A DNA stretch of 63,611 bases, counting the filler, from Welwitschia mirabilis (taxonomy: Eukaryota), in the NCBI GenBank assembly GCA_051453625.1. It is 6 parts of one record of this genome, joined end to end, with 100 filler letters (N's around TTAATTAATTAA, not from the genome) between each part and the next. Parts side by side here need not be neighbours in the genome. Positions count along the whole stretch, not along the records: positions 1 to 24,461 come from JBOZIK010000001.1; 5 more parts are not named here. The stretch is one strand, 5' to 3'. The notes under the pieces are model-generated. The model was given only the letters and a program-made list of their open reading frames with translations, searched no databases and was not told the DNA's origin. Position 1 is the first letter of the stretch; every line of letters starts with the position of its first letter. Shown one piece after another: positions 1 to 63,611 of the stretch. The position numbers and the translations under genes are program-made.

Positions 1-87
1 TGTCAAAAAGAGAAAAAACAATCCTCATGGATAAAAGCAATAAGAAACTACTAAAGGATCAGATCCATAATATTATTTTTTAAAAGT

Positions 88-1640
88 ATGGAAATGACTT
101 TGAAAAATCCAATTAAAACAGCTAAAAAAACAAAATAAAAATGGACAAATAGGAACATAAAGAAAATTGTCTACTTACCCTAAATTCTAACCTAACAAAT
201 TCCTTTGGTAACAATCATAAAATCACTTAATAAAAAAATGCATGACAGTATGTAAAAAATTTATAAAGTACCATTTGAATAGGTAATGATTATGATGATG
301 TTAAGTATGTATAATGTTATCAAACAATGAATGATAAGATAAAAAGCTAAAGAAACATGAAGTTACTAGCTTACATATCAAAATAACACTATAATCTAGA
401 AAATTAGAATAATCATGTGGAAGTACTATCTGCAAATAAGGAGTCCAGAAGACAAGCAATGCCTTTGAAAATACAAGTGACATTACTAATCTTATAGTCT
501 CTAAGTAAAATTTTATTCTATCATGATGAGGGGAGTGCAACCACTATCAGAGGAGTAAGAACCCACATAACATGCCTAATTGACCCCCCAATGGAGTTCC
601 CACAGCTATCATATCACACTACCAAAGGCCCCTCTTGGGAAAATTTACCCTAGTGCACTTGTAGTAGGACATCATGATGACCATGTTTTTAGTTTAGATA
701 TGAAAGAGCATGATCTTTATTTATTGCCTTTCTTCTTCTNNNNNNNNNNNNNNNNNNNNNNNNNNNNNNNNNNNNNNNNNNNNNNNNNNNNNNNNNNNNN
801 NNNNNNNNNNNNNNNNNNNNNNNNNNNNNNNNNNNNNNNTGAAAATAAAAGAAAATGTAATAAAAAGAAAAAGGAAATGCTCAAAAACTTTGTAAATGTG
901 TCCACACTCAAGGAAAAAGAAGAATTAGAACTCATCAAATCATAGGAACTTATCAAAAAGAGAACAACAATCCTCCATGGAAATTAGAAAAACACATTAA
1001 CAAGAAACTAGGAAATGATGAAAAAATATGGTAAATGGCTTTGAAAAATCCAATAAAATAGCTAAAGAAAATCAAAATAAAAATGGATAATTACTTACCC
1101 TAAATTAGAACCTAAAAAATTTTCTTGGTAATGATTATAAAATCACTTGATAAAAGATGCATGATAGTATGTAAAAATTATAAAGTACCACTTAAATAGG
1201 TAATGATTATGATAATGTCAAAAGCTACTAAATAATAAGTTATAAGCTACCATATTAAAACAACATTAGAATCCACAAAATTAGAGTGATCATGTGAAAT
1301 CACTATAAATAAATATATAAAATATGCCTAAAAAACAAGCAAGGCCTTTGATGACACTAGGGACATCATTGATCTCACAGCCTTGAAGTAAAATTTATTC
1401 TAATATGATGAGAGGGATGCAATAATTGTCAAAGAAGTAATGACCCATATATCATGGCCAACTAACCCTTTAATGGAGTTCCCATAGCTATCATGTTGTA
1501 CTACCAAAGGTCCCTCTTGGGAAAATTTTTTCCAATGTTCTTACAGTAGGACATCATGATGATCATGTTTTTGAGATATAACATAAAAGAACATGGTAAC
1601 ATTCCAAGTACTTAGTCATGATGATCATGTTGTTTTTGCA
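88..1640 (-). repeat. ~900-950 bp diverged tandem duplication in the pol-to-3'LTR region of A (~88-720 vs ~1030-1590)
   Basis: ctttgaaaaatccaa..tacttaccctaaatt..taaagtacca..ggtaatgattatgat and ctaccaaagg.ccctcttgggaaaattt..gtaggacatcatgatga each occur twice. Confidence 0.85.
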
Positions 1641-1970
1641 TCTTCTTTTTTTTAATTTTTATTTTTTTATTTTTTTTTTTTGGTAACATTTCACATGATC
1701 AAGTACTTATAAGAATAAAAGTGAAGTCATGAAAAAATAACTAATTACTCAAACAATTAAAAGAGAACAAAATAATAAGGCATCTTCCTCCAAAATGAAG
1801 TTTATAAATAAACAAATGTTTGAAGATTGAACAAAGCTAATCTTATCATATGAAAATGCCCAAGTAAAATATTACTAATAATGAAAACTTTATAAGTAAA
1901 TACATAAGTCAAGTTAAAGATATTTAAGTGACAACATGATGTTTACCTAAGGAATGAATTAAGAAGAAAT

Positions 1971-4900
1971 TTAGATAATGACAAAAGGAAGGTCCTGCTT
2001 ATTAAGAGGGGCTTCCAAAACAAGTGCTTCTATCATGTTTAAGGTTTTGCCAGAAGATGACTCATAAATTTTTAACTTCTATTCATTAATTTTTGAATTT
2101 TTTTAGTATTTAAATCATAGATTTTAACTGATCCATTTGAATGTACTTTTTCTATAAGATAAGAACCTAACTGTTTAGAAGTCAACTTATTATGTAAAAG
2201 TTGTACTCAAGTGTTATACAAAAGGACATGTTAACTATGTTTAAATTGCTTATGAATAATATTTTTATCATGTCTGAACTTGGCTTGAGATTTATAAATG
2301 AGTTAATAATGTAAAACATGAGTATGTTTTTCATTAAATGATCAAGTTGGGCTAATCAAGTTCTAAGATTTTCATCCAAATCTACAAGGTTAAGTTGATG
2401 GTTGGATCGATAAGAGTTATAGTAAACATCAACTGACAAGACACAAACTTTTTTGTACACAAGTTCATATGGTGAGAAACCTAGAGAGATGCATCAAGTA
2501 GTATAGTAAGCTCAAAGAACATCATTAAGTTTAGAGAACCATGTTTTCTTATTAATAAAGACTAATTTTTGGAGGATCTTTTTAATTTTTCTATTTGCAT
2601 TTTTAACTTAGCATTAGCTTGAGAATGATAAGTATATGTAATTCTATGTTCAATGCCAATAGATAAAAGAAGTTTCCAAAAAAAGGTAATTAATAAAATA
2701 GTTTCTTAATTGCTAATGATGATTTATTAAAACCAAATCATTGAAAGATATGAGTTTGAACAAAATAGCAAATAGTTCAGACATCATTCTTGGTAGTAGA
2801 AACAGCTTTGACATACTTAGTAACATAATTAATGGCCACGAAGATGTAATTTTTATTATGAGAAAGTAGTTTAATAGGGCCTATAAAGTCAATCCCCTAA
2901 TAATCAAAAGGTTCATATTCAAGCATAGATTTAAGGGGTATATATTGAGAACAAGTTAGGTTACCATAACATTAACATGCATCACACCTTTCTAGAAAAG
3001 TTAAGTGAGTTTTTAAAAATGGTAGGCCAATAAAAACCAGAGTGAAGAATTTCAATGGTAGTCTTTTAATTACTAATTTATCCACCACATACTTCACTAT
3101 AGTAAAGTTTAAGGATTTCTAAGTTTTCCCACTCAGGCACACACTTATGCATGATTTGGTCTTTGCATCATTTATAAAGATGGGGTTTATTCCACTTATA
3201 ATTACCAATCCTATGGAAAAAATATTTTCATTGGTTATGGTCCCAATGCTAAGGGGTTTTCATAGTAACAAGGTAGTTCAAAATATCATCATACTAATGA
3301 GCAGGATGAATGAAAGAGATGGCATAAAGTTATTCCATAGTAAATAATTGTTCATCTAGAAAGAAGTTATTTTGGGAAGTTTATCATGAGAATAGGAAAG
3401 TCAAGATAAGTGATCTATAATGCTATTATGTCTTCTAGTTTTATCGATGATGGTAAGATTAAATTCTTTCATGAGAAGAATCCACTTAATAAGTCTAGCA
3501 CTAGAATCTTTTTTAGTCATAAGATAGCATATACCTATATGATGTATGTAAACATTAATGTAAAAGCCAAGAAAATAATGTTGAAGATGATCAAGGTAAA
3601 AGATGATGGTAAGCATTTCTCTCTTGGTAGTAGTATAGTTAGATTGGTCCTAGGACAAAATTTTACTAAGATAGAATGTGACTTTAAAATCACTTTCATA
3701 TTTTTGACTAATAATTCTATCCACAATAATATTGCTTGCATCACACATGAGTTCAAAATCTTTAGAAAAATTTTTTTTCTTAAGAGTATCAAATGTAAGT
3801 TAACATGCAACATTCCAATCAAATTTAGCATCTTTTTTGAGTAATGAGTAAAGGGGTTTACAAATTTTGGCATAATCATGAATAAAATAATGATATAAAC
3901 CAGCATGACCAAGAAATGACCTAACTTATTTGATATTGATTAAAGAACTAATGTTTTTAATGATATTAACTTTTGTAGGATCCATCTTAATTCCTTCCTT
4001 TAAAATGTGATGATCTAAAAAAATTCCATGATTGATAAGGGAAAAAATCTTTTCTCAACTCAAATGTTAGCCACTCTCTATACATCGATCCAAACATTTC
4101 TCTAATCTTTCTATGGTTTTTTCAAAGGTTTTACTAAAGATGGAGAAGTCATTTATGAAGATTTTAATAGAATCCTCTATCATGTCAGAAAAGATCTAGT
4201 TCATTACTCGTTCAAAAGTTTTAGGGGCACTACAAAGTTCAAAGGGCATTTGTCTAAAGGCAAAAATTCCAAAGGATGAGATAAAGGTTATTTTGGCTTG
4301 GTCTTTACTTGTTATACAAACTTGATTATAGCCACTATACCCATTAAGAAAATAAGTAGACATAACCTTGGATTCTATCAAATAATTAATTAAGAAAGGG
4401 TAAAGAGTAATGATCCTTTTTAGTGACCTCATTAAGTTTTCTAAAATCAATGCATGTTCTCCATTTTTCACTCTTTTTTGGAAGTACTGTTAAAGAGCTA
4501 ACCCACTCACTATCGAATATAGCATATATGATCCTGACATCTATAAGTTTAATAATTTCATCTTTAACTATTTACTTAAGGGATATGTTAAGCCTTCTTT
4601 GAGGTTGCTTAATAAGTTTAGCATTATCCTCAAGGTAAATTTTATGTTAAACTATGAAAAGAAGGATGGTAGCTAAGTCTTTATCAGTCCAAGCAAAGGA
4701 ATCTTCTTTAGAATTTAAGAGTGAGATTAAGTTTGATTCTTGTTAAAAGGTAAAAAGGTCACTTATTGTTAGATGTTTCTTTGGGTTGTTAGATAAAAAA
4801 TGTATTTCAAACCTTTAGGCAATTCCTTAAGTTCTAGGCTTAGGATTTTCATCTATTATCCCGTCTATCATGAGGATGACAAACATGGGATAATACTCTT

Positions 4901-7460
4901 CAAAAGGCTTTATAACAACTAAGCATGTTGGATTTTCTCCTAGTTTATGTATTCCTCATTCTTAGGCTTAAGATAATGTATTTCAGTTAGGTTATTAGAC
5001 AAAGTTGATTCTTGTTACATTATCAATTTCTTCTTAATTGATTGATGTTGTAAGAACAAGGTTGATTTAAGTTCTTCTTCTAAGTTAAAGTTATATCCTA
5101 TGTCCATTTTAGTAGCATCAAAAACTTGAATGGTAAACTCTTTATTGCCTATATGACATTCCATCATTCTAGTTCATGTATCAATAATACAGTGGGTAGT
5201 TGTACAAAGAGCTCTTCATAAAAGTAGTGGATAAACTCCATCATATTCTACCTCAATGATGATACATCTATGTGATAAAAATCTTTCTCAATTTAGATGA
5301 ATAGATCCTTGATAATTCCTAAGGGTTTTTTTAATTGAAGTATAAGCCAATTCCAAGATAATTTGTATTGGTTATATTCTATTTTCTAACCTAAGTATTT
5401 TACATATATGAAGAGCATGATGTTGATACTAGCTCTTATGTCAATTAAAGCTTTTCTAATTCTTTTATTTCCTTTCAAAATAACACTCATAGCTACTACT
5501 CTAGGGTCTTTAAATTTAGGACATTTTTTTATAACTAAGTTGGAAACAGATTGAGTAAGAAAAACTTTACTAGGAATAGTATGTTTTTGTTTTCTTCTTA
5601 CTAGGTTTTTCCACAACTTAGAATATTTAGGATTTTCTTGCAAGAGTTTCCAAAAAGGTAAGTTGATGTTTACCTCTTGCATTAAGTTCTTCAAGTATTT
5701 ATCAAAGGTGGGATTCACATTTAACCAATTAAGTTAAGGAGTAGATGATTTCTTCTTTTTATTTTCTTATGAAGAATTTTTAGTAGAGGTTTTATCATGT
5801 GATATTGATGGGAATTTATATGAGTAAAAAATTTCTAGATCATCTTATTCATTACTTTTTTCATTATTTTTGGAAGTTGAAACTTTATGGGTAGGAGGTG
5901 TTATATTATTTTTACTTCTTATTTTTACCTTTAAGTATCTCTTAATTTTATTTGGGTTGGGTAAAGGTTTAGATGCAAGAGCCTCTTATGATCTTTAATT
6001 AGTAAGCATCATTTGTTGAATCACATTTACTAAGTTTTTAATATTATTCTTAGTCTTTTTAATATTATTATTGGTCTTTTCTTTCATATTTTTTAATTCT
6101 TTTATGAAATCTCTAAGTAGATCATTTTGATTTGGTCGAAAATTAAAGTTATTTGGTTGGAAATTTGAATTTCTAAATCCATTCTCAAAAGGTTTCCATT
6201 GTGATTATCCACCTAATTTTTGTTAAAATTTAATTAGCTTTTAAAGATAGGTATTCTTTGGTTGAATGCACAAACTTCCTAAAAAAATCATCTCTTTACA
6301 AGTTAGCAACAAGGGATACTCTTTAGTTGGATGAGAGTTGTCTTCACAAATTTTACAAGTTTAAGTCTTTTTTCATCTTTTACTACCTTTTCATCAACTA
6401 TCAATTGAGTGTACTTCTCTAAACTGATAGTGAAATCCTTAATTAAGTTGGTTAAATCACTTATCTCTTCTTCCTTGTTATGTTTTACTTTCCTTTAGTA
6501 TTTTGTAATTTGACCTACAGTTTAAGTTTTCTTAGTGTATTTTGGTTAAGTTTGAGTTATCTCTACTAAAGTTTCTAACACATCCCATGCGTCTTCTAAG
6601 ACTAATTTCATTAAGTTGCTACAATAAGAAAAGTCTAGAAGTTGCTTAGTTTGATAACTCAATCCACTATATAAATAATCAACTAATTATTCTTTATGAA
6701 ATTCATCAATAGAGTTGGAATTGCTAGCTATGATAAAAAATTTATATGTTATGGAATAATCCTCATGAGTTTGTTATTAAAAGTTAGTAACTTCCTTTCT
6801 TCTTTTTCTTATAGAACTTTCACTCAAAAATCGTTTGATAAAAACCTCTTACACTTGAATCCATGATATAATACTTTTATGTGAAATGGTTTTAAGCTAA
6901 AGTTTTGCCATTCTTGTAAGTATAACTAGAAAAATAATCATGTAAGTATGATCATTAATACATTTCTTTTCATTTCTTAATATAAGAACAAGTTCTTCAA
7001 TGTCAGCTAGATGTTGGAAAGGGTCTTTCTAATGTTTCCCTAAACAAGTTGGATAGGCACTCAAATTTCTTAATTTTACATCATCACCAAGAGGTAAATC
7101 AAAGGGATTTTGAATTTCACGTTTTCTATTAGTGATGAAATATCTAACAATAAGATTTGCATTTGAAGTATAAGTTTCTATTATGATTGGCATACTAGTG
7201 AAGTAACTTGATTTTGTTTTTATGATGATTTTGACATATTTAGAAAGAAATAACATGATCTACTTCTATACTACAATTTTCTTTTGTAAAATCTGATTCT
7301 AAAATAATAGAAATAGAGAAATCTTCTTTTTTAATTCTTGGAATTTGCATATCTAAGATGTGCTTACCTGGATTTTGCTTGAAGTTGAATAATCCTTCTC
7401 TAATATTTCTTCAATCAAGTTCTACTCTCTCTGATATTTCTTATTTCTACTAGAATTCAT
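1971..7460 (-). pseudogene. gag-pol pseudogene of element A (gag ~7460-5720, protease ~5500-5100, RT ~4650-3950, RNase H ~3900-3400, integrase ~3330-1971)
   Basis: Fragments KALIDIRASINIM (protease), SEWVSSLTVLPKKSEKWRTCIDFRKLNEVTKKDHY and YFLNGYSGYNQV..FAFRQMPFELCSAPKTFERVM (RT), KKDSSARLIKWILLMKEFNLTIIDK (RNase H). Many stops and frameshifts. Confidence 0.9.
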
Positions 7461-7909
7461 CATATCCTTACATATTCAAACAGTAAACAAAAAAAGAAAT
7501 AAAAAGTAACTAACTATTATCCACCTTATTATGGGAATAACTAGAGGGATGACAATCACAATTGTAGAAAACCAAACTAAGATAAAAATTGCCAAAAGTA
7601 AAAAATTAGACTATCATCTAGGCTATCATGGGAATGATAGAGGAGATGACAATATTTTTATTACTATTTTATAGATAGAAAGAAAATTTGTAGAAAAGAA
7701 AATAAATTGAAAATTCAAAATTATTATTCCTAGTATCATGGGAACAACAAATAGAATAACATTGATCTTTAAAACTATAGAAAATGAAAATTGATAAAAT
7801 AAACTTACTAAACTATAAATAAAAGTATAGAACTATTTCAAATAAATAATCTAAACTAAAATTCAAGGTACTTATTTGGATAATGACAATCCTCTAGCTT
7901 CTTGCAGCC

Positions 7910-7928
7910 TTCCCTAGTAGTGGTGCCA
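7910..7928 (-). promoter_or_regulatory. Primer-binding site of element A, tRNA-Asp type
   Basis: Minus strand TGGCACCACTACTAGGGAA directly after the LTR end (..GCAGCA). It is a deaminated form of the Athila PBS TGGCGCCGTTGCCGGGGA. Confidence 0.75.
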
Positions 7929-7931
7929 AAA

Positions 7932-9165
7932 TGCTGCGATGTAAATTTATGCAATCTTTAAGTCCTCAGACAAAAACCTGTAGATCACAATACTTGCAAA
8001 AACACATTCTATTATAAATAAGAGTTAACTTGAATGTCGTAATCTATTAAAGGCACTAGGTTAGAAGTTATAAAATTGATCTCATAAAGTATTTTTAATC
8101 TTTTATATTTAATAAATAATAATAAATAATAATGTAAATGTAATTCAAAATGAATGATGGTAAAAATGCAATGGATGGAATGCAAGTGAGATGGGTTCTA
8201 TATGGACTCTAATCCTTCTATCACAAGAACTATTTTTCTATAACTTAGATTAACTAGAAAGAGTTCTATTACTTGTTTCTACCCAAAATAAAAATATAGA
8301 TAATGCAATATGGAATTAGCATGAAATAGTGATGTAAAACTAAACTAATAAATTCAACCTTAATAAAGGTTACCCTTATGTTCTAAATAAATTATAGAAC
8401 TTTCACTAAACTATAATCAACTTAAACCATAAGGGACATTTACATAATTATAGTAAAAAAATTTATTTAATTAATCATAAGATTTTACATCCACTTATAA
8501 TAAAGTAGCAGCACCTCCATGAAGGATGCTTAGCCCAACATAAAGGTAAACTTCTATCTGTAGTTATTGGATGAACCTCTTATCCTTCAATCTTCTATCA
8601 TAAGAACATTAGGTACAAAAGATGGAAAATGAAGTGAAGGAAAGGAAGGATATTTATAGTTTTTCATTAATTTCTAGAAGATCAACCCTATAAATTAGAG
8701 AAGAAATCCTAGCAGTCCAAATGGGTCACATAACCCCATTACAAAAATAATTCTTTTCATCCATAGAAAATAGCTATTATTCTGACTATCATGAGGATGA
8801 TAATGGAGACATTACTTCATGTCAAAGATGGTCCATCAGCTTTAGGCCTTATAGTCAACTCCACAGACTTCATCCATGTCAATAGTATTGTTGTCCTATC
8901 TATTGTGAGGATGACAAAGGGAATGATAGGCTTCTTCATCTTCTATCTCAAAGAGGAATCAGTTTTCTACATGGTAAATTATTCTTTCAAAGTATGAAGT
9001 ATCAGAATAATCCTAAGATACCTCCAAATATAATAAGAGTTACATGTTTTAATGATAATCCTATTAGTTATCCATAATCATCAGAATTTCATCCAAATCT
9101 ATATAAATCTCCTATAAAAGAACTCAAAATACATCATCAAATTCCTACAAATTGGTATTATAGTA
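7932..9165 (-). repeat. 5' LTR of element A
   Basis: Adjacent to the PBS. The right end aligns with the LTR start at 42244 (tgttgcactacc vs tactataatacc). TATA-like CTATAAATA on the minus strand near 8650. Confidence 0.7.
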
Positions 9166-9459
9166 ATCTAAAAAATAGAAAGTAATGTATAAATCACATA
9201 AAAATAATGATAACTCAAATAACTCCCCAAATAAAGAAGAGGAAGAGACTTAAAAAAAAAAAACNNNNNNNNNNNNNNNNNNNNNNNNNNNNNNNNNNNN
9301 NNNNNNNNNNNNNNNNNNNNNNNNNNNNNNNNNNNNNNNNNNNNNNNNNNNNNNNNNNNNNNNNNNNNNNNNNNNNNNNNNNNNNNNNNNNNNNNNNNNN
9401 NNNNNNNNNNNNNNNNNNNNNNNNNNNNNNNNNNNNNNNNNNNNNNNNNNNNNNNNNNN

Positions 9460-12400
9460 GCTAATTATCTCAAATCTTTCCCTTTTTCTCTAAAAGATGA
9501 TGCTGAGTTATGATATCATAGAAACCCTAACCATGCTTTTAGGTCATGAGGAGCCCTTAAAAATGGTTTTCTAGCTAAATTTTAACTCATGAGAATGGTT
9601 GAAGATTTAAGAAAATAAATATTAAATATTAAATATTAAATAAAGAGATAATGAAATGTTTAATGAGTTCATAGATAGGTACAACATATTGCTAGTCAAA
9701 TGTTCTAACCATGGAATCATAGTTAAGAAATGAGTTAGAGCCTTATTTAAAGAATTACAAAGTCAAACGTTGAAGAAATTAGATTTGTTATGCCAAGGAA
9801 GCATTAAACTAAGAATGTTCAAGAAGTGGAAGAAGTCATTACACAATTCTACAATATGAATCAAAGATGGGGTCAAGAAAGTAAAAATAAGAAGAAAATA
9901 AATGAAGTATGCATCCCAGAACCAGACAGTAGTGTATATAGCTCAAGAGATATTAGTCTTGTAGAAGAAGTAGTTAAAAAAGTAATAGATAGTATGGTAG
10001 AAAAATTTGATAAATCAGTTGTACAACATTTTAAAGAAGAAGAAGGACCTACATGTGAATACTATAAAAAGCATAATCATGATGAGACAGAGTACCCTTA
10101 GATGCAATAATTTGTTTAGTGATTGGATATAAATAGATTAAATTTTAATTTTGATAATCAACCTTAAACTAGAAAGAAATCATATCCTTACCAAAGTTAA
10201 AAATGGGAATGAAAAGTAGAAATACCTTTACAAAGGTATGTGAACTCAAAAAAGCAAGAGAAATCTAATTATTATAGAAAGTGAAAAAATAAAAACTCAA
10301 AAGATCAAAGAGAAAAATCAGAAATAAAAAAGAAAGAAGGAAAAATTCCTACTTAATCCTAACTAAATTCTAGAGAAGCGATAAGTAAAGTAGTAACTAC
10401 CAGATCGAGAAAACAGAAAGTGACATATGAATCATTAAAAAACAAGAACTCAAATAACTCCCTAAATAAAGGAGAGGAAGAGATTAAAAGAAAAAATATG
10501 AATGATACTTCATCAGGTTCTTTACCCCTTCCTATATATGAGAAGTAAACAAATAGAACATCCAAAAGTTTAGAAAGATATAGAATACTTAACCAGGATA
10601 TTAGAAGATACAAATATAATAATACCTCTCTTAAAATTATTAAAAGATGTACCTATGTATTGAAAGCAAATGAAGAGCATGTGCTCAAAATAGAAAAGTA
10701 AAAAGGAGAATAAGAAAGAAAAACAAATTAAAATGATAAGAAAATACCAAGTTTCTTGGGCTTCCATACAAGTTCTTCAAAATAAACAACATGAAGAGTT
10801 TAGTGATTCCAGAACATTTATGATTGATGTGAAAATAGGTAGGAAACTCAAATTTGAAGTGCTTGTATATCTTGAAGTAAGTATTAATTAATGGCCTATG
10901 AAACCTATGAGGAATTAGGAAAACCAAAACCAATGCCTTATCAAGGAAATTTTACCTAGTAAATGGCTCAGCAGTTATGAAAGAAGAAGTTTTAAAGGAT
11001 ATATCTATAGAACTCCAAGTTTTTATTTATTTAATAGACTCACTGATCATGAAAACTCAAGGAGATACCCACAAAGTAATTCTCGAAAGATCATGAATGG
11101 CTACTGTAGATGCTACTATCTAGTTTAAAAGAAGGGTAATGGAAATTAGTCTAGAGATCTTAAAAAGGAAATTAAACTTTATGATGCAGTGGTTATTGAG
11201 GAAATGATACAAAACACTAAGGAAAGAACTAATGCAATTTTAAGTCAAGAAGTTAATCTAATATTAAGTAAACAAAATGAAGAGAAGTATAAAAAAGAAT
11301 ATTTAGAAACTAAAGAAATAGAAAAACCTCTTCTTAAGAAAGGATTAGAGTATATTAAGATAACCCCTAATAGAATTTTAATCATAAATAGTTCTTTAAC
11401 TCATTCTTAGAAGAAAAGACTTAAAATAATATTAATCAAAATAAAAGGATCTTTTTCTTAGGATCATACCAATATTAAAGGAATAGATCCAAAAATTTAT
11501 CAACATAGAATCTACTTAGATACTTCTATTAAACCAAGTTGGTAGCCAGAGAAAATGTGTAACCCACATATGTAGCAGGTAATTAAATAGGAAATTTCTA
11601 AACTCATAGAAGTAGGATTTATTTTCCCCATATCTAATTCAGAATGGGTTAGCACTATAATAGTAATACCAAAGAAAGGAAATAAATAGATAGTGTGTAT
11701 AGATCTTAGAATGCTAAATACAGTGACTTATAAAAATTATTTTCCTCTTTTATTTATTGATCAAGTTTTAGAAAGAGTATATGAAAATTAGTACTATAGG
11801 TTCCTAAATGAATATATCAATTATAATCAAGTACTTATAGCCTTATAAGATCAAGTAAAAATAACTCTAACTTATTATTTGAATACGTATGCTTATAAAA
11901 TACTTCCATTTTGACTATGTAATACTCTTGCTACTTTTTAGAGATTAGTAAATAGTTTTTTTCAAGACATGATAGGAAGATAAATTAAAGTGTTTATGGA
12001 TGATTTCTTAACATTTGGCAAATATTTTGAAGATTCGATTAAAAAATTAGAAAAAGTTTTAAAAAGATTTGAAGAAAAATGCCTTAGAGTTAGCTAGTCA
12101 AAAATTCATCTTATGGTGACAAAAGGCATAGTGTTAGAACACAAAATATCTAAGAAAGAAATTGAAACTAATGAATACAAAATCAAATATATCAAAGATA
12201 TTTCAGCCCCAATCAAACTAAAAGAGTTAAGATCTTGGATATTATAGAAGATTCATATCCAACTTCAATAAAATTACTAAACCTTTGAGTAATCTTCTAT
12301 AATAAGATGTGGAACATGATTAGATTAATGAGTTTTAGAATGACTACCAAACTTTAAAAGATAAACTTTTATTAGCACTTGTTTTGCAGAAGCCAAATTT

Positions 12401-14183
12401 GACAAGACCATTCCACATTATGACGGATGCATTGAAGCACTCTATGGGAGCAGTTTTAGGACAAAAAGATGATGACAACAAACCTTATGACATTGCATAT
12501 ATAATTAAGAATTTCAGGCTAGCTCAAAAAAATTATACAAAAATAAAGAATTACTTTCGAGTAGTAGTGATAGCATTAGAAAAATTTATACATTATATAT
12601 TGGATTATGAAGTGAAAGTTTACATTGACCATAGTAACACTAGATTTTTAATAAATAAAAAAGAAGCAAACTCGAGAATTATGAGATGGATATTATTAAT
12701 GAAAGAGTTTGATTTAAAAATAATTAATAGAGAAGGAACAGAGAATGTGATAGCAGATCACCTATCAAGGTTTGAGTTTCTAGATGAAGAGCAGAGTAAA
12801 ATTAGAGATCAATTTCCAAATGAAGTAGATTAATGTTAGAGATGAATTTTCAAATGAGCATTCTTTTCAAGTATCCACAAATCCATGGTATTCTAACATT
12901 ACTAACTTTATTATAAGTAAAAGATTACCTCTTTTAAGACTTATTATTAGAGAAAAATATTATTGAGGGAATTTAGAGATTATATTTGTCATGATAAAAT
13001 GTTATTCAGAGAATGCAAGGATCTTGTCATCAGAAGATGTATAGATAAGAAATTACAGAAGGAAATTTTAAAAAAGTCTTATGAAGGAGAATAAGAAGAA
13101 CATTACAGTACAAGGAGAACAAGAGTAAAAATTCTCCATATAGGATATCATTGGCCTACCATTTTCAAAGATGCAAATAAGTATGTCCAAACTTATGATA
13201 AATGTCAGAGAGAAGGCACATTTAAGTAAAAGTTAGAAATTCCACAATAATGAATTGTTTGATGTTTGGGAAATAGATTTAGTTAGACATATTAATCCCT
13301 CATCCTTTAGGAAAAAGTACATTCTTAGCTATGTTGATTACTTCACTAAGTGGACTGAGGCTGAGGCTATAACTAATTGTTCTTCTTAAACTATAGTTAA
13401 CTTTTTCCTTAAGAATATCATGTAATGTTTTGAATCCCCCTAAAGTCTTATATCTAATAGAAAAACCCACTTTACTAGTGAAATTTTTGAGAAACTTTTA
13501 ACCGAATTCAAAATTCATCATAAACTCTCTATTGCCTATCACCCCAATCTAATGACCAAGAAAAAGTAACCAATAGAGAGCTTAATAGAATATTAAGAAA
13601 GGTTATAAATAATAAGAAAATCAATTGGGCTAATAAACTAAATGAAGCTCTATGGGCTTATAGAATAACATGGAAATACACTATAGGATTTACTCCCTAT
13701 GAGTTAGTATATGGAAAAAAAGGCTACTTTGCTAATTAAATTTGAAATAAAAACATTTAAATTAGCTAAAGAATTAAAATGTAATTTAGACATAGCTCAA
13801 AAAGAATGGATAGAGAACATGAAGTTTTTAGATGAAAATGGGAAAGAAGATATTCTGCATAAAGAACTTATACAATAAAAAAACTAAAATATATTATGAT
13901 AACAAAATTTAAAAAATAAATTTTAATATAGAAGACTTGATATTAATTTATGATCTTAAGAGAATCCATTGTAAACAAAAATATGAACAAAATTGGCTCA
14001 AACCCTATACAATAAACAAATATCCTAGGAAATGGAGCCATAAAAATATATAATCTTGATAAAAAATAACCTACCAGGTTAATGAAAAAAGAGTAAGAAT
14101 GTACTATGATCATGAATCCATATTAAATTACTTAGGAAACCCTTATATGGGGGAAAGAATACTTTCACTCTACCTTTAAATAA
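9460..14183 (+). pseudogene. gag-pol pseudogene of element B
   Basis: RT PISNSEWVS..VIPKKGNK..CIDLR and VFMDDF (~11990); RNase H ORF 12384-12833 (RPFHIMTDA..MGAVLGQKD..RIMRWILLMKEFDLKI); integrase DVWEID..VDYFTKWTEAEA, LNEALWAYR. Confidence 0.9.
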
Positions 14184-14779
14184 GCTCTAAAATTAGATAA
14201 TAAAAAGACATGTCATTTCTTTTTTCATTTCTTTAATGTTTATTTGGTTTATTAGTTTACTAAATTGTTAATGTAAATTAAGTGATTATGAAATTACAAG
14301 TTTACTTAATAAGTCTTCAATAGGAAATTATGCATCATCTTCATTATGGAGAATGAGGTAATACATTCCATTATAGAAGTACCTTCTGAGTATTTGTTTG
14401 AATGGGGAAAATAATCGTATAGGTCCTTACTCCTTTGATAGTGGTTGCACTCTTCTCATTATGGTCAATTTAAGTTGTGAAAGATAAAAGGTGGAGGAAT
14501 AGTTATGTTCTAGAAGTCATCTAAGACATAGATAGTTACTAAAGATAGAATCTCATCACAACTGAATAATTATTAAATTCTATTTAATCTAAAAAACTTT
14601 AAAATTTTAGAATTAATTTATATGAGCTTAACAATTTACTAAATTATTTAGCTTAAATTTCATTTGGTAGAATATATGTTCTTATGATAAATAAAATAGT
14701 AAAAAAATAAGTTTTAAAAAAAAAATCTTAAACTTTATTAAATAAAGTAATTTATTAAATTCTCTTACAAAAAAGGGAA

Positions 14780-15495
14780 AAAAGGCAAAAACACTCTTCA
14801 AGAAATAGGCTTCTTCAAATAACTTAATTTTTGAAACAACCAAAGAACTTATTCTTCTAGTGGAAATACCTAGTCATTGATGATAACCCTACAAATTTCT
14901 CACCTAGAGATAGAAAATGCATCTCACCTAGTAATTGAGTCAACATGTTTATTTTCTCTAGGTGGGATAGCTAGAAGTTTCGTTAAGGCTTAAAATTCCA
15001 TAGTATTCTCTCTACATTCTCCTTATTGAAGCTAAGTGTAATAAGACTTAAGATAGGGTTGATGTCTTGAAGCTGGTTAACTTTCTTTTCTAATACTTTC
15101 ATCTCTATAACTAGCTAACCTAGAGATATATTACAAGTTCACTTATCATAACTAAGCTATTGATGTAAGTCCTCAGTCCTTAGCCTTAGATACTCACCTA
15201 CTAGATGATCAACTAATGGACTAAAGCTCATAGAGATAAATTTAACCCCAAAACAGTCTATACCAGCTTCAATGATGATGGAATCTAAAGCATTTAAGAC
15301 CTTAGTAGTCAAACTATAATCATAGTATGTAAATTATTAGACTATATTTTCAGATATAATGGAAACCTGAGGAGATTAAGGATCTACAGTGCTTATGCAC
15401 ATATCTATCTACATAGTATCCAAGTTAAAAAAGCATCACTTCATCTTTTTAATAATAGAAGTAATAGTAGGAGAAGAGGGAGAAGTATAAACCAT
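14780..15495 (-). pseudogene. Degenerate antisense accessory ORF of element B (~235 codons, unknown function)
   Basis: A single frame from ATG at 15495 (MVYTSPSSP..KVLNALDSIIIEAG..EYLRLRTEDLHQ..MKVLEKKVNQLQDINPILSLITLSFNKENVERIL..SHLEKIN..) with scattered point stops. Homologous at the amino-acid level to 21960-22500. Confidence 0.65.
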
Positions 15496-16079
15496 GAAAA
15501 TTAAGGTAATAAAGGAGATGAAAAGGGGAAAAAGATTCAGTAAAGAGAATTCCTAAGCTCAGACAAAAAGTAATTAATGATCAAGTAAGGAAGGAATATA
15601 ATTTATATCCCAAACTTCATCCTCTTATCTAATAAGTGTAATTCATGTAATTTATCAAGTGTACATGTGTTTAATTTTAAGTAAATAATTGAATAAATGA
15701 TATACCTATTTTTTTAACAGCTAAAGTGTACCAAGTATCAGCATCTATCTTCAAGTAGGTTTGGAATCAAGGGATTTCAAGTTATTTAGTATTCAATGTA
15801 AAATCAGAACTTTAGATTGATTTATGATCAATTTGGATTTCCCAAGCTTCATGCCACTATAGGAATCCACCAAATATTCCTTTTGAAAAGTACATCATCA
15901 ACATTTGTTGTGAATCCTACAGATGTCTTGTAATTAAAAGAAAATTGTTTAGCCATATTTAAAACTAGAAATGATTTTCTTTTGCCTTATTTTAGAAGGA
16001 TAAAATAAGAATTACCAATGTTTTTCTCTAGTATGATGCCTTCACAAAAATTAAATTTTGAGATCAAAAAGAGATTTCT

Positions 16080-16480
16080 TGGCTGACTAATATGAACCTA
16101 AATATAAAAATTTAGGTAAGATTTCAAGCTAATTTTTTAAAACTTAAATTTTTTCCTGGGTTGTTACTAACCCAAAGTTGGAACTTTGAATTACATTTCA
16201 TATTAAAAATCATTTATCTTTCTTCAGAACCTACATTTAAATAATTATATCATGATTGACTGACACTAACTCAAAGTTGAAACTTCAAGTTGGATTTCAA
16301 GCCAATCCTAGTATTTCTTTTCATGTGATCAAAAACATAGAAGCACTTGATAGACTGACATTGACTTAAAGTTCAGACTTCAAATTATATTTTAATCCTA
16401 ACCCTCGGCTAGCAAGACCTAGTAGTTGATTGACACCAGTCTAAAGCTAAAGCTTTAGACTGGATTTGAAGCCAACTTAA
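16080..16480 (+). repeat. Five dispersed ~50-bp repeats in the accessory region of B
   Basis: Motif like gactgacactaactcaaagttgaaacttcaagttggatttcaagccaa at ~16082, 16160, 16257, 16352 and 16426. Confidence 0.65.
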
Positions 16481-17984
16481 TTCATAAACTTGCTTTTATA
16501 GAGAAGGATCTCATTCTTGATGACCCCACTCAACTTCTCTGTATAACTTTCACGTAATAACTTTTTTTTTTATTTACATGTATGTTCTTAATAATAATAT
16601 TAAAAATTTAAAGGACCTCATTAAGAACTCAAGATTTTTTAATAACCTCTTTAAAACTCTTTAGATCTCTTTAGCAATGAATTTGAGGATCCCCATGGAA
16701 AACTCTTGAGTTCTCAATAACCCTTGTCGAATCTAATGCTGTGAAGAGTAATTACAACTTAAATATGACTATGTATTTTTTATTCACCATACTTAAAGTC
16801 AATATTAGTGATTTACTCTATTATTAATGACCCTTCTTACACTATCAAATCCACATCATGTTTAGTTCAAGTCATGTCAATTACAATAGTGCTGACATCA
16901 CTAGCTCTGGCTTAGCGAAATTCTAGACTTACATCATCTAAACAAGTAATTCGATTTCATCCAGTATTAGTAGAGTATGAAAAATCTTTAGTCCATTCTA
17001 CTTTAGATTTAGTCTAGATCATAATCACTCTTCAATCACATAGAATTAATGCAATTCAAGTATGAATTTATGTCTATATTAAGTAAGTTTAAGATCTGAA
17101 ATTCTTTCTTTCCTAATCCTCTTGTATTATCATGCCTAATTGTGTCTTCTCATACTTTTTAATACATGATAAGATAACTTTACAAAAATGTTAAAAATAA
17201 ACTTCAACTTCTAATATCAGAGGTACAAGAAAGAAGACAAGAGTAACCTTAAGAGGGAAACCAAATTAAGCTACTAAGAGGAAGGTCAGCCATCACAAGG
17301 GAATCAATGGTCTTTGTCAAGATCCTCCATGATCCTTATCCAATCCTCCTTATGACGAAAGTGATTATTACTATTATAGAACTCTAAAAATCCTTTAAAG
17401 AAAATGTTCTCCACTAAGTGTTGAGCAGAAAGACTATTTGAAAAGGCTAAATATAATATCAAGGGAAATGAATGTCTATTCTGAATAATTGCAAATGACA
17501 CTTTCTGAGGAGAAAATTAATAAAGAAAGGAATGGAGTAAGTGATAAATGGATAATTTTTTTCAGAAAGATCAAAGATTTCAAGAATCAAAGAGATAAAA
17601 GCAACTGAAGTAAGCAGGTTAGATTTTCAGAAGGACTCTACTCAATAAAAGATTCTTTTACAAAATCTCATGAGTTGTGTGCAAGAAATTCACGGTCTAT
17701 GAAATATGAAGTAATCTTTGTAAGTCGAGAATACCATGATCATATTTATATAACTATTAAAATTAAGAGTGTTAATTTTGAATATGAGAAGCAAGCACAG
17801 TGAGGAAGTACTAAAATTATAACATAAGAATTTGTAGCTTTTGTTTTTTTAAGTTTCTTATACAATGAGCGTGATTCAAGGAGATCACCCTTCTAAGGAA
17901 TTTTAACCTGAATATCCATTATCTTTATCTCTTATAAATACTTTGTTTGTTAAGGAACTAAAAAAAACTTAAACTTGGGGGAAC

Positions 17985-18900
17985 TGATAAAACTAAATTT
18001 TATGTAATAATTTGCTTATTAATGAAATGTTTTTCCTTATATCAACTATATATTTCATTAGCAAATAGATTTTTTTAATTATCTTCATGCCTACTAAGAA
18101 ATAGGTTAGTGGTTAGTAGGTTAGAATATATATATATATATATATTTCATTATTGTATTTCAGATACAGGATGCTAAGTGATATGAAGATGAGAGAGAAG
18201 GTTGAGAAGTGGATTAGTATAAGAATCTCAATCACTTGCCTATTTATAAGGGTCAAAGAATGAAAACTAAAAAATTAACTAGGGTATAAAAATGTGATCA
18301 CTAACAAGGTGGGGTTTTTTTAGCACATAAGTCCTAGCAATAAATAAGGCAAAGAGATCGAGTAAGGGAACTCTACCTTATTTGCAAAGGTATTAATAAC
18401 ACTTTTTTGCATTTCATTATGTTACCTAAAAAAAAGAACACACTTGTTATCTTGTCTTTATATATAATTGGTATTTTAATATAAATGCTAAAAAGCATTT
18501 GAATATCATTATGTGCATCTTTTATTACTTGAAAAAGTAACATTACTTCTATTTCACTTCTGTTTGTATAGCTGAATATAAACTAGAATAAATTCAATGC
18601 TTGGAAATAAGTATTGATTGTTAGATCACTTAACTTTGGTTATGTTTTATATCTTTCTCTATTTTTCTTAATGTATTATATGTGATGGTAGTTCAGTTTT
18701 ACTAAATAACCTAACTAGTTTAAGTAACTTCATTACGAAACTATTGTGATGATGAATTTTGAAGTAGTAATCCTTTATGTATTTTTTTTATTTTAATGAT
18801 GTGTGCTTATTTTAGGTTAACAATTAGATAAATTATATACCTTTCTAGCTTATAGTTTCTAGTAATATTTTATGATATTTTATGCATTTATTTTATAACA
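17985..18900 (+). repeat. 3' LTR of element B (end uncertain)
   Basis: Starts TGATAAA right after PPT TTGGGGGAAC (17975-17984). Candidate end TTATAACA at 18900, just before RT sequence of C. Contains (TA)n at 18126-18145. Confidence 0.55.
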
Positions 18901-18916
18901 TAACCCACTCTTCATA

Positions 18917-21900
18917 TAGGAAGATTTATTGAAATATTCATAGATGATTTTTCAACTTTTGGAAATAATTTTGGTGAGTTACTTGACATATTGAAAAGAG
19001 TCTTAAAGAGATGTAAAGAAAAACATCTAAAACTTAGATGGTTGAAAAGTCATATTATGATGATAAAAGGCATAGTACTAGAACATAAAATATTTTAAAA
19101 ATCGATTAAGAAAAATGAATAAAAAATTAAAACTATAAAGGCATTTTACTCCCAACCATGATAAAGGACTTAAGATTTTTCTTATAGCATGTTAAATATT
19201 ATAGAACATTTATATCTAACTATGGTAAAATTGATAAACCTTTAAGTAATCTTTTATAGAAGGATGTAAAATATAATTAGACAAATGAATGTCAAAGTCC
19301 TTACCAAATTTTAAAAGATAAAATTTTGTCAGCACCTATTTTACAAGGGCATAATTGGATAAGACCATTTTACATTATGATGGATGCATCTAATCATGCT
19401 ATGGAAGTATTTTTAGGGCAAAAAGATGAAAATAATAAACCATATGTTATTGCTTATTTAGTAAGAAATGAAAATCAACTCAACAAAATTACATAGTAAT
19501 TGAGAAAAAGTTGTTAGTAGTAGCAGTGGTATTATAGAAGTTTAAGCATTATATTTTAAATTACAAAGTAAAAGTTCATACAAACCAAAGTGATATTAGA
19601 TTTTTAATGAACAAAAAAGAAGCTATTTCATGAATTATAAAATGGATACTATTAATGCAAGAATTTTACTTAAAAATTATTAATAGAAGAGGGATAGAAA
19701 ATGTAGTAGTAGATCACCTCTCAAAATGGAAATGTTCTAATAAAGAGAAAATAAACATAAGAGATGAATCTCCAAACGAACATCTTTTTCAAGTAAAAAC
19801 CAATCCATGTTATGCAAATATAACCAACTTTATTATGAGTAAAAAATTACCATCTTTTATGAATTATTATGAAAGAAAAAAATTATTAAAAGAATCTAAA
19901 GACTAAATATGACATGATAAGATGTTATTTAGAAGATGTAAAGATCATTTTATTAGAATATGTGTAGAAGAAAAATTACAAAAAGATATTCTAAAGGAAG
20001 CCTATAAGGAAGAAGAGGAAGAATTATGATGCAATAATAATCAGAATAAAAATTCTCCAAAGATTCAAATGCTTATGTCTAGATTTGTGATAAGTATCAA
20101 AGAGAATGAGCATTTAACTAGATATTAGAAATGCAACAACAATGGATTCAATCAATTAAATCTTTTGATATTTGGAGCATAGATTTTGTTAAACTTATCA
20201 ATCCTTCCTCTTATAAATAAAGATATATTTTAATGTATATTGATTACTTTACTAAATGGGTTGAGGCTGAGGTTGTATCTTATTTTTCTTTCAAAATCAT
20301 AGTTAATGTTTTACTTAGGAATATTATCTATTATTTTAAATCCCCTTAAAGTCTTATATCTGATAAAGGAAGTTGTTTTAGTAGTGAAGTATTCAAGAAA
20401 CTCTTCATCAAACATGAAATCCACTACAAATTTTCTATTGTCTATCATCTTTATTTAATAACTAGGCTAAAGTAACTAATAGAGAATTCAATAGAATGCT
20501 AATAAAGGTCATAAATAGTAAGAAAACAAATTAGGCTAAAAAATTAAATGAAGCTTTATGGGCTTACAGAATAACTTGAAACTATAGTATAGTGTTTACA
20601 ACATATGAATTAGTTTATGAAAAAAGAGCTATTTTGTTAATTGAACTTAGAATAAAAATGTTTAAATTCACTAAATCACTAAAGTGTAATATGGAAATAT
20701 CTCAAGTAGAATAAATATAAAATATGAATATTTTACATGAAAACAAAAAAATAAAATCTCTTTTTTATAAAGAACTTAAACAACAAAAACCTAAAATATA
20801 TCATGATAATAAAATTATAAAGACTAATTTTAATATAGAATATTTTGTATTAATATATGATCCTAAAAGATTCATTTAAAATAGAAATATGAATATAAGT
20901 AGCTAGAACCCTATAACATAATAAAAATATTGGGAAATAAAGCCATAGAGTTATATGATCTTGATGAAAAAGTAACCTACCACATTAATGAAAAGAGAAT
21001 AAGAATGTATCATGATCATAAATCTATGCTATATTATTTATGAAACCCTTATAGGATGGAAAGAATGCTTTCACTCTACTTATAAAATAAATGTTTTTAG
21101 ACTAGATAATAAGGGATATGTCATTTTGTTAAAGTTTATTTAAACTATTAATTCACTAAATTGTTTAAAGTAAATTTAATGATTGTGAAACAAGAAGCTA
21201 ACTTGTAAGTATTCAACATGAGATTGTGCATTATCCTCATTAAGAGAATTAAGAAAACACATTTCATCAGATGGTAGAATATCCTTTGATTAAGGAAAAA
21301 AGACAAAAAACCATAATATTCTACTAAAAATGTACTAGGTAAATTATTCCTAAGAGACGCCTTTGGTAGTACAATATGGCAACTATAAGAGCTTCATTAA
21401 CAGGATTAGTTAGTCATGATCTAGATAAAAAATAAAAAGAAAGGAATCTTATGATTTCTTACTCCTTTAATAATGCTTGCACTCTCTCATTGTGGTTAAG
21501 AAATTAAGTTGAAAAAAATAAAAATTTAAGAAAGAGTTATGTCCTATGAGCCATCTAAGACACAACTAGTTACCAAGATTACAACAATATATTGCAACTT
21601 ACAAAAAAAAAAAAAAGAAAGGAAAAAAAAAAAAGAATTTTATTCTAGAATGAAATGTGAATCTAAATATTTTGAATTTAGTAGGATACACAATTATTAG
21701 ATTCTATTTTAGTAAAGAGTAAACTTCCTAGTTTAAAAATCATTTCATGTTATCTTAGCAATTTGATAAATTGCTTAGTATGTATTCCTTTTAATGAAAT
21801 TGATATGGCCAGAAGAAAATAAAAGTAGTTATAAGATAACCTTATTTAAAATAAAATAACAATTAGAAACTTTATTAGATAAGGAATATATTATTTTATT

Positions 21901-22517
21901 TTATAGAAAAAGAATAAAATCATTGCTCACGCTACTGAAGCTAAAAAATAGATAACTTAGCTAAAGAAACTTAATTCTTGAAGTATCTAGAGAACTTGTT
22001 CTTTTTGTTAGAACATCTAGTTTTAGATGATAATTCTATAGAGCTTTTGACTAGGGGTAGTAAAGACATTTCACTTGGAAACTTTAATAACCTATTAATC
22101 TCTTCTAGGTGAGCTTGCCAAAAATTCTTATAAGGCTTGGCATTTTGCATTGTCTTCTCTATATTATTCCTATTAAAACTTAGTGTAGTAAGACTAAGTA
22201 TAGGATTTATGCCTTAAAGCTAATCAACTCTTTTTTCTAACACCTACATCCATCCAGCTTACTAGCCTAATGAAACATTATAAGCTAATTTTACTTGGTT
22301 AAGTTATCAATGATGTTCTTTTATCTTAACCCTTAAATACTTAGCCGAGTGATGAATTATAGGATCAAAACATAGAGGAATGATTTCATTTTTTAAATTT
22401 TCTCTATCAGCCTCAGTATCCATGATATCTACGATCTTAGCAATTGATTATAACTATAATATAATATTTTCTGCTTATCATTCTTTAACCCTAATAAAAT
22501 ATAACACAATTGGGATT
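18917..22517 (+). mobile_element. Gypsy element C (same family as B): RT C-terminal half, RNase H, integrase, conserved module, antisense ORF; truncated at both ends
   Basis: Collinear similarity to ~11970-15370 (IFIDDF, HIMMDASNHAM, ORF 19655 QEFYLKIINRRGIENVVVDHLS, LNEALWAYRIT). Confidence 0.85.
21960..22500 (-). pseudogene. Second copy of the antisense accessory ORF, 5'-truncated by an LTR insertion
   Basis: Minus strand reads ..DTEADRENLKNEIIS..CFDPIIHHSAKYLRVKIKEHH..YNVSLG..VLEKRVD*L*GINPILSLTTLSFNRNNIER..KPYKNFWQAHLEEIN. Confidence 0.6.
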
Positions 22518-23487
22518 TGTTACAGTGTGTATTTATGCAACATTTATCTTCTAAGTAGAATCCTATTAATCACAAGTAATAATGCATAATCACAACACAC
22601 TAATAGAAATGAAAGTGCTCTGAATATCATAATCCATTAAAGGCCAATGTAGGAAATAAGAGAGTTTCTTTCAAAAGTAAAACACTTATACCCTAATCTA
22701 CAAAAATAACTTACAATGCATGAAAGTAAAATAAAACACACTTGTGCAAAGCTAATCTAAGAAAAGAAAATAATAATGCACTTAACCTAAACTAACTAAA
22801 CACAAGCTTGATGAAGGTTACCCTCATAACCTATATCACTAGAGGAACTATCACTAAATATAAAGTAACATATGCTATGAGGAAGAGAAACATTTACATA
22901 TTGAAAGCATAAAAGGAAATGTTTTGTATTAATAATTGAACCACATTCATGTTATAAAGTGGTTGTACCTTAATGGTGAAAATATCATCCAACACTAAGG
23001 AAACATCTTTCTAGAACTACAGAATGAATCTCTGACCCTTTAATCTCTTATCATGAGAATTTTCGATGCAAATAAAGACAAGTAGGAGTTGAGGATGAGG
23101 TCTCTATTTATTAACTCAAATACACAACAACAAAGATAGAAAGATGTGGGTAAACCATAATGGATACACAAAGAAAAAATAGAAATACAAGTGGTAGATG
23201 TTTGGTGAATGTTCAGTATAGACGTTATAATAGTGTTGTCTAGCTAATCATCTAGATGATAGAGCAGATGATGCCACCTCATAATTAATCTACATCAGCT
23301 GCCAGATAGACTTTAGTTAGCATCTAGTTGGTATAGTCATTCATTTAGTCATCCGGATAATAAGGTGAATGATGGCCTTTAATAGTTCTTCATTTATTGC
23401 ATTAGCCTTAATATTTATAAAAAGTTATATTTAAAAATACAAAGTATTTATATTTGTTAAAAATGTTGTAAATTATCATGGAGATTG
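22518..23487 (-). repeat. Athila-like LTR (E family) inserted into element C; other end in gap
   Basis: Begins tgttacagtgtgtatttatgca and aligns along its length with 41004-42120 (e.g. caaataaagacaagtaggagttga, gatgatgccacctcataa, cattagcct). Confidence 0.8.
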
Positions 23488-23626
23488 NNNNNNNNNNNNN
23501 NNNNNNNNNNNNNNNNNNNNNNNNNNNNNNNNNNNNNNNNNNNNNNNNNNNNNNNNNNNNNNNNNNNNNNNNNNNNNNNNNNNNNNNTGGCATGTTAGAT
23601 GTTATAAAAGATTTATATCTAACAGT

Positions 23627-23689
23627 TGTGGAGCCAAATTGACCTATTTAATACACTTATGAAGTACATTTTTAGATCTTATTGATAAG
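23627..23689 (+). repeat. Start of a D-family LTR, interrupted by the Copia LTR
   Basis: aaattgacctatttaatacacttatg..ttattgat matches 38915-38970. Preceded by a scrap of B/C-type RT (GHVRCYKRFISN). Confidence 0.7.
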
Positions 23690-24505
23690 TGTTAGATTAG
23701 ATTTACTAATTGATGTCAAACTAATTTCTCTTGTATAGTGCAAAAATGTTATATCTTGTATGCAGATGAGATTGAGTTTTACAAATTAAAGAATTAGACC
23801 AAAATGCATAAAAAAAACTGCTGAGTTATGTTAACCTTCAGGGGGGGTTTACTAAATCCTAAAGGGGTTAACCACACCTGAAGTAGTCATAATAAAAATG
23901 AATTAAACCCAGAGGGGTTGACCGAATTCTGAAGGGGTTGACTAGACTTATGATCTTAACAGCTAGTATTCCTAAATCAAATGGAAAGGGGTTGACTAGA
24001 TTTTCATGGGGTTAACCAAATTTGAGGAACTAACAAGCAAATAGTCCTAGACTGAGAGGAAAGGATTTAACTAAATTTTCATGGGCTCTACTGGACTTGA
24101 GAAGCTAACAGTCCATAGTTCCAGACCAAAAGGTAAGGGGTTGACTGAACCTAGGATGGAGTCGATCTAGCTCTTATGGGGTTAACTGGATTTTTATGGG
24201 ATTGACTAGATGACATGGAAAAATAAAATTTGTAAATGTTATGTATCCATTGCCTAGTCATTACCTAGCCATTTTCTAGCCATTTATAGTCGTTGGAGAT
24301 GCAATTCATTTGTAATAAATCCTAGTAACCCTCCATTATAAATAACTATGCTATTGATGATTTAGAAATCTTTTGGCACTATTCTAATTTAGCATAATCA
24401 TTGTGGATCTGAAAGATTAAATTTTATTTTCATTGGTATATCATTGTATTTTTTCACATCTNNNNNNNNNNNNNNNNNNNNNNNNNNNNNNNNNNNNNNN
24501 NNNNN

Positions 24506-24517
24506 TTAATTAATTAA
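24506..24517. other. Artificial contig linker TTAATTAATTAA (also 33068-33079, 50855-50866, 56864-56875, 59908-59919)
   Basis: Identical 12-mer centred in 100-bp N spacers; gives stops in all six frames. Confidence 0.95.
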
Positions 24518-24561
24518 NNNNNNNNNNNNNNNNNNNNNNNNNNNNNNNNNNNNNNNNNNNN

Positions 24562-27468
24562 ACAATGGAAGAGCAAAAATAGAAGGCATTGGAAGCATTG
24601 GTGGAGGTAACCTTCCTAGAATTAATGAAGTTTTATATATAAGTGGTTTGAAGTACAATTTATTGAGGATTAGTCAAATTTGTGATAAAGGTTACAAAGT
24701 AGTTTTTAATAAATCAAAATGTAAAATTGTGCATGAAAAACTGAACGATGTGATTCTTAGAGCTAGTAGAATAGATAATGTGTATAGCATAGTCCAATCA
24801 TTTTCTCCTCATTATTTCTCGAATGTTCCTTAATATGATTCATGGAATAAACATTTAAGACATGTTAATTATGATCAATTAAAAATGATTATTCATAAAA
24901 ATATTGTTAGAAGAATTCATAAGATAAACATAAAAAAACAAGGGTTGTGTAATGTGTGTTAAAAGGGAAAATAAATTAGAATCTCTCATAAGAGTAAAAC
25001 TCATATTTCCACTTTAATGCCATTAGAACTTATTCATATGTATTTACTTAGACCTGCTTAAACTTGTAGTCTAGGTGGAAAATGTTATTTTCTTACAATG
25101 GTTGATGACTACTCTAGATATACTTAGATATCCTTTTTATCCAACAAGTCTAAAGCTTATAAGCATTGGGTTAAAATTTTCAATAAGATCCAAAATGAAA
25201 AGGGTTACACTATAAAGAGAATAAGAAGTGATCACAGTGGTGAATTTAAAAACCATTTCTTTGAAAAGTATTGCATTGAAAATGGTATTGATCTTTAATT
25301 TTCAGCTTCAGAGATACCATAACAAAATGGTATATCTAAAAGAAAGGACAGAGTTTTCAAGAAATGGCTCAAACTATACTAAATGATAAATAACTACTAA
25401 ATCTTTTTGGGTTAAAGCAATTAGCATAACATGTTATATTATAAATAGAGTTTATCTTAAATCAAGTATTGAAAAAACACCTTATGAGCTATGGAATGGA
25501 AGACAACCAAATTTGTCATACTTTAAGATGTTTGAAATTAAATGATATGTCCTAAAAGATAGAGAACATTTGAGTAAATTTCACTCAAAATCTGATGAAG
25601 CTATCTTTTTAAGATATTCAACAAGAAGTAAAACCTACCATGTTTTCAACAACAGAAGATTAACTGTAAAAGAGTCAATAAATGTGCAAACTAATAAGAT
25701 TGACCTAAAAGTAAGCAACTCAGATGAAGAAGAAATCATAACCCCAAGTATTCCCATTTCAAATAAAGGTGTTACTAAAATAAATAAAGGTCAAGTAAAA
25801 GAAGGAACATTGAAAAAGCCTAAAATTCTAAAAGATCATCTGTTATAATCCATCATTAGAGAAGTTAACTCAAGAGCAAAAATAAGAGGTTCAATGAAAA
25901 ATTTATGTGTTCATGTCTACTATGTTTTAAAAATAAAACTCAAAAACTTTGAAGAAGTAGAAAATCATGAAGATTAGATGTTAGCAATGTAGGATGAGCT
26001 ACAATAGTTTAAGATAAATAATGTTTGGAAACTAGTAGAGAGACTAGAAAATAAGAATTTTTTTGGTACAAAATGGATCTTTAAGAACAAATGTAATGAA
26101 TAAAACTATGTTATCATAAATAAAGTAAGACTTGTAGCTCAAGGTTTTAACCAAATTAAAGGAATTGATGTAGAAGATACTTTTGCTCGTATTGCAAGAT
26201 TAGATAGCATTAGAATGTTTTTATCTTTTACAGCTTTTAAGAACTTCAAAGTTTATCAAATGGATGTAAAAAGTGCATTTCTGAATGGATCATTAAATGA
26301 AGAAGTTTATGTTGAATAATCTCAAGGTTTTATTGATCCGTATAGATTTGATCATGTGTACAGACTTAAAAAAGCTTTATATACATTAAAACAAGCACCA
26401 AGAGCATGGTATGAAAAGTTAGCTATCTTTTTAAATAAAAATAGATATGATCATGGAATGGTAAATAAAACTTTATTTATAAATAAGTTGAAAGATGATT
26501 TTATTATTATACAAATTTATATAGATGATATTATTTTTGGTGCCTCAAATGAAAATTTGTCAAAAAAATTCGCAAACATTATGATAAATCCATTTCAAAT
26601 GAGTATGCTTGATGAAGTTAAAATATTTCTTGGACTTTAGATAAAGTAAACTAATGATGGAATATTTATCTCTTAATTTAAATATGCAAGAGATTCAATC
26701 AAATGTTTTGATTTAGAAAATAAAAACATAGTTGATACTCCTATGTCTATTTCATGCAAAATAAGCCTAAATGAAAATAGTAAATTAGTAGATCAAAAAC
26801 TTTACAAAAGCATGATTAGTAGTTTATTATACTTAACCACAAGTAGATTAGATATTATATTTAGTATTGGAGTTTGTGTAAGATATTAATTTAATCCAAA
26901 AGAATCACATTTTCAAGTAGTAAAAAGGATAATTAGGTATATAAAAGGCATATGTAATTATGGTTTATAATATCTAAATGAAATATCTTTCGATCTTGCA
27001 GGCTTTAGTGATGTAGATCAGGCAGGATGCAAAGATGATAGAAATAGAACAAGTGGAAATTATTTCCTTCTAGATTCATGTCTAGTTAGATGGGCAAGTA
27101 AGAAATAAAACTCTATTTCTCTTTCTAATGTAGAAGCTGAATATATTACTATAGAAAGTTATTACACTCACCTCTTATGGATGAAAGAAATGTTAAGAGA
27201 TTTTGATATGTCTTTTGAATAAGTTCCTATTTTTTGTGATAATACCAATGCTATTAATATATCTAAAAATTTAGTTCAGCATTCAAAAATAAAGAATATT
27301 AAACTTAAACATCATTTTCTTTGTGATCAAGTTGAAAAAGATAATATATTTTATGAATTTTATTTCTATAGATTAACAATTAGCAAATATCTTTATTAAA
27401 ACCCTGAATTTTGATACTTTTATTCATCTCAGATATAAATTGGGTTTCTCTTACTATTCTATCATTAA
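24562..27468 (+). pseudogene. Copia pol pseudogene (pre-integrase, integrase, RT, RNase H)
   Basis: GLKYNLLRISQICDKG; RIRSDHSGEF; SKFHSKSDEAIFLRYSTRSK; YRLKKALYTLKQAPRAWYE..QIYIDDIIFGA; GFSDVD..CKDDRNRTSG. Confidence 0.92.
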
Positions 27469-29075
27469 GTGTAGGGTGGTTAACCGAATATCATATTTGG
27501 TCAACTGGTATAGGTCGGCCGATCAATTTTATACTTAGTTATCAGGTTTCTTAAAAAGTTTTTATAACAGCTATAATAGTAGTAAAATAAAAGATAATTA
27601 TTTAATTTGTTATCTAATTTACTCTTTTGCTATTTGATATGGATTCTTATTCTTAAATATTAAAATGTATTATTTTGTTTTATCTTTGGGTGGACTTTTT
27701 GCATTTGAAAATCATCATCTCATTTGACATACCTATTTTATTCATAATGCAAATTAGTCATTTATTATAGCATAATTACTGAACTTATTTGGTATATCTT
27801 AGTTAGTAGTATAAATTTATATGTGCTATTTTGGAAAGACTAAAATTGTTATCTCACTTAAAGATGAGCCAAAACATTTTTGTCAATAAATTTAATAAAT
27901 GTTTTATGATCACATTTTGCATTATCATTTCGTATTATGATGTTTTATCAAAATTATGCATAATTAAATTTGTCATATTTAAAAGCACAAAAATGTTGTC
28001 TATTCTAAATACCATAAATGTGTATCAAATTTTAGCTTTTTTTTTTTTTTTAATCATTTGGTATCAAGATAAGAGGAGAAAAATTCTTAATACTTTTGGC
28101 TATATATCCAAGTTTTATATTTATGTGCCATTGATATCAAAGGAGGAGAGAATAAGAAAAGAAAATGATTATTTTAGAAATGTTTTACTCTTTTGATTTA
28201 ATGATTATATGCGTTGATGTAAGGGAAAGTTTTGATTTTACTGTGTGCTTAAAATTATTTTGTGAATAAGATTAAAATCATTCAAATTTTTAAAATCACT
28301 TATTTATTTGCCATCCATGTCAAAGGAGGAGATTATTATATTATGTTTTCCAATTGATATCAAACTAATATTCCTTGTGTAGTGAAAAATGTTATATCTT
28401 CTGTGCAGATGAGATTGAGTTTTATAGTTGAAAGGATTAAACCAAAAATGCATTAAAAACTTACTGAGTTATGTTAATCTTCAAAAGGGGTCGACCAAAT
28501 CCTAAAAGGTTGACTGCGCCTGAAGCTATCACAAGAAAAATGGACTGAACCCATAGGGATCAACTAGATTCTCATGGAGTCAACTAAACATGAGAAACTA
28601 ATAGGCACTAGTCCTAAACCAAGAGAAAAGAGGCCAACTAAATTTTAATGGACTTAACTGGACCTGAGAAGATGATAGACCATAGATCCAGACCGATAAG
28701 CAAGGGGTCGACCAGACCTAAGATGGAGTCAACAAAACTCTTATGGAGTTGACTGGATTTTTATGGAGTCAACTGGACAGTGTGAAAAAGTAAAATATCT
28801 AAACATTATGTATCTGTTAACTAGCCATTACCTAGCCATTTATAGCCGTTGGAGGTGTAATTTATTTGTAATAAATCCTAGTAGATCTCTATTATAAATA
28901 ACTATGATATTATTAACTTAGAGAGCTTTTTAACACTTTTTGTATTTGGCATAATCATTATGGATCTAAAAGATCNNNNNNNNNNNNNNNNNNNNNNNNN
29001 NNNNNNNNNNNNNNNNNNNNNNNNNNNNNNNNNNNNNNNNNNNNNNNNNNNNNNNNNNNNNNNNNNNNNNNNNNN

Positions 29076-31786
29076 TTTCTACAGATCAACAATTAGTAGA
29101 TATCTTTACTAAACCCCTGAATTTTGATACTTTTATTCATCTCAGACATGAAATGGGGGTTCTTTCTTCATTCTATATCATTAAGTGTAGGGTGATCGAC
29201 CGAACATCATATTCAGTTGACAAATATAGGTCGATCGACTAGTTTTATACTCGATCACCCATTTCCTTAAAAAGTTTTGTAGTAGTAGCAGCAATAGCAA
29301 AATAAAGGACAATTATCAAATTTGTTATCTAATTTATTATTTTTTTGTTTACTATATATTTTTATACTTAAATATTCTCCTGAGTTATTTTGTCTTATCT
29401 TCATATGAACATTTTGCATTTAAAAATCATCATCTCATTTGACATACTTGTTTTTATTCATAATGCAATTTCAATTCTCTTTTTTTACATGATTTTTTAC
29501 ATTCAGTTAGCATATCTCAATTGAAAATGAGCCAAAATATTTATGTCAATCAATAAAATGAGTGTTTTAGGATTATATTTTACATTATCATGTGGTATTT
29601 TGATGTGTTCTCAAAGTTTATCATTCAAGTGCATAAAAATGTTGCCTATTATAATGCCTTAAATGTGTATCAAATATTTGGCTTATTATTGTTTATCATT
29701 TAGTATCAAGATAGGGGGAGAAAATATTCTTGATATCTCTAACCATATATCTAAGTTTTATGTTTATTTTTCATTGATGTTAAAGGAAGAGAGAAGATAC
29801 AATGTGCTTTCAAAAGTTTTTCTTAAAATATTAGGCTTTCAAATTATTTATATTTAAGTGCTTAGTCAAAGGGGAAGAAATGATTATTTATTTTACTCTT
29901 TACTTGAATTTGTATATGTCTTAATGTAAGGGGGAGTTTTGATTTTTAATGTATCCTTAAAAGTATTTGGTGAATGAGCTTAAATTGTTTAAATTTTTAA
30001 AACCACTTATTTTATTGCCATCAATGTCAAAGGGGGAGATTGTTAAATTATATTTTCCAATTGATGTTAAACTAATTTATCTTGTATAGTGTAAAAGTGT
30101 TATATCTTGTGTGCAGATGAGATTAAGTTTTATAGGTAAAAGAATTAGATCAAAATTCACTAGAACAATTACTNNNNNNNNNNNNNNNNNNNNNNNNNNN
30201 NNNNNNNNNNNNNNNNNNNNNNNNNNNNNNNNNNNNNNNNNNNNNNNNNNNNNNNNNNNNNNNNNNNNNNNNNNNNNNNNNNNNNNNNNNNNNNNNNNNN
30301 NNNNNNNNNNNNNNNNNNNNNNNNNNNNNNNNNNNNNNNNNNNNNNNNNNNNNNNNNNNNNNNNNNNNNNNNNNNNNNNNNNNNNNNNNNNNNNNNNNNN
30401 NNNNNNNNNNNNNNNNNNNNNNNNNNNNNNNNNNNNNNNNNNNNNNNNNNNNNNNNNNNNNNNNNNNNNNNNNNNNNNNNNNNNNNNNNNNNNNNNNNNN
30501 NNNNNNNNNNNNNNNNNNNNNNNNNNNNNNNNNNNNNNNNNNNNNNNNNNNNNNNNNNNNNNNNNNNNNNNNNNNNNNNNNNNNNNNNNNNNNNNNNNNN
30601 NNNNNNNNNNNNNNNNNNNNNNNNNNNNNNNNNNNNNNNNNNNNNNNNNNNNNNNNNNNNNNNNNNNNNNNNNNNNNNNNNNNNNNNNNNNNNNNNNNNN
30701 NNNNNNNNNNNNNNNNNNNNNNNNNNNNNNNNNNNNNNNNNNNNNNNNNNNNNNNNNNNNNNNNNNNNNNNNNNNNNNNNNNNNNNNNNNNNNNNNNNNN
30801 NNNNNNNNNNNNNNNNNNNNNNNNNNNNNNNNNNNNNNNNNNNNNNNNNNNNNNNNNNNNNNNNNNNNNNNNNNNNNNNNNNNNNNNNNNNNNNNNNNNN
30901 NNNNNNNNNNNNNNNNNNNNNNNNNNNNNNNNNNNNNNNNNNNNNNNNNNNNNNNNNNNNNNNNNNNNNNNNNNNNNNNNNNNNNNNNNNNNNNNNNNNN
31001 NNNNNNNNNNNNNNNNNNNNNNNNNNNNNNNNNNNNNNNNNNNNNNNNNNNNNNNNNNNNNNNNNNNNNNNNNNNNNNNNNNNNNNNNNNNNNNNNNNNN
31101 NNNNNNNNNNNNNNNNNCATGAGTTAACCGAACATCAGAAGCTGACAGTCCATAGTTCTAGACCAAAAGGCAAGAGATCAACTGAACCCAAGATGAGGTC
31201 GACCGAGTTCTTATGGGGTCAACAATATTTTTTTGTAGGGTCGACCAGATGATGCAAAAAAGTAAAATTTGTAAACATTATGTATCTATTGCCTAGCCAT
31301 TACCTAGAAATTTTCTAGCTGTTTATAGTCATTGGAGGCATAATTCATTTGTAATAAACACTAGTAACCCTCCATTATAAATAGCTATGCTATTGATGAC
31401 CTAAAAATCTTTTGGCACTATTCTAATTTGGCATAATCATTGTAGATCTAAAAGATCAAACTGTATTTTCATTAGTGTATTATTGTATTTCTTCACATCT
31501 GATTAAGAATATCTATCTTTAGTAAAAGAGCTTCACTCAAAATCAGATCTAAGAGCTTCATCATTATGATCTATTAGAGAAAAGTTCCATTCATTATACT
31601 ACTACCAAACATGTAATATCTAAGTAATTAAGGCATTATTACATCACATCCATTGCTTTCAAAAGTTGAGACTTAGCCTGTAAAAGGCTGCTTATAAGGG
31701 TTACAGGTAAACTTGGCAAAACCTATGGAGTAATAGAAATCTGAGATCAAGCTTAGGAGAAGCTGATCATTGAGAGTGGAGTAGGA
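29076..31786 (+). mobile_element. 3' end of a second Sirevirus copy: RNase H tail, multi-PPT spacer, LTR from 30041
   Basis: DQQLVDIFTKPL. Similar to 27365-28460. AGGGGGAG-like tracts at ~29712, 29782, 29868, 29928 and 30029, then TGTTAAA. Confidence 0.85.
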
Positions 31787-33022
31787 TATTAGATTATATT
31801 TACTAATTGATGTCAAAATAATTCCTTTGGTGTAGTGAAAAGTTAGATATTATGTGCAGGTGAGCTTAAGTTATGCAGGTAAAAGATGTGGACCAAATGC
31901 ACAAAAGGAATTACTAAGTTATTTAACTCTAGTAGGGGTCGACTAGATCTTAGAGGGGTTGACTGCACCTAAAGTAGAAACAACAAAAATGAACTGAACC
32001 CAGCGGGATCCACTAGTTTATTAAGGGGTCAACCGGACCTNNNNNNNNNNNNNNNNNNNNNNNNNNNNNNNNNNNNNNNNNNNNNNNNNNNNNNNNNNNN
32101 NNNNNNNNNNNNNNNNNNNNNNNNNNNNNNNNNNNNNNNNNNNNNNNNNNNNNNNNNNNNNNNNNNNNNNNNNNNNNNNNNNNNNNNNNNNNNNNNNNNN
32201 NNNNNNNNNNNNNNNNNNNNNNNNNNNNNNNNNNNNNNNNNNNNNNNNNNNNNNNNNNNNNNNNNNNNNNNNNNNNNNNNNNNNNNNNNNNNNNNNNNNN
32301 NNNNNNNNNNAGTAAATCTTGTAGATGTTATGCATCCATTACTAGTCATTACCTAGCCATTTTCTAGCCATTCATAGCTTTTGGAGGCACAATTTAATTA
32401 TATTAAATCCTAGTAATCCTTTATTATAAATACCTAGGCAAGAGATAACCTAGAGATCTTTTTGGAACATTTTCAAATTGGTATATTCATTATGAATTTG
32501 AAAAATGAAGTAGCATATTACATTGGAATATCTTTTGTACTGATTCATATCTGATTGAGGAGATCTATTCTTGGATTANNNNNNNNNNNNNNNNNNNNNN
32601 NNNNNNNNNNNNNNNNNNNNNNNNNNNNNNNNNNNNNNNNNNNNNNNNNNNNNNNNNNNNNNNNNNNNNNNNNNNNNNNNNNNNNNNNNNNNNNNNNNNN
32701 NNNNNNNNNNNNAAAGATTAAGGCTTAACCTATAAAAGTCCATTGTCAAAGGTTGAGACTTAACCTACAATGTCCATCGTTAAGGTTGAGACTTAGCCTA
32801 TAAAATTTTGCTTATAAGGACTAACAAGTGAGCTTGGCAAAACCTATGAAGTAATAGAGATCTGATATCAAGCTTGGGAGAAGCTGATCATCGAGAGTGG
32901 AGTAGGGGAATTCCCGAATCACTATAAATCCTATATGCATTCAAACTGGTAGTTTCTATTTTATAGCTTACTTTCTATTTTTATTTGTTCTTTGTATGCA
33001 TGATCATGATTTCATTATTTAT
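31787..33022 (+). repeat. Further Sirevirus LTR inserted into the preceding LTR
   Basis: Host LTR stops at gagagtggagtagga and the LTR start tattagatt..ttgatgtcaaa restarts. The uninterrupted host sequence is seen at ~32895. ~30-bp repeats (aaggttgagacttaacct) at 32715-32805. Confidence 0.8.
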
Positions 33023-35734
33023 TNNNNNNNNNNNNNNNNNNNNNNNNNNNNNNNNNNNNNNNNNNNNTTAATTAATTAANNNNNNNNNNNNNNNNNNNNN
33101 NNNNNNNNNNNNNNNNNNNNNNNATTTATATTTCAATTTAGTAATTTATTAGGTTTGCCACTTGCATTTCATGTGATCTTGACGGTTACCACATTGATTA
33201 TTATTTTGCAACAAACTTGGCCTACACTTTGCATTTCATGTGATCTAAGTAATTACCACATTTATTTAGTATATCTTACTCCTTACACCTTTAAGTAATC
33301 CTGTAGATTAATGCCACTTTGATAGGGTAATGGTAAATAGCAATAAAGGCAAATACACTTATGAAAGATGTTTTTTTGATGAAGCAATCAAAGAAGATTT
33401 GGTGGACTTCAATTAAAGAATTTAAGGTGAGAAAGAAAAATTTATTTATTTAATTAAGTAAGATAATTATTCTATATTTACTATTTCTTATTTGCATACT
33501 CTAAAATCTTTAAAAATTTTTGAAAATTAATTAAGTTCTACTAAAAATCCTGCCTCTCCTCTTTTACCTAATCATCTTAATACTCTACCTCTATGGCATC
33601 TGATAAATATTCACTCAAAGTATCAGGATCCTTTAATTCACATGCCACTTTAAAGAATATTTTAGCTAACGAAAAGAGGGAAATTCAAAACCCATTTAAC
33701 CTATTCCTCAGAAATGATGTAGAGTAAAATAACTTAAATGCCTATCCTACCTTTTTTGAAGAACCTAATAAAGACCCATTCCAACACATAGCCGAGATTG
33801 AATAACTCATCCTTACTTTAAGAAATGAAAAAAATGAAATTTCAGATAGAACCTACATAATAATATTTCCATTTACCTGAAAAGAAAAAGTGAAATTTTG
33901 GCTTAAAACCTTTCCATGTAGAAGTCTTAAGTCATGGAACCAAGTATAAAAAGTCTTTATCAAATGATTCATGAATGATATAGTTATGAGGATAAGAAAA
34001 ATAGAGGGAATCAATTTCTAATAATACCCTCATGAAGATTACTCAACATATAAAATATTTTTAATAGCTATATCATTTAACTTATTAAATGAGTTTGCAA
34101 AAGAAGAACTTATTGATCACTTCTATAGTTGATTAAATAGTCAAACCAAACAAATGTTATATTTTTCATGTGATGGAAATTTGCTTAATTTAAACTTAGA
34201 TGATTCTTAGAACATATTATAAGACCTTGTAAAAAGAAGTTAAAATTTTCCAAAAACTACATGTAAAGATACTAGAATTATTGGTGAAATACTTAGAGAT
34301 TTGAAAAAAGTACAATATGAGAAATAATAACCAAATGTTAACATCCTACTTATTGATATTACTAGTACATTAGACAGTTATACAAAAGCTTTAACTAATG
34401 CAAAATTACTAAATCAACTTTACCATTATGAAATATATGATGAAAACTCTCATTCTACCAAGGAATGCCTAAGTTTACCAACTTGTAAAGGGGCCCTATT
34501 CAATGAATTTTAATCAAAGGCCAAATAACTTTGGAGGCAATCAANNNNNNNNNNNNNNNNNNNNNNNNNNNNNNNNNNNNNNNNNNNNNNNNNNNNNNNN
34601 NNNNNNNNNNNNNNNNNNNNNNNNNNNNNNNNNNNNNNNNNNNNNNNNNNNNNNNNNNNNNNNNNNNNNNNNNNNNNNNNNNNNNNNNNNNNNNNNNNNN
34701 NNNNNNNNNNNNNNNNNNNNNNNNNNNNNNNNNNNNNCAACATATAAAAGGATTTTGATAGTCATGTCATTCAACCGAGTAAATAGGTTTACAAAAGAAT
34801 AACTTATTGATCACTTTTATAGTAGATTGAATAGTCAAATAAAACAAATGGTAGATTTTTCATGTGGTGGAAATTTACTCAATTTAAACATAGATAATGC
34901 TTGAAAGTTATTATAAGATCTTATAGAAAGAAGCAAAAATTGGCTAAACTACACATAAAGACACTAGAATTGTAGGTGAAATGCTTAAAGATTTGAAAAA
35001 AGTATAATATAAGAAAGAACAACCAAAGGTTAACACCCTACTTAGTGATCTTACCAGTATATTTGAGAGTTATACAAAAGCTGTAATTGATGCAAACTTG
35101 CTAAATCAACTTAATCATTGTAAAATATGTGATGAAAACTCTCATTCTATCAAGAAACGCCTAGCTTTACCAACTTGTAGAGAGGCTATATTCAATAAAG
35201 TTTATGCATTCAATCAAATGCCAAATAACTTTGGAGCCAACCAATAATACCCACCATAAAATAATGGACCTTCAACATCTTTTAAACCATTCTTTAATAA
35301 CAAATATGGAAGCCATAACTCTTAGCATAATTTTTCCAACTATGACAGAAGTCATCCTTGTAGAAAAATAATGAAAGAACTCAAAAAGATGCAAGATACC
35401 ACCAATGAAATTTTATAAAATCAAAATAAAAACCTAGAAAATTTGATTAGCTTCCTTCAACAAAACATGCTAGGAAATTAAAGGTCATAGATATCACTTG
35501 TTGCCTAAACTATTCCAAACCTAAATGATGTGAAGAAAGATTGGAAAGTAGTTACATGATGTGAACATCATACTACTCTCCATGCTAAACCCTTAATTTC
35601 TTTCCACAAAGACAAAGAAGTACATTAATAAAATTATGTTGAAATTCTTAATCAACCAAACCTTCCTCCTACTCTCAACTCTAAATTCAACAATAACAAC
35701 CAACATCTAAAGAAGAATACTACCCCTTCCCATG

Positions 35735-35908
35735 TCGTTAAACAGTACCATACATACCTGGGCAACCATCCCATCAGAGAGAGACAACCATACTTATGGT
35801 CCAGTCACCGGGGTATAATTGCAGACTGGCCTGCATCCCCCTCCCCCCCCCCCCCCCCCCCAAACACGCACGGGCCGCCAATCAAGCTCTGCTTCCCACC
35901 CACTATAG
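35735..35908. other. 174-bp GC-rich foreign insertion flanked by ATG direct repeats
   Basis: Absent from the homologous site in E (~50035-50060). ATG at 35732-35734 and 35909-35911. Contains a poly-C tract and intact CpGs. Confidence 0.75.
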
Positions 35909-38907
35909 ATGGATAGATTAAACACCAATACAACTTGCAATGAATATTTAAAAGCAATTATGAATGATATCACTATTAATCTATCCTTTTGGAAAGTTAT
36001 AAAAGACAACCCAAGTACAATAAAATTTGGAAGGACTTAGTAAGAAGAAAATAAAAGAGGAAACTTTCAAGTGAAGTATTCATTGCACAATTCCTTTTCA
36101 ACTAGTTTTTTAAAAATTTCCTAAGTATAAAGATCCAATGGAAGCCACTATTTTTATTTTTTTTAAAGAAAATAAGAAAATGAAGAAAGCCTTAATAGAC
36201 ATAGGGGCAAGTGTAAACATTATTCCTTTGCACATTTGTAAAAAGTTTGGATTAGAAGGAAGAATTAGACAGTGTTGAAATTGGCTAATGCATTAATGAA
36301 AAAACTTATAAGAGTAATCAAAGATTTAGTGATTCAAATTTCAAAAGCTTTCTACCCTTTAGATATGGTCATTATTAAGGTTAAACATAATGGTGGATAC
36401 CCTCTACTTTCATAAAGAGCCTTTTGTGTAACACCCTATTATGTCATTAATACTCACACAAGAATGATGAAGTGTCATATAGGTAATAAAAATTTTAGTA
36501 TTAGAGTATTTGATGCCTTTGAAAAAGACATGGGAGAAAAATTAGACATAGAAGAAAAAGTTAAGTCATCCATGTTAGTTTAACATCATTGTTTAGAAGA
36601 AAGGCTCCTTTCATTACATAACTTAATCTTATTTTATGATGAATAGGAATTATCTACTATTTTTAAATATTTAAACTCCTATAATCCTTGCAATATTAAT
36701 CAAGATCATTTAAACCACTCTTTCAATGATGATTTTCATGAGGACTATGAATCCATACTTGATCATAATCTCCAACATTTAAGATTCATTAAAAACATTT
36801 TATATCAAGATCAGTTTTCTACAACTATGAATGATGAAAATGATCTTCAACTCAAACAATTACCCTATGATTTGAAATACCTTTTTATAAATAACAATTC
36901 TAATAAACCGTTGATCATTAGTTATCAACTTCATCCTTCCTAAGAAAAAGCCTTAATTCAACTTTTTACTTCAAAATTAGAAGCTTTTGCTTGAACTCAT
37001 CGAGTTATTAGTGCTATTCCTTCTTATATGATTTAATACAAATTTACCTATATGACAATGTTAAATCCATTAAAAAACCTTAAAGAAGACTTAATCCTAC
37101 CATTCAAAAAGTAGTAAAGAACAAAATCATTAAACCTATGGACACAGGTCAATTCATGCTTTTGAATAATACTCAAGTACATCTTATACATAACAAGTTT
37201 ACCACTAAATGGTTTGATCATTATAATGTGAAAAGGATACATTCCAATGACTCTGTTAAGATCTCTAACCTTCAAACTCAAGAGATCAAAAAAGTAAATG
37301 GACAAAGGTTAAAACTTTATACATCTCCATATGATTGTTTTTATACCTTGAACATGATAAAAACAATTAACTTGGAATATCCTCTTTGCAAAAAGGAAGA
37401 TCTCCCCTTGGCCATCTACTAAATTTTTTCTTAGTCTTATTCCTTAATTTTAATTATGATACTACTTGATCATATTTAACTTGATTTATGTTTGACTCCC
37501 ATAGGTATTATCATGATTAAGTAATTCTTTACATTAGGTTTTCATGTAATAAAGATTAGATTTAGTTAATCTTAAGATATTCCAATATCTACAATCAATC
37601 TCCTTTGTTACTTTATGGAAAAATATCAATTATGTTAATTCAATGCTTATTTTTATCCATATACCTTGTTACTCCATCATTCTAATGATTAATTTATGCT
37701 TCCAAAATGGGATTCTAAGTCAATAAAAAAAGGGAAAAATGCAAAGCAAGAAGGAAATATGAAAATAAAAAATACGAAGGAAAAATAAAGAGAAAAATAA
37801 AAATTAATTACCCTCTTGTAATTATACCATGATGTACTACCACAAGCATATTAGGGCAAAATTTCTTGAAAGGGGCCTTTGGCTATATAATATGTATAGT
37901 TGTGGAAACTCCACTATAGGATTAGTTAGCCATAATCTAGCTTTGGCTTATGGGTCTTTATTTTCCCTTATCATGATGAATGGTATTATTCAACACTCCA
38001 TTAACTAAAAACTTCCATCACTCTAAGGCATAGACTTCATGAACATGTGAGTGTATTGATCACTGGATGATATCAAAGTATTCTAGTTATCACAGCTAAA
38101 GAGGGATTGAATTATAGTCCAAACATGACTTGATACCTTGTTAAAAATAATCATTAGATATTGTCATCATTACTACCCTTTTGAATGGTACTCTATGGTG
38201 TTTTACATTGAATCATACATTTCTATATTAAGTATCTTTATAACCTTTACTAAGAAATTTTACTAAGTTTGAATTTTGGACAAATAGTTAATCTTCTTTA
38301 TGTCCTATCTTTTCTATTTTTCTTTTTGTTTTATCTTAGTTTGTTGGTTTTCCTTCTCAAAGTTATTTTTATCATCTTTTCCAAAATAATGCTTAGGACT
38401 TTATCATTTTCTGATTTACTTCTTGTATTTTTTATCACTCGATTATTATGCATAAAATCAATTTTACCTATACCTTGATCATCTTTTAGCATGATAGCAT
38501 TGATGCTTTTCTTTTCTTAATAATCTTTCTTTTTTATAACCTCTCATATTACTTAAACTTATAATAATGAAATCTTACCCTAGTTTACCTTCTCTTTATG
38601 GTTTTCATAACCTAAAATGACTTGCTCATTTATTTTTGGGGGTGAGGGGTAGACACATATATTACATGATTTGTGAGCCAAAATTCTTCACCTACTTTTA
38701 CTAGGCATAAATATATGCAATGATGTTGAGATAATTATTGATCATATACATCAACTTTACCTATGTTTTTTAATAGATATGATGTATTTCACATGTTATA
38801 CTCTTAATTCTAATGATATTCATGTTTTAAATTTCTTTTTATTAGTTAGCTCACAATGTGTTATCTCTTACTTTATGAAGGACTAACAAATGCTAAGTGG
38901 AGGCTTA

Positions 38908-40159
38908 TATTGAAGCTAAATTAGCCTATTTAATACACTTATGGAATGCATTTTTATATTTTATTGATGAGTTTTCTGGGGATTATGCAAATTATATAAA
39001 TCTTTTTACAGGTCATGAAATGCAACAATTTTCAACACAAGAAGCTATCTTTATATGATAATGGATCAAAGCACAATGATCAAAGAGAGCTATCATCTTA
39101 TCTATCATGGGATAAATATCAAAGGGATAACACATAAGATGATAGTTAGCATAATCAACATGTGCTGAGCATTAATTAATAGATGAAGTGATCTTCTTCT
39201 ATGTCGTGGGAACTACATGATGGAAAATAGTAACAATAATTTGTAAAATTAATTAAATTATTATAAAAGAGTGGATTTAACTCACACCTCTTCACTTAAC
39301 ATCCCTTGATTCCCTTTAACCATTTATTTCAACTAATAAATAAACCCTTTTAAATCCTATTCCAAATCATCTTTTGTCATCTACATTCTTGTGATGATTA
39401 GAGCTTGTTGGAGGCAAGGAGATTTGTTCTACCTATGGGAACAACACATAGGACAACAATCAGTATAATCAACATATGTTAAGAATCAGTTGGCAGATGG
39501 AGTGGTCATCCTTTATGTTGTGGGGATGACACGATAGATGATAACTAAAATAATTGATAAAGTTAATTAAATTATTATAAAAGGATGAATCTAACTCATA
39601 TCTCTTTATTTCAAATCCATTAATGCTTTTTAAGCATCCATTCCAACCTATAAATAGACCCTTTTAGAACCTATTCCAAATTATCTTTTGTTATCTACAT
39701 TCTTATGATGATTAGATATTGTTAGAGGTAAGGAGATTCATCTTTATAGCTTATCTTCATTGTAATTTAAGTGGCATTAATTTGTAATTTAAATAGATTA
39801 TAAGGATCAATCTAGTGATAGTAGATTGGAAATTTAGTTAATTTATTAAATTAGAATTGTATTCGTTCTTTGTTACATTGCATTTCATTTGATTCCATTG
39901 CATTGCATTCCATCTTCATCTTTACATTGTTTAATTTTAATTCCTATAAAGCAAAATCCAAAAATATATTATTCTTCTTTTTCTAAAAGCAATTTTTTGA
40001 ACTCTCTTTTAAAAGCATTCTCTAAGTGTATGACATTTGGATTAATCCCATTATTCAAATTTGTATTGTATGTAATTAGATTATCAGCTTTGCAAGTGTT
40101 GCAAGTTAAATTTAATCTTTAGAATATTGGAATTAAAAGCACAAATATGTATTACAATA
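38908..40159 (+). repeat. D-family LTR preceded by a PPT and followed by a PBS
   Basis: GCTAAGTGGAGGC upstream (compare GGCTAAGTGTGAGGC before the E LTR). TTTTGACACTATTCCTAGGAGA downstream. TATAAATAG at ~39648. Confidence 0.7.
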
Positions 40160-41003
40160 TTTTGACACTATTCCTAGGAGAGACTTTAAGAGAAAAGGAA
40201 GATCATCATTACTCAAGTAAATATTTTTAATTCATTTTAAATTATTTATTTGAGTAGTATTGTACTTTATCCTTTTGGATCTACTTACAATTTCTTGATT
40301 ATCTTTTAGTCTATAAGAAATTATTTAATTATCCATTTGAAATGTACTTTAATCTTTTTTCTTGTAAATTGTAATTTTTATTTCTTGTAGTTTTTCTTTC
40401 TTTCCTTTAAAGTGTAATTTTAATTTGAAGGATTTATGTTTCAATTTAGAAATTTATTAGCTCTACTCCTAGCACTTTGTGTGATCTAAGGGATTACTCC
40501 ATTGATTATTATTTCTCAACAAACTTGGCCTACACTTTGTGCTTTATTCGATCTGAGTGATTTCTAAATTTATTTGATATATCTTACTATTTACACCTTT
40601 GAGTGATTCTAGAGATTAATGCTACTGGAATGTAAAGAAGTTTGTTTAACACAATTTAATCTTACAAGGTAATGATAAATAGCAACAAAGGAAAATACAC
40701 TCATAAAAGACATTTCCTTGACAAAGTAATTAAAGAAGGTCTGGTGGACTTTAATTCAAAAACTCAAGGTGAGAAAGAAAATTTTTTTTCTTTAATTAAG
40801 TAAGATGATTATTCTACATTTACTATTTTTTATTCACATACTCCAAAATCTTTGAAAATTTCTAAAAATCAACCAAGTTATACTAAAAATATTGCCTCTC
40901 CTCTTTTGCCTAATCACCCTAATACTCTTACCTCTATGACCTCTAACAAATCTTCATTTAAAATATTAGGATTCCCTAATTTAAATGTTACTTTATAGGA
41001 TAT
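40160..41003 (+). mobile_element. Element D2: PBS, 5' UTR and gag start, interrupted by element E
   Basis: 40470-41003 aligns with 33165-33660 (caacaaacttggcctacactttg, aaggtgagaaagaaaa, gcctctcctctttt). Confidence 0.8.
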
Positions 41004-42244
41004 TGTTACTTTATGTATTTATACAAATGATTACACTCTTAAGAACATCTTGTCATTTACAAATAAATATAAATTTTGCATAATACAATATACTAATATA
41101 GATGGGAGTAATCCAAATGTCATATTATTGTTGAAGGCATAGGAGAAAAGAGTGAGAATTAATTTTAAGAATGACTTAATAGCAGAAATTAATAATAATG
41201 TAGAAAATGATAATACAAACACACTTATAAAAATGAATGTAAATCTAAGTAAGTGCAACTTCCATCCGATTACTAAATTATCCTATCATAGAGATCAATC
41301 CTATATAATCTAGATTAATTAAGAAATGTTGTCACTAGATCGAGATCAACCTAAGCTATCAGGTATATCAAATAGATATAAAACTATGTAAAGTTAATCT
41401 AGGAAAGAATATAATGCGCCTAAACTAATAATGCTCAACCTTAACAAAGGTTATCCTCATAATTTATATTACTAAATAAGATATCATGGAATCAAAAGCA
41501 ACATAAACTATAAGGGATATATACATAATAAGTAGCCACATCTCAATGGAAGATGCATAGCCCAACGTCCGTGTTACAAAGAAGTTACATCTCAATGGAG
41601 GATGCATAGCCCAAGACTAAGGAAGACATCTCTCTGAAATTACAATGGATGAATCTCTGGTTCTTTGATCTCCTATCATGAGAATTTTTGGTGCAAACAA
41701 AGACAAGTAGGAGTTGAAGATGAAGTAAATATTTATTAACTAAGATAGACTCACAAACAAATAAGACAAACAAGCATAGGCACAACTCTAATAACCATGC
41801 AAGAAACACAGAAACAAATGGTTAAAGTTAAGTGAAGTTTGATGAAGCATTATTTTAGATGTCATCCTACTAGTCATTCGAATGATACAAGAGATGATGC
41901 CACCTCATAAGAATTCCATATCATCTACTAGATTGACTCTAATCAACATCCTTATTGGCTTAACTATTTTATCGTCCATTCAATTGTTCAAACGATGAGG
42001 TGGATAATATGATTTTTACAACTTTTCATGTAATGCATTAGCCTAAATGCTTACAAGAATTTTACTTTAAAATAGGAAATATTGTAAATTGCTTCAAATG
42101 CTATAAAATGTAATGAAGATTACATGTTTTTGTATCATTCATCTTAGCTCTTTATTACCCTATAAATCTAGCATAAACCTATCTAATAACCTACAAAAAT
42201 ACTCAAAATACCCTATCAAATACACCCAAGTTGGTAGTGCAACA
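41004..42244 (-). repeat. 3' LTR of element E
   Basis: TG..CA termini (tgttac..gcaaca), adjacent PPT, similarity to 51810-52051 and 22518-23487. Confidence 0.85.
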
Positions 42245-42779
42245 TAGCCTCACACTTAGCCTTATTAGTTTCTAAAAAAACCAGATGGTTAACCATGATT
42301 ACGAAATCATGTATCTAATAATAAAAGCAATTAAAACATTGAAAAATCATCTTAGAAAAATTTTCAAATATCTCATAGATGTAGACTAAACTATTAAAAA
42401 TAGAAAACTAAATATTTTAACTATTTAAGATACTAGTCACACTATCATCCAAGCCATCGTCTAAACGATATGAAGGATGATAGGCTCAAAACTTATTCTT
42501 GGAAAATAGAAACCTATGATAAAAATTTTCAAACACATAATTAATACATACATTAATGGTTGATAGCCCCCTATTAAAATATACAATAAATAAGTAAAAT
42601 GATTATTGGAAATATAACCAATCCTCATCATGCATTGTAAAAAGAAAAATAATAATAAAAATAAAAAAATACATGATGTTGAAACTTAAAATAATGATGT
42701 CTATATATAATAATCATGAATTCTAAGTACATAAAATATATAGAGTCAAAGATACAAAATGTGATATAAATCACTTCCC

Positions 42780-44030
42780 TTAACACCTTATAATGAACTC
42801 AAAATGGGTAGTAGGCTCAGGTACAGAAGGAGAAGAAGAAGAATGCTCAAGATTTATAGGGAAAAGGAGATCCAATGATGTAAATATGGAGTGAATCATC
42901 TCATCTCCCTGTACATGAACTACCTCTGGAATGTCCACTGTCACACTTTGCTCAATGGATATGACACACTAACGTACATCGACCAACTACTTGTTAGAGT
43001 ATTAAACTCTCTTATCAATTGTTTGGATCCTCTGCTCAAGTGTTTAGATCCTTTGATCAAGCATTTGGATATCTCTATCAACAAAACCCCTGATGATCTC
43101 AGTGGTCTCTGCCAGGAGGGGCTGGATTTGCTTTAATAATACTCTAATCATAGGTTTTTATACTTGAGGTCTCTTTACTGCTCTTGGTATTTGTATACTT
43201 ACATCCTACAAATAGTGAGTTAAAGTCCAAATATGCATAAGGCATTGCTCACCCATGGGCTTAGATATCCTAAATTATTAAAGCATGGCTAAGAGTAGGC
43301 ATAGATATTTTAGATTCTATAGCTATCGTGCCTCAACCATATAAAAGTCGATAATTCCATCTGATTACCTTATCTAAATGCTACTAATATCTAAAGTTGT
43401 GATACCATGATGTGACTATCATGAAATGACAGTCTAATGTTATGAATTATCCCTCAGTGCAAAAATATATAGATCAGGAATAATTATGTCACAAGAACAC
43501 TTTGCCTATCCCATATTAAGTCTTCTAGAATATCCAATACTATGTCATATGTATGGCGCTCCTCTGTTCCATCATCAGAATGTATATATAGAGTTCCAAT
43601 ACCACTTAGATCTATACTAGCTACAATGTAATTTAGGGGTACTACTATCTTATGGTTTTGTAGAAGCTATAATCATCTCCACTAGGTGACCATAAGAATC
43701 GAGACATCTCTCCATGTGTATGGTGTTATAAAACTCCCTAATCTCTAAAATATTATACTTCCCATGTGCATTCAAAATCTAATAAAGCTAAAAATTAGTA
43801 AGCCTCTAATTGACTTTAAGCTCTAGCTAGCTCATAAAATCTCCAAAGTATCACTTCACATGCATGGAAGTAGTCTGAATGGTAAGCAATCATTCATGTC
43901 AAGGTTGGGGATGCACGGGCTATGTACACTCTACCTCAGGTAGTACTAATGGGCCTACTTCCTACTCTATAGCCTTAGCTTTAGTCTTAGCCTATTTAAC
44001 TCTATGTGTACAAGTACTACTCAATAAAAA
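42780..44030 (-). pseudogene. Degenerate sense-strand accessory (env-position) ORF of element E
   Basis: LEIREFYNT motif (~43730-43750) resembles the VREFY motif of Athila accessory ORFs. Coiled-coil-like DQRI*TLEQRIQTIDKR near the 3' end. Homologue at 56920-57240 (ASEIREFSDTMHIER). Confidence 0.55.
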
Positions 44031-45840
44031 ATATGCAAAAATATTACACAAGATCTAATGGAGATAGCTTAATATGTCGCGTGGATGCTCAAAACAATCC
44101 CAAAATAAATTAAAAAATATAAAAAATTATGAAAATATGTCATACCCCTTCTCAAAGTGTTAATATGTCTTATATCTAGTCCTATGAATAAAATTTTAAA
44201 ATGCACGAAAAGTGTAAAAACGGTGTTTTTAATGGGCCCCACATAAGATGAAAATTTAATGTGCTCAAATGAAAAATATAATCTACTAGAATTATAGAAC
44301 ACATTAAACTCATCAATTTATCCTAAAGAACCACTATGTTTTGACTTACAGTTTGCAAGAAATTAAGTGTGAAAGGTAGAAATCTAAGTTTATCTCGTAA
44401 AATGTACAATTAATCATATCTTTTAAAATACTTGGCAAAAATTAAATCTATAATTTTCTAAATGAATAATGCAAAAAACTAATTAACATACATTAAAACT
44501 ATGCATTAAAAGGCTAACAAATAGAAGAAAAAATTCAAAAAGATAAGGGAAAAAAGCAAACCTCATCTCAAAAAATCGTAAAAATTTAAAGAATCTATGA
44601 GTGAATCGCACAAGGATAAGATCTAACAAGTTGGCAAGGACTAGGGGACTATTGTCTGTCAAAGGAATGGATGAAAATGATAAAGAAATAAAGAAAAAAT
44701 GAGGAAAATATTTTGGGCTATGATTTTATCACACTGTTGTCTGGTTGCTTCATCTAGACAACAGCCTTAGGATGACTCTCAAAAAAAAAATCTAACTATC
44801 ATTTGCCTATGTCATTTGAACGATTAGGTGGATGATGGAAATTTCAAAAATTTTCTTAAAAATTAACATATCAATCAAGAAAGTTAAGCTCAAATATTAT
44901 CATGAAGGTATTAGAATTTATCAGAAAGTTTGAAAAAATAGGGAATGGTAAAAAGTTGTGATAAATCAAGATGATGTAAAAAACTTAAAACAAATGAAAA
45001 ATAGAGCTAAAGGAAATATTCTAATTAGGTTGAAACCTAATAATGAAATTAAATAAATGTGCCCAAACTGAAAAATAAATAAGACAAGCTATAGAACTCC
45101 AAAAGATATAAGAAATCTCATAAAAGATATGAAACATAAAAGATTATCTGTTTAATTAAAATGCTAAAAGAAAATGATATGTTATGAATTAACAACAAGA
45201 AAACTACTAAATGATAAGGTCCTATGTGAAGATAAGAAAATGTGGAAATGACATCAAAATAACAAACTGGAAAACCAAGGAAAATCATAATGAAAATGAA
45301 CATAAGGAACATAAAAAAGATTGCTTATCTATCCTAAATTATAAATTAGCAAAACCCCATGGAAGGAATTATAAAGCTACCTAAGTGAAAAAGGCATAAT
45401 AAAATATATTAACTCCATAGAGTTCCACTCGTAAAGGTAGTGATTATGATGATACCAAAAAATCAAGTGCCTAGAAAAATGAATGAAAAGATCAAAAGCT
45501 TATCAAAAATGAACTCATCTATTCACATCCTAAAACACACCTAAATCCTCTAAAGTGAAATATTCATGTGGAAATACTAAGAGTTTATAAAATAAGCAAT
45601 GTATATAATGACATCAGAAATGCCACTAGTCTCATAGCTTCAAAGTTTATTACAAATTTTTCTATGATGAGGGGAATGCAACCCCAGTTAAAGAAATAAG
45701 GATCTGTGAAGCATGGTCAACTAACCTCCTAGTGGAGTTTTCATAGCTACCAATACTACTAATTATTCCTTTTGGAAATATTTATCCTAATGTGATAGGA
45801 CATTATGGTAACCATGTATTTTTTAAAGCNNNNNNNNNNN

Positions 45841-45918
<78 letters not shown>
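45841..45918. repeat. Compound (TC)n(TA)n microsatellite
   Basis: Directly visible next to a 11-N gap. Confidence 0.95.
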
Positions 45919-45921
<3 letters not shown>

Positions 45922-46228
45922 ATTTTCACATGATTACATACTTAAAAAGACTAAGGTAAATAAGTGAAATAAAATATAGAAAAAAACACTCCTAAACAAT
46001 CAAAATCTCATACCATTAAAAAAATACAAGAACTAAGGCATCTTTCTTTAAAGTGAAGTTCATAAAAATAAGAATGTCTCAAAATTGGATGAATCTAATC
46101 TTATCACTATAAAATGTCCTAGTATGAATACTAATCTTGAAAACTTCATAAAGCAACACATAAGTCAAGTTTTAAAGATGATTAAATGATATTATAACAT
46201 TCATCAAAGGAATAATCTAAGAAAGAAT

Positions 46229-49200
46229 TCAGATAATGAGAGGGTAAAAATCCTTCTCATTGAGAGTAATGTCCAAAATAAGTGCTTCTACCATGTTCAA
46301 TATTGCATTAAAAGATGTTTCATATAGTTTCAACCTTTTTCCATTAGCTTTCTAAATATCCTTAGTTTCTAAGTCAAAAATATTAATAGAGCCATTAGAA
46401 TGCACTTTTTATATAAGATGAGGATCTAACAATTTAGAGGTTAACTTGTTATTTAAAAGATGTACTCTAGTATTATATAAAAGGATAAGTTATCTAGGTT
46501 TAAACTTTTTATGAAGGAGCTTTTTATCATTTTTGAACTTAGCTTGGACTTTGTGGATTAGTTGATAATGTATCACATGAGTACATTTTCAATCAAGATG
46601 ATATAATTGAGTTAATTTATGTTTAATACTCTCATGATAATCTATAAGAATAAGTTGATGTGAAGCACGATAAGAGTTATAACATAAATCAATAAGTAAA
46701 ATACAAACTTCTCTATACAAAGTTCATGAGGTAAAAAACTAAGAGAATTATGCCAACTAGTACAGTAAGCACAAAGATCATCGTTGAGCTTAGAATCTCA
46801 AAATCTCTTATTAATAGAGATAAGTTTTTATAACATTTTCTTAATTTCTGTTTACATTTTCAACTTGACCATTAGTTTATGGATGTTAAGCACAAGCTGC
46901 TCTATGTTCTATTCCAATAGACAAAAGAAGTTTCTTAAAAAGTTGATTTATAAAATTAGTTCCCTCATCACTAATGATAATCCTAGGAAAATCAAAAAAT
47001 TAAAAAATATAAGCTTTAAGAAAAGGAAAAATAGTTTGGGCATCATTAATGGAAGTAGGAATAGCTTTAACTCATTTAGTAATATAATCTACATCCACTA
47101 AAATGTAATTCTTATTATTAAAAGATGGGTTAATAGGGCATATAAAATTAATTCCTTGATAATTAAAATATTTACATTCAAAATTAGGTCTAAGAGGCAT
47201 TTTTAAGTGTAAATAAGGCTATCATAATGCTAATAAGAATCACACCTTATAGCAAAATCAAAAGAATCCTGAAAAAGAGTAGGTTAATAAAATCTAGAGT
47301 GAAGAATTTTCATAATTATTTTTTGTCCACTATAATGACCTCCAAAAATACCACCATAACAAAGATAAAGATATTAGATTTTTCCCAATTAGGCACATAT
47401 TTTTGCATAATTTGATTTTCACACTTACAATAAAGATGTGGATCTATCCATTCATAGTCATCTATTCTATAGAGAAAGGATTTTATTTGATTATAAATTC
47501 AATGTTGTGGTGTTTTCATGGTAATAAGGAACTAATAATATTAGCATACCAAAGAGAAGGATGACTAAATGATATAGTAAAAAATATCTAAAAAGAATTA
47601 TTAATCACAAGATTATCAAAAGGGGAAGAAAGATGAGATAAATGATTAGAAATACTATTATACTTTTCTACTTTATCAATGATGGTCAAATTAAATTTTT
47701 GCATGATGAGGGTTCATCTAATAAATCTAGCACTTGAATCTTTCTTAGTCATAAGGTATTAAATTATAGCATGGTTGGTATCAACATTCATATAAAAGCC
47801 TAAAATATAATGTCCAAGTGTATCAAGGAAAAAGATAATTGCTAATATTCCTTCTCTGTAATAGTATAATTCATTTAAGTTTTAGATAGAGTTTTACTAT
47901 GGTAAGAAATAACTTTAAAATCATTTTCATACTTTTGACAAAGTACCCCATACACAGTAAAGCTATGAGCATCACACATTAACTTAAAAACTTTTTTGCA
48001 ATTAGGAGCCATTACAATAGGAGCATAAGAGAGTTTACATTTAAGTTTATCGAAAGTAAGCTGACAAGATTCATTCTTATGAAATTTAGCTTCCTTTTCT
48101 AGTAATGAGTGAAGAGGTTTATATATTTTTGTCTAATCTTGAATAAACTAATAATAAAAATCATAATGACGAAGAAAGAATCGAACTTATTTTACATTGG
48201 TTGGAGAAGCTAGGTTTTTAATGATACCAACCTTTTCAAGATCTATCCTAATCCCTTTATATGAAATATGATGACCTAAAGTAATTCCACTATTAGCTAA
48301 AAATAAACTTTTCTTTCAACTCAAATGTAGACCACTAAAAATGCATCTATCAAGGACTTTCTCTAATCTTTCTAATATTTGTTCAAAACTTTTAGCATAG
48401 ATAGAGAAGTTATCCATAAAAATTTCTATTAACCCCTAACATATCAAAAAAATACCCATCATTGCACATTAAAAAGTACTAGGAGCATTGCAAAATCTAG
48501 AAGGCATGTTTCTAAAAGCAAGAAAAGTAGTCTTTACCTGATCCTCACTATTAATACAAGCCTGATTGTAACTACTATATCCATTAAAAAAATAATAAAA
48601 AGCATGTCCTTGAATTCTATCAAGTATCTGATTAAGAAAAGATAGAGGATAATGGTCTTTTTTGGTTACTTCATGTAATTTTGTGAAATCAATGCACATC
48701 CTCCATTTTCCACATTTCTTAAGTACTACCACCAAAGGGCTAATCTATTAACTAATAAATATTGCATAAATGTTTTTCAAATTTATTAATTTAATTATTT
48801 CATCTTTTACAACTTACTGAAGGGGTAAATTAAGTCTATGTTGGAATTGCCTAATAGGTTTTGCATTATCCTCAAGATAGATTTTATGTTAAATAATTAA
48901 GGTGGGAATGGCTGTTAAATCTTTGTGAGATGAAGCAAATTCATTTATCTTAGATTAAAAAACTAAAATTAAGCTCAATTCTTATTGAGGAGAAATAGTT
49001 TTATTTTTATTAAAGGTTTGTTCTAATAATTGCATAAAAAGATATATTTAAGTTCACTAGGTAAAGGTTTCAGATTTAGATTTAAATTTAGATTTTTATT
49101 TTCTAGTAAATTTTTATGAAAATTCACTACCATCTTAGACTATTGTCTAGACATTAGTAGTGAATGACCATCCTCAAAATAAGAAATATTAATTTTTCTC

Positions 49201-51377
49201 AGATTTTGGACTTTTACATAGTTGATAGATTTAGTCTTTTTACTCTTCTGATCAAAATTATTAGTTTTTAAATGGTCAAACTCAAGTTGATTATTATTAA
49301 AATCTTTCAAGTTGTCTACTTCAAATTGATCATCAAACAAAGTTTGCCATGAAGCATTGACCATCTTTCTTTAAGTGGATGATGTTATAGAAATAAACTT
49401 GGTTTAATCTCTTCTTTAACAACCAAACCATCACCTAAATCTTTTTCATCTACATAAATACTTTTACTATGGACTTTTAATTCCTTAAATGATATTACAT
49501 CATTCTTGTTCTGGTATCTATAATATAATGATCTATTACATAATAAGATCTTCCTAGAAGTAATGGATAATCACTGTTAATTTTAACTTTAATCATAACC
49601 ATATTTATAGGATAGAATGCTTCTTATATTTAAATAATTAAATCTTTAATCATAGCTAAAGATTTCTTAACTGATGTATCTGCTAATTCTAAGACAATCC
49701 TTATAAGCTCAATTCTACTTTCCAATCCAAATCTTTGACAAATGTGCAAAGGCATAAGACACTTACTCCTATATGAATCAAGGCCTTCTTTATTCTTCTA
49801 TTTCCTTCTAAAGTAACACTAATAGTTCTACCCTATGATCCTTAAATTTTAGACATTTCTATAGGTCTAAGTTATTTATGGATTGAGCTAGAAAGACTTT
49901 ACTAGGGATAGTTTATTTTTATTCCTCCTTATGAGATCTTTCCACAACCTAGAATATTTAGGATTCTATAGTAAATTTATTTTCACATTTTGTATTAAGG
50001 CTTTGAAATGTTTATTAAATATGGGATTAGTATTTAATCTATCAAGCCAAGGGGTAGTAGATTTTTTGCTTTTTTTAGAAGAATTTTACTTTTTATCATT
50101 TAAAGGAGAAGATAAATAATGATTTTCTAAAACTTCTATATCCTCTTCTTTCTCATAATTTTTATCACTTTGAGATGTTGAAGCCTTATGGGTAGGAGGT
50201 TTTATCTCATTTCCACTTTTTGTCAGCCACAAAGTTACAATTTTTCTTAATTCATTTGGGTTTAGTAGAGGTTGTATTACAAGTAATCCTTATGGTCTTT
50301 GATTAGCAAGCATGATTTATTGTAAAATACTCACAAGATTTTTAATGTTGAAATTTGTTTTCTCTTAGATTTTTTTAACTCATCAGAAAATTCCTAAGTG
50401 AATTACTTTGATTTTATGAGTTGGATAAGGTTGCTTGGTTATTAGAATTATTTGGTAGGAAATTTGCATTCTCAAATCTTTTTCTAAGTGGTTGTAAATT
50501 AGGATGATTTATTTAAAAGTTTTTGAAATTTGGTTGTCCATTCATCCTAGGTTAAAAATTGTATTGATTTGAATTTTGTTTTCATGTTGATTTTGATTTT
50601 AATTTTTAAAGTTTGAAAATCTTTAATTAAAAGCACATGCTTCTTCATAAATATTTTCTTTATAGGTTGGCAATAAAGGACAATCTTTCATTACATGATA
50701 GTTGTCTTCACATAAATTGCAAGTTGGAGCTACAACTACACTTTTTTTTGTTGTCACCTTTGCATCTAAGATAATTTGAGTGTATTTTTCTAAAGTTGTG
50801 ATGAAATCCTNNNNNNNNNNNNNNNNNNNNNNNNNNNNNNNNNNNNNNNNNNNNTTAATTAATTAANNNNNNNNNNNNNNNNNNNNNNNNNNNNNNNNNN
50901 NNNNNNNNNNAAAGGATCTTCATTTTTTTACCACTAAAAAGGGTAAATTTCTAACTTCAACATCGTCACCAAGAGATAAATCAAAAGAGGTTTGGATTTC
51001 ATAGTATTTATTAGATATTAGCTATCTAAGGGTGATATTAGCATTAGGATTTAAGGGCGTAATCATAGGAGTTCCAATAAAAATAAGTGAATTAGGTAAA
51101 ATGACCAATTTTTGCTTTTCTGATAAACTATACATATTTATAAAATGATTTTCTTCTGAACTATCTTCTGAACAATCTTTTGAAAAAAAAAAATTGCAAA
51201 ATTAGATTCTAAAATAATAAAAGTAGAAATTTCTTCTTGTAAAAATTTTGAAATACTTTGCATACATTTGGTATGTGTATCTGAGTTAAATTTAAAGTTA
51301 ATCAAATCTTCTTAGACATTTTTCTCAATGAATAACTACTTATTCTAATATTTTTCTTTCTTATCAAATTTTACCAT
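46229..51377 (-). pseudogene. gag-pol pseudogene of element E
   Basis: RT ORF 48469-48735 (KKCGKWRMCIDFTKLHEVTKKDHYPLSFLNQILDRI..NGYSSYNQ). Collinear with element A 1971-7460. Confidence 0.9.
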
Positions 51378-52064
51378 GCTCAGTTTTTATGTTCAGTGTG
51401 TAATTCGGATGATCTGTCTAGATAAGAAAAAATTAAAAAAACTAGTAAAATGAAAAATGCAGAAAAATAAAAGCATGAAATAGTAGAAACTGAAAACTTT
51501 AAAATAGACTGTCATCCTCTTGAGTCATCTAGATGACAGAGGGGGTGATAGGAAAATCCTAATTTTTAAGAAAAGTAAAAAACTTAAGGCACATAAGCTA
51601 TCATCACCATGCATCTTCTAGACGATGAAGCATATGACAGAGCATTTCTTTAGAATGCAAAATAAAAACTACAGAAAGAAAAACCTAAGCTACTATTATT
51701 ATATGTACAATGCTACTGCAGGTAAATATCTGAACTAATATTAAAACCCTCACTTGAGCAGCAACAATCCTCAAACTCTAAGTAGTTTCCCTCGGCAATG
51801 GTACCAAGATGTTATTGTGCTTATTTGTGTAAATAATTACACTCTTACAAAGATCGTATCATTTACAAATAAATATAGATTTTGCACAGCATGACACACT
51901 AAGGCGCAAGAGAGAAGAGTGAGAGTCAATTTCAAAAATAAAACACTTATATATATTAATAGCAAAAATAAATATAATGGAGAAAATGATAATGCAAATA
52001 TACTTATGTAAATGAATGCAAATCTAAGCTAAGTGCAATCCCTTATTACTACACTACAAGAGAT

Positions 52065-52345
52065 AGATGTTTTTAAGGCATTTACCAAAATAAATGCCTT
52101 AATAGTAGATACTTTCAAAGCTTGTTTTAAAAATAAACGCCTTAAACGCTATGGTGAACAAACTCTATAATCGTTTTAAGATATTTTTTAAAATAAATGC
52201 CTTAAAAGCCCATAATAGATGTTTTTAAGGCATTTATAAATTAACGCCTTAAATGTAGGCCATCATTTAAGGCGCTTAGCCGAATAAACTCCTTAAAAGC
52301 TGAAACCTTTTAAGCCACTTAAGTAAACAAATTCCTTAAGCCAAA
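52065..52345. repeat. CACTA subterminal direct/inverted repeats (TTTAAGGCRTTT / AAAYGCCTTAA)
   Basis: At least 8 copies in both orientations (~52070, 52091, 52135, 52195, 52222, 52243, 52266, 52286). Confidence 0.85.
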
Positions 52346-52599
52346 TCTATTAAAGTTAAAATAGCTATGCATCACCAAAAGCTAAAAACACTTGCGCCTT
52401 TCTTTCAAAAATAGAGCATGGGTAAAACATAATGCAAAGCAGGGCCACAAATTTGAACAGAACCACGAGCAGGATTATGACTTGGAGTAGAAACACAATT
52501 AAGAAGGACAAAGGAAAGAAGAACCAGTTGAATGCATTCCTTACATGCACTGAATTTTTGGCTAAAAGCAAAACCCTCTCCCAACGAGTACTAGTTCAG

Positions 52600-52825
52600 C
52601 CATAAGTCCCTCGCGTGTAGTGAAACCCTCATTCAACACACACTAATTTAGCCACAAGTCACTCGTTCGTTTTTCATTTGGAAGTCTTACATAGCACCCA
52701 TTAGTGCTTGCTTACACGTTTTTTCTTTGGAAGCCTTACGTAGTGCCAATCAGTCCTTGCTCACATGTTTTCCTTTGGAAGCCTTATGCAGTACCGGTAA
52801 GTCCTCGCTCATGCGTTTTTCATTA
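52600..52825 (+). repeat. ~48-bp tandem repeat (3-4 copies) inside the CACTA element
   Basis: gttttt(c/t)(a/c)tttggaagycttac.tag..cc...agtcct(c/t)gctca recurs. Confidence 0.75.
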
Positions 52826-53839
52826 ATTCATGATTCTCTTTAATTTCTTATAATGGAAAACTCTATGAATTTAGTAGTCATGGGTATGAAATTTCCTCCC
52901 TAGTTTAAAGAATCCGTGTTACTATAAAACCCTAATTTCATTTATTTTTTTTTTATTAAAAAATCTTTTCTTAATAAATCTTTGATTAATTTTAGAAATA
53001 CAGTTTGATATAATTTTTTAAATTAATGAAAACAAATCGATTTCAATAAGTCATAAGCTTGAACTTCAACATAAGAAAATTACAAATCCCTTTGGATGGA
53101 GCATAAGAGGGCACAGACATAGAACCTACATTGGTCTGACATTATTTTGGAAGATATTATTCTAGAAGATTCTAGTCATTAGAATATCATACTTGAGAAA
53201 AGAAGAACTTTAACATCTATTATCGATGACACACCCACACATACCATAAGACCTTTTGAAATGTAATCTTTAATACAACAACATAATCCTTGTTATACTC
53301 AAGAAAAGAAGAATTATCCATAGAAACAAAATGAATATTAAAAGAAAATTAATATTAAAATCCATAGTCATTTACAAAAATAAATACCAAATGAACAAGA
53401 ACTTTGATTAAAAAAACTACTTAGGTTATCTAGATTTCTCTCAAAAAACATCTGGAGGTTTGCAAGCTAAAAATAATTATTCCATATTAGTAACATGAAA
53501 TGAAGTATTTCCTTAAGTTTTCACTGGTATAAGCAAATAGAAATGCACAGGTCCATATTGCAGTTTGTATATGATATTTAAATTGAAACTCTAAACTATG
53601 TTTTGAATAATAAGAGTAGTAATGAATCACTAAAAAACATTCCATTTTATTTAGCATCGCATAATTACAAAAGAATGAATTGGCTAAAAACTCTACTTAT
53701 CTACAAAAAAAATCAACTTGAAAGGAAAGTATGTGCAAACGAAAAGATACTAAAAGTAAATTCACAGCAATATGATAGAAATATTAAATCCTTAAGTATG
53801 CAACACTAATCATCATTAATAATGCTCTATGTTAGTAAC

Positions 53840-54545
53840 TTGATCCAAACCCACCCATTATTTGAAGGCCATTACTTGTTCCCTTTTTATAAATAGCCCT
53901 TCAGCATGCCTTGTTGGTGTTGTCTTATTTTTATTCTTATAAAGAGTCTGGTGTCAATAAACAATTTGGATTCTTCCATGATGGACATTACTTTAAGAGC
54001 CCTTTCAAAGAAACCACCTCTGATAAAACTATAGAGAACTACATTTAGAAGATTTTGACTAAGCTTCAAAGGTTTAGCCCTAGTCTCTAAGCATGAAGAA
54101 GCTAGCCATTTCATGTTTGTCCACAACTCTGGTCTCTCCTTAAACATGCCCTTAGCTACCAAAAAACCACTTATTAAAGAATGAAAAGTTTGTGCATTAG
54201 GCTAATACCTGTGATCTTTCATCTTTTAATAAGATTTTTTTACATCCTCCATTAGCCTAGTTTTATAGAAGATATGAATGATTGAATTCCACTTATATAG
54301 ACGAATAGAAACTTCTTTGTTATCTTTCACTTCTGCTAGTAAAATAAGCATTAGCTTAGGTTTCCTTTTTTTTTTTTTTAAACTTCATCTGTCCTTAATT
54401 GATAGGTATTGCTCTCATTTTCTTGAGTAAAGGTAAGGCATATTTCATATCATTGTCTAACACCCTCAACTGAGCCACTACATTGTAAAAAATTGCATCA
54501 ATAGGAATACCTTATTTTTTTCAGCTATACTGATCTCATGTCAGT
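53840..54545 (-). pseudogene. Captured C-terminal fragment of a P-type PPR protein gene
   Basis: Minus strand reads GIPIDAIFYNVV..ALPLLKKM / KWNSIIHIFYKTRLMEDVKKSY*KMKDHRY*PNAQTFHSLISGF..ELWTNMK..LLNVVLYSFIRGGFFERALKVMSIMEESKLFID. From memory this resembles the Arabidopsis At1g03100-type PPR C-terminus (not searched). Confidence 0.8.
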
Positions 54546-55637
54546 GCTACTAAGGATAATCTATCTTATTGTAATTGCTTCCACTATGGCTATAGTTGGA
54601 CTATTCTTCTACTCATATGGCTTGACAGTGGTTGGAACTTGTATGGAGATTGACATTCCTCATATTATTGTTGTTATATTTATCCTAAATCTTTGTAAAA
54701 TATCCATTTTTTTTTGTCATAGTATTTTCAAGTTTATGTAATTCCTTTAGGGCTTGGACTAACATGGACATATGCCTTTTTTTTTTAACTAAAATTGACT
54801 TATAAAATTATGATGGTTATGATATGAAAGCATTGCATACTTAGTTGAGTTGTTAAAAACATATTTATACCATGCAACTGTATAGGACCAATAGTTTAAA
54901 GGCTCTTAAGACCATGAATTGGTTTAGATAACTTACCTATTTCAATGGGATTATCCAACATTCCATTTTAGAAGTTCACTATTAATTAAAGTGGCTTTTA
55001 TAATTGCATCTATTGATTCAGTTGGAGAATATCATGCAACATCTCTTTTAGTGGCATTTCTGAACCTAGAACTATATTAGAACCTTGAGATTATAAAATG
55101 GGAATACAACTTCTATAACAAATATGTAATTCTAGAAAATACTAATGATTCTAGCACTCTGCTAATGCTTTTGATGTCTAGCATTTGACTTCTTCAAGTT
55201 GTATATCAACATTTTGAGCTTGCAGGCTTTGCATTTTGGACTTATAATAGAAGAAGATCAGGAACATTACACAAATATTCGTGTCCTTTCTGCTAGGTTG
55301 AAAGTATAAATTTAGATCCTACATAGCATGAAAAAATTTACTGCCCTTCCTCTCCTTTGCATCGGTTAAGTTTAAGTGAAAATAGAAGGAAATATTGTAG
55401 AGGTTCTTCAAGCACTGAATATTGCTATCCTCTCAATCTCTTTTGCTCTATTTCTTTCATTTATTGATACATCTTCATTATGTTTAGAGTAGAAGAGCTA
55501 GCAAAATTAATAAGCACTATGTACTTATCTATGGCATTCCAAATGTGGGTTATTCAATGGTAACTTAGATTCCTAAAATAGAATAGCTAAGTTAGGATTA
55601 AAAAGGAGGAGTGAGAGTGTAGGAGATGGTTTACATA

Positions 55638-55865
55638 AACAAGATTAGTGAAGAGTCCATTTACAAAGCCAAATTCCCAGATAAAGACCTTATTAAGAAG
55701 CACACTAGGCCTGACATTCTATCAGTGGCAAATACCAAATCTAACACCAATGGCTTTCAGTTATTCATATGTACTGATAATACTAAATGACCTGATGGAA
55801 AATAACTCATGTATAGTGAAGGCCATTGAGGTTTTAGGTTCATTTGGAGGTTAAACCACTAAATT
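55638..55865 (+). pseudogene. Captured cyclophilin (peptidyl-prolyl isomerase) fragment
   Basis: [54 protein letters not shown] then IVKAIEVLGS. Aligns with the cyclophilin core [56 protein letters not shown]..VVKAIE. Confidence 0.88.
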
Positions 55866-56340
55866 TATCAAGCACATTAATACTTTACTACTTCAGAGTT
55901 CCTTATGCATTGTGTATGCAAAAATTATAATTCTATACATGACATCCTATACATTATGCAAATCATTACTAAAGATCAACTAAACTATACTACTTCAGAG
56001 TTCTTTATGCATTGTGTATGCATCTGCACATCTGCATGTGTGCTTATGTACACACGTCATGTATGCATGCATGTGTAGATGTGTCATCAAACTAATCCTA
56101 GGTTAAGGTTATCCATGATTAATTTAGCATTTGAAACATCTATCTTCCCTTATATTGTTTGGATTTCCTATAACTGTAATGGCTTTTTCTCTTTCCTCTT
56201 AATGTCTTTATTAAGATGTAAAGAAGGATGCATTTGTCATGTTCATCTATGGTAATTTACCTTGTGTTGAGACTATTACAAGAACACATCAAATGGAATC
56301 ATCATATCCATCATCGTCATCTGATAAATCCATTTATGCA

Positions 56341-56819
56341 AGGGACAAGAGATGGAAGTTTATGAATAGGTATTACATATCCAATTACATTGAAAGTTAT
56401 TCCTATAACTTCAAAAATATTACATAATTATTTGTCTAATATTACTATGTATAGGATATGGAAGGAGTATGAGAATGATGTAAATATGTTCATAGATTTT
56501 GTGATTAACAAATCATTCACTTTTCAAGGCATAATTTGTCCATGTTTGAAATGCTGTAACACCTGTTATCGATAATCAAATATTTGTTTTAAGCATCTTT
56601 TATGCAAATGCATGGATCTTACATACATAAGGTGGATTATGCATGGGGAAGAATCAGAAGAATACTATGACAAATGTAGAAGCCCAAATATAATACAAGA
56701 TGATTCTGTTTCCATGGTGAAATAAGCCTTTATGTTCTTTAACAATGGAAAGCAATCACATGAAGGAAAAAAAACACCATGGATTTCTCAAATTCTAATA
56801 ACTTCACTGGTGATGTGAA
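56341..56819 (+). pseudogene. 5' end of En/Spm TnpD-like transposase (transposase-associated domain), with an intron at 56370-56454
   Basis: Spliced reading DKRWKFMNR/IWKEYENDVNMFIDFV..IICPCLKCCN..KHLLCKCMDLTYIRWIMHGE. GT..AG intron with a CTAAT branch point. Confidence 0.85.
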
Positions 56820-56919
56820 NNNNNNNNNNNNNNNNNNNNNNNNNNNNNNNNNNNNNNNNNNNNTTAATTAATTAANNNNNNNNNNNNNNNNNNNNNNNNN
56901 NNNNNNNNNNNNNNNNNNN

Positions 56920-59863
56920 GCCTCTCTATATGCATGGTATCAGAAAACTCTCTTATCTCTGAAGCATAATATGAATCATGCTTATCTGTAATCCATCTGA
57001 ACCATAAATCTATCAACCTCTAATCTATCTCTAGCTCTATGCAGTGCATGAATCCTCTAAAATATCTTTCTATACAAGTACTAGCTATCTGAATAATCAA
57101 AGATCATCCATGTCGAGTTGGCGAATGTGTAGGCTCTGCACACTCTATCTCAGACTCGACCAAAGGGCTTACCTCCTATAGTATAGGCTTAATTATAGCC
57201 TCTGCCTATCTAGCTCCATGTGTACATGACCTACTCAATTGAAAACACAAAATCGTCATGCGAAAATAGATAGATAAGTCAAATCATTACATGGATGCAT
57301 AATAACAACCCCTAAAATCAATGAAAAACTAGGAAAAATACTTAAAATATGTCCCGTCCCCCCTAAAAAATTAATGCATCTTAAATTGCCTAAACGTAAG
57401 AGAAAAATGGAGAGAAATGGGAAAAGTATGAAAATTGGATGTTTAGTAGGCCCCACGTGAAGTGAAAATTTAAAGTGCTCAAATAAAAATCTAATCTAGA
57501 AAAGTCATAGAACACATCAATCTGGTCAATTTTTCCTAAAAGACCATTATGATTTGATCTATGATTTACGAGAAAATAATTGCAAAAAGTAAAAACCTAA
57601 GAATACCTCGTAACACACAAAAATGATCATAAATCAAAAAAATACATGATGAAAATCAAATCCATAAGTCCCAAAATGAAGAGCATGAAAAATGAATTAT
57701 ACACATGAAAACTTCGCATCGAAAAACTAAAAAACAAGAGAAAAAATAAATAATAGGAGGAGAGCGAAACATACTTCATTTTTACAAATTTGATAAAATC
57801 TTACAAATCTAGTAACAAAATCAAATGGGACAAGTCTTAAGATGTTTGTACTAGCCAGAGGGACCATCGTCTCTCAGAAGAATGGATGAAAATGATAAAA
57901 AAATAAGTAGAAATAAAGAAAAAGGGTTTAGGTCATGGTCTTATCGCACTGTCATCCAGTCGCATTGTCTAGATGACAGCCCTAAGATAACTATCAAAAA
58001 AAATCAAACCGTCATCCACCACAGTGGCGTCTGGATGGCCAGGTAGACAATAAGGCATCAAAAAGCTTTTCAAAAAGAAAAAGATTAGCCATGAAAGTTA
58101 GGCTCAGATATGATCATTTAAATGATGATTCTGAAAATAAAAAGACTAAAAGACAGAAAATCACACAAAAAACTAGGAAAAACTAGGAAAAACCAAAGAA
58201 AATAGACTATTTAAGTTGAAATCTGCAATTAAAAACTATATGAATGTGCCCAAATAGAACATGAAAACATGGTATTCTTAAAATTTGATAACCTATAAGG
58301 GAATTTATAAAGAGTCAGCAAAATTTTCAATGCATTTTTAGAAAAATGTTTTAGTATGATTTAATAGAAAAAAATACTAAATGATTAAAGTCCTATAAAG
58401 GAATAAAAAAATGCAAAAATTACTTTGAAACCCTAAACTCAAAGACTAAAGAAAATCAAAGTGAAAATGAACACAAGGAATAAGGAGGATATTATTTACC
58501 TATCCTAAGTGCTAACCTAGTAAACTCCCAAGGAAAACATTATAACATCACCTGAGTAAATATGCATAACAAAATGTATTAACTTCATAAAGTTCATTTG
58601 AAAAGGTAGTGGTTGTGGCAATAAGCAAAGCTTCACGTGTATAGAGCAATAAATGTTAAAACCAAAAGTTACTTAGAAATGAACTCACCTACTTTCATCC
58701 CACAAACTCATCTGAATCTCTATAAGTGAAATGATTAAGTGAAAATANNNNNNNNNNNNNNNNNNNNNNNNNNNNNNNNNNNNNNNNNNNNNNNNNNNNN
58801 NNNNNNNNNNNNNNNNNNNNNNNNNNNNNNNNNNNNNNNNNNNNNNNNNNNNNNNNNNNNNNNNNNNNNNNNNNNNNNNNNNNNNNNNNNNNNNNNNNNN
58901 NNNNNNNNNNNNNNNNNNNNNNNNNNNNNNNNNNNNNNNNNNNNNNNNNNNNNNNNNNNNNNNNNNNNNNNNNNNNNNNNNNNNNNNNNNNNNNNNNNNN
59001 NNNNNNNNNNNNNNNNNNNNNNNNNNNNNNNNNNNNNNNNNNNNNNNNNNNNNNNNNNNNNNNNNNNNNNNNNNNNNNNNNNNNNNNNNNNNNNNNNNNN
59101 NNNNNNNNNNNNNNNNNNNNNNNNNNNNNNNNNNNNNNNNNNNNNNNNNNNNNNNNNNNNNNNNNNNNNNNNNNNNNNNNNNNNNNNNNNNNNNNNNNNN
59201 NNNNNNNNNNNNNNNNNNNNNNNNNNNNNNNNNNNNNNNNNNNNNNNNNNNNNNNNNNNNNNNNNNNNNNNNNNNNNNNNNNNNNNNNNNNNNNNNNNNN
59301 NNNNNNNNNNNNNNNNNNNNNNNNNNNNNNNNNNNNNNNNNNNNNNNNNNNNNNNTTTTCCATAATGAGGGAAGTGCAACCACTATCAGAGGAGTAAGGA
59401 CTCATGAAGCATGACTTACTGATCCCACAATAGAGTTCCCATAACTATCAATACTACTAAAGGTTCCTTTCAAAAATATTTATCCCAGTGTGGTAGAACA
59501 TCATGGTAACCATGTATTTTTCTTTAAAGCATAAAATCAATTACTCATGGTCATTATTTTTTTTTTAAACTTCCCATGTGATCAAACACTCAAAAAAGAC
59601 AAAGACAGAATATAACACTCCCAAATAATCCAAGATTTTAACACCGTTTAAAAAAATACAAGAAAGTAAGGCATCTTCCTTTAAATGAAGTCCATAGACA
59701 TGGGAATGTCTCAAGATTGAGTGAATCCAATCTTACCACCTGTAAATGCCCAAGTATGAAATTAATCATGAAACTTCATAAAGTAATACACAAATCAAGT
59801 TTAAAAGATAATCAGGTAATATCATAATATTTAACCAAAGGAGTAGGCTAAGAAAAAACTTAG
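56920..59863 (-). mobile_element. Element F: pol-to-accessory-ORF region of an E-family Athila-like element, bounded by linker gaps
   Basis: Collinear with 43710-46235 (e.g. gggccccac..gaaaattt, aaggaatggatgaaaatgataaa, aaggcatctt). Confidence 0.85.
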
Positions 59864-59963
59864 NNNNNNNNNNNNNNNNNNNNNNNNNNNNNNNNNNNNN
59901 NNNNNNNTTAATTAATTAANNNNNNNNNNNNNNNNNNNNNNNNNNNNNNNNNNNNNNNNNNNN

Positions 59964-60950
59964 AGAAAAGTATATCACTAAGTTCTACATTCATCAAAAT
60001 GTTACTAAATTTTACAATCTTAGGCAAGTGCCTAATATGATCATAGCTTCTCATGAATGTAAATTTGTGGAACTATTAATATATGTATTACATACGCATC
60101 TTGATGAAGAAGCCAAAGCAAATCTTTTTATTAATAGTATTCTTCCTTCAGTTGCTACCAAGGTATCTATGTTTTAACTTACAAATTTAGCTGAGGCTAT
60201 ATAAAAAGCTAAAATAGCAGAGCAAAATTAGTAAAGATAAAAAGAAAATAAGAAATAAATTCCTCCTAAGGATTCTAGCTTTAAGGAAAATCAATCACAT
60301 GTGTATCATTGCAATAAGAATTAGAATTCTAATAGGAGTAACGTTTCTAATAATAATAGTAGAAATAAGAATTTCAACCAAAACAAACATGTGCAATTCA
60401 ATAGGAATTAGAATGTTCCCAATTAGACTCATGTGAGCAATCAACTACAAAGATTTAATTTCAAGTAGAATCATAGCCAAAGTCATTACTAAGATTAGTC
60501 TAATAATGGCTTTCAATGCTCCAATTGTAAAGGAAACCATAAGATTAAAGAATGTTCATTACTTACTAAGAGTCAATCTAGACAACAATCAGAAAAAATC
60601 CTCAAAGGATCACATACCATTCAATAACTAATTGGACAACTTTGAGTAGAAATATATAATCAAAGGGTGTAATTTCAGAACTCAGTCATAGAAGGTGGAA
60701 CTCGGTTGATCAACTATAAAGGGGCCGTAAGTAGTATTGGATCGACAAACTATTACTTTGCGGAATAAGGAGGTCCATCACATAAAGATAAAATGGAGAA
60801 ATCATAGTCTTGATGAAGCTACTTGAAGCTAGAAGAATCAATGAAAAATCAATACCCGTCTTTTTGGATCCCATAAAATGTATTACTATACTTTCAAATC
60901 ATTATGTATTTTGATTCCCAAGAGCGAATCCTTTGTAACTGGGAAAGTAT
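59964..60950 (+). mobile_element. Internally deleted chromovirus (Tekay/Del-like): gag with zinc knuckle joined to a chromodomain, then PPT-like tract
   Basis: CSNCKGNHKIKEC at 60517; QNSVIEG at ~60680; VVLDRQTITLRNKEVHHIKIKWRNHSLDEAT*..EESMKNQYPSF at ~60730-60865; AACTGGGAAAG before a putative LTR at ~60950. Confidence 0.75.
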
Positions 60951-61896
60951 ATTATAAATCACATTTTTTAAAATTTAATTAGAAACCATAATAACATGAT
61001 TATGAGAGTTTCTAAACTATATAATACATTTTGATGTCAATTTTAATTAAAATCCTTTTTTAGTAAGAATTAATGTATATTCCTACAATCACTAATGTAG
61101 TGTATTTCTTATGTTAAATATATATTTTGATTATAGATACTTATAACATTGATTAACTATTTAATCTTAGTTTTGAGTAATTTTATTATTTTAAGTTATA
61201 ATAATAATTATAAAAATTTTAATACTAAATAAACATTTTTATGATTAGATAAGTCATTTACATGGTTAAATAATTAAATTAAAAAATCCATATAAAGATG
61301 TAAAATAATGTCTAACAAAATGGCATGTGACATATTTATTTTAATCATTTATTTATGTGCCTTACAAATCTTAAAATAAACTAAAATTATTTGATAGAAG
61401 TGAAAGAATAATAAGTGAAAGTACTATGTTTAGATATGATAATTTCTTATATTCAATTATTACATTTTCTTACATTCCATTATGACATTTCTCTTACATT
61501 CAATTATAGCATTTCTTTTTTAAAATTTGTGTTGTTGATGTGATGGATCATTGACAAGGCAAAAATTTACATTACAAATAACATATTTTATTTATAGTTA
61601 GATGCTAAAAACATAGAATTACTATTTAGTTTACATAAATAATAGCAACTATCTTTCATGTTTAGACATTACTTTAGAATTATAATTTAGGATTACATAT
61701 TGACTATAGTATATTAGTAATTAACAAAAATAATATTATTGTTTTGCACTTTTATATATCCATGGATATAATGACAAGTGTTACAACAACTATTAATGAA
61801 GAATAGTACCACATGGAAAATGGAGGCAAAATCTGTTCTAACTATCCTAATTCATGTATTACATATGATAATGTACTTCTGTAATATAGGGGGAGC

Positions 61897-62695
61897 TGTT
61901 ATTTATTCTTGTACGAGTGTCATTCCTTTAACTATCTCAAGAATAGTATAAATACAACATAGAGCTACCATCATGAGATCTTTTTGGGGCATACTTTGCA
62001 TAACATCTAGGAATGGTAGCAAGTCTTAGGATCAACTTTGGAGTACTCTTCTTCATTTCAGCTATGACCTATAAAGGAAACACTATTTGTAATCAGTTAT
62101 TTATCATAGTAAAAGTATTGTATTTTTAAAAAGAATGTGTTTGTATTATGATTTTATTTTAGCATTTGCAATATATTTCAGAACTAAAAAGTTATCTATT
62201 GCAATGCTATTTTACTCTTATTACATGCTGAAAAGTGTTGTGAACTAATATATTACTTTAAAAAGTAATAATTTATCTTATCTTGCTCCTTATCTATTGC
62301 TGGATAAGTATTAGGATATAACAGTGACTAGAAATACATGCTGTCTAGCATTATTTTGTTACTGTTCTTATGTTACCAAACCCCCTAATCTTGTATTCTA
62401 TGTACATCCTTAGCTAGATAAGTTAATAAAGCACTCTGTTATTCTAATAACTAATCTTGACAAATGTTATAGAAGTAATAGTTCCTATAAGAATGTCATT
62501 TTTAGTGACCTGAATAATAAATTAGATAAAGTTAATACTTCAAAGTTAACTAGATCCTTGAAGGCCTTCCCTTAAATAAAATATATTATAGTAAGTTTTG
62601 TGAGATTAAGGTTACAATAACACATATTATTCCATATTTTTATCTAGATTTCTTGCATAAATTTGCATAAATAATCTTAATCCTAGGCCATATTA
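61897..62695 (+). repeat. Putative LTR flanked by a PPT-like tract and a non-Met PBS
   Basis: AGGGGGAGC then TGTTA at 61897; CTATAAAAGG at 62069; TGGCGCTAAAAAGAGG at 62698. Confidence 0.5.
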
Positions 62696-62900
62696 TTTGG
62701 CGCTAAAAAGAGGATAGCCTTTAAGCCTATCTAGGTTAGTTTGAAGTTTTTCTAGTTGCTATTTATTTCTTGTTAATAGACTCTTAAATATGATAGTTTT
62801 GTGTTGAGATAATGCCATCTTTAAGTGAATAAATAGATTCCTATGCCTCCATGGAATATTTCAAAAAATTAATAGAAATTGTAATGAGCTACATAAGCAA

Positions 62901-63611
62901 GTGGACCTATTGATAGAGGCACAAAGGGGAAAAAATGAATCTAAAATTATTGAAGGGGTATATTGGAAAGATGAAGAATATTTTTATTTAGCTCCTTTAA
63001 ATATACATCATGATCCTTTTATTACATCTAATCTTGTGGATTCCTCAGTGATAGATATTAATGAAGAAAATATTATATCTACATTTTTTAATAATCCTAA
63101 TGAAGATGATGAAGATGAGGTTTTCACAACAAAAGGATATAATGATCATCATCTAGAAATTTATATCAATGAAGAATACAAAAATTTAAGTGAACTTTGC
63201 CTAAAAATGAAAAATAGTAGAGAAGAGTGTGAAGAATATCCATTTGAATTAAGCATATTTGAAGAGGAATGTACCAATTAAAGAAAAAATTATCATCTAC
63301 ATTAGAGGAGGTAGTTAATGGAAATAAAAAAGATGAACTAAATGAATATACATTAAAGGACATAAAATAAAAGCTTATAAATATTCCTCAAGGTTTCATC
63401 TCAATTAAGAATTTACTCCATAATTTTGAACATAGTGAGTTAGAAATGATGGCAAAAGGTTTCTACAAGTATCAAGTAAGACATTGGAAAAAAAGAAAAT
63501 TAAAAAGATTGATGCTCAAAAATAGCTTTAAACATTTAAATATTTTCCAAAATGATTTACGCATTAAAAAAAAGGAATAATTTCAGATATATAACTCTAA
63601 TTTGATAAAAT
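62901..63611 (+). pseudogene. Acidic degenerate ORF downstream of the PBS (gag N-terminus or pre-gag extra ORF)
   Basis: 126-aa D/E-rich ORF ~200 bp after the PBS, with purine-rich coding-like sequence continuing to the window end. No recognised motif. Confidence 0.35.

Follow-up and report, generated by a model that had tools for sequence, protein, structure and literature searches.

A conserved non-coding block downstream of integrase in degraded Ty3/gypsy elements of Welwitschia mirabilis, possibly marking the polypurine tract and the start of the LTR

The window analysed here is a 63,611-nucleotide stretch (filler included) of the Welwitschia mirabilis assembly GCA_051453625.1, composed of six parts of one record joined end to end. 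A block of about 170 nt is present in the window in exactly seven copies, BLAST and a profile search each giving the same places, and these are the seven places already listed in a first-pass annotation of this DNA. With positions 521-690 as the query, BLASTN found 1405-1572 (78.6%), 59361-59519 (74.6%) and 45664-45821 (66.7%) on the same strand, as well as 37828-37913, 21312-21378 together with 21456-21484, and 14422-14463 (88%, partial) on the opposite strand. The search by nhmmer --max with a profile of the seven aligned copies returned the same seven places with E values from 1.5e-73 to 1.6e-24 and nothing further in the window below E 0.7, except for an antisense self-match within one of the copies, A2 (E 0.002).

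The copies are named after the elements they belong to. Copy A1 (519..688, minus strand) is the least decayed one, with 62 of 67 majority G/C positions kept and a GC content of 0.45, and copy A2 (1401..1570, minus strand) is located about 400 nt past the projected integrase end of element A. The duplication in A, previously noted as a duplicated copy of the block, is in fact part of a larger tandem repeat, 630 nt or more in length (82-712 corresponding to 1022-1595, 70.8%), which spans a 100-N gap. Copies B and C represent a second family. What remains of the partial copy B (14401..14537, plus strand) is the 3' third of the module (14416-14466) and the conserved extension downstream of it, the 5' two thirds being deleted in comparison with copy C (21310..21497, plus strand), which itself carries a 28-nt A-rich insertion. 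Copy D (37825..37978, plus strand) is the sole copy with an open frame, a 66-codon ORF at 37808-38005. Copy E (45660..45819, minus strand) was delimited with BLASTN and nhmmer, and copy F (59358..59517, minus strand) is directly followed by an N gap.

All seven copies lie in the sense orientation to degraded Ty3/gypsy elements, none being found outside a retrotransposon, and start 200-415 nt past the last integrase homology detected by TBLASTN with plant Gypsy polyproteins, which bears out the placement given in the first-pass annotation. The integrase remnants upstream of the copies extend to 2114 in A (minus strand), to 13733 in B and to 20867 in C (both plus strand), from 37132 to 37326 in D (plus strand) and to 46322 in E (minus strand); F is a 2.9-kb contig piece homologous to the integrase-tail region of E.

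Judging from their sequences, the elements are probably best explained as an envelope-less ATHILA-like Ty3/gypsy lineage. The ATHILA-type primer-binding site (PBS) TGGCGCCGTTGCC (tRNA-Asp/Asn) is found, behind a short AT-rich spacer and with transitions allowed, at all three readable 5' LTR junctions, namely those of E (51794..51806, minus strand, three transitions), A (7916-7928) and D2 (about 40163-40175), elements B and C having no 5' junction in the window. Matches to the canonical tRNA-Met PBS at two or fewer mismatches numbered three against 2.7 expected, which is the chance level. A domain scan of 150 of the 188 stop-free ORFs of at least 50 aa detected only RNase H of the RT_RNaseH type, decay limiting what such a scan makes visible. 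Pfam found no families in the read-through translations (stops replaced with X) of the post-integrase sense frames of E, D and C or of the antisense frames of E and D, and these negatives are weak as the gag-protease control stretch of A, read in the sense direction, was also blank. An ATHILA-specific ORF downstream of pol is present in only about a quarter of the elements of that lineage.

The LTR 3' ends in the window read TAACA, TTACA or CAGCA. The 3' end of the 3' LTR of E (41004..41258, minus strand) pairs with 51810-52038 at 76-87% identity, beyond which the PBS follows, and the match between the 3' region of E and its 5' side spans only about 230-250 nt, at the LTR end. Three LTR copies lose homology 0.23-1.34 kb from their 3' ends, that of the 5' LTR of A stopping at the N gap at 9265, that of a further element, G, at the N gap at 23488, and that of the 5' LTR of E at a break at 52038; the 5' LTR of D is lost in gaps. 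The DNA past the N gap of A shows no significant match to the distal region of E. A borderline match of 10401-10751 to 44926-45279 (z 4.4 against simple shuffles) had no counterpart in A1, A2, D or F. The E/F homology ends at 43708/56922, which was considered as a possible boundary but proved to be an assembly linker in F.

The block is a GC-richer island, as it was originally described, with a GC content of 0.30-0.45 compared to 0.18-0.29 in the 300-nt flanks and 0.28 in the window. Its nucleotide identity is 59-71% between the two families (about 66%) and 63-78% within them (about 70%), whereas pol DNA is 55-61% identical between the families and about 70% within. The surroundings, said in the first-pass annotation to align poorly, gave no BLAST match at all between B/C and A/D/E/F in the post-integrase DNA outside the module. 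The size of about 170 nt holds for the core of the block only: after a short gap, the conserved stretch resumes for about 60 nt more in both families, the nhmmer matches extending over 451-698, 1334-1580, 45592-45823, 21310-21571, 37825-38060 and 14416-14537. This downstream extension, delimited by nhmmer and by the alignment, occupies 451..518 (minus strand) next to A1 and 1334-1400, 45592-45659, 21498-21571, 37979-38060 and 14467-14537 next to the other copies.

Transitions account for 526 of the 723 substitutions (73%) among the copies, which are dead. Indels of 6, 4, 1, 1 and 28 nt separate them and five of the six full copies have stops in all six frames, so the earlier argument from indels against coding is upheld. 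The whole block is evenly conserved, with no pattern of scattered short motifs, and the primary sequence is kept in predicted loops as well as in stems. At the module ends there is a 9-bp inverted repeat, which is perfect over 9 nt in A1, 91% over 11 nt in D and retained in the alignment. Since such a non-coding, sense-oriented, element-bound block is kept better than pol between the families, a cis-acting role is its natural reading as far as sequence comparison goes, and the block most likely serves these elements as a signal in replication or expression rather than being a new RNA gene.

As to which signal it is, we tentatively favor the conserved polypurine-tract (PPT)/LTR-start block of the lineage, the PPT/LTR junction being a known site of lineage-wide conservation. 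A cluster of purine- and A-rich tracts, revealed by run counts, is located upstream of A2 (1638..1693, minus strand), with comparable clusters at 727-739 (A1), 21292-21309 (C), 37725-37797 (D), about 45841-45873 (E, a (GA)n run cut by 11 N) and 59518-59575 (F). In A, D, E and F, 13 purine runs of at least 8 nt were counted in the 1,661 nt between the integrase end and the module versus six in the 9,739 nt downstream, giving a density just before the module about 12 times that after it, and the last tracts abut the module. With B and C added, the upstream count is 20 in 2,770 nt; in these two elements purine runs also occur downstream of the module (seven in 1,857 nt). The runs lie 0-100 nt upstream of A1, A2, C, D, E and F, a clean abutment on TG not being seen in every copy. 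As purines stay purines under transitions, a decayed PPT should remain visible.

A candidate LTR start, TGTAAT, is located at 37817..37824 (plus strand), 8 nt before copy D, and is regarded as such because it is the inverted complement of ATTACA at 40156, the 3' end of the LTR of D. The module edge TGGTTAC in E and F matches the GTAACA LTR ends of E and G with one extra base, so the two LTR termini vary between D and E/F in matching fashion; no clear inverted repeat was seen at the LTR termini of A. Between the module of D and the LTR end (40156) with its PBS there is no further purine run of at least 10 nt. In C, the homology with B ends about 1.1-1.2 kb past the module, where the LTR end of another element begins, and in other genomic copies the upstream homology breaks off at the 5' edge of the module, with joints 1560->2004 and 1570->1911. 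The upstream purine cluster and the inverted repeats of the LTR ends, neither of which was noticed in the first pass, point to a PPT/LTR junction and not to a free-standing RNA module.

The window has no intact 5' LTR, which puts this reading beyond proof there, and that the LTR begins at the block is what we infer. None of the seven copies is found in a 5' LTR or a solo LTR, where an LTR start would also be expected, and the three remaining LTR copies, cut 0.23-1.34 kb from their 3' ends, speak neither for nor against the model. Several features argue against it. The LTR of E would be about 4.8 kb long; if the LTR of E instead began at 42781, where TG follows a short purine run, it would have an ordinary length of 1.8 kb and the module would be internal; and known junction motifs measure 20-60 nt compared to the 170-240 nt of the block. 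In both families there is also a purine run with TGCCTTA about 215 nt upstream of the block, which is itself a candidate for the true PPT and LTR start, but words like it are also found within coding DNA (12071, 34460), and the run may belong to the end of the pol ORF.

If the LTR does start here, the last polypurine tract would prime plus-strand DNA at the edge of the block, the first bases of which would form the LTR end recognized by integrase. In the genomic RNA the remainder would belong to the 3' untranslated part; once reverse-transcribed, it would stand at the upstream end of U3, which bears the promoter. The PPT/LTR junction may be defined in part by the 9-bp terminal inverted repeat and the small hairpins, a role proposed in Sireviruses for the inverted repeat around that junction, and both families would retain the block through its action in cis. 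Every step of this mechanism is to be taken as conditional.

Similar arrangements have been described in other plant elements, the likeness being one of description. No part of the Sirevirus genome is as conserved as the PPT region; the PPT occurs in several copies no more than 0.5 kb from the LTR, and the inverted repeat that surrounds the PPT/LTR junction has been proposed to play a role there (PMC2829016). As in the present elements, the region is thus the most conserved part of vastly divergent elements, non-coding, placed at the end of the internal domain with polypurine tracts clustered within 0.5 kb upstream of the 3' LTR, and accompanied by a junction-linked inverted repeat. Sireviruses, however, belong to the copia superfamily and the present elements to gypsy; the Sirevirus motif consists of an 8-bp PPT and arms of about 28 bp enclosing it (PMC2829016), whereas the present block spans 170-240 nt and its 9-bp arms surround roughly the first 150 nt that follow the tracts. 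ATHILA elements have the same type of PBS (seen here with transitions) and highly conserved, lineage-specific junctions of the internal domain with the LTR, including the 3' one, that are kept across hosts (bioRxiv 10.64898/2026.03.20.713144). The same preprint gives ATHILAfinder seeds of 20-21 bp and, for Brassicaceae, LTRs of 1-2 kb ending in TATCA, in contrast to the three LTR endings listed above and an LTR of 1.2-4.8 kb under the model. Diaspora, an envelope-less member of the Athila/Calypso lineage, resembles the present elements in its tRNA-Asp PBS, in having no ORF after pol and in the short distance of 128 bp from the pol stop to a PPT abutting the LTR; it differs in its legume host, and the portion of its description drawn on here mentions no conserved LTR-start block (PMC1142308).

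A second explanation, possible though doubtful, is that the block is a structured RNA element in its own right, situated in the 3' UTR of the genomic RNA: a domain of about 150 nt with a 9-bp closing stem and three or four hairpins, whose partner would be either Gag (for packaging) or a host factor, which would act in export, stability or 3'-end handling much as with the retroviral constitutive transport element. The constitutive transport element and similar 3' UTR RNA elements are about 150-170 nt long, lie between the last coding region and the RNA end and have internal symmetry. The block is alike in size, position and internal symmetry, and that element would be its working model if the RNA reading were right. 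The fuller version, in which a folded 3' UTR RNA domain of an ATHILA-like lineage docks a host factor for unspliced-RNA export, stability or packaging, both families depending on the same host protein, is unlikely. We know of no such folded element in plant LTR retrotransposons, and a full-text literature search listed no paper describing the block or an RNA element of this kind in them.

Support for a fold is mixed. The RNAalifold consensus of the six full copies has an energy of -14.35 kcal/mol versus -6.05 +/- 2.24 for column shuffles (z -3.7), which reached it in 0 of 300 and 0 of 150 cases, and the sense strand folds better than the antisense one (-9.98, z -2.4). However, such a z is not rare here, since one of six control tests, on the antisense strand of the region before the purine tracts, gave -3.66; the structure was also picked from the same six decayed sequences that were used to score it. 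The least decayed copy folds no better than its shuffles (-46.6 against -49.25 +/- 3.99 kcal/mol, z +0.66; antisense z -0.27), and a signal on both strands also fits plain DNA inverted repeats. In the consensus structure 88.8% of 233 cells pair, both-side changes are found in 11 of 39 pairs compared to 5.8 +/- 2.1 when column pairs whose majority letters are complementary are drawn at random (a fraction of 0.02 reach this number), and the covariation score is reached by 2 of 500 of the tool's own shuffles. Against this, transitions in dead copies convert G-C pairs to G-U and A-U even when selection plays no part. The stems drawn in the first-pass annotation have real complementarity (85.8% of 183 cells pair versus 29-64% with slid partners), but their covariation score (0.254 versus 0.215) is reached by 40 of 500 shuffles and is not significant. 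The even conservation of the block and its terminal inverted repeat agree with a folded domain. RNA reads from less decayed copies, taken from sequencing runs under the same species label, pile up on it to a depth of about 10, mostly about 0-3 elsewhere, which is nevertheless expected of any conserved segment at 80% likeness, and the integrase and RNase H segments also peak. The cis-acting part of the original proposal of a cis-acting RNA therefore stands as the natural reading, and its RNA part is weakened by the fold of the best copy and by the control.

The original remark that the block was not recognised as a described family agrees with the search of the whole window with Rfam covariance models, ribozymes (hammerhead, twister and HDV-like among them), tRNA, 5S, snRNA and SRP RNA included, which gave no match at the gathering score. 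In positions 1-2000, with both A copies, only four matches were obtained (E 1.1-8.8), none on the module proper. The suggestion of a ribozyme is not borne out, as no ribozyme family matched at the gathering score in the window or at E 10 in 1-2000. ARAGORN found no tRNA gene in the window, which speaks against a tRNA or tRNA-derived SINE. A 34-letter pattern of the best-kept stretch had no match among metagenome and viral contigs; eight metagenome matches to a 19-base core were attributed to chance, coming from GC-rich contigs (52-63%) that align over no more than the 19 bases (nhmmer E 0.05-0.5).

It is improbable that the block is an enhancer or promoter of U3, dense in host transcription-factor sites and serving two families that use the same host factors. 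This would require the block to be inside the LTR, and its place at or near the LTR start, its GC content amid AT-rich DNA and the conservation of predicted loops as much as stems are all compatible with that; on the other hand, it would be far from any likely start site in an LTR of 2-5 kb, and no position could be assigned to a TATA box or a transcription start, the TATA-like word that follows A1 being seemingly a decay product. Quite improbable, too, is foreign DNA acquired by transfer, either a MITE-like inverted-repeat element or a recombination patch, the likeness then reflecting recent common origin instead of constraint. The block is bounded by the terminal inverted repeat, the likeness between the families is sharp at the 5' edge and fades about 60 nt past the 3' end, and identity between families nearly equals that within them. 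Yet no target-site duplication could be read beside the repeat in any of the six full copies, all seven copies have the same position and orientation in the element and none stands alone, both families have a second conserved stretch beyond the block, and two independent insertions at one relative site are unlikely. Coding of the whole block is largely refuted, and even a short coding piece, either an ORF of about 20 codons opening with an ATG cluster or the first exon of a 3' ORF, is very improbable: three in-frame ATGs do stand at the block start in A1, A2, E and F, their frame reaches the same TAG stop in these four of the six full copies with a sole earlier indel of 6 nt, and D is open over 66 codons, but the stops in all frames count against it, the indels of 4, 1, 1 and 28 nt follow the shared TAG, the Pfam searches, a weak test, were blank, and the D ORF has no credible homologue among 1.84 billion representatives, its only two matches, a protein with a 53-residue tandem repeat and one with TPR-like repeats, being due to the repeats and judged spurious.

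LTR retrotransposons make up most of many plant genomes, and to our knowledge little has been established about which cis-acting signals they carry apart from the LTR tips, the polypurine tract and the primer-binding site. That two families keep a block of 170-240 nt better than reverse transcriptase marks a strong common requirement. In a very decayed, AT-rich genome it would serve as a sharp lineage-specific annotation seed, comparable to the junction motifs already in use for SIRE and ATHILA elements. Should it prove to be only the conserved start of the LTR, it would be a useful but ordinary annotation feature, and should it be a folded RNA recruiting a host factor, it would provide an experimental handle on how plants deal with the RNA of their retroelements.

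The block, a GC-richer non-coding island of about 170 nt, occurs seven times in the window: blastn of 521-690 returned six other places, where the first-pass annotation had located them, and a profile of the seven aligned copies recovered the same seven with nhmmer --max. They lie at 519-688 and 1401-1570 (minus strand; A1 and A2, both in element A), 45660-45819 (minus, E), 59358-59517 (minus, F), 37825-37978 (plus, D), 21310-21497 (plus, C) and, as a partial copy, 14401-14466 (plus, B). No eighth copy was found in the window with nhmmer --max, the next hit being an antisense self-match in A2 (E 0.002), followed by hits with E of at least 0.7. The geometry described earlier was right, all copies being sense to their element and starting about 200-415 nt past the projected end of integrase homology (tblastn). 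In both families the conserved stretch extends about 60 nt past a short variable gap after the block.

Rfam gave no match at gathering score over the whole window and, at E up to 10 over positions 1-2000 with two copies inside, nothing on the module proper, which rules out a known RNA family; ARAGORN finds no tRNA. Protein coding is rejected by stops in all six frames in five of the six full copies and by indels of 6, 4, 1, 1 and 28 nt, the argument from indels having been made from the sequence alone. The lone open frame, in D (66 codons), had two protein matches among 1.84 billion representatives, a 53-residue tandem-repeat protein and a protein with TPR-like repeats, both aligned via the repeats. 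Pfam found no families in read-through translations (stops as X) of the post-integrase DNA (sense for E, D and C, antisense for E and D), a weak negative, as a gag-protease control was also missed. Pattern scans of metagenome and viral contigs returned nothing real for the block, and full-text literature searching turned up no description of it.

Of 188 stop-free ORFs of at least 50 aa, the longest 150 were searched with Pfam, which detected Gypsy-type RT/RNase H pieces and one Copia element near 25.1-26.6 kb. The relatives of the best ORF (12339-12830) are plant Gypsy polyproteins with 40-47% identity, and tblastn with six of them mapped five degraded elements: A (minus, gag 7028 to integrase 2114), B (plus, 11378-13733), the 5'-truncated C (plus, 18916-20867), D (plus, gag 33770-34189 and integrase tail 37132-37326) and E (minus, 49758-46322). 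F, a contig piece of 2.9 kb, matches E from its integrase-tail region through the module and beyond. A/D/E/F and B/C are distinct families, with pol DNA identity of 55.6-61.2% between them (segments of at least 170 nt; about 35-40% at the protein level) versus 69.7% (A/E) and 71.5% (B/C) within.

The window is very AT-rich (GC 0.28 overall, 0.17-0.32 in 2-kb steps) and contains 3,095 N in 20 runs, five of which are identical linkers of 44 N, TTAATTAATTAA and 44 N (24462-24561, 33024-33123, 50811-50910, 56820-56919 and 59864-59963). These are artificial stop-in-all-frames joins between contigs, so adjacency across them, such as that of F and E's 5' side, is a statement of the scaffold and not of the sequence. 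The Copia element lies within 23692-32552, with integrase at 25128, RVT_2 at 26104-26637, and LTR-like repeats at 23692-24461 and 28336-28975; its 3' part recurs, as a second partial copy, at 29076-32552. Most of E's 5' LTR is replaced by 52038-56819, which carries a transposase-associated domain (56366-56572, E 6e-8) and weak PPR-like and cyclophilin-like fragments, and may be a DNA transposon with gene pieces. Element D contains a G run (35833-35861, minus; 19 G, A, 5 G), odd for DNA of 28% GC. Tandem duplications of 300-630 nt with 71-82% identity occur inside D (39124-39424 and 39438-39738; 34044-34544 and 34738-35244) and A (82-712 and 1022-1595, doubling the block). The region 37825-41004 comprises an LTR-length stretch, an LTR end at 40156, a primer-binding site (PBS) and a second copy of D's leader (40432-41004, matching 33124-33661 at 79-82%), and is an element-LTR-element tandem with one shared LTR, interrupted at 41004 by the tail of E, the two lying tail to tail.

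In the block, C shares 58.9-71.1% identity (mean 66%) with the other five full copies, and the five A/D/E/F copies share 62.9-78.1% (mean 70%) among themselves; the third that is left in B matches F at 90.5% (42 nt) and A1 at 80% (55 nt). The between-family loss is thus about 4 points for the block versus about 12 for pol. Within a family the block is kept no better than its flanks (65-78%), as neutral decay after insertion predicts, so the constraint acted on active ancestors. BLAST found no match between the families' post-integrase DNA outside the block and its short extension. Transitions make up 526 of the 723 pairwise substitutions in the block (73%), CpG is nearly absent (0-1 per copy), and majority G/C positions kept per copy range from 38 of 65 to 62 of 67.

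Sequence mapping of 841-3840 at 80% likeness, in two DNA and two RNA runs with the same species label, matched 74,518 and 62,695 contig pieces in the DNA runs, which makes the family extremely abundant. Summed word depth was 18,000-36,000 in the block bins (1441-1640), 5,000-10,000 in the flanking bins (1241-1440 and 1741-1840), 4,000-95,000 in the integrase and RNase H bins, and highest of the 3 kb in the integrase tail (1841-1940; 132,000 and 96,000). By contig depth the block is kept about as well as coding DNA and is not the best-kept non-coding part. The region around the integrase ORF end (1841-1940) also lies at 59648-59863, 45972-46227 and 37419-37591, and its alignment gave an antisense-strand fold z of -3.66. 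The RNA runs yielded 102 and 20 matched reads, nearly all less than 90% alike; in the first run depth is greatest at the block, about 10, and at an integrase segment, about 8. Loose ends of these reads hold CpG-bearing, less decayed block versions, so some less decayed block-carrying copies are transcribed, which has no bearing on function.

Three 5' LTR ends could be read, in E (51810), in A (7932) and in the element behind D (40156), and 3-6 AT-rich bases separate each of them from a PBS. With C-to-T and G-to-A decay allowed, the PBS at all three junctions is TGGCGCCGTTGCC, the tRNA-Asp/Asn type printed for ATHILA (bioRxiv 10.64898/2026.03.20.713144). A match to 51810-52038 (76-87%) places E's 3' LTR end at 41004. 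LTR pairs cannot fix the LTR start: N gaps interrupt A's 5' LTR 1.3 kb from its end and a fourth LTR copy (G, ending near 22518) after 1.0 kb, homology in E's 5' LTR stops after 0.23 kb, and D's 5' LTR disappears into gaps. A 96-nt piece of A's 5' LTR just ahead of the N gap (9166-9261) recurs, unexplained, 1.2 kb on at 10404-10496 (79%), and 10401-10751 has a borderline match to E at 44926-45279.

Polypurine tracts (PPTs) outlast transition decay. In A/D/E/F, 13 purine runs of at least 8 nt lie in the 1,661 nt from integrase to block versus 6 in the 9,739 nt after it, and all runs of at least 10 nt are upstream, the last ones 0-100 nt away; the contrast is weaker in B/C (7 in 1,109 nt upstream versus 7 in 1,857 nt downstream). 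In D, TGTAAT stands 8 nt ahead of the block and the LTR ends in ...ATTACA, while in E and F the block's edge reads TGGTTAC and ...GTAACA closes the LTRs of E and G, so that block-edge word and LTR end change together between D and E/F; A does not fit. From the block, D continues for 2.3 kb to an LTR end and PBS without any further candidate tract, and C/B homology stops about 1.1-1.2 kb past the block, at another element's LTR end. In other genomic copies (contigs of the two DNA runs) the block's 5' edge is joined to differing upstream sequence (1560 to 2004; 1570 to 1911 with 34 other letters), which makes it a homology break point. Purine tracts, LTR termini, continuity and break point indirectly indicate the block itself as the LTR start, a reading to which we give roughly even probability. 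Against it, E's LTR would have to be 4.8 kb, and no block copy was seen in a 5' or solo LTR, though the window could have shown none. An ordinary 1.8-kb LTR would result if it began at AAGGGAAG followed by TG at 42781, leaving the block internal to the element, upstream of the LTR, which we consider a less likely but serious alternative. Whether it starts the LTR or precedes it, the block lies within the 3' untranslated part of the genomic RNA. A second short motif common to both families, a purine run then TGCCTTA, stands about 215-250 nt upstream of the block (minus, 1780-1791, 46038-46049 and 59671-59682; plus, 21058-21068 and 14149-14159; TGCTTTC in C, TACTTTC in B) and is either an upstream PPT or the tail of the pol ORF.

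That the block acts as a folded RNA, as first proposed, is possible but unproven. The complementarity is real: the proposed stems pair in 85.8% of 183 cells and the RNAalifold structure in 88.8% of 233, versus 29-64% for slid partners, and A1 has a perfect 9-bp terminal inverted repeat. Signs of selection on pairing are mixed. At -14.35 kcal/mol the consensus lies below column shuffles (about -6 ± 2.3; z -3.4 and -3.7), which never came as low (0 of 300 and 0 of 150), and 11 of 39 pairs changed on both sides, where random column pairs with complementary majority letters give 5.8 ± 2.1 (fraction 0.02), but this structure was chosen on the same six sequences on which it was scored. The antisense strand scores too, at z -2.4, a z of -3.66, close to the consensus value, came up in one of six control tests, and covariation in the originally proposed stems is not significant (40 of 500 shuffles reach the score). 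The least decayed copy, A1, folds no better than its own shuffles (z +0.66), and transition decay yields G-U and A-U from G-C without selection, an effect greatest where decay has gone furthest; six dead copies do not decide whether the block folds.

Conserved non-coding junctions are described, in the portions of the sources used, for two plant LTR-retrotransposon lineages, the Sireviruses (PMC2829016) and ATHILA (bioRxiv 10.64898/2026.03.20.713144). In Sireviruses conservation across the genome is highest around the PPT, several PPT copies occur less than 0.5 kb from the LTR, and the junction is enclosed by an inverted repeat proposed to aid correct primer formation (PMC2829016); the two LTR-internal junctions of ATHILA are conserved throughout Brassicaceae and have been used as 20-21-bp search seeds (bioRxiv 10.64898/2026.03.20.713144). 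Diaspora, whose pol ends 128 bp ahead of the PPT, shows that the ATHILA-like lineage includes envelope-less members (PMC1142308), and large non-coding regions are common in OTA elements (PMC6317226). By description the block resembles the Sirevirus and ATHILA junctions in kind; it is longer than their motifs (170-240 nt), and its inverted repeat surrounds the presumed LTR start and not the PPT, whereas the Sirevirus repeat surrounds the junction. The block is a real and well observed cis feature, conserved across the lineage, that sits at or beside the PPT/LTR boundary of ATHILA-like elements; its most likely link is to plus-strand priming, to LTR-end recognition or to U3 function.

Follow-up and report, generated by a model that had tools for sequence, protein, structure and literature searches.

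The locus described here raises the question of whether a decayed Ty3/gypsy retrotransposon of Welwitschia mirabilis once carried a third gene, located downstream of pol and encoded on the opposite strand. To our knowledge, antisense extra ORFs are common in plant LTR retrotransposons, and a function has been established for none of them. The sequence examined is a window of 63,611 nt, by which we mean the whole stretch of DNA analysed, composed of six parts of one record of assembly GCA_051453625.1. The parts are joined by filler, in each case paired 44-N runs with 12 bases between them (24462-24561, 33024-33123, 50811-50910, 56820-56919 and 59864-59963). Two copies of the element, termed B and C, both lie inside window positions 1-24,461, which correspond to JBOZIK010000001.1. 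An initial annotation of this DNA had proposed that minus-strand frames of the two copies align as protein and that they are the remains of a formerly selected accessory protein.

The window consists of a patchwork of old repeats and has a GC content of 24-32% (stretches with long N runs excluded); a tRNA scan and an Rfam scan of it gave no match. Under the standard code, the longest open frame in the window has at most 164 codons, N runs aside. LTR retrotransposons are bounded by a pair of long terminal repeats, and the pol gene of Ty3/gypsy elements encodes reverse transcriptase, RNase H and integrase in that order. The pol features recognized in the two copies are as follows.

11882-12115, plus strand: reverse transcriptase of copy B (RVT_1, partial; Pfam E 6e-06)
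12399-12710, plus strand: gypsy-type RNase H of copy B (RT_RNaseH, RT_RNaseH_2; E 9e-24 for RT_RNaseH)
13041-13211, plus strand: integrase zinc-binding domain of copy B (Integrase_H2C2; E 3e-08)
13261-13545, plus strand: integrase catalytic core of copy B (rve; E 2e-13)
18916-21267, plus strand: pol of copy C, from the C-terminal part of the reverse transcriptase to the integrase end, collinear with 11972-14371 of copy B at 71.5% nucleotide identity

All domains of copy B are on the plus strand and follow the gypsy order of reverse transcriptase, RNase H and integrase, with the pol frame extending to about 14110. Homology between the copies continues beyond pol, reaching 15137 in B and 22284 in C at 65.6% identity under more sensitive settings, and about 15300/22440 in a MAFFT alignment. 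Both B and C derive from a plant Ty3/gypsy retrotransposon and are long dead and diverged. They stand in tandem and in the same orientation (B 11972-15300, C 18916-22440) at a constant offset of 6.9 kb, an arrangement that could be a remnant of an old tandem array or could be due to chance. Their divergence amounts to 28-35%, with some purifying selection on pol since the split. Upstream of the reverse transcriptase of B, the stretch 9526-10654 (plus strand) gives the top codon-usage score found outside the training set of the model used below (20.0). This stretch is presumably gag/protease, and none of its frames matched a Pfam family.

The antisense frame itself lies beyond the end of pol in both copies. 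[quoted passage not shown]

14824-15279, minus strand: antisense ORF remnant of copy B, 151 codons plus the shared TAA
21971-22423, minus strand: antisense ORF remnant of copy C, with ATG at 22423-22421, 150 codons and TAA at 21973-21971
15280-15435, minus strand: upstream continuation of the B frame, outside the shared ORF and with no counterpart in C
14824-14826 (21971-21973 in C), minus strand: TAA common to B and C, directly after a conserved FKN, where similarity stops
14734-14756, minus strand: two AATAAA hexamers of copy B, possible poly(A) signals, 68 and 85 nt past the stop
22489-23480, plus strand: repeat X, an LTR candidate that begins about 66 nt beyond the ATG of C
15469-15535, plus (pol) strand: two purine-rich runs, polypurine-tract candidates, just past the 5' end of the B antisense frame

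The extent of the shared frame is narrower than first described. The initial annotation had placed it at 14780-15495 and 21960-22500; the frame is indeed shared, but only over 15279-14824 in B and 22423-21971 in C. Similarity starts at the ATG of C, a position at which B has ATC. Comparison of B 15279-14827 with C 22432-21974 on the minus strand gives 45% protein identity (tblastn E 2e-29), and the three peptide pairs originally quoted in support of the alignment are all present, with the correction that C reads NNIEK and not NNIER. Within an ungapped core of 127 codons (B 15207-14827, C 22354-21974), 61 of the 127 residues are identical. Of the codons, 35 are the same in both copies, 26 show synonymous differences and 66 non-synonymous ones. 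The synonymous pairs cited earlier (AAC/AAT, ATC/ATA, TTA/CTT, CTT/CTA, AGC/AGT and TTC/TTT) were all found again.

Over the approximately 450 nt of the ORF alignment, gaps are in-frame only, and in the AT-rich flank past the stop the gaps measure 11, 1, 8, 2 and 3 nt. Because protein similarity ends at the shared TAA, this codon is likely the natural stop of the ORF. Its position is on the minus strand, about 700 nt beyond the end of pol, and the collinearity of the two copies extends from the reverse transcriptase to the ORF. Copy C, like copy B, has two minus-strand AATAAA hexamers beyond this point, in this case 71 and 95 nt past the stop (21871-21900), and one AATAAA hexamer is within a conserved TAATAAAGTTT block. 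In AT-rich DNA such hexamers often arise by chance. Both of the two copies of the element carry the ORF, and a tblastn search of the window revealed no third copy, the next best match having an E value of 0.23.

The 3' boundary of the element is only loosely defined. No LTR pair was found in the window for copy B or copy C. Three matches to a 12-base primer-binding-site motif were obtained where 2.7 are expected, which is chance level. Repeat X, the LTR candidate adjacent to the ORF of C, also occurs at 7940-8641, on the 5' side of B, and at 40974-42115, with about 66% identity between copies. The sequence downstream of B (15440-16500) matches no copy of repeat X, and a truncation or interruption of copy B near 15300-15550 is possible.

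The ORF stretch is repeated in the genome, since contigs of one DNA sequencing run that are at least 90% alike cover it at a summed depth of 480-680, versus about 4-7 for single pieces, where contig depth does not represent a copy count. There were no RNA runs among the listed carriers of the stretch. Three RNA runs labelled as the same species (approximately a quarter of each, strandedness unstated) gave zero depth over 14608-15543 and 21628-22095, and a trace of 0.1 was present in one of the three in bin 22096-22563, which holds the 5' part of the ORF of C. The 14-kb stretch received 21 RNA reads, every one of which fits only in part. The B and C copies of the ORF are now silent pseudogenes.

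A separate feature of this region is a motif of 42-44 nt within the spacer that separates pol from the ORF (14422-14465), which recurs on the minus strand at 522-563 and 59360-59401, inside two other repeats. The bin that holds this motif has a DNA-contig depth of 14449, the second highest among the 30 bins of the stretch. It also receives most of the few RNA reads, and these continue into unrelated sequence.

Neither copy of the ORF is open, and any claim that it once encoded a protein must account for its stop codons. Copy B has six internal stops (four TAG, one TAA and one TGA) and copy C has seven (three TAG, three TAA and one TGA). These 13 stops fall at 11 positions, two of which are common to both copies. 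At four positions the codon in the other copy is consistent with origin of the stop by a single transition: the pairs are CAG/TAG, CAA/TAA and TGG/TAG, together with CAA/TGA, which fits a CGA ancestor whose CpG was struck on either strand. At five of the 11 positions, getting from the codon in the other copy to the stop takes two steps or a transversion.

The base composition of the whole window provides the background for these changes. The ratio C/(C+T) is 0.04-0.065 at CG, 0.16 at CAG/CTG, 0.21 at CCG and 0.30-0.40 at CHH, where CAT is the least depleted context at 0.40, and the CpG odds are 0.16. This hierarchy of CG > CHG > CHH is the signature of plant methylation and deamination, and it accounts for the 27% GC of the transposon graveyard that the window represents. 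It follows from the same context table that changes from Gln to stop are frequent and those from His to Tyr are rare. Decay of the RIP type was also considered and ruled out: (CpA+TpG)/(ApC+GpT) is 1.30, and CpA is not depleted.

A very different account of the stops is that the host reads TAA and TAG as glutamine (NCBI table 6), in which case the frames would be near-intact rather than decayed. Long transposon frames in the window are open under this code, including dead frames of 200-620 codons whose standard-code stops are nearly all transitions from CAA, CAG and TGG. The clearest example is a copia pol at 24564-27445 (plus strand), with 22 TAA/TAG versus one TGA in 965 codons. TAA or TAG occupies 11 of 25 conserved glutamine columns of copia, and none of 13 conserved histidine columns has a tyrosine codon. 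In the pol of B and C, five in-frame TAA/TAG positions are shared, versus one mixed C/T pair. The rarity of TGA is explained by the fact that transitions yield this codon from CGA and TGG only. Moreover, in columns conserved among ten angiosperm copia references, C>T or G>A changes affect alanine at 12 of 26 positions, threonine at 8 of 18, proline at 7 of 14, glycine at 18 of 42 and arginine at 12 of 30, so that the change from Gln to stop (11 of 20) is no commoner than the 40-50% seen at these other residues. Three of 12 invariant tryptophans of the copia pol are TAG or TAA, and the plant context signature (CG 0.04-0.065, CAG/CTG 0.16, CAT 0.40) predicts the pattern at glutamine and histidine. 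Along 97% of its sequence the copia pol also shares about 50% identity with copia proteins of angiosperms, and the similarity between the antisense ORFs ends at a shared TAA. We regard a reassigned code as extremely improbable. The in-frame stops are decay and not recoding, and the host uses the standard code. The earlier explanation of the stops by loss of CAA, CAG and TGG codons holds, as transition decay with the context signature of plant methylation.

These observations have a practical consequence for the study of dead plant transposons. Transition-only decay is a trap for genetic-code inference, in that it leaves near-open frames under a ciliate code, and it depresses naive dN/dS in every frame. 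Both signals need calibration before they are believed. Since transition decay puts wrong frames at 0.5-0.9, the other frames and pol served as the reference for the NG ratios of the antisense ORF.

In the ungapped core of 381 nt, pN/pS is 0.39 for the antisense frame, the lowest of the six, and 0.50-0.85 for the others. Column shuffling, which is a lenient null, yielded a best-of-six value as low as 0.39 in none of 2000 trials (mean minimum 0.56, 5th percentile 0.48). The corresponding NG86 w is 0.18-0.22 in the antisense frame versus 0.38-0.69 in the other frames. True pol frames from the same pair of copies have pN/pS of 0.22-0.46 and w of 0.24-0.33; the substitution pattern of the antisense frame is like that of pol in the same two copies.

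It is also conceivable that the region never coded for protein. It could be an untranslated segment between pol and the LTR, perhaps with a cis-acting or antisense-RNA role, in which the apparent frame signal results from chance and mutation bias. Wrong frames are already brought to pN/pS of 0.5-0.85 through transition decay. Furthermore, among 25 ungapped runs of at least 150 nt taken from repeat pairs of the window, the minimum pN/pS ranges over 0.22-0.59, and two runs of unassigned status reach 0.35-0.36. Differences by codon position are distributed 37/39/60 in the core and 51/47/70 over 152 codons (chi-square p about 0.07), so that periodicity alone is only suggestive. The summed split for the first four pol blocks is 80/79/125. 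In favour of a coding frame, transversions, which deamination does not produce, are likewise concentrated at third positions, with a distribution of 12/12/22 in the core.

Codon usage was scored as a log-likelihood trained on decayed pol frames, a procedure that ranked the true frame first in five of five cross-tests, one of them by 1.4 units. By this score the antisense frame outranks the other five in each copy, with -4.2 against -12.4 for the runner-up in B and +6.0 against -8.3 in C, and this rank holds under all three training sets. In absolute terms the score of B is unremarkable, with 70% of windows outside the training set scoring higher, and that of C falls in the top 13% of such windows. 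As in pol, GC1 is higher than GC2 in the antisense frame. Stops are also fewest of the six in this frame, at 8 per copy versus 10-22.

Besides the ordinary codon score of B, a noncoding origin would be consistent with the lack of homologues (described below), with the lack of RNA beyond the 0.1 trace in the C bin, and with a stop density of about 7 per 150 codons, versus an estimated 12.6 or so expected from base composition. It does not readily explain why the same frame is best on four separate measures in both copies, why gaps are in-frame only with a shared TAA at the edge of similarity, or why no shuffle in 2000 is as low and the signal equals that of pol. We therefore judge it unlikely that this sequence was always untranslated.

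Another possibility is that the sense strand was the coding one, with an env-like or other ORF of which the antisense frame is the shadow. The sense frame that shares third positions with the antisense frame does rank second, with pN/pS of 0.50, w of 0.38-0.40 and amino-acid identity of 0.43-0.44, and tblastx assigns it 100 bits versus 114 for the antisense frame. However, this frame has 10 stops per copy, of which four in each are TGA, and the codon-usage scores of all sense frames are worse in both copies (-15 to -25). Of 54 single-site changes that leave the antisense product the same, 17 alter this frame, and 45 and 52 are non-synonymous in the other two sense frames. No sense frame has a Pfam match. 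A sense-strand gene is thus very improbable. The statement in the initial annotation that some antisense-silent differences are non-synonymous in the sense shadow was borne out by the same 17 changes, as was the superiority of the antisense frame over the sense frames, which is evident in pN/pS, codon usage and stop count. The comparison of dN/dS between antisense and shadow frames that it had recommended gives 0.39 versus 0.50 as pN/pS.

Overall, these results favour the view that the antisense frame once coded for protein; its signal is about equal in strength to the signal of pol, in a comparison of two broken copies only. The strength of past selection is moderate rather than strong, because transition-only decay alone gives wrong-frame pN/pS values of 0.5-0.8. 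The view that the ORF encoded a formerly selected accessory protein is thereby upheld as regards past selection, but at this moderate level.

The predicted product of the ORF resembles nothing in the collections searched. With stops read as X, neither copy matched any Pfam family at E values up to 10, Transposase_28 included. An earlier reading of B (E up to 0.01) and all frames of 13600-16480 (E up to 1) likewise gave no Pfam match. Decay reduces the sensitivity of such searches, yet in copy B the rve and RNase H domains are decayed to the same degree and are still recognized at 2e-13 and 9e-24. Transposase_28, or another domain with a good model, would probably have been detected. A word-indexed protein search with the two-copy alignment examined 563 candidates of 92-356 amino acids, none of which reached an E value of 10 or below, and the best match in a PDB profile search had E 0.24. 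The AlphaFold2 prediction from the two-row alignment has a pLDDT of 35.4 and a pTM of 0.23, and the helices it draws carry no weight. The helical or coiled-coil character suggested in the initial annotation is therefore conjectural. That the ORF contains no recognizable domain, as stated at the outset, is in agreement with the results from Pfam, from 1.84 billion representative proteins and from the PDB.

The HMMER search of the 1.84 billion representative proteins produced two matches (E 9e-08 and 4e-05), which we take to be spurious. Each is scattered over 8-10 stretches in proteins of repetitive sequence, to which many unrelated Pfam families 'match' as well.

The homology searches bear on a further alternative, in which part of a host gene or of another mobile element was captured in reverse orientation and carried passively by the ancestor of B and C. 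Capture is discussed as an origin of such ORFs in the available portion of one survey (PMC7264820), and homology between B and C does stop near the 5' end of the ORF. Against this reading, HMMER returned only the two spurious matches among 1.84 billion representatives, and Pfam and PDB returned nothing. In addition, the substitution pattern suggests that selection persisted after B and C split. Passive capture is accordingly a quite improbable origin.

The ORF is probably a once-selected antisense accessory ORF, a sequence-orphan example of an already known type. We place somewhat better than even confidence in the reading as a whole, which is that B and C are dead gypsy copies with an ancestral antisense third gene that has decayed by deamination. 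According to this model, the ancestral element would have had a third gene of approximately 150 codons, encoding a protein of about 17 kDa, on the strand opposite to pol and about 700 nt beyond its end. Transcription would have begun at a promoter close to the 3' end of the element and run inward, with termination possibly at the AATAAA signals that follow the stop by 70-95 nt. By analogy, the small protein might have modulated the life cycle of the element itself, in line with the role put forward for Grande gene23 and the Retand antisense ORFs, in which it could have acted through nuclear or nucleic-acid-binding regulation. After the death of the copies, methylation-driven C>T and G>A deamination would have converted CAA, CAG and TGG codons to TAA and TAG.

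Several plant elements with a comparable arrangement have been described. The accessible sections of one survey (PMC7264820) report antisense ORFs between pol and the 3' LTR in Grande, RIRE2, Retand and PvRetro13, and its examples of the class termed aORF-3R are maize Grande gene23, rice RIRE2, Silene Retand and Phaseolus PvRetro13. As the same sections describe, no function has been assigned to aORF-3R, the products are nuclear in some cases, and in Grande a separate promoter is present (PMC7264820). The initial annotation had named Retand/Tat elements as carriers of antisense extra ORFs, and these sections and the available part of a study of Retand (PMC7264820, PMC11963269) document such ORFs between pol and the 3' LTR as frequent in plant gypsy families. 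Within what these sources describe, the ORF of B and C is like aORF-3R in being downstream of pol, on the opposite strand, present in more than one copy and without clear protein similarity.

Differences from Retand are also apparent, as far as the available part of that study extends. It reports that 97% of Retand clusters carry antisense ORFs with a Transposase_28 domain and that the region from pol to the 3' LTR spans 2,933-6,566 bp (PMC11963269). The ORF described here is much shorter than the ORFs of at least 600 bp in that survey, the two being compared by description. Likewise, the spacer between pol and the ORF is only about 0.7 kb, and the post-pol region measures about 1.2-1.4 kb, from the end of pol at about 14110 to the end of homology at about 15300 or the purine runs at 15469-15535, versus the 2.9-6.6 kb reported for Retand. 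TRP28/Transposase_28 (PF04195) of Retand has the same position and orientation in the described elements, whereas the ORF of B and C has no Pfam match.

The organization of pol provides a second point of comparison. In Tat lineages of flowering plants (Retand, Ogre), the gypsy RNase H is followed directly by an RNase H of archaeal type, as described in the accessible text of PMC4408406. Unlike those lineages, the element described here yielded only RT_RNaseH/RT_RNaseH_2 and no second RNase H. In copy B, about 110 codons separate the end of RNase H (12710) from the integrase zinc domain (13041), which is a short space. The three frames of 12846-13300 gave only Integrase_H2C2 in a search for a second RNase H, where decay could mask a weak domain. 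The integrase of B produced one weak match to longer proteins and no lineage assignment.

Neither a second RNase H nor Transposase_28 was found, and assignment of the element to Tat/Retand, the group mentioned in the initial annotation, is not supported. It is conceivable, although on balance doubtful, that the ORF is a relic of an undescribed family of small antisense accessory proteins in a gypsy lineage outside Tat/Retand, of which younger copies are possibly intact and expressed elsewhere in this large genome. If this were true, antisense accessory genes would be a general feature of plant gypsy elements that extends beyond a peculiarity of the Tat lineage. A sequence-unrelated example in an element without Tat hallmarks would suggest a repeated origin of such genes, and it would offer a short, tractable protein with which to test if these ORFs regulate transposition.

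Retroviral antisense genes of the HTLV HBZ type, which are expressed from the 3' LTR, offer an analogy of layout only, in line with the comparison drawn in the available sections of PMC7264820. Judged from its sequence features, membership of the element in Tat/Retand is not supported, and in its layout it resembles the Grande, RIRE2, Retand and PvRetro13 families.
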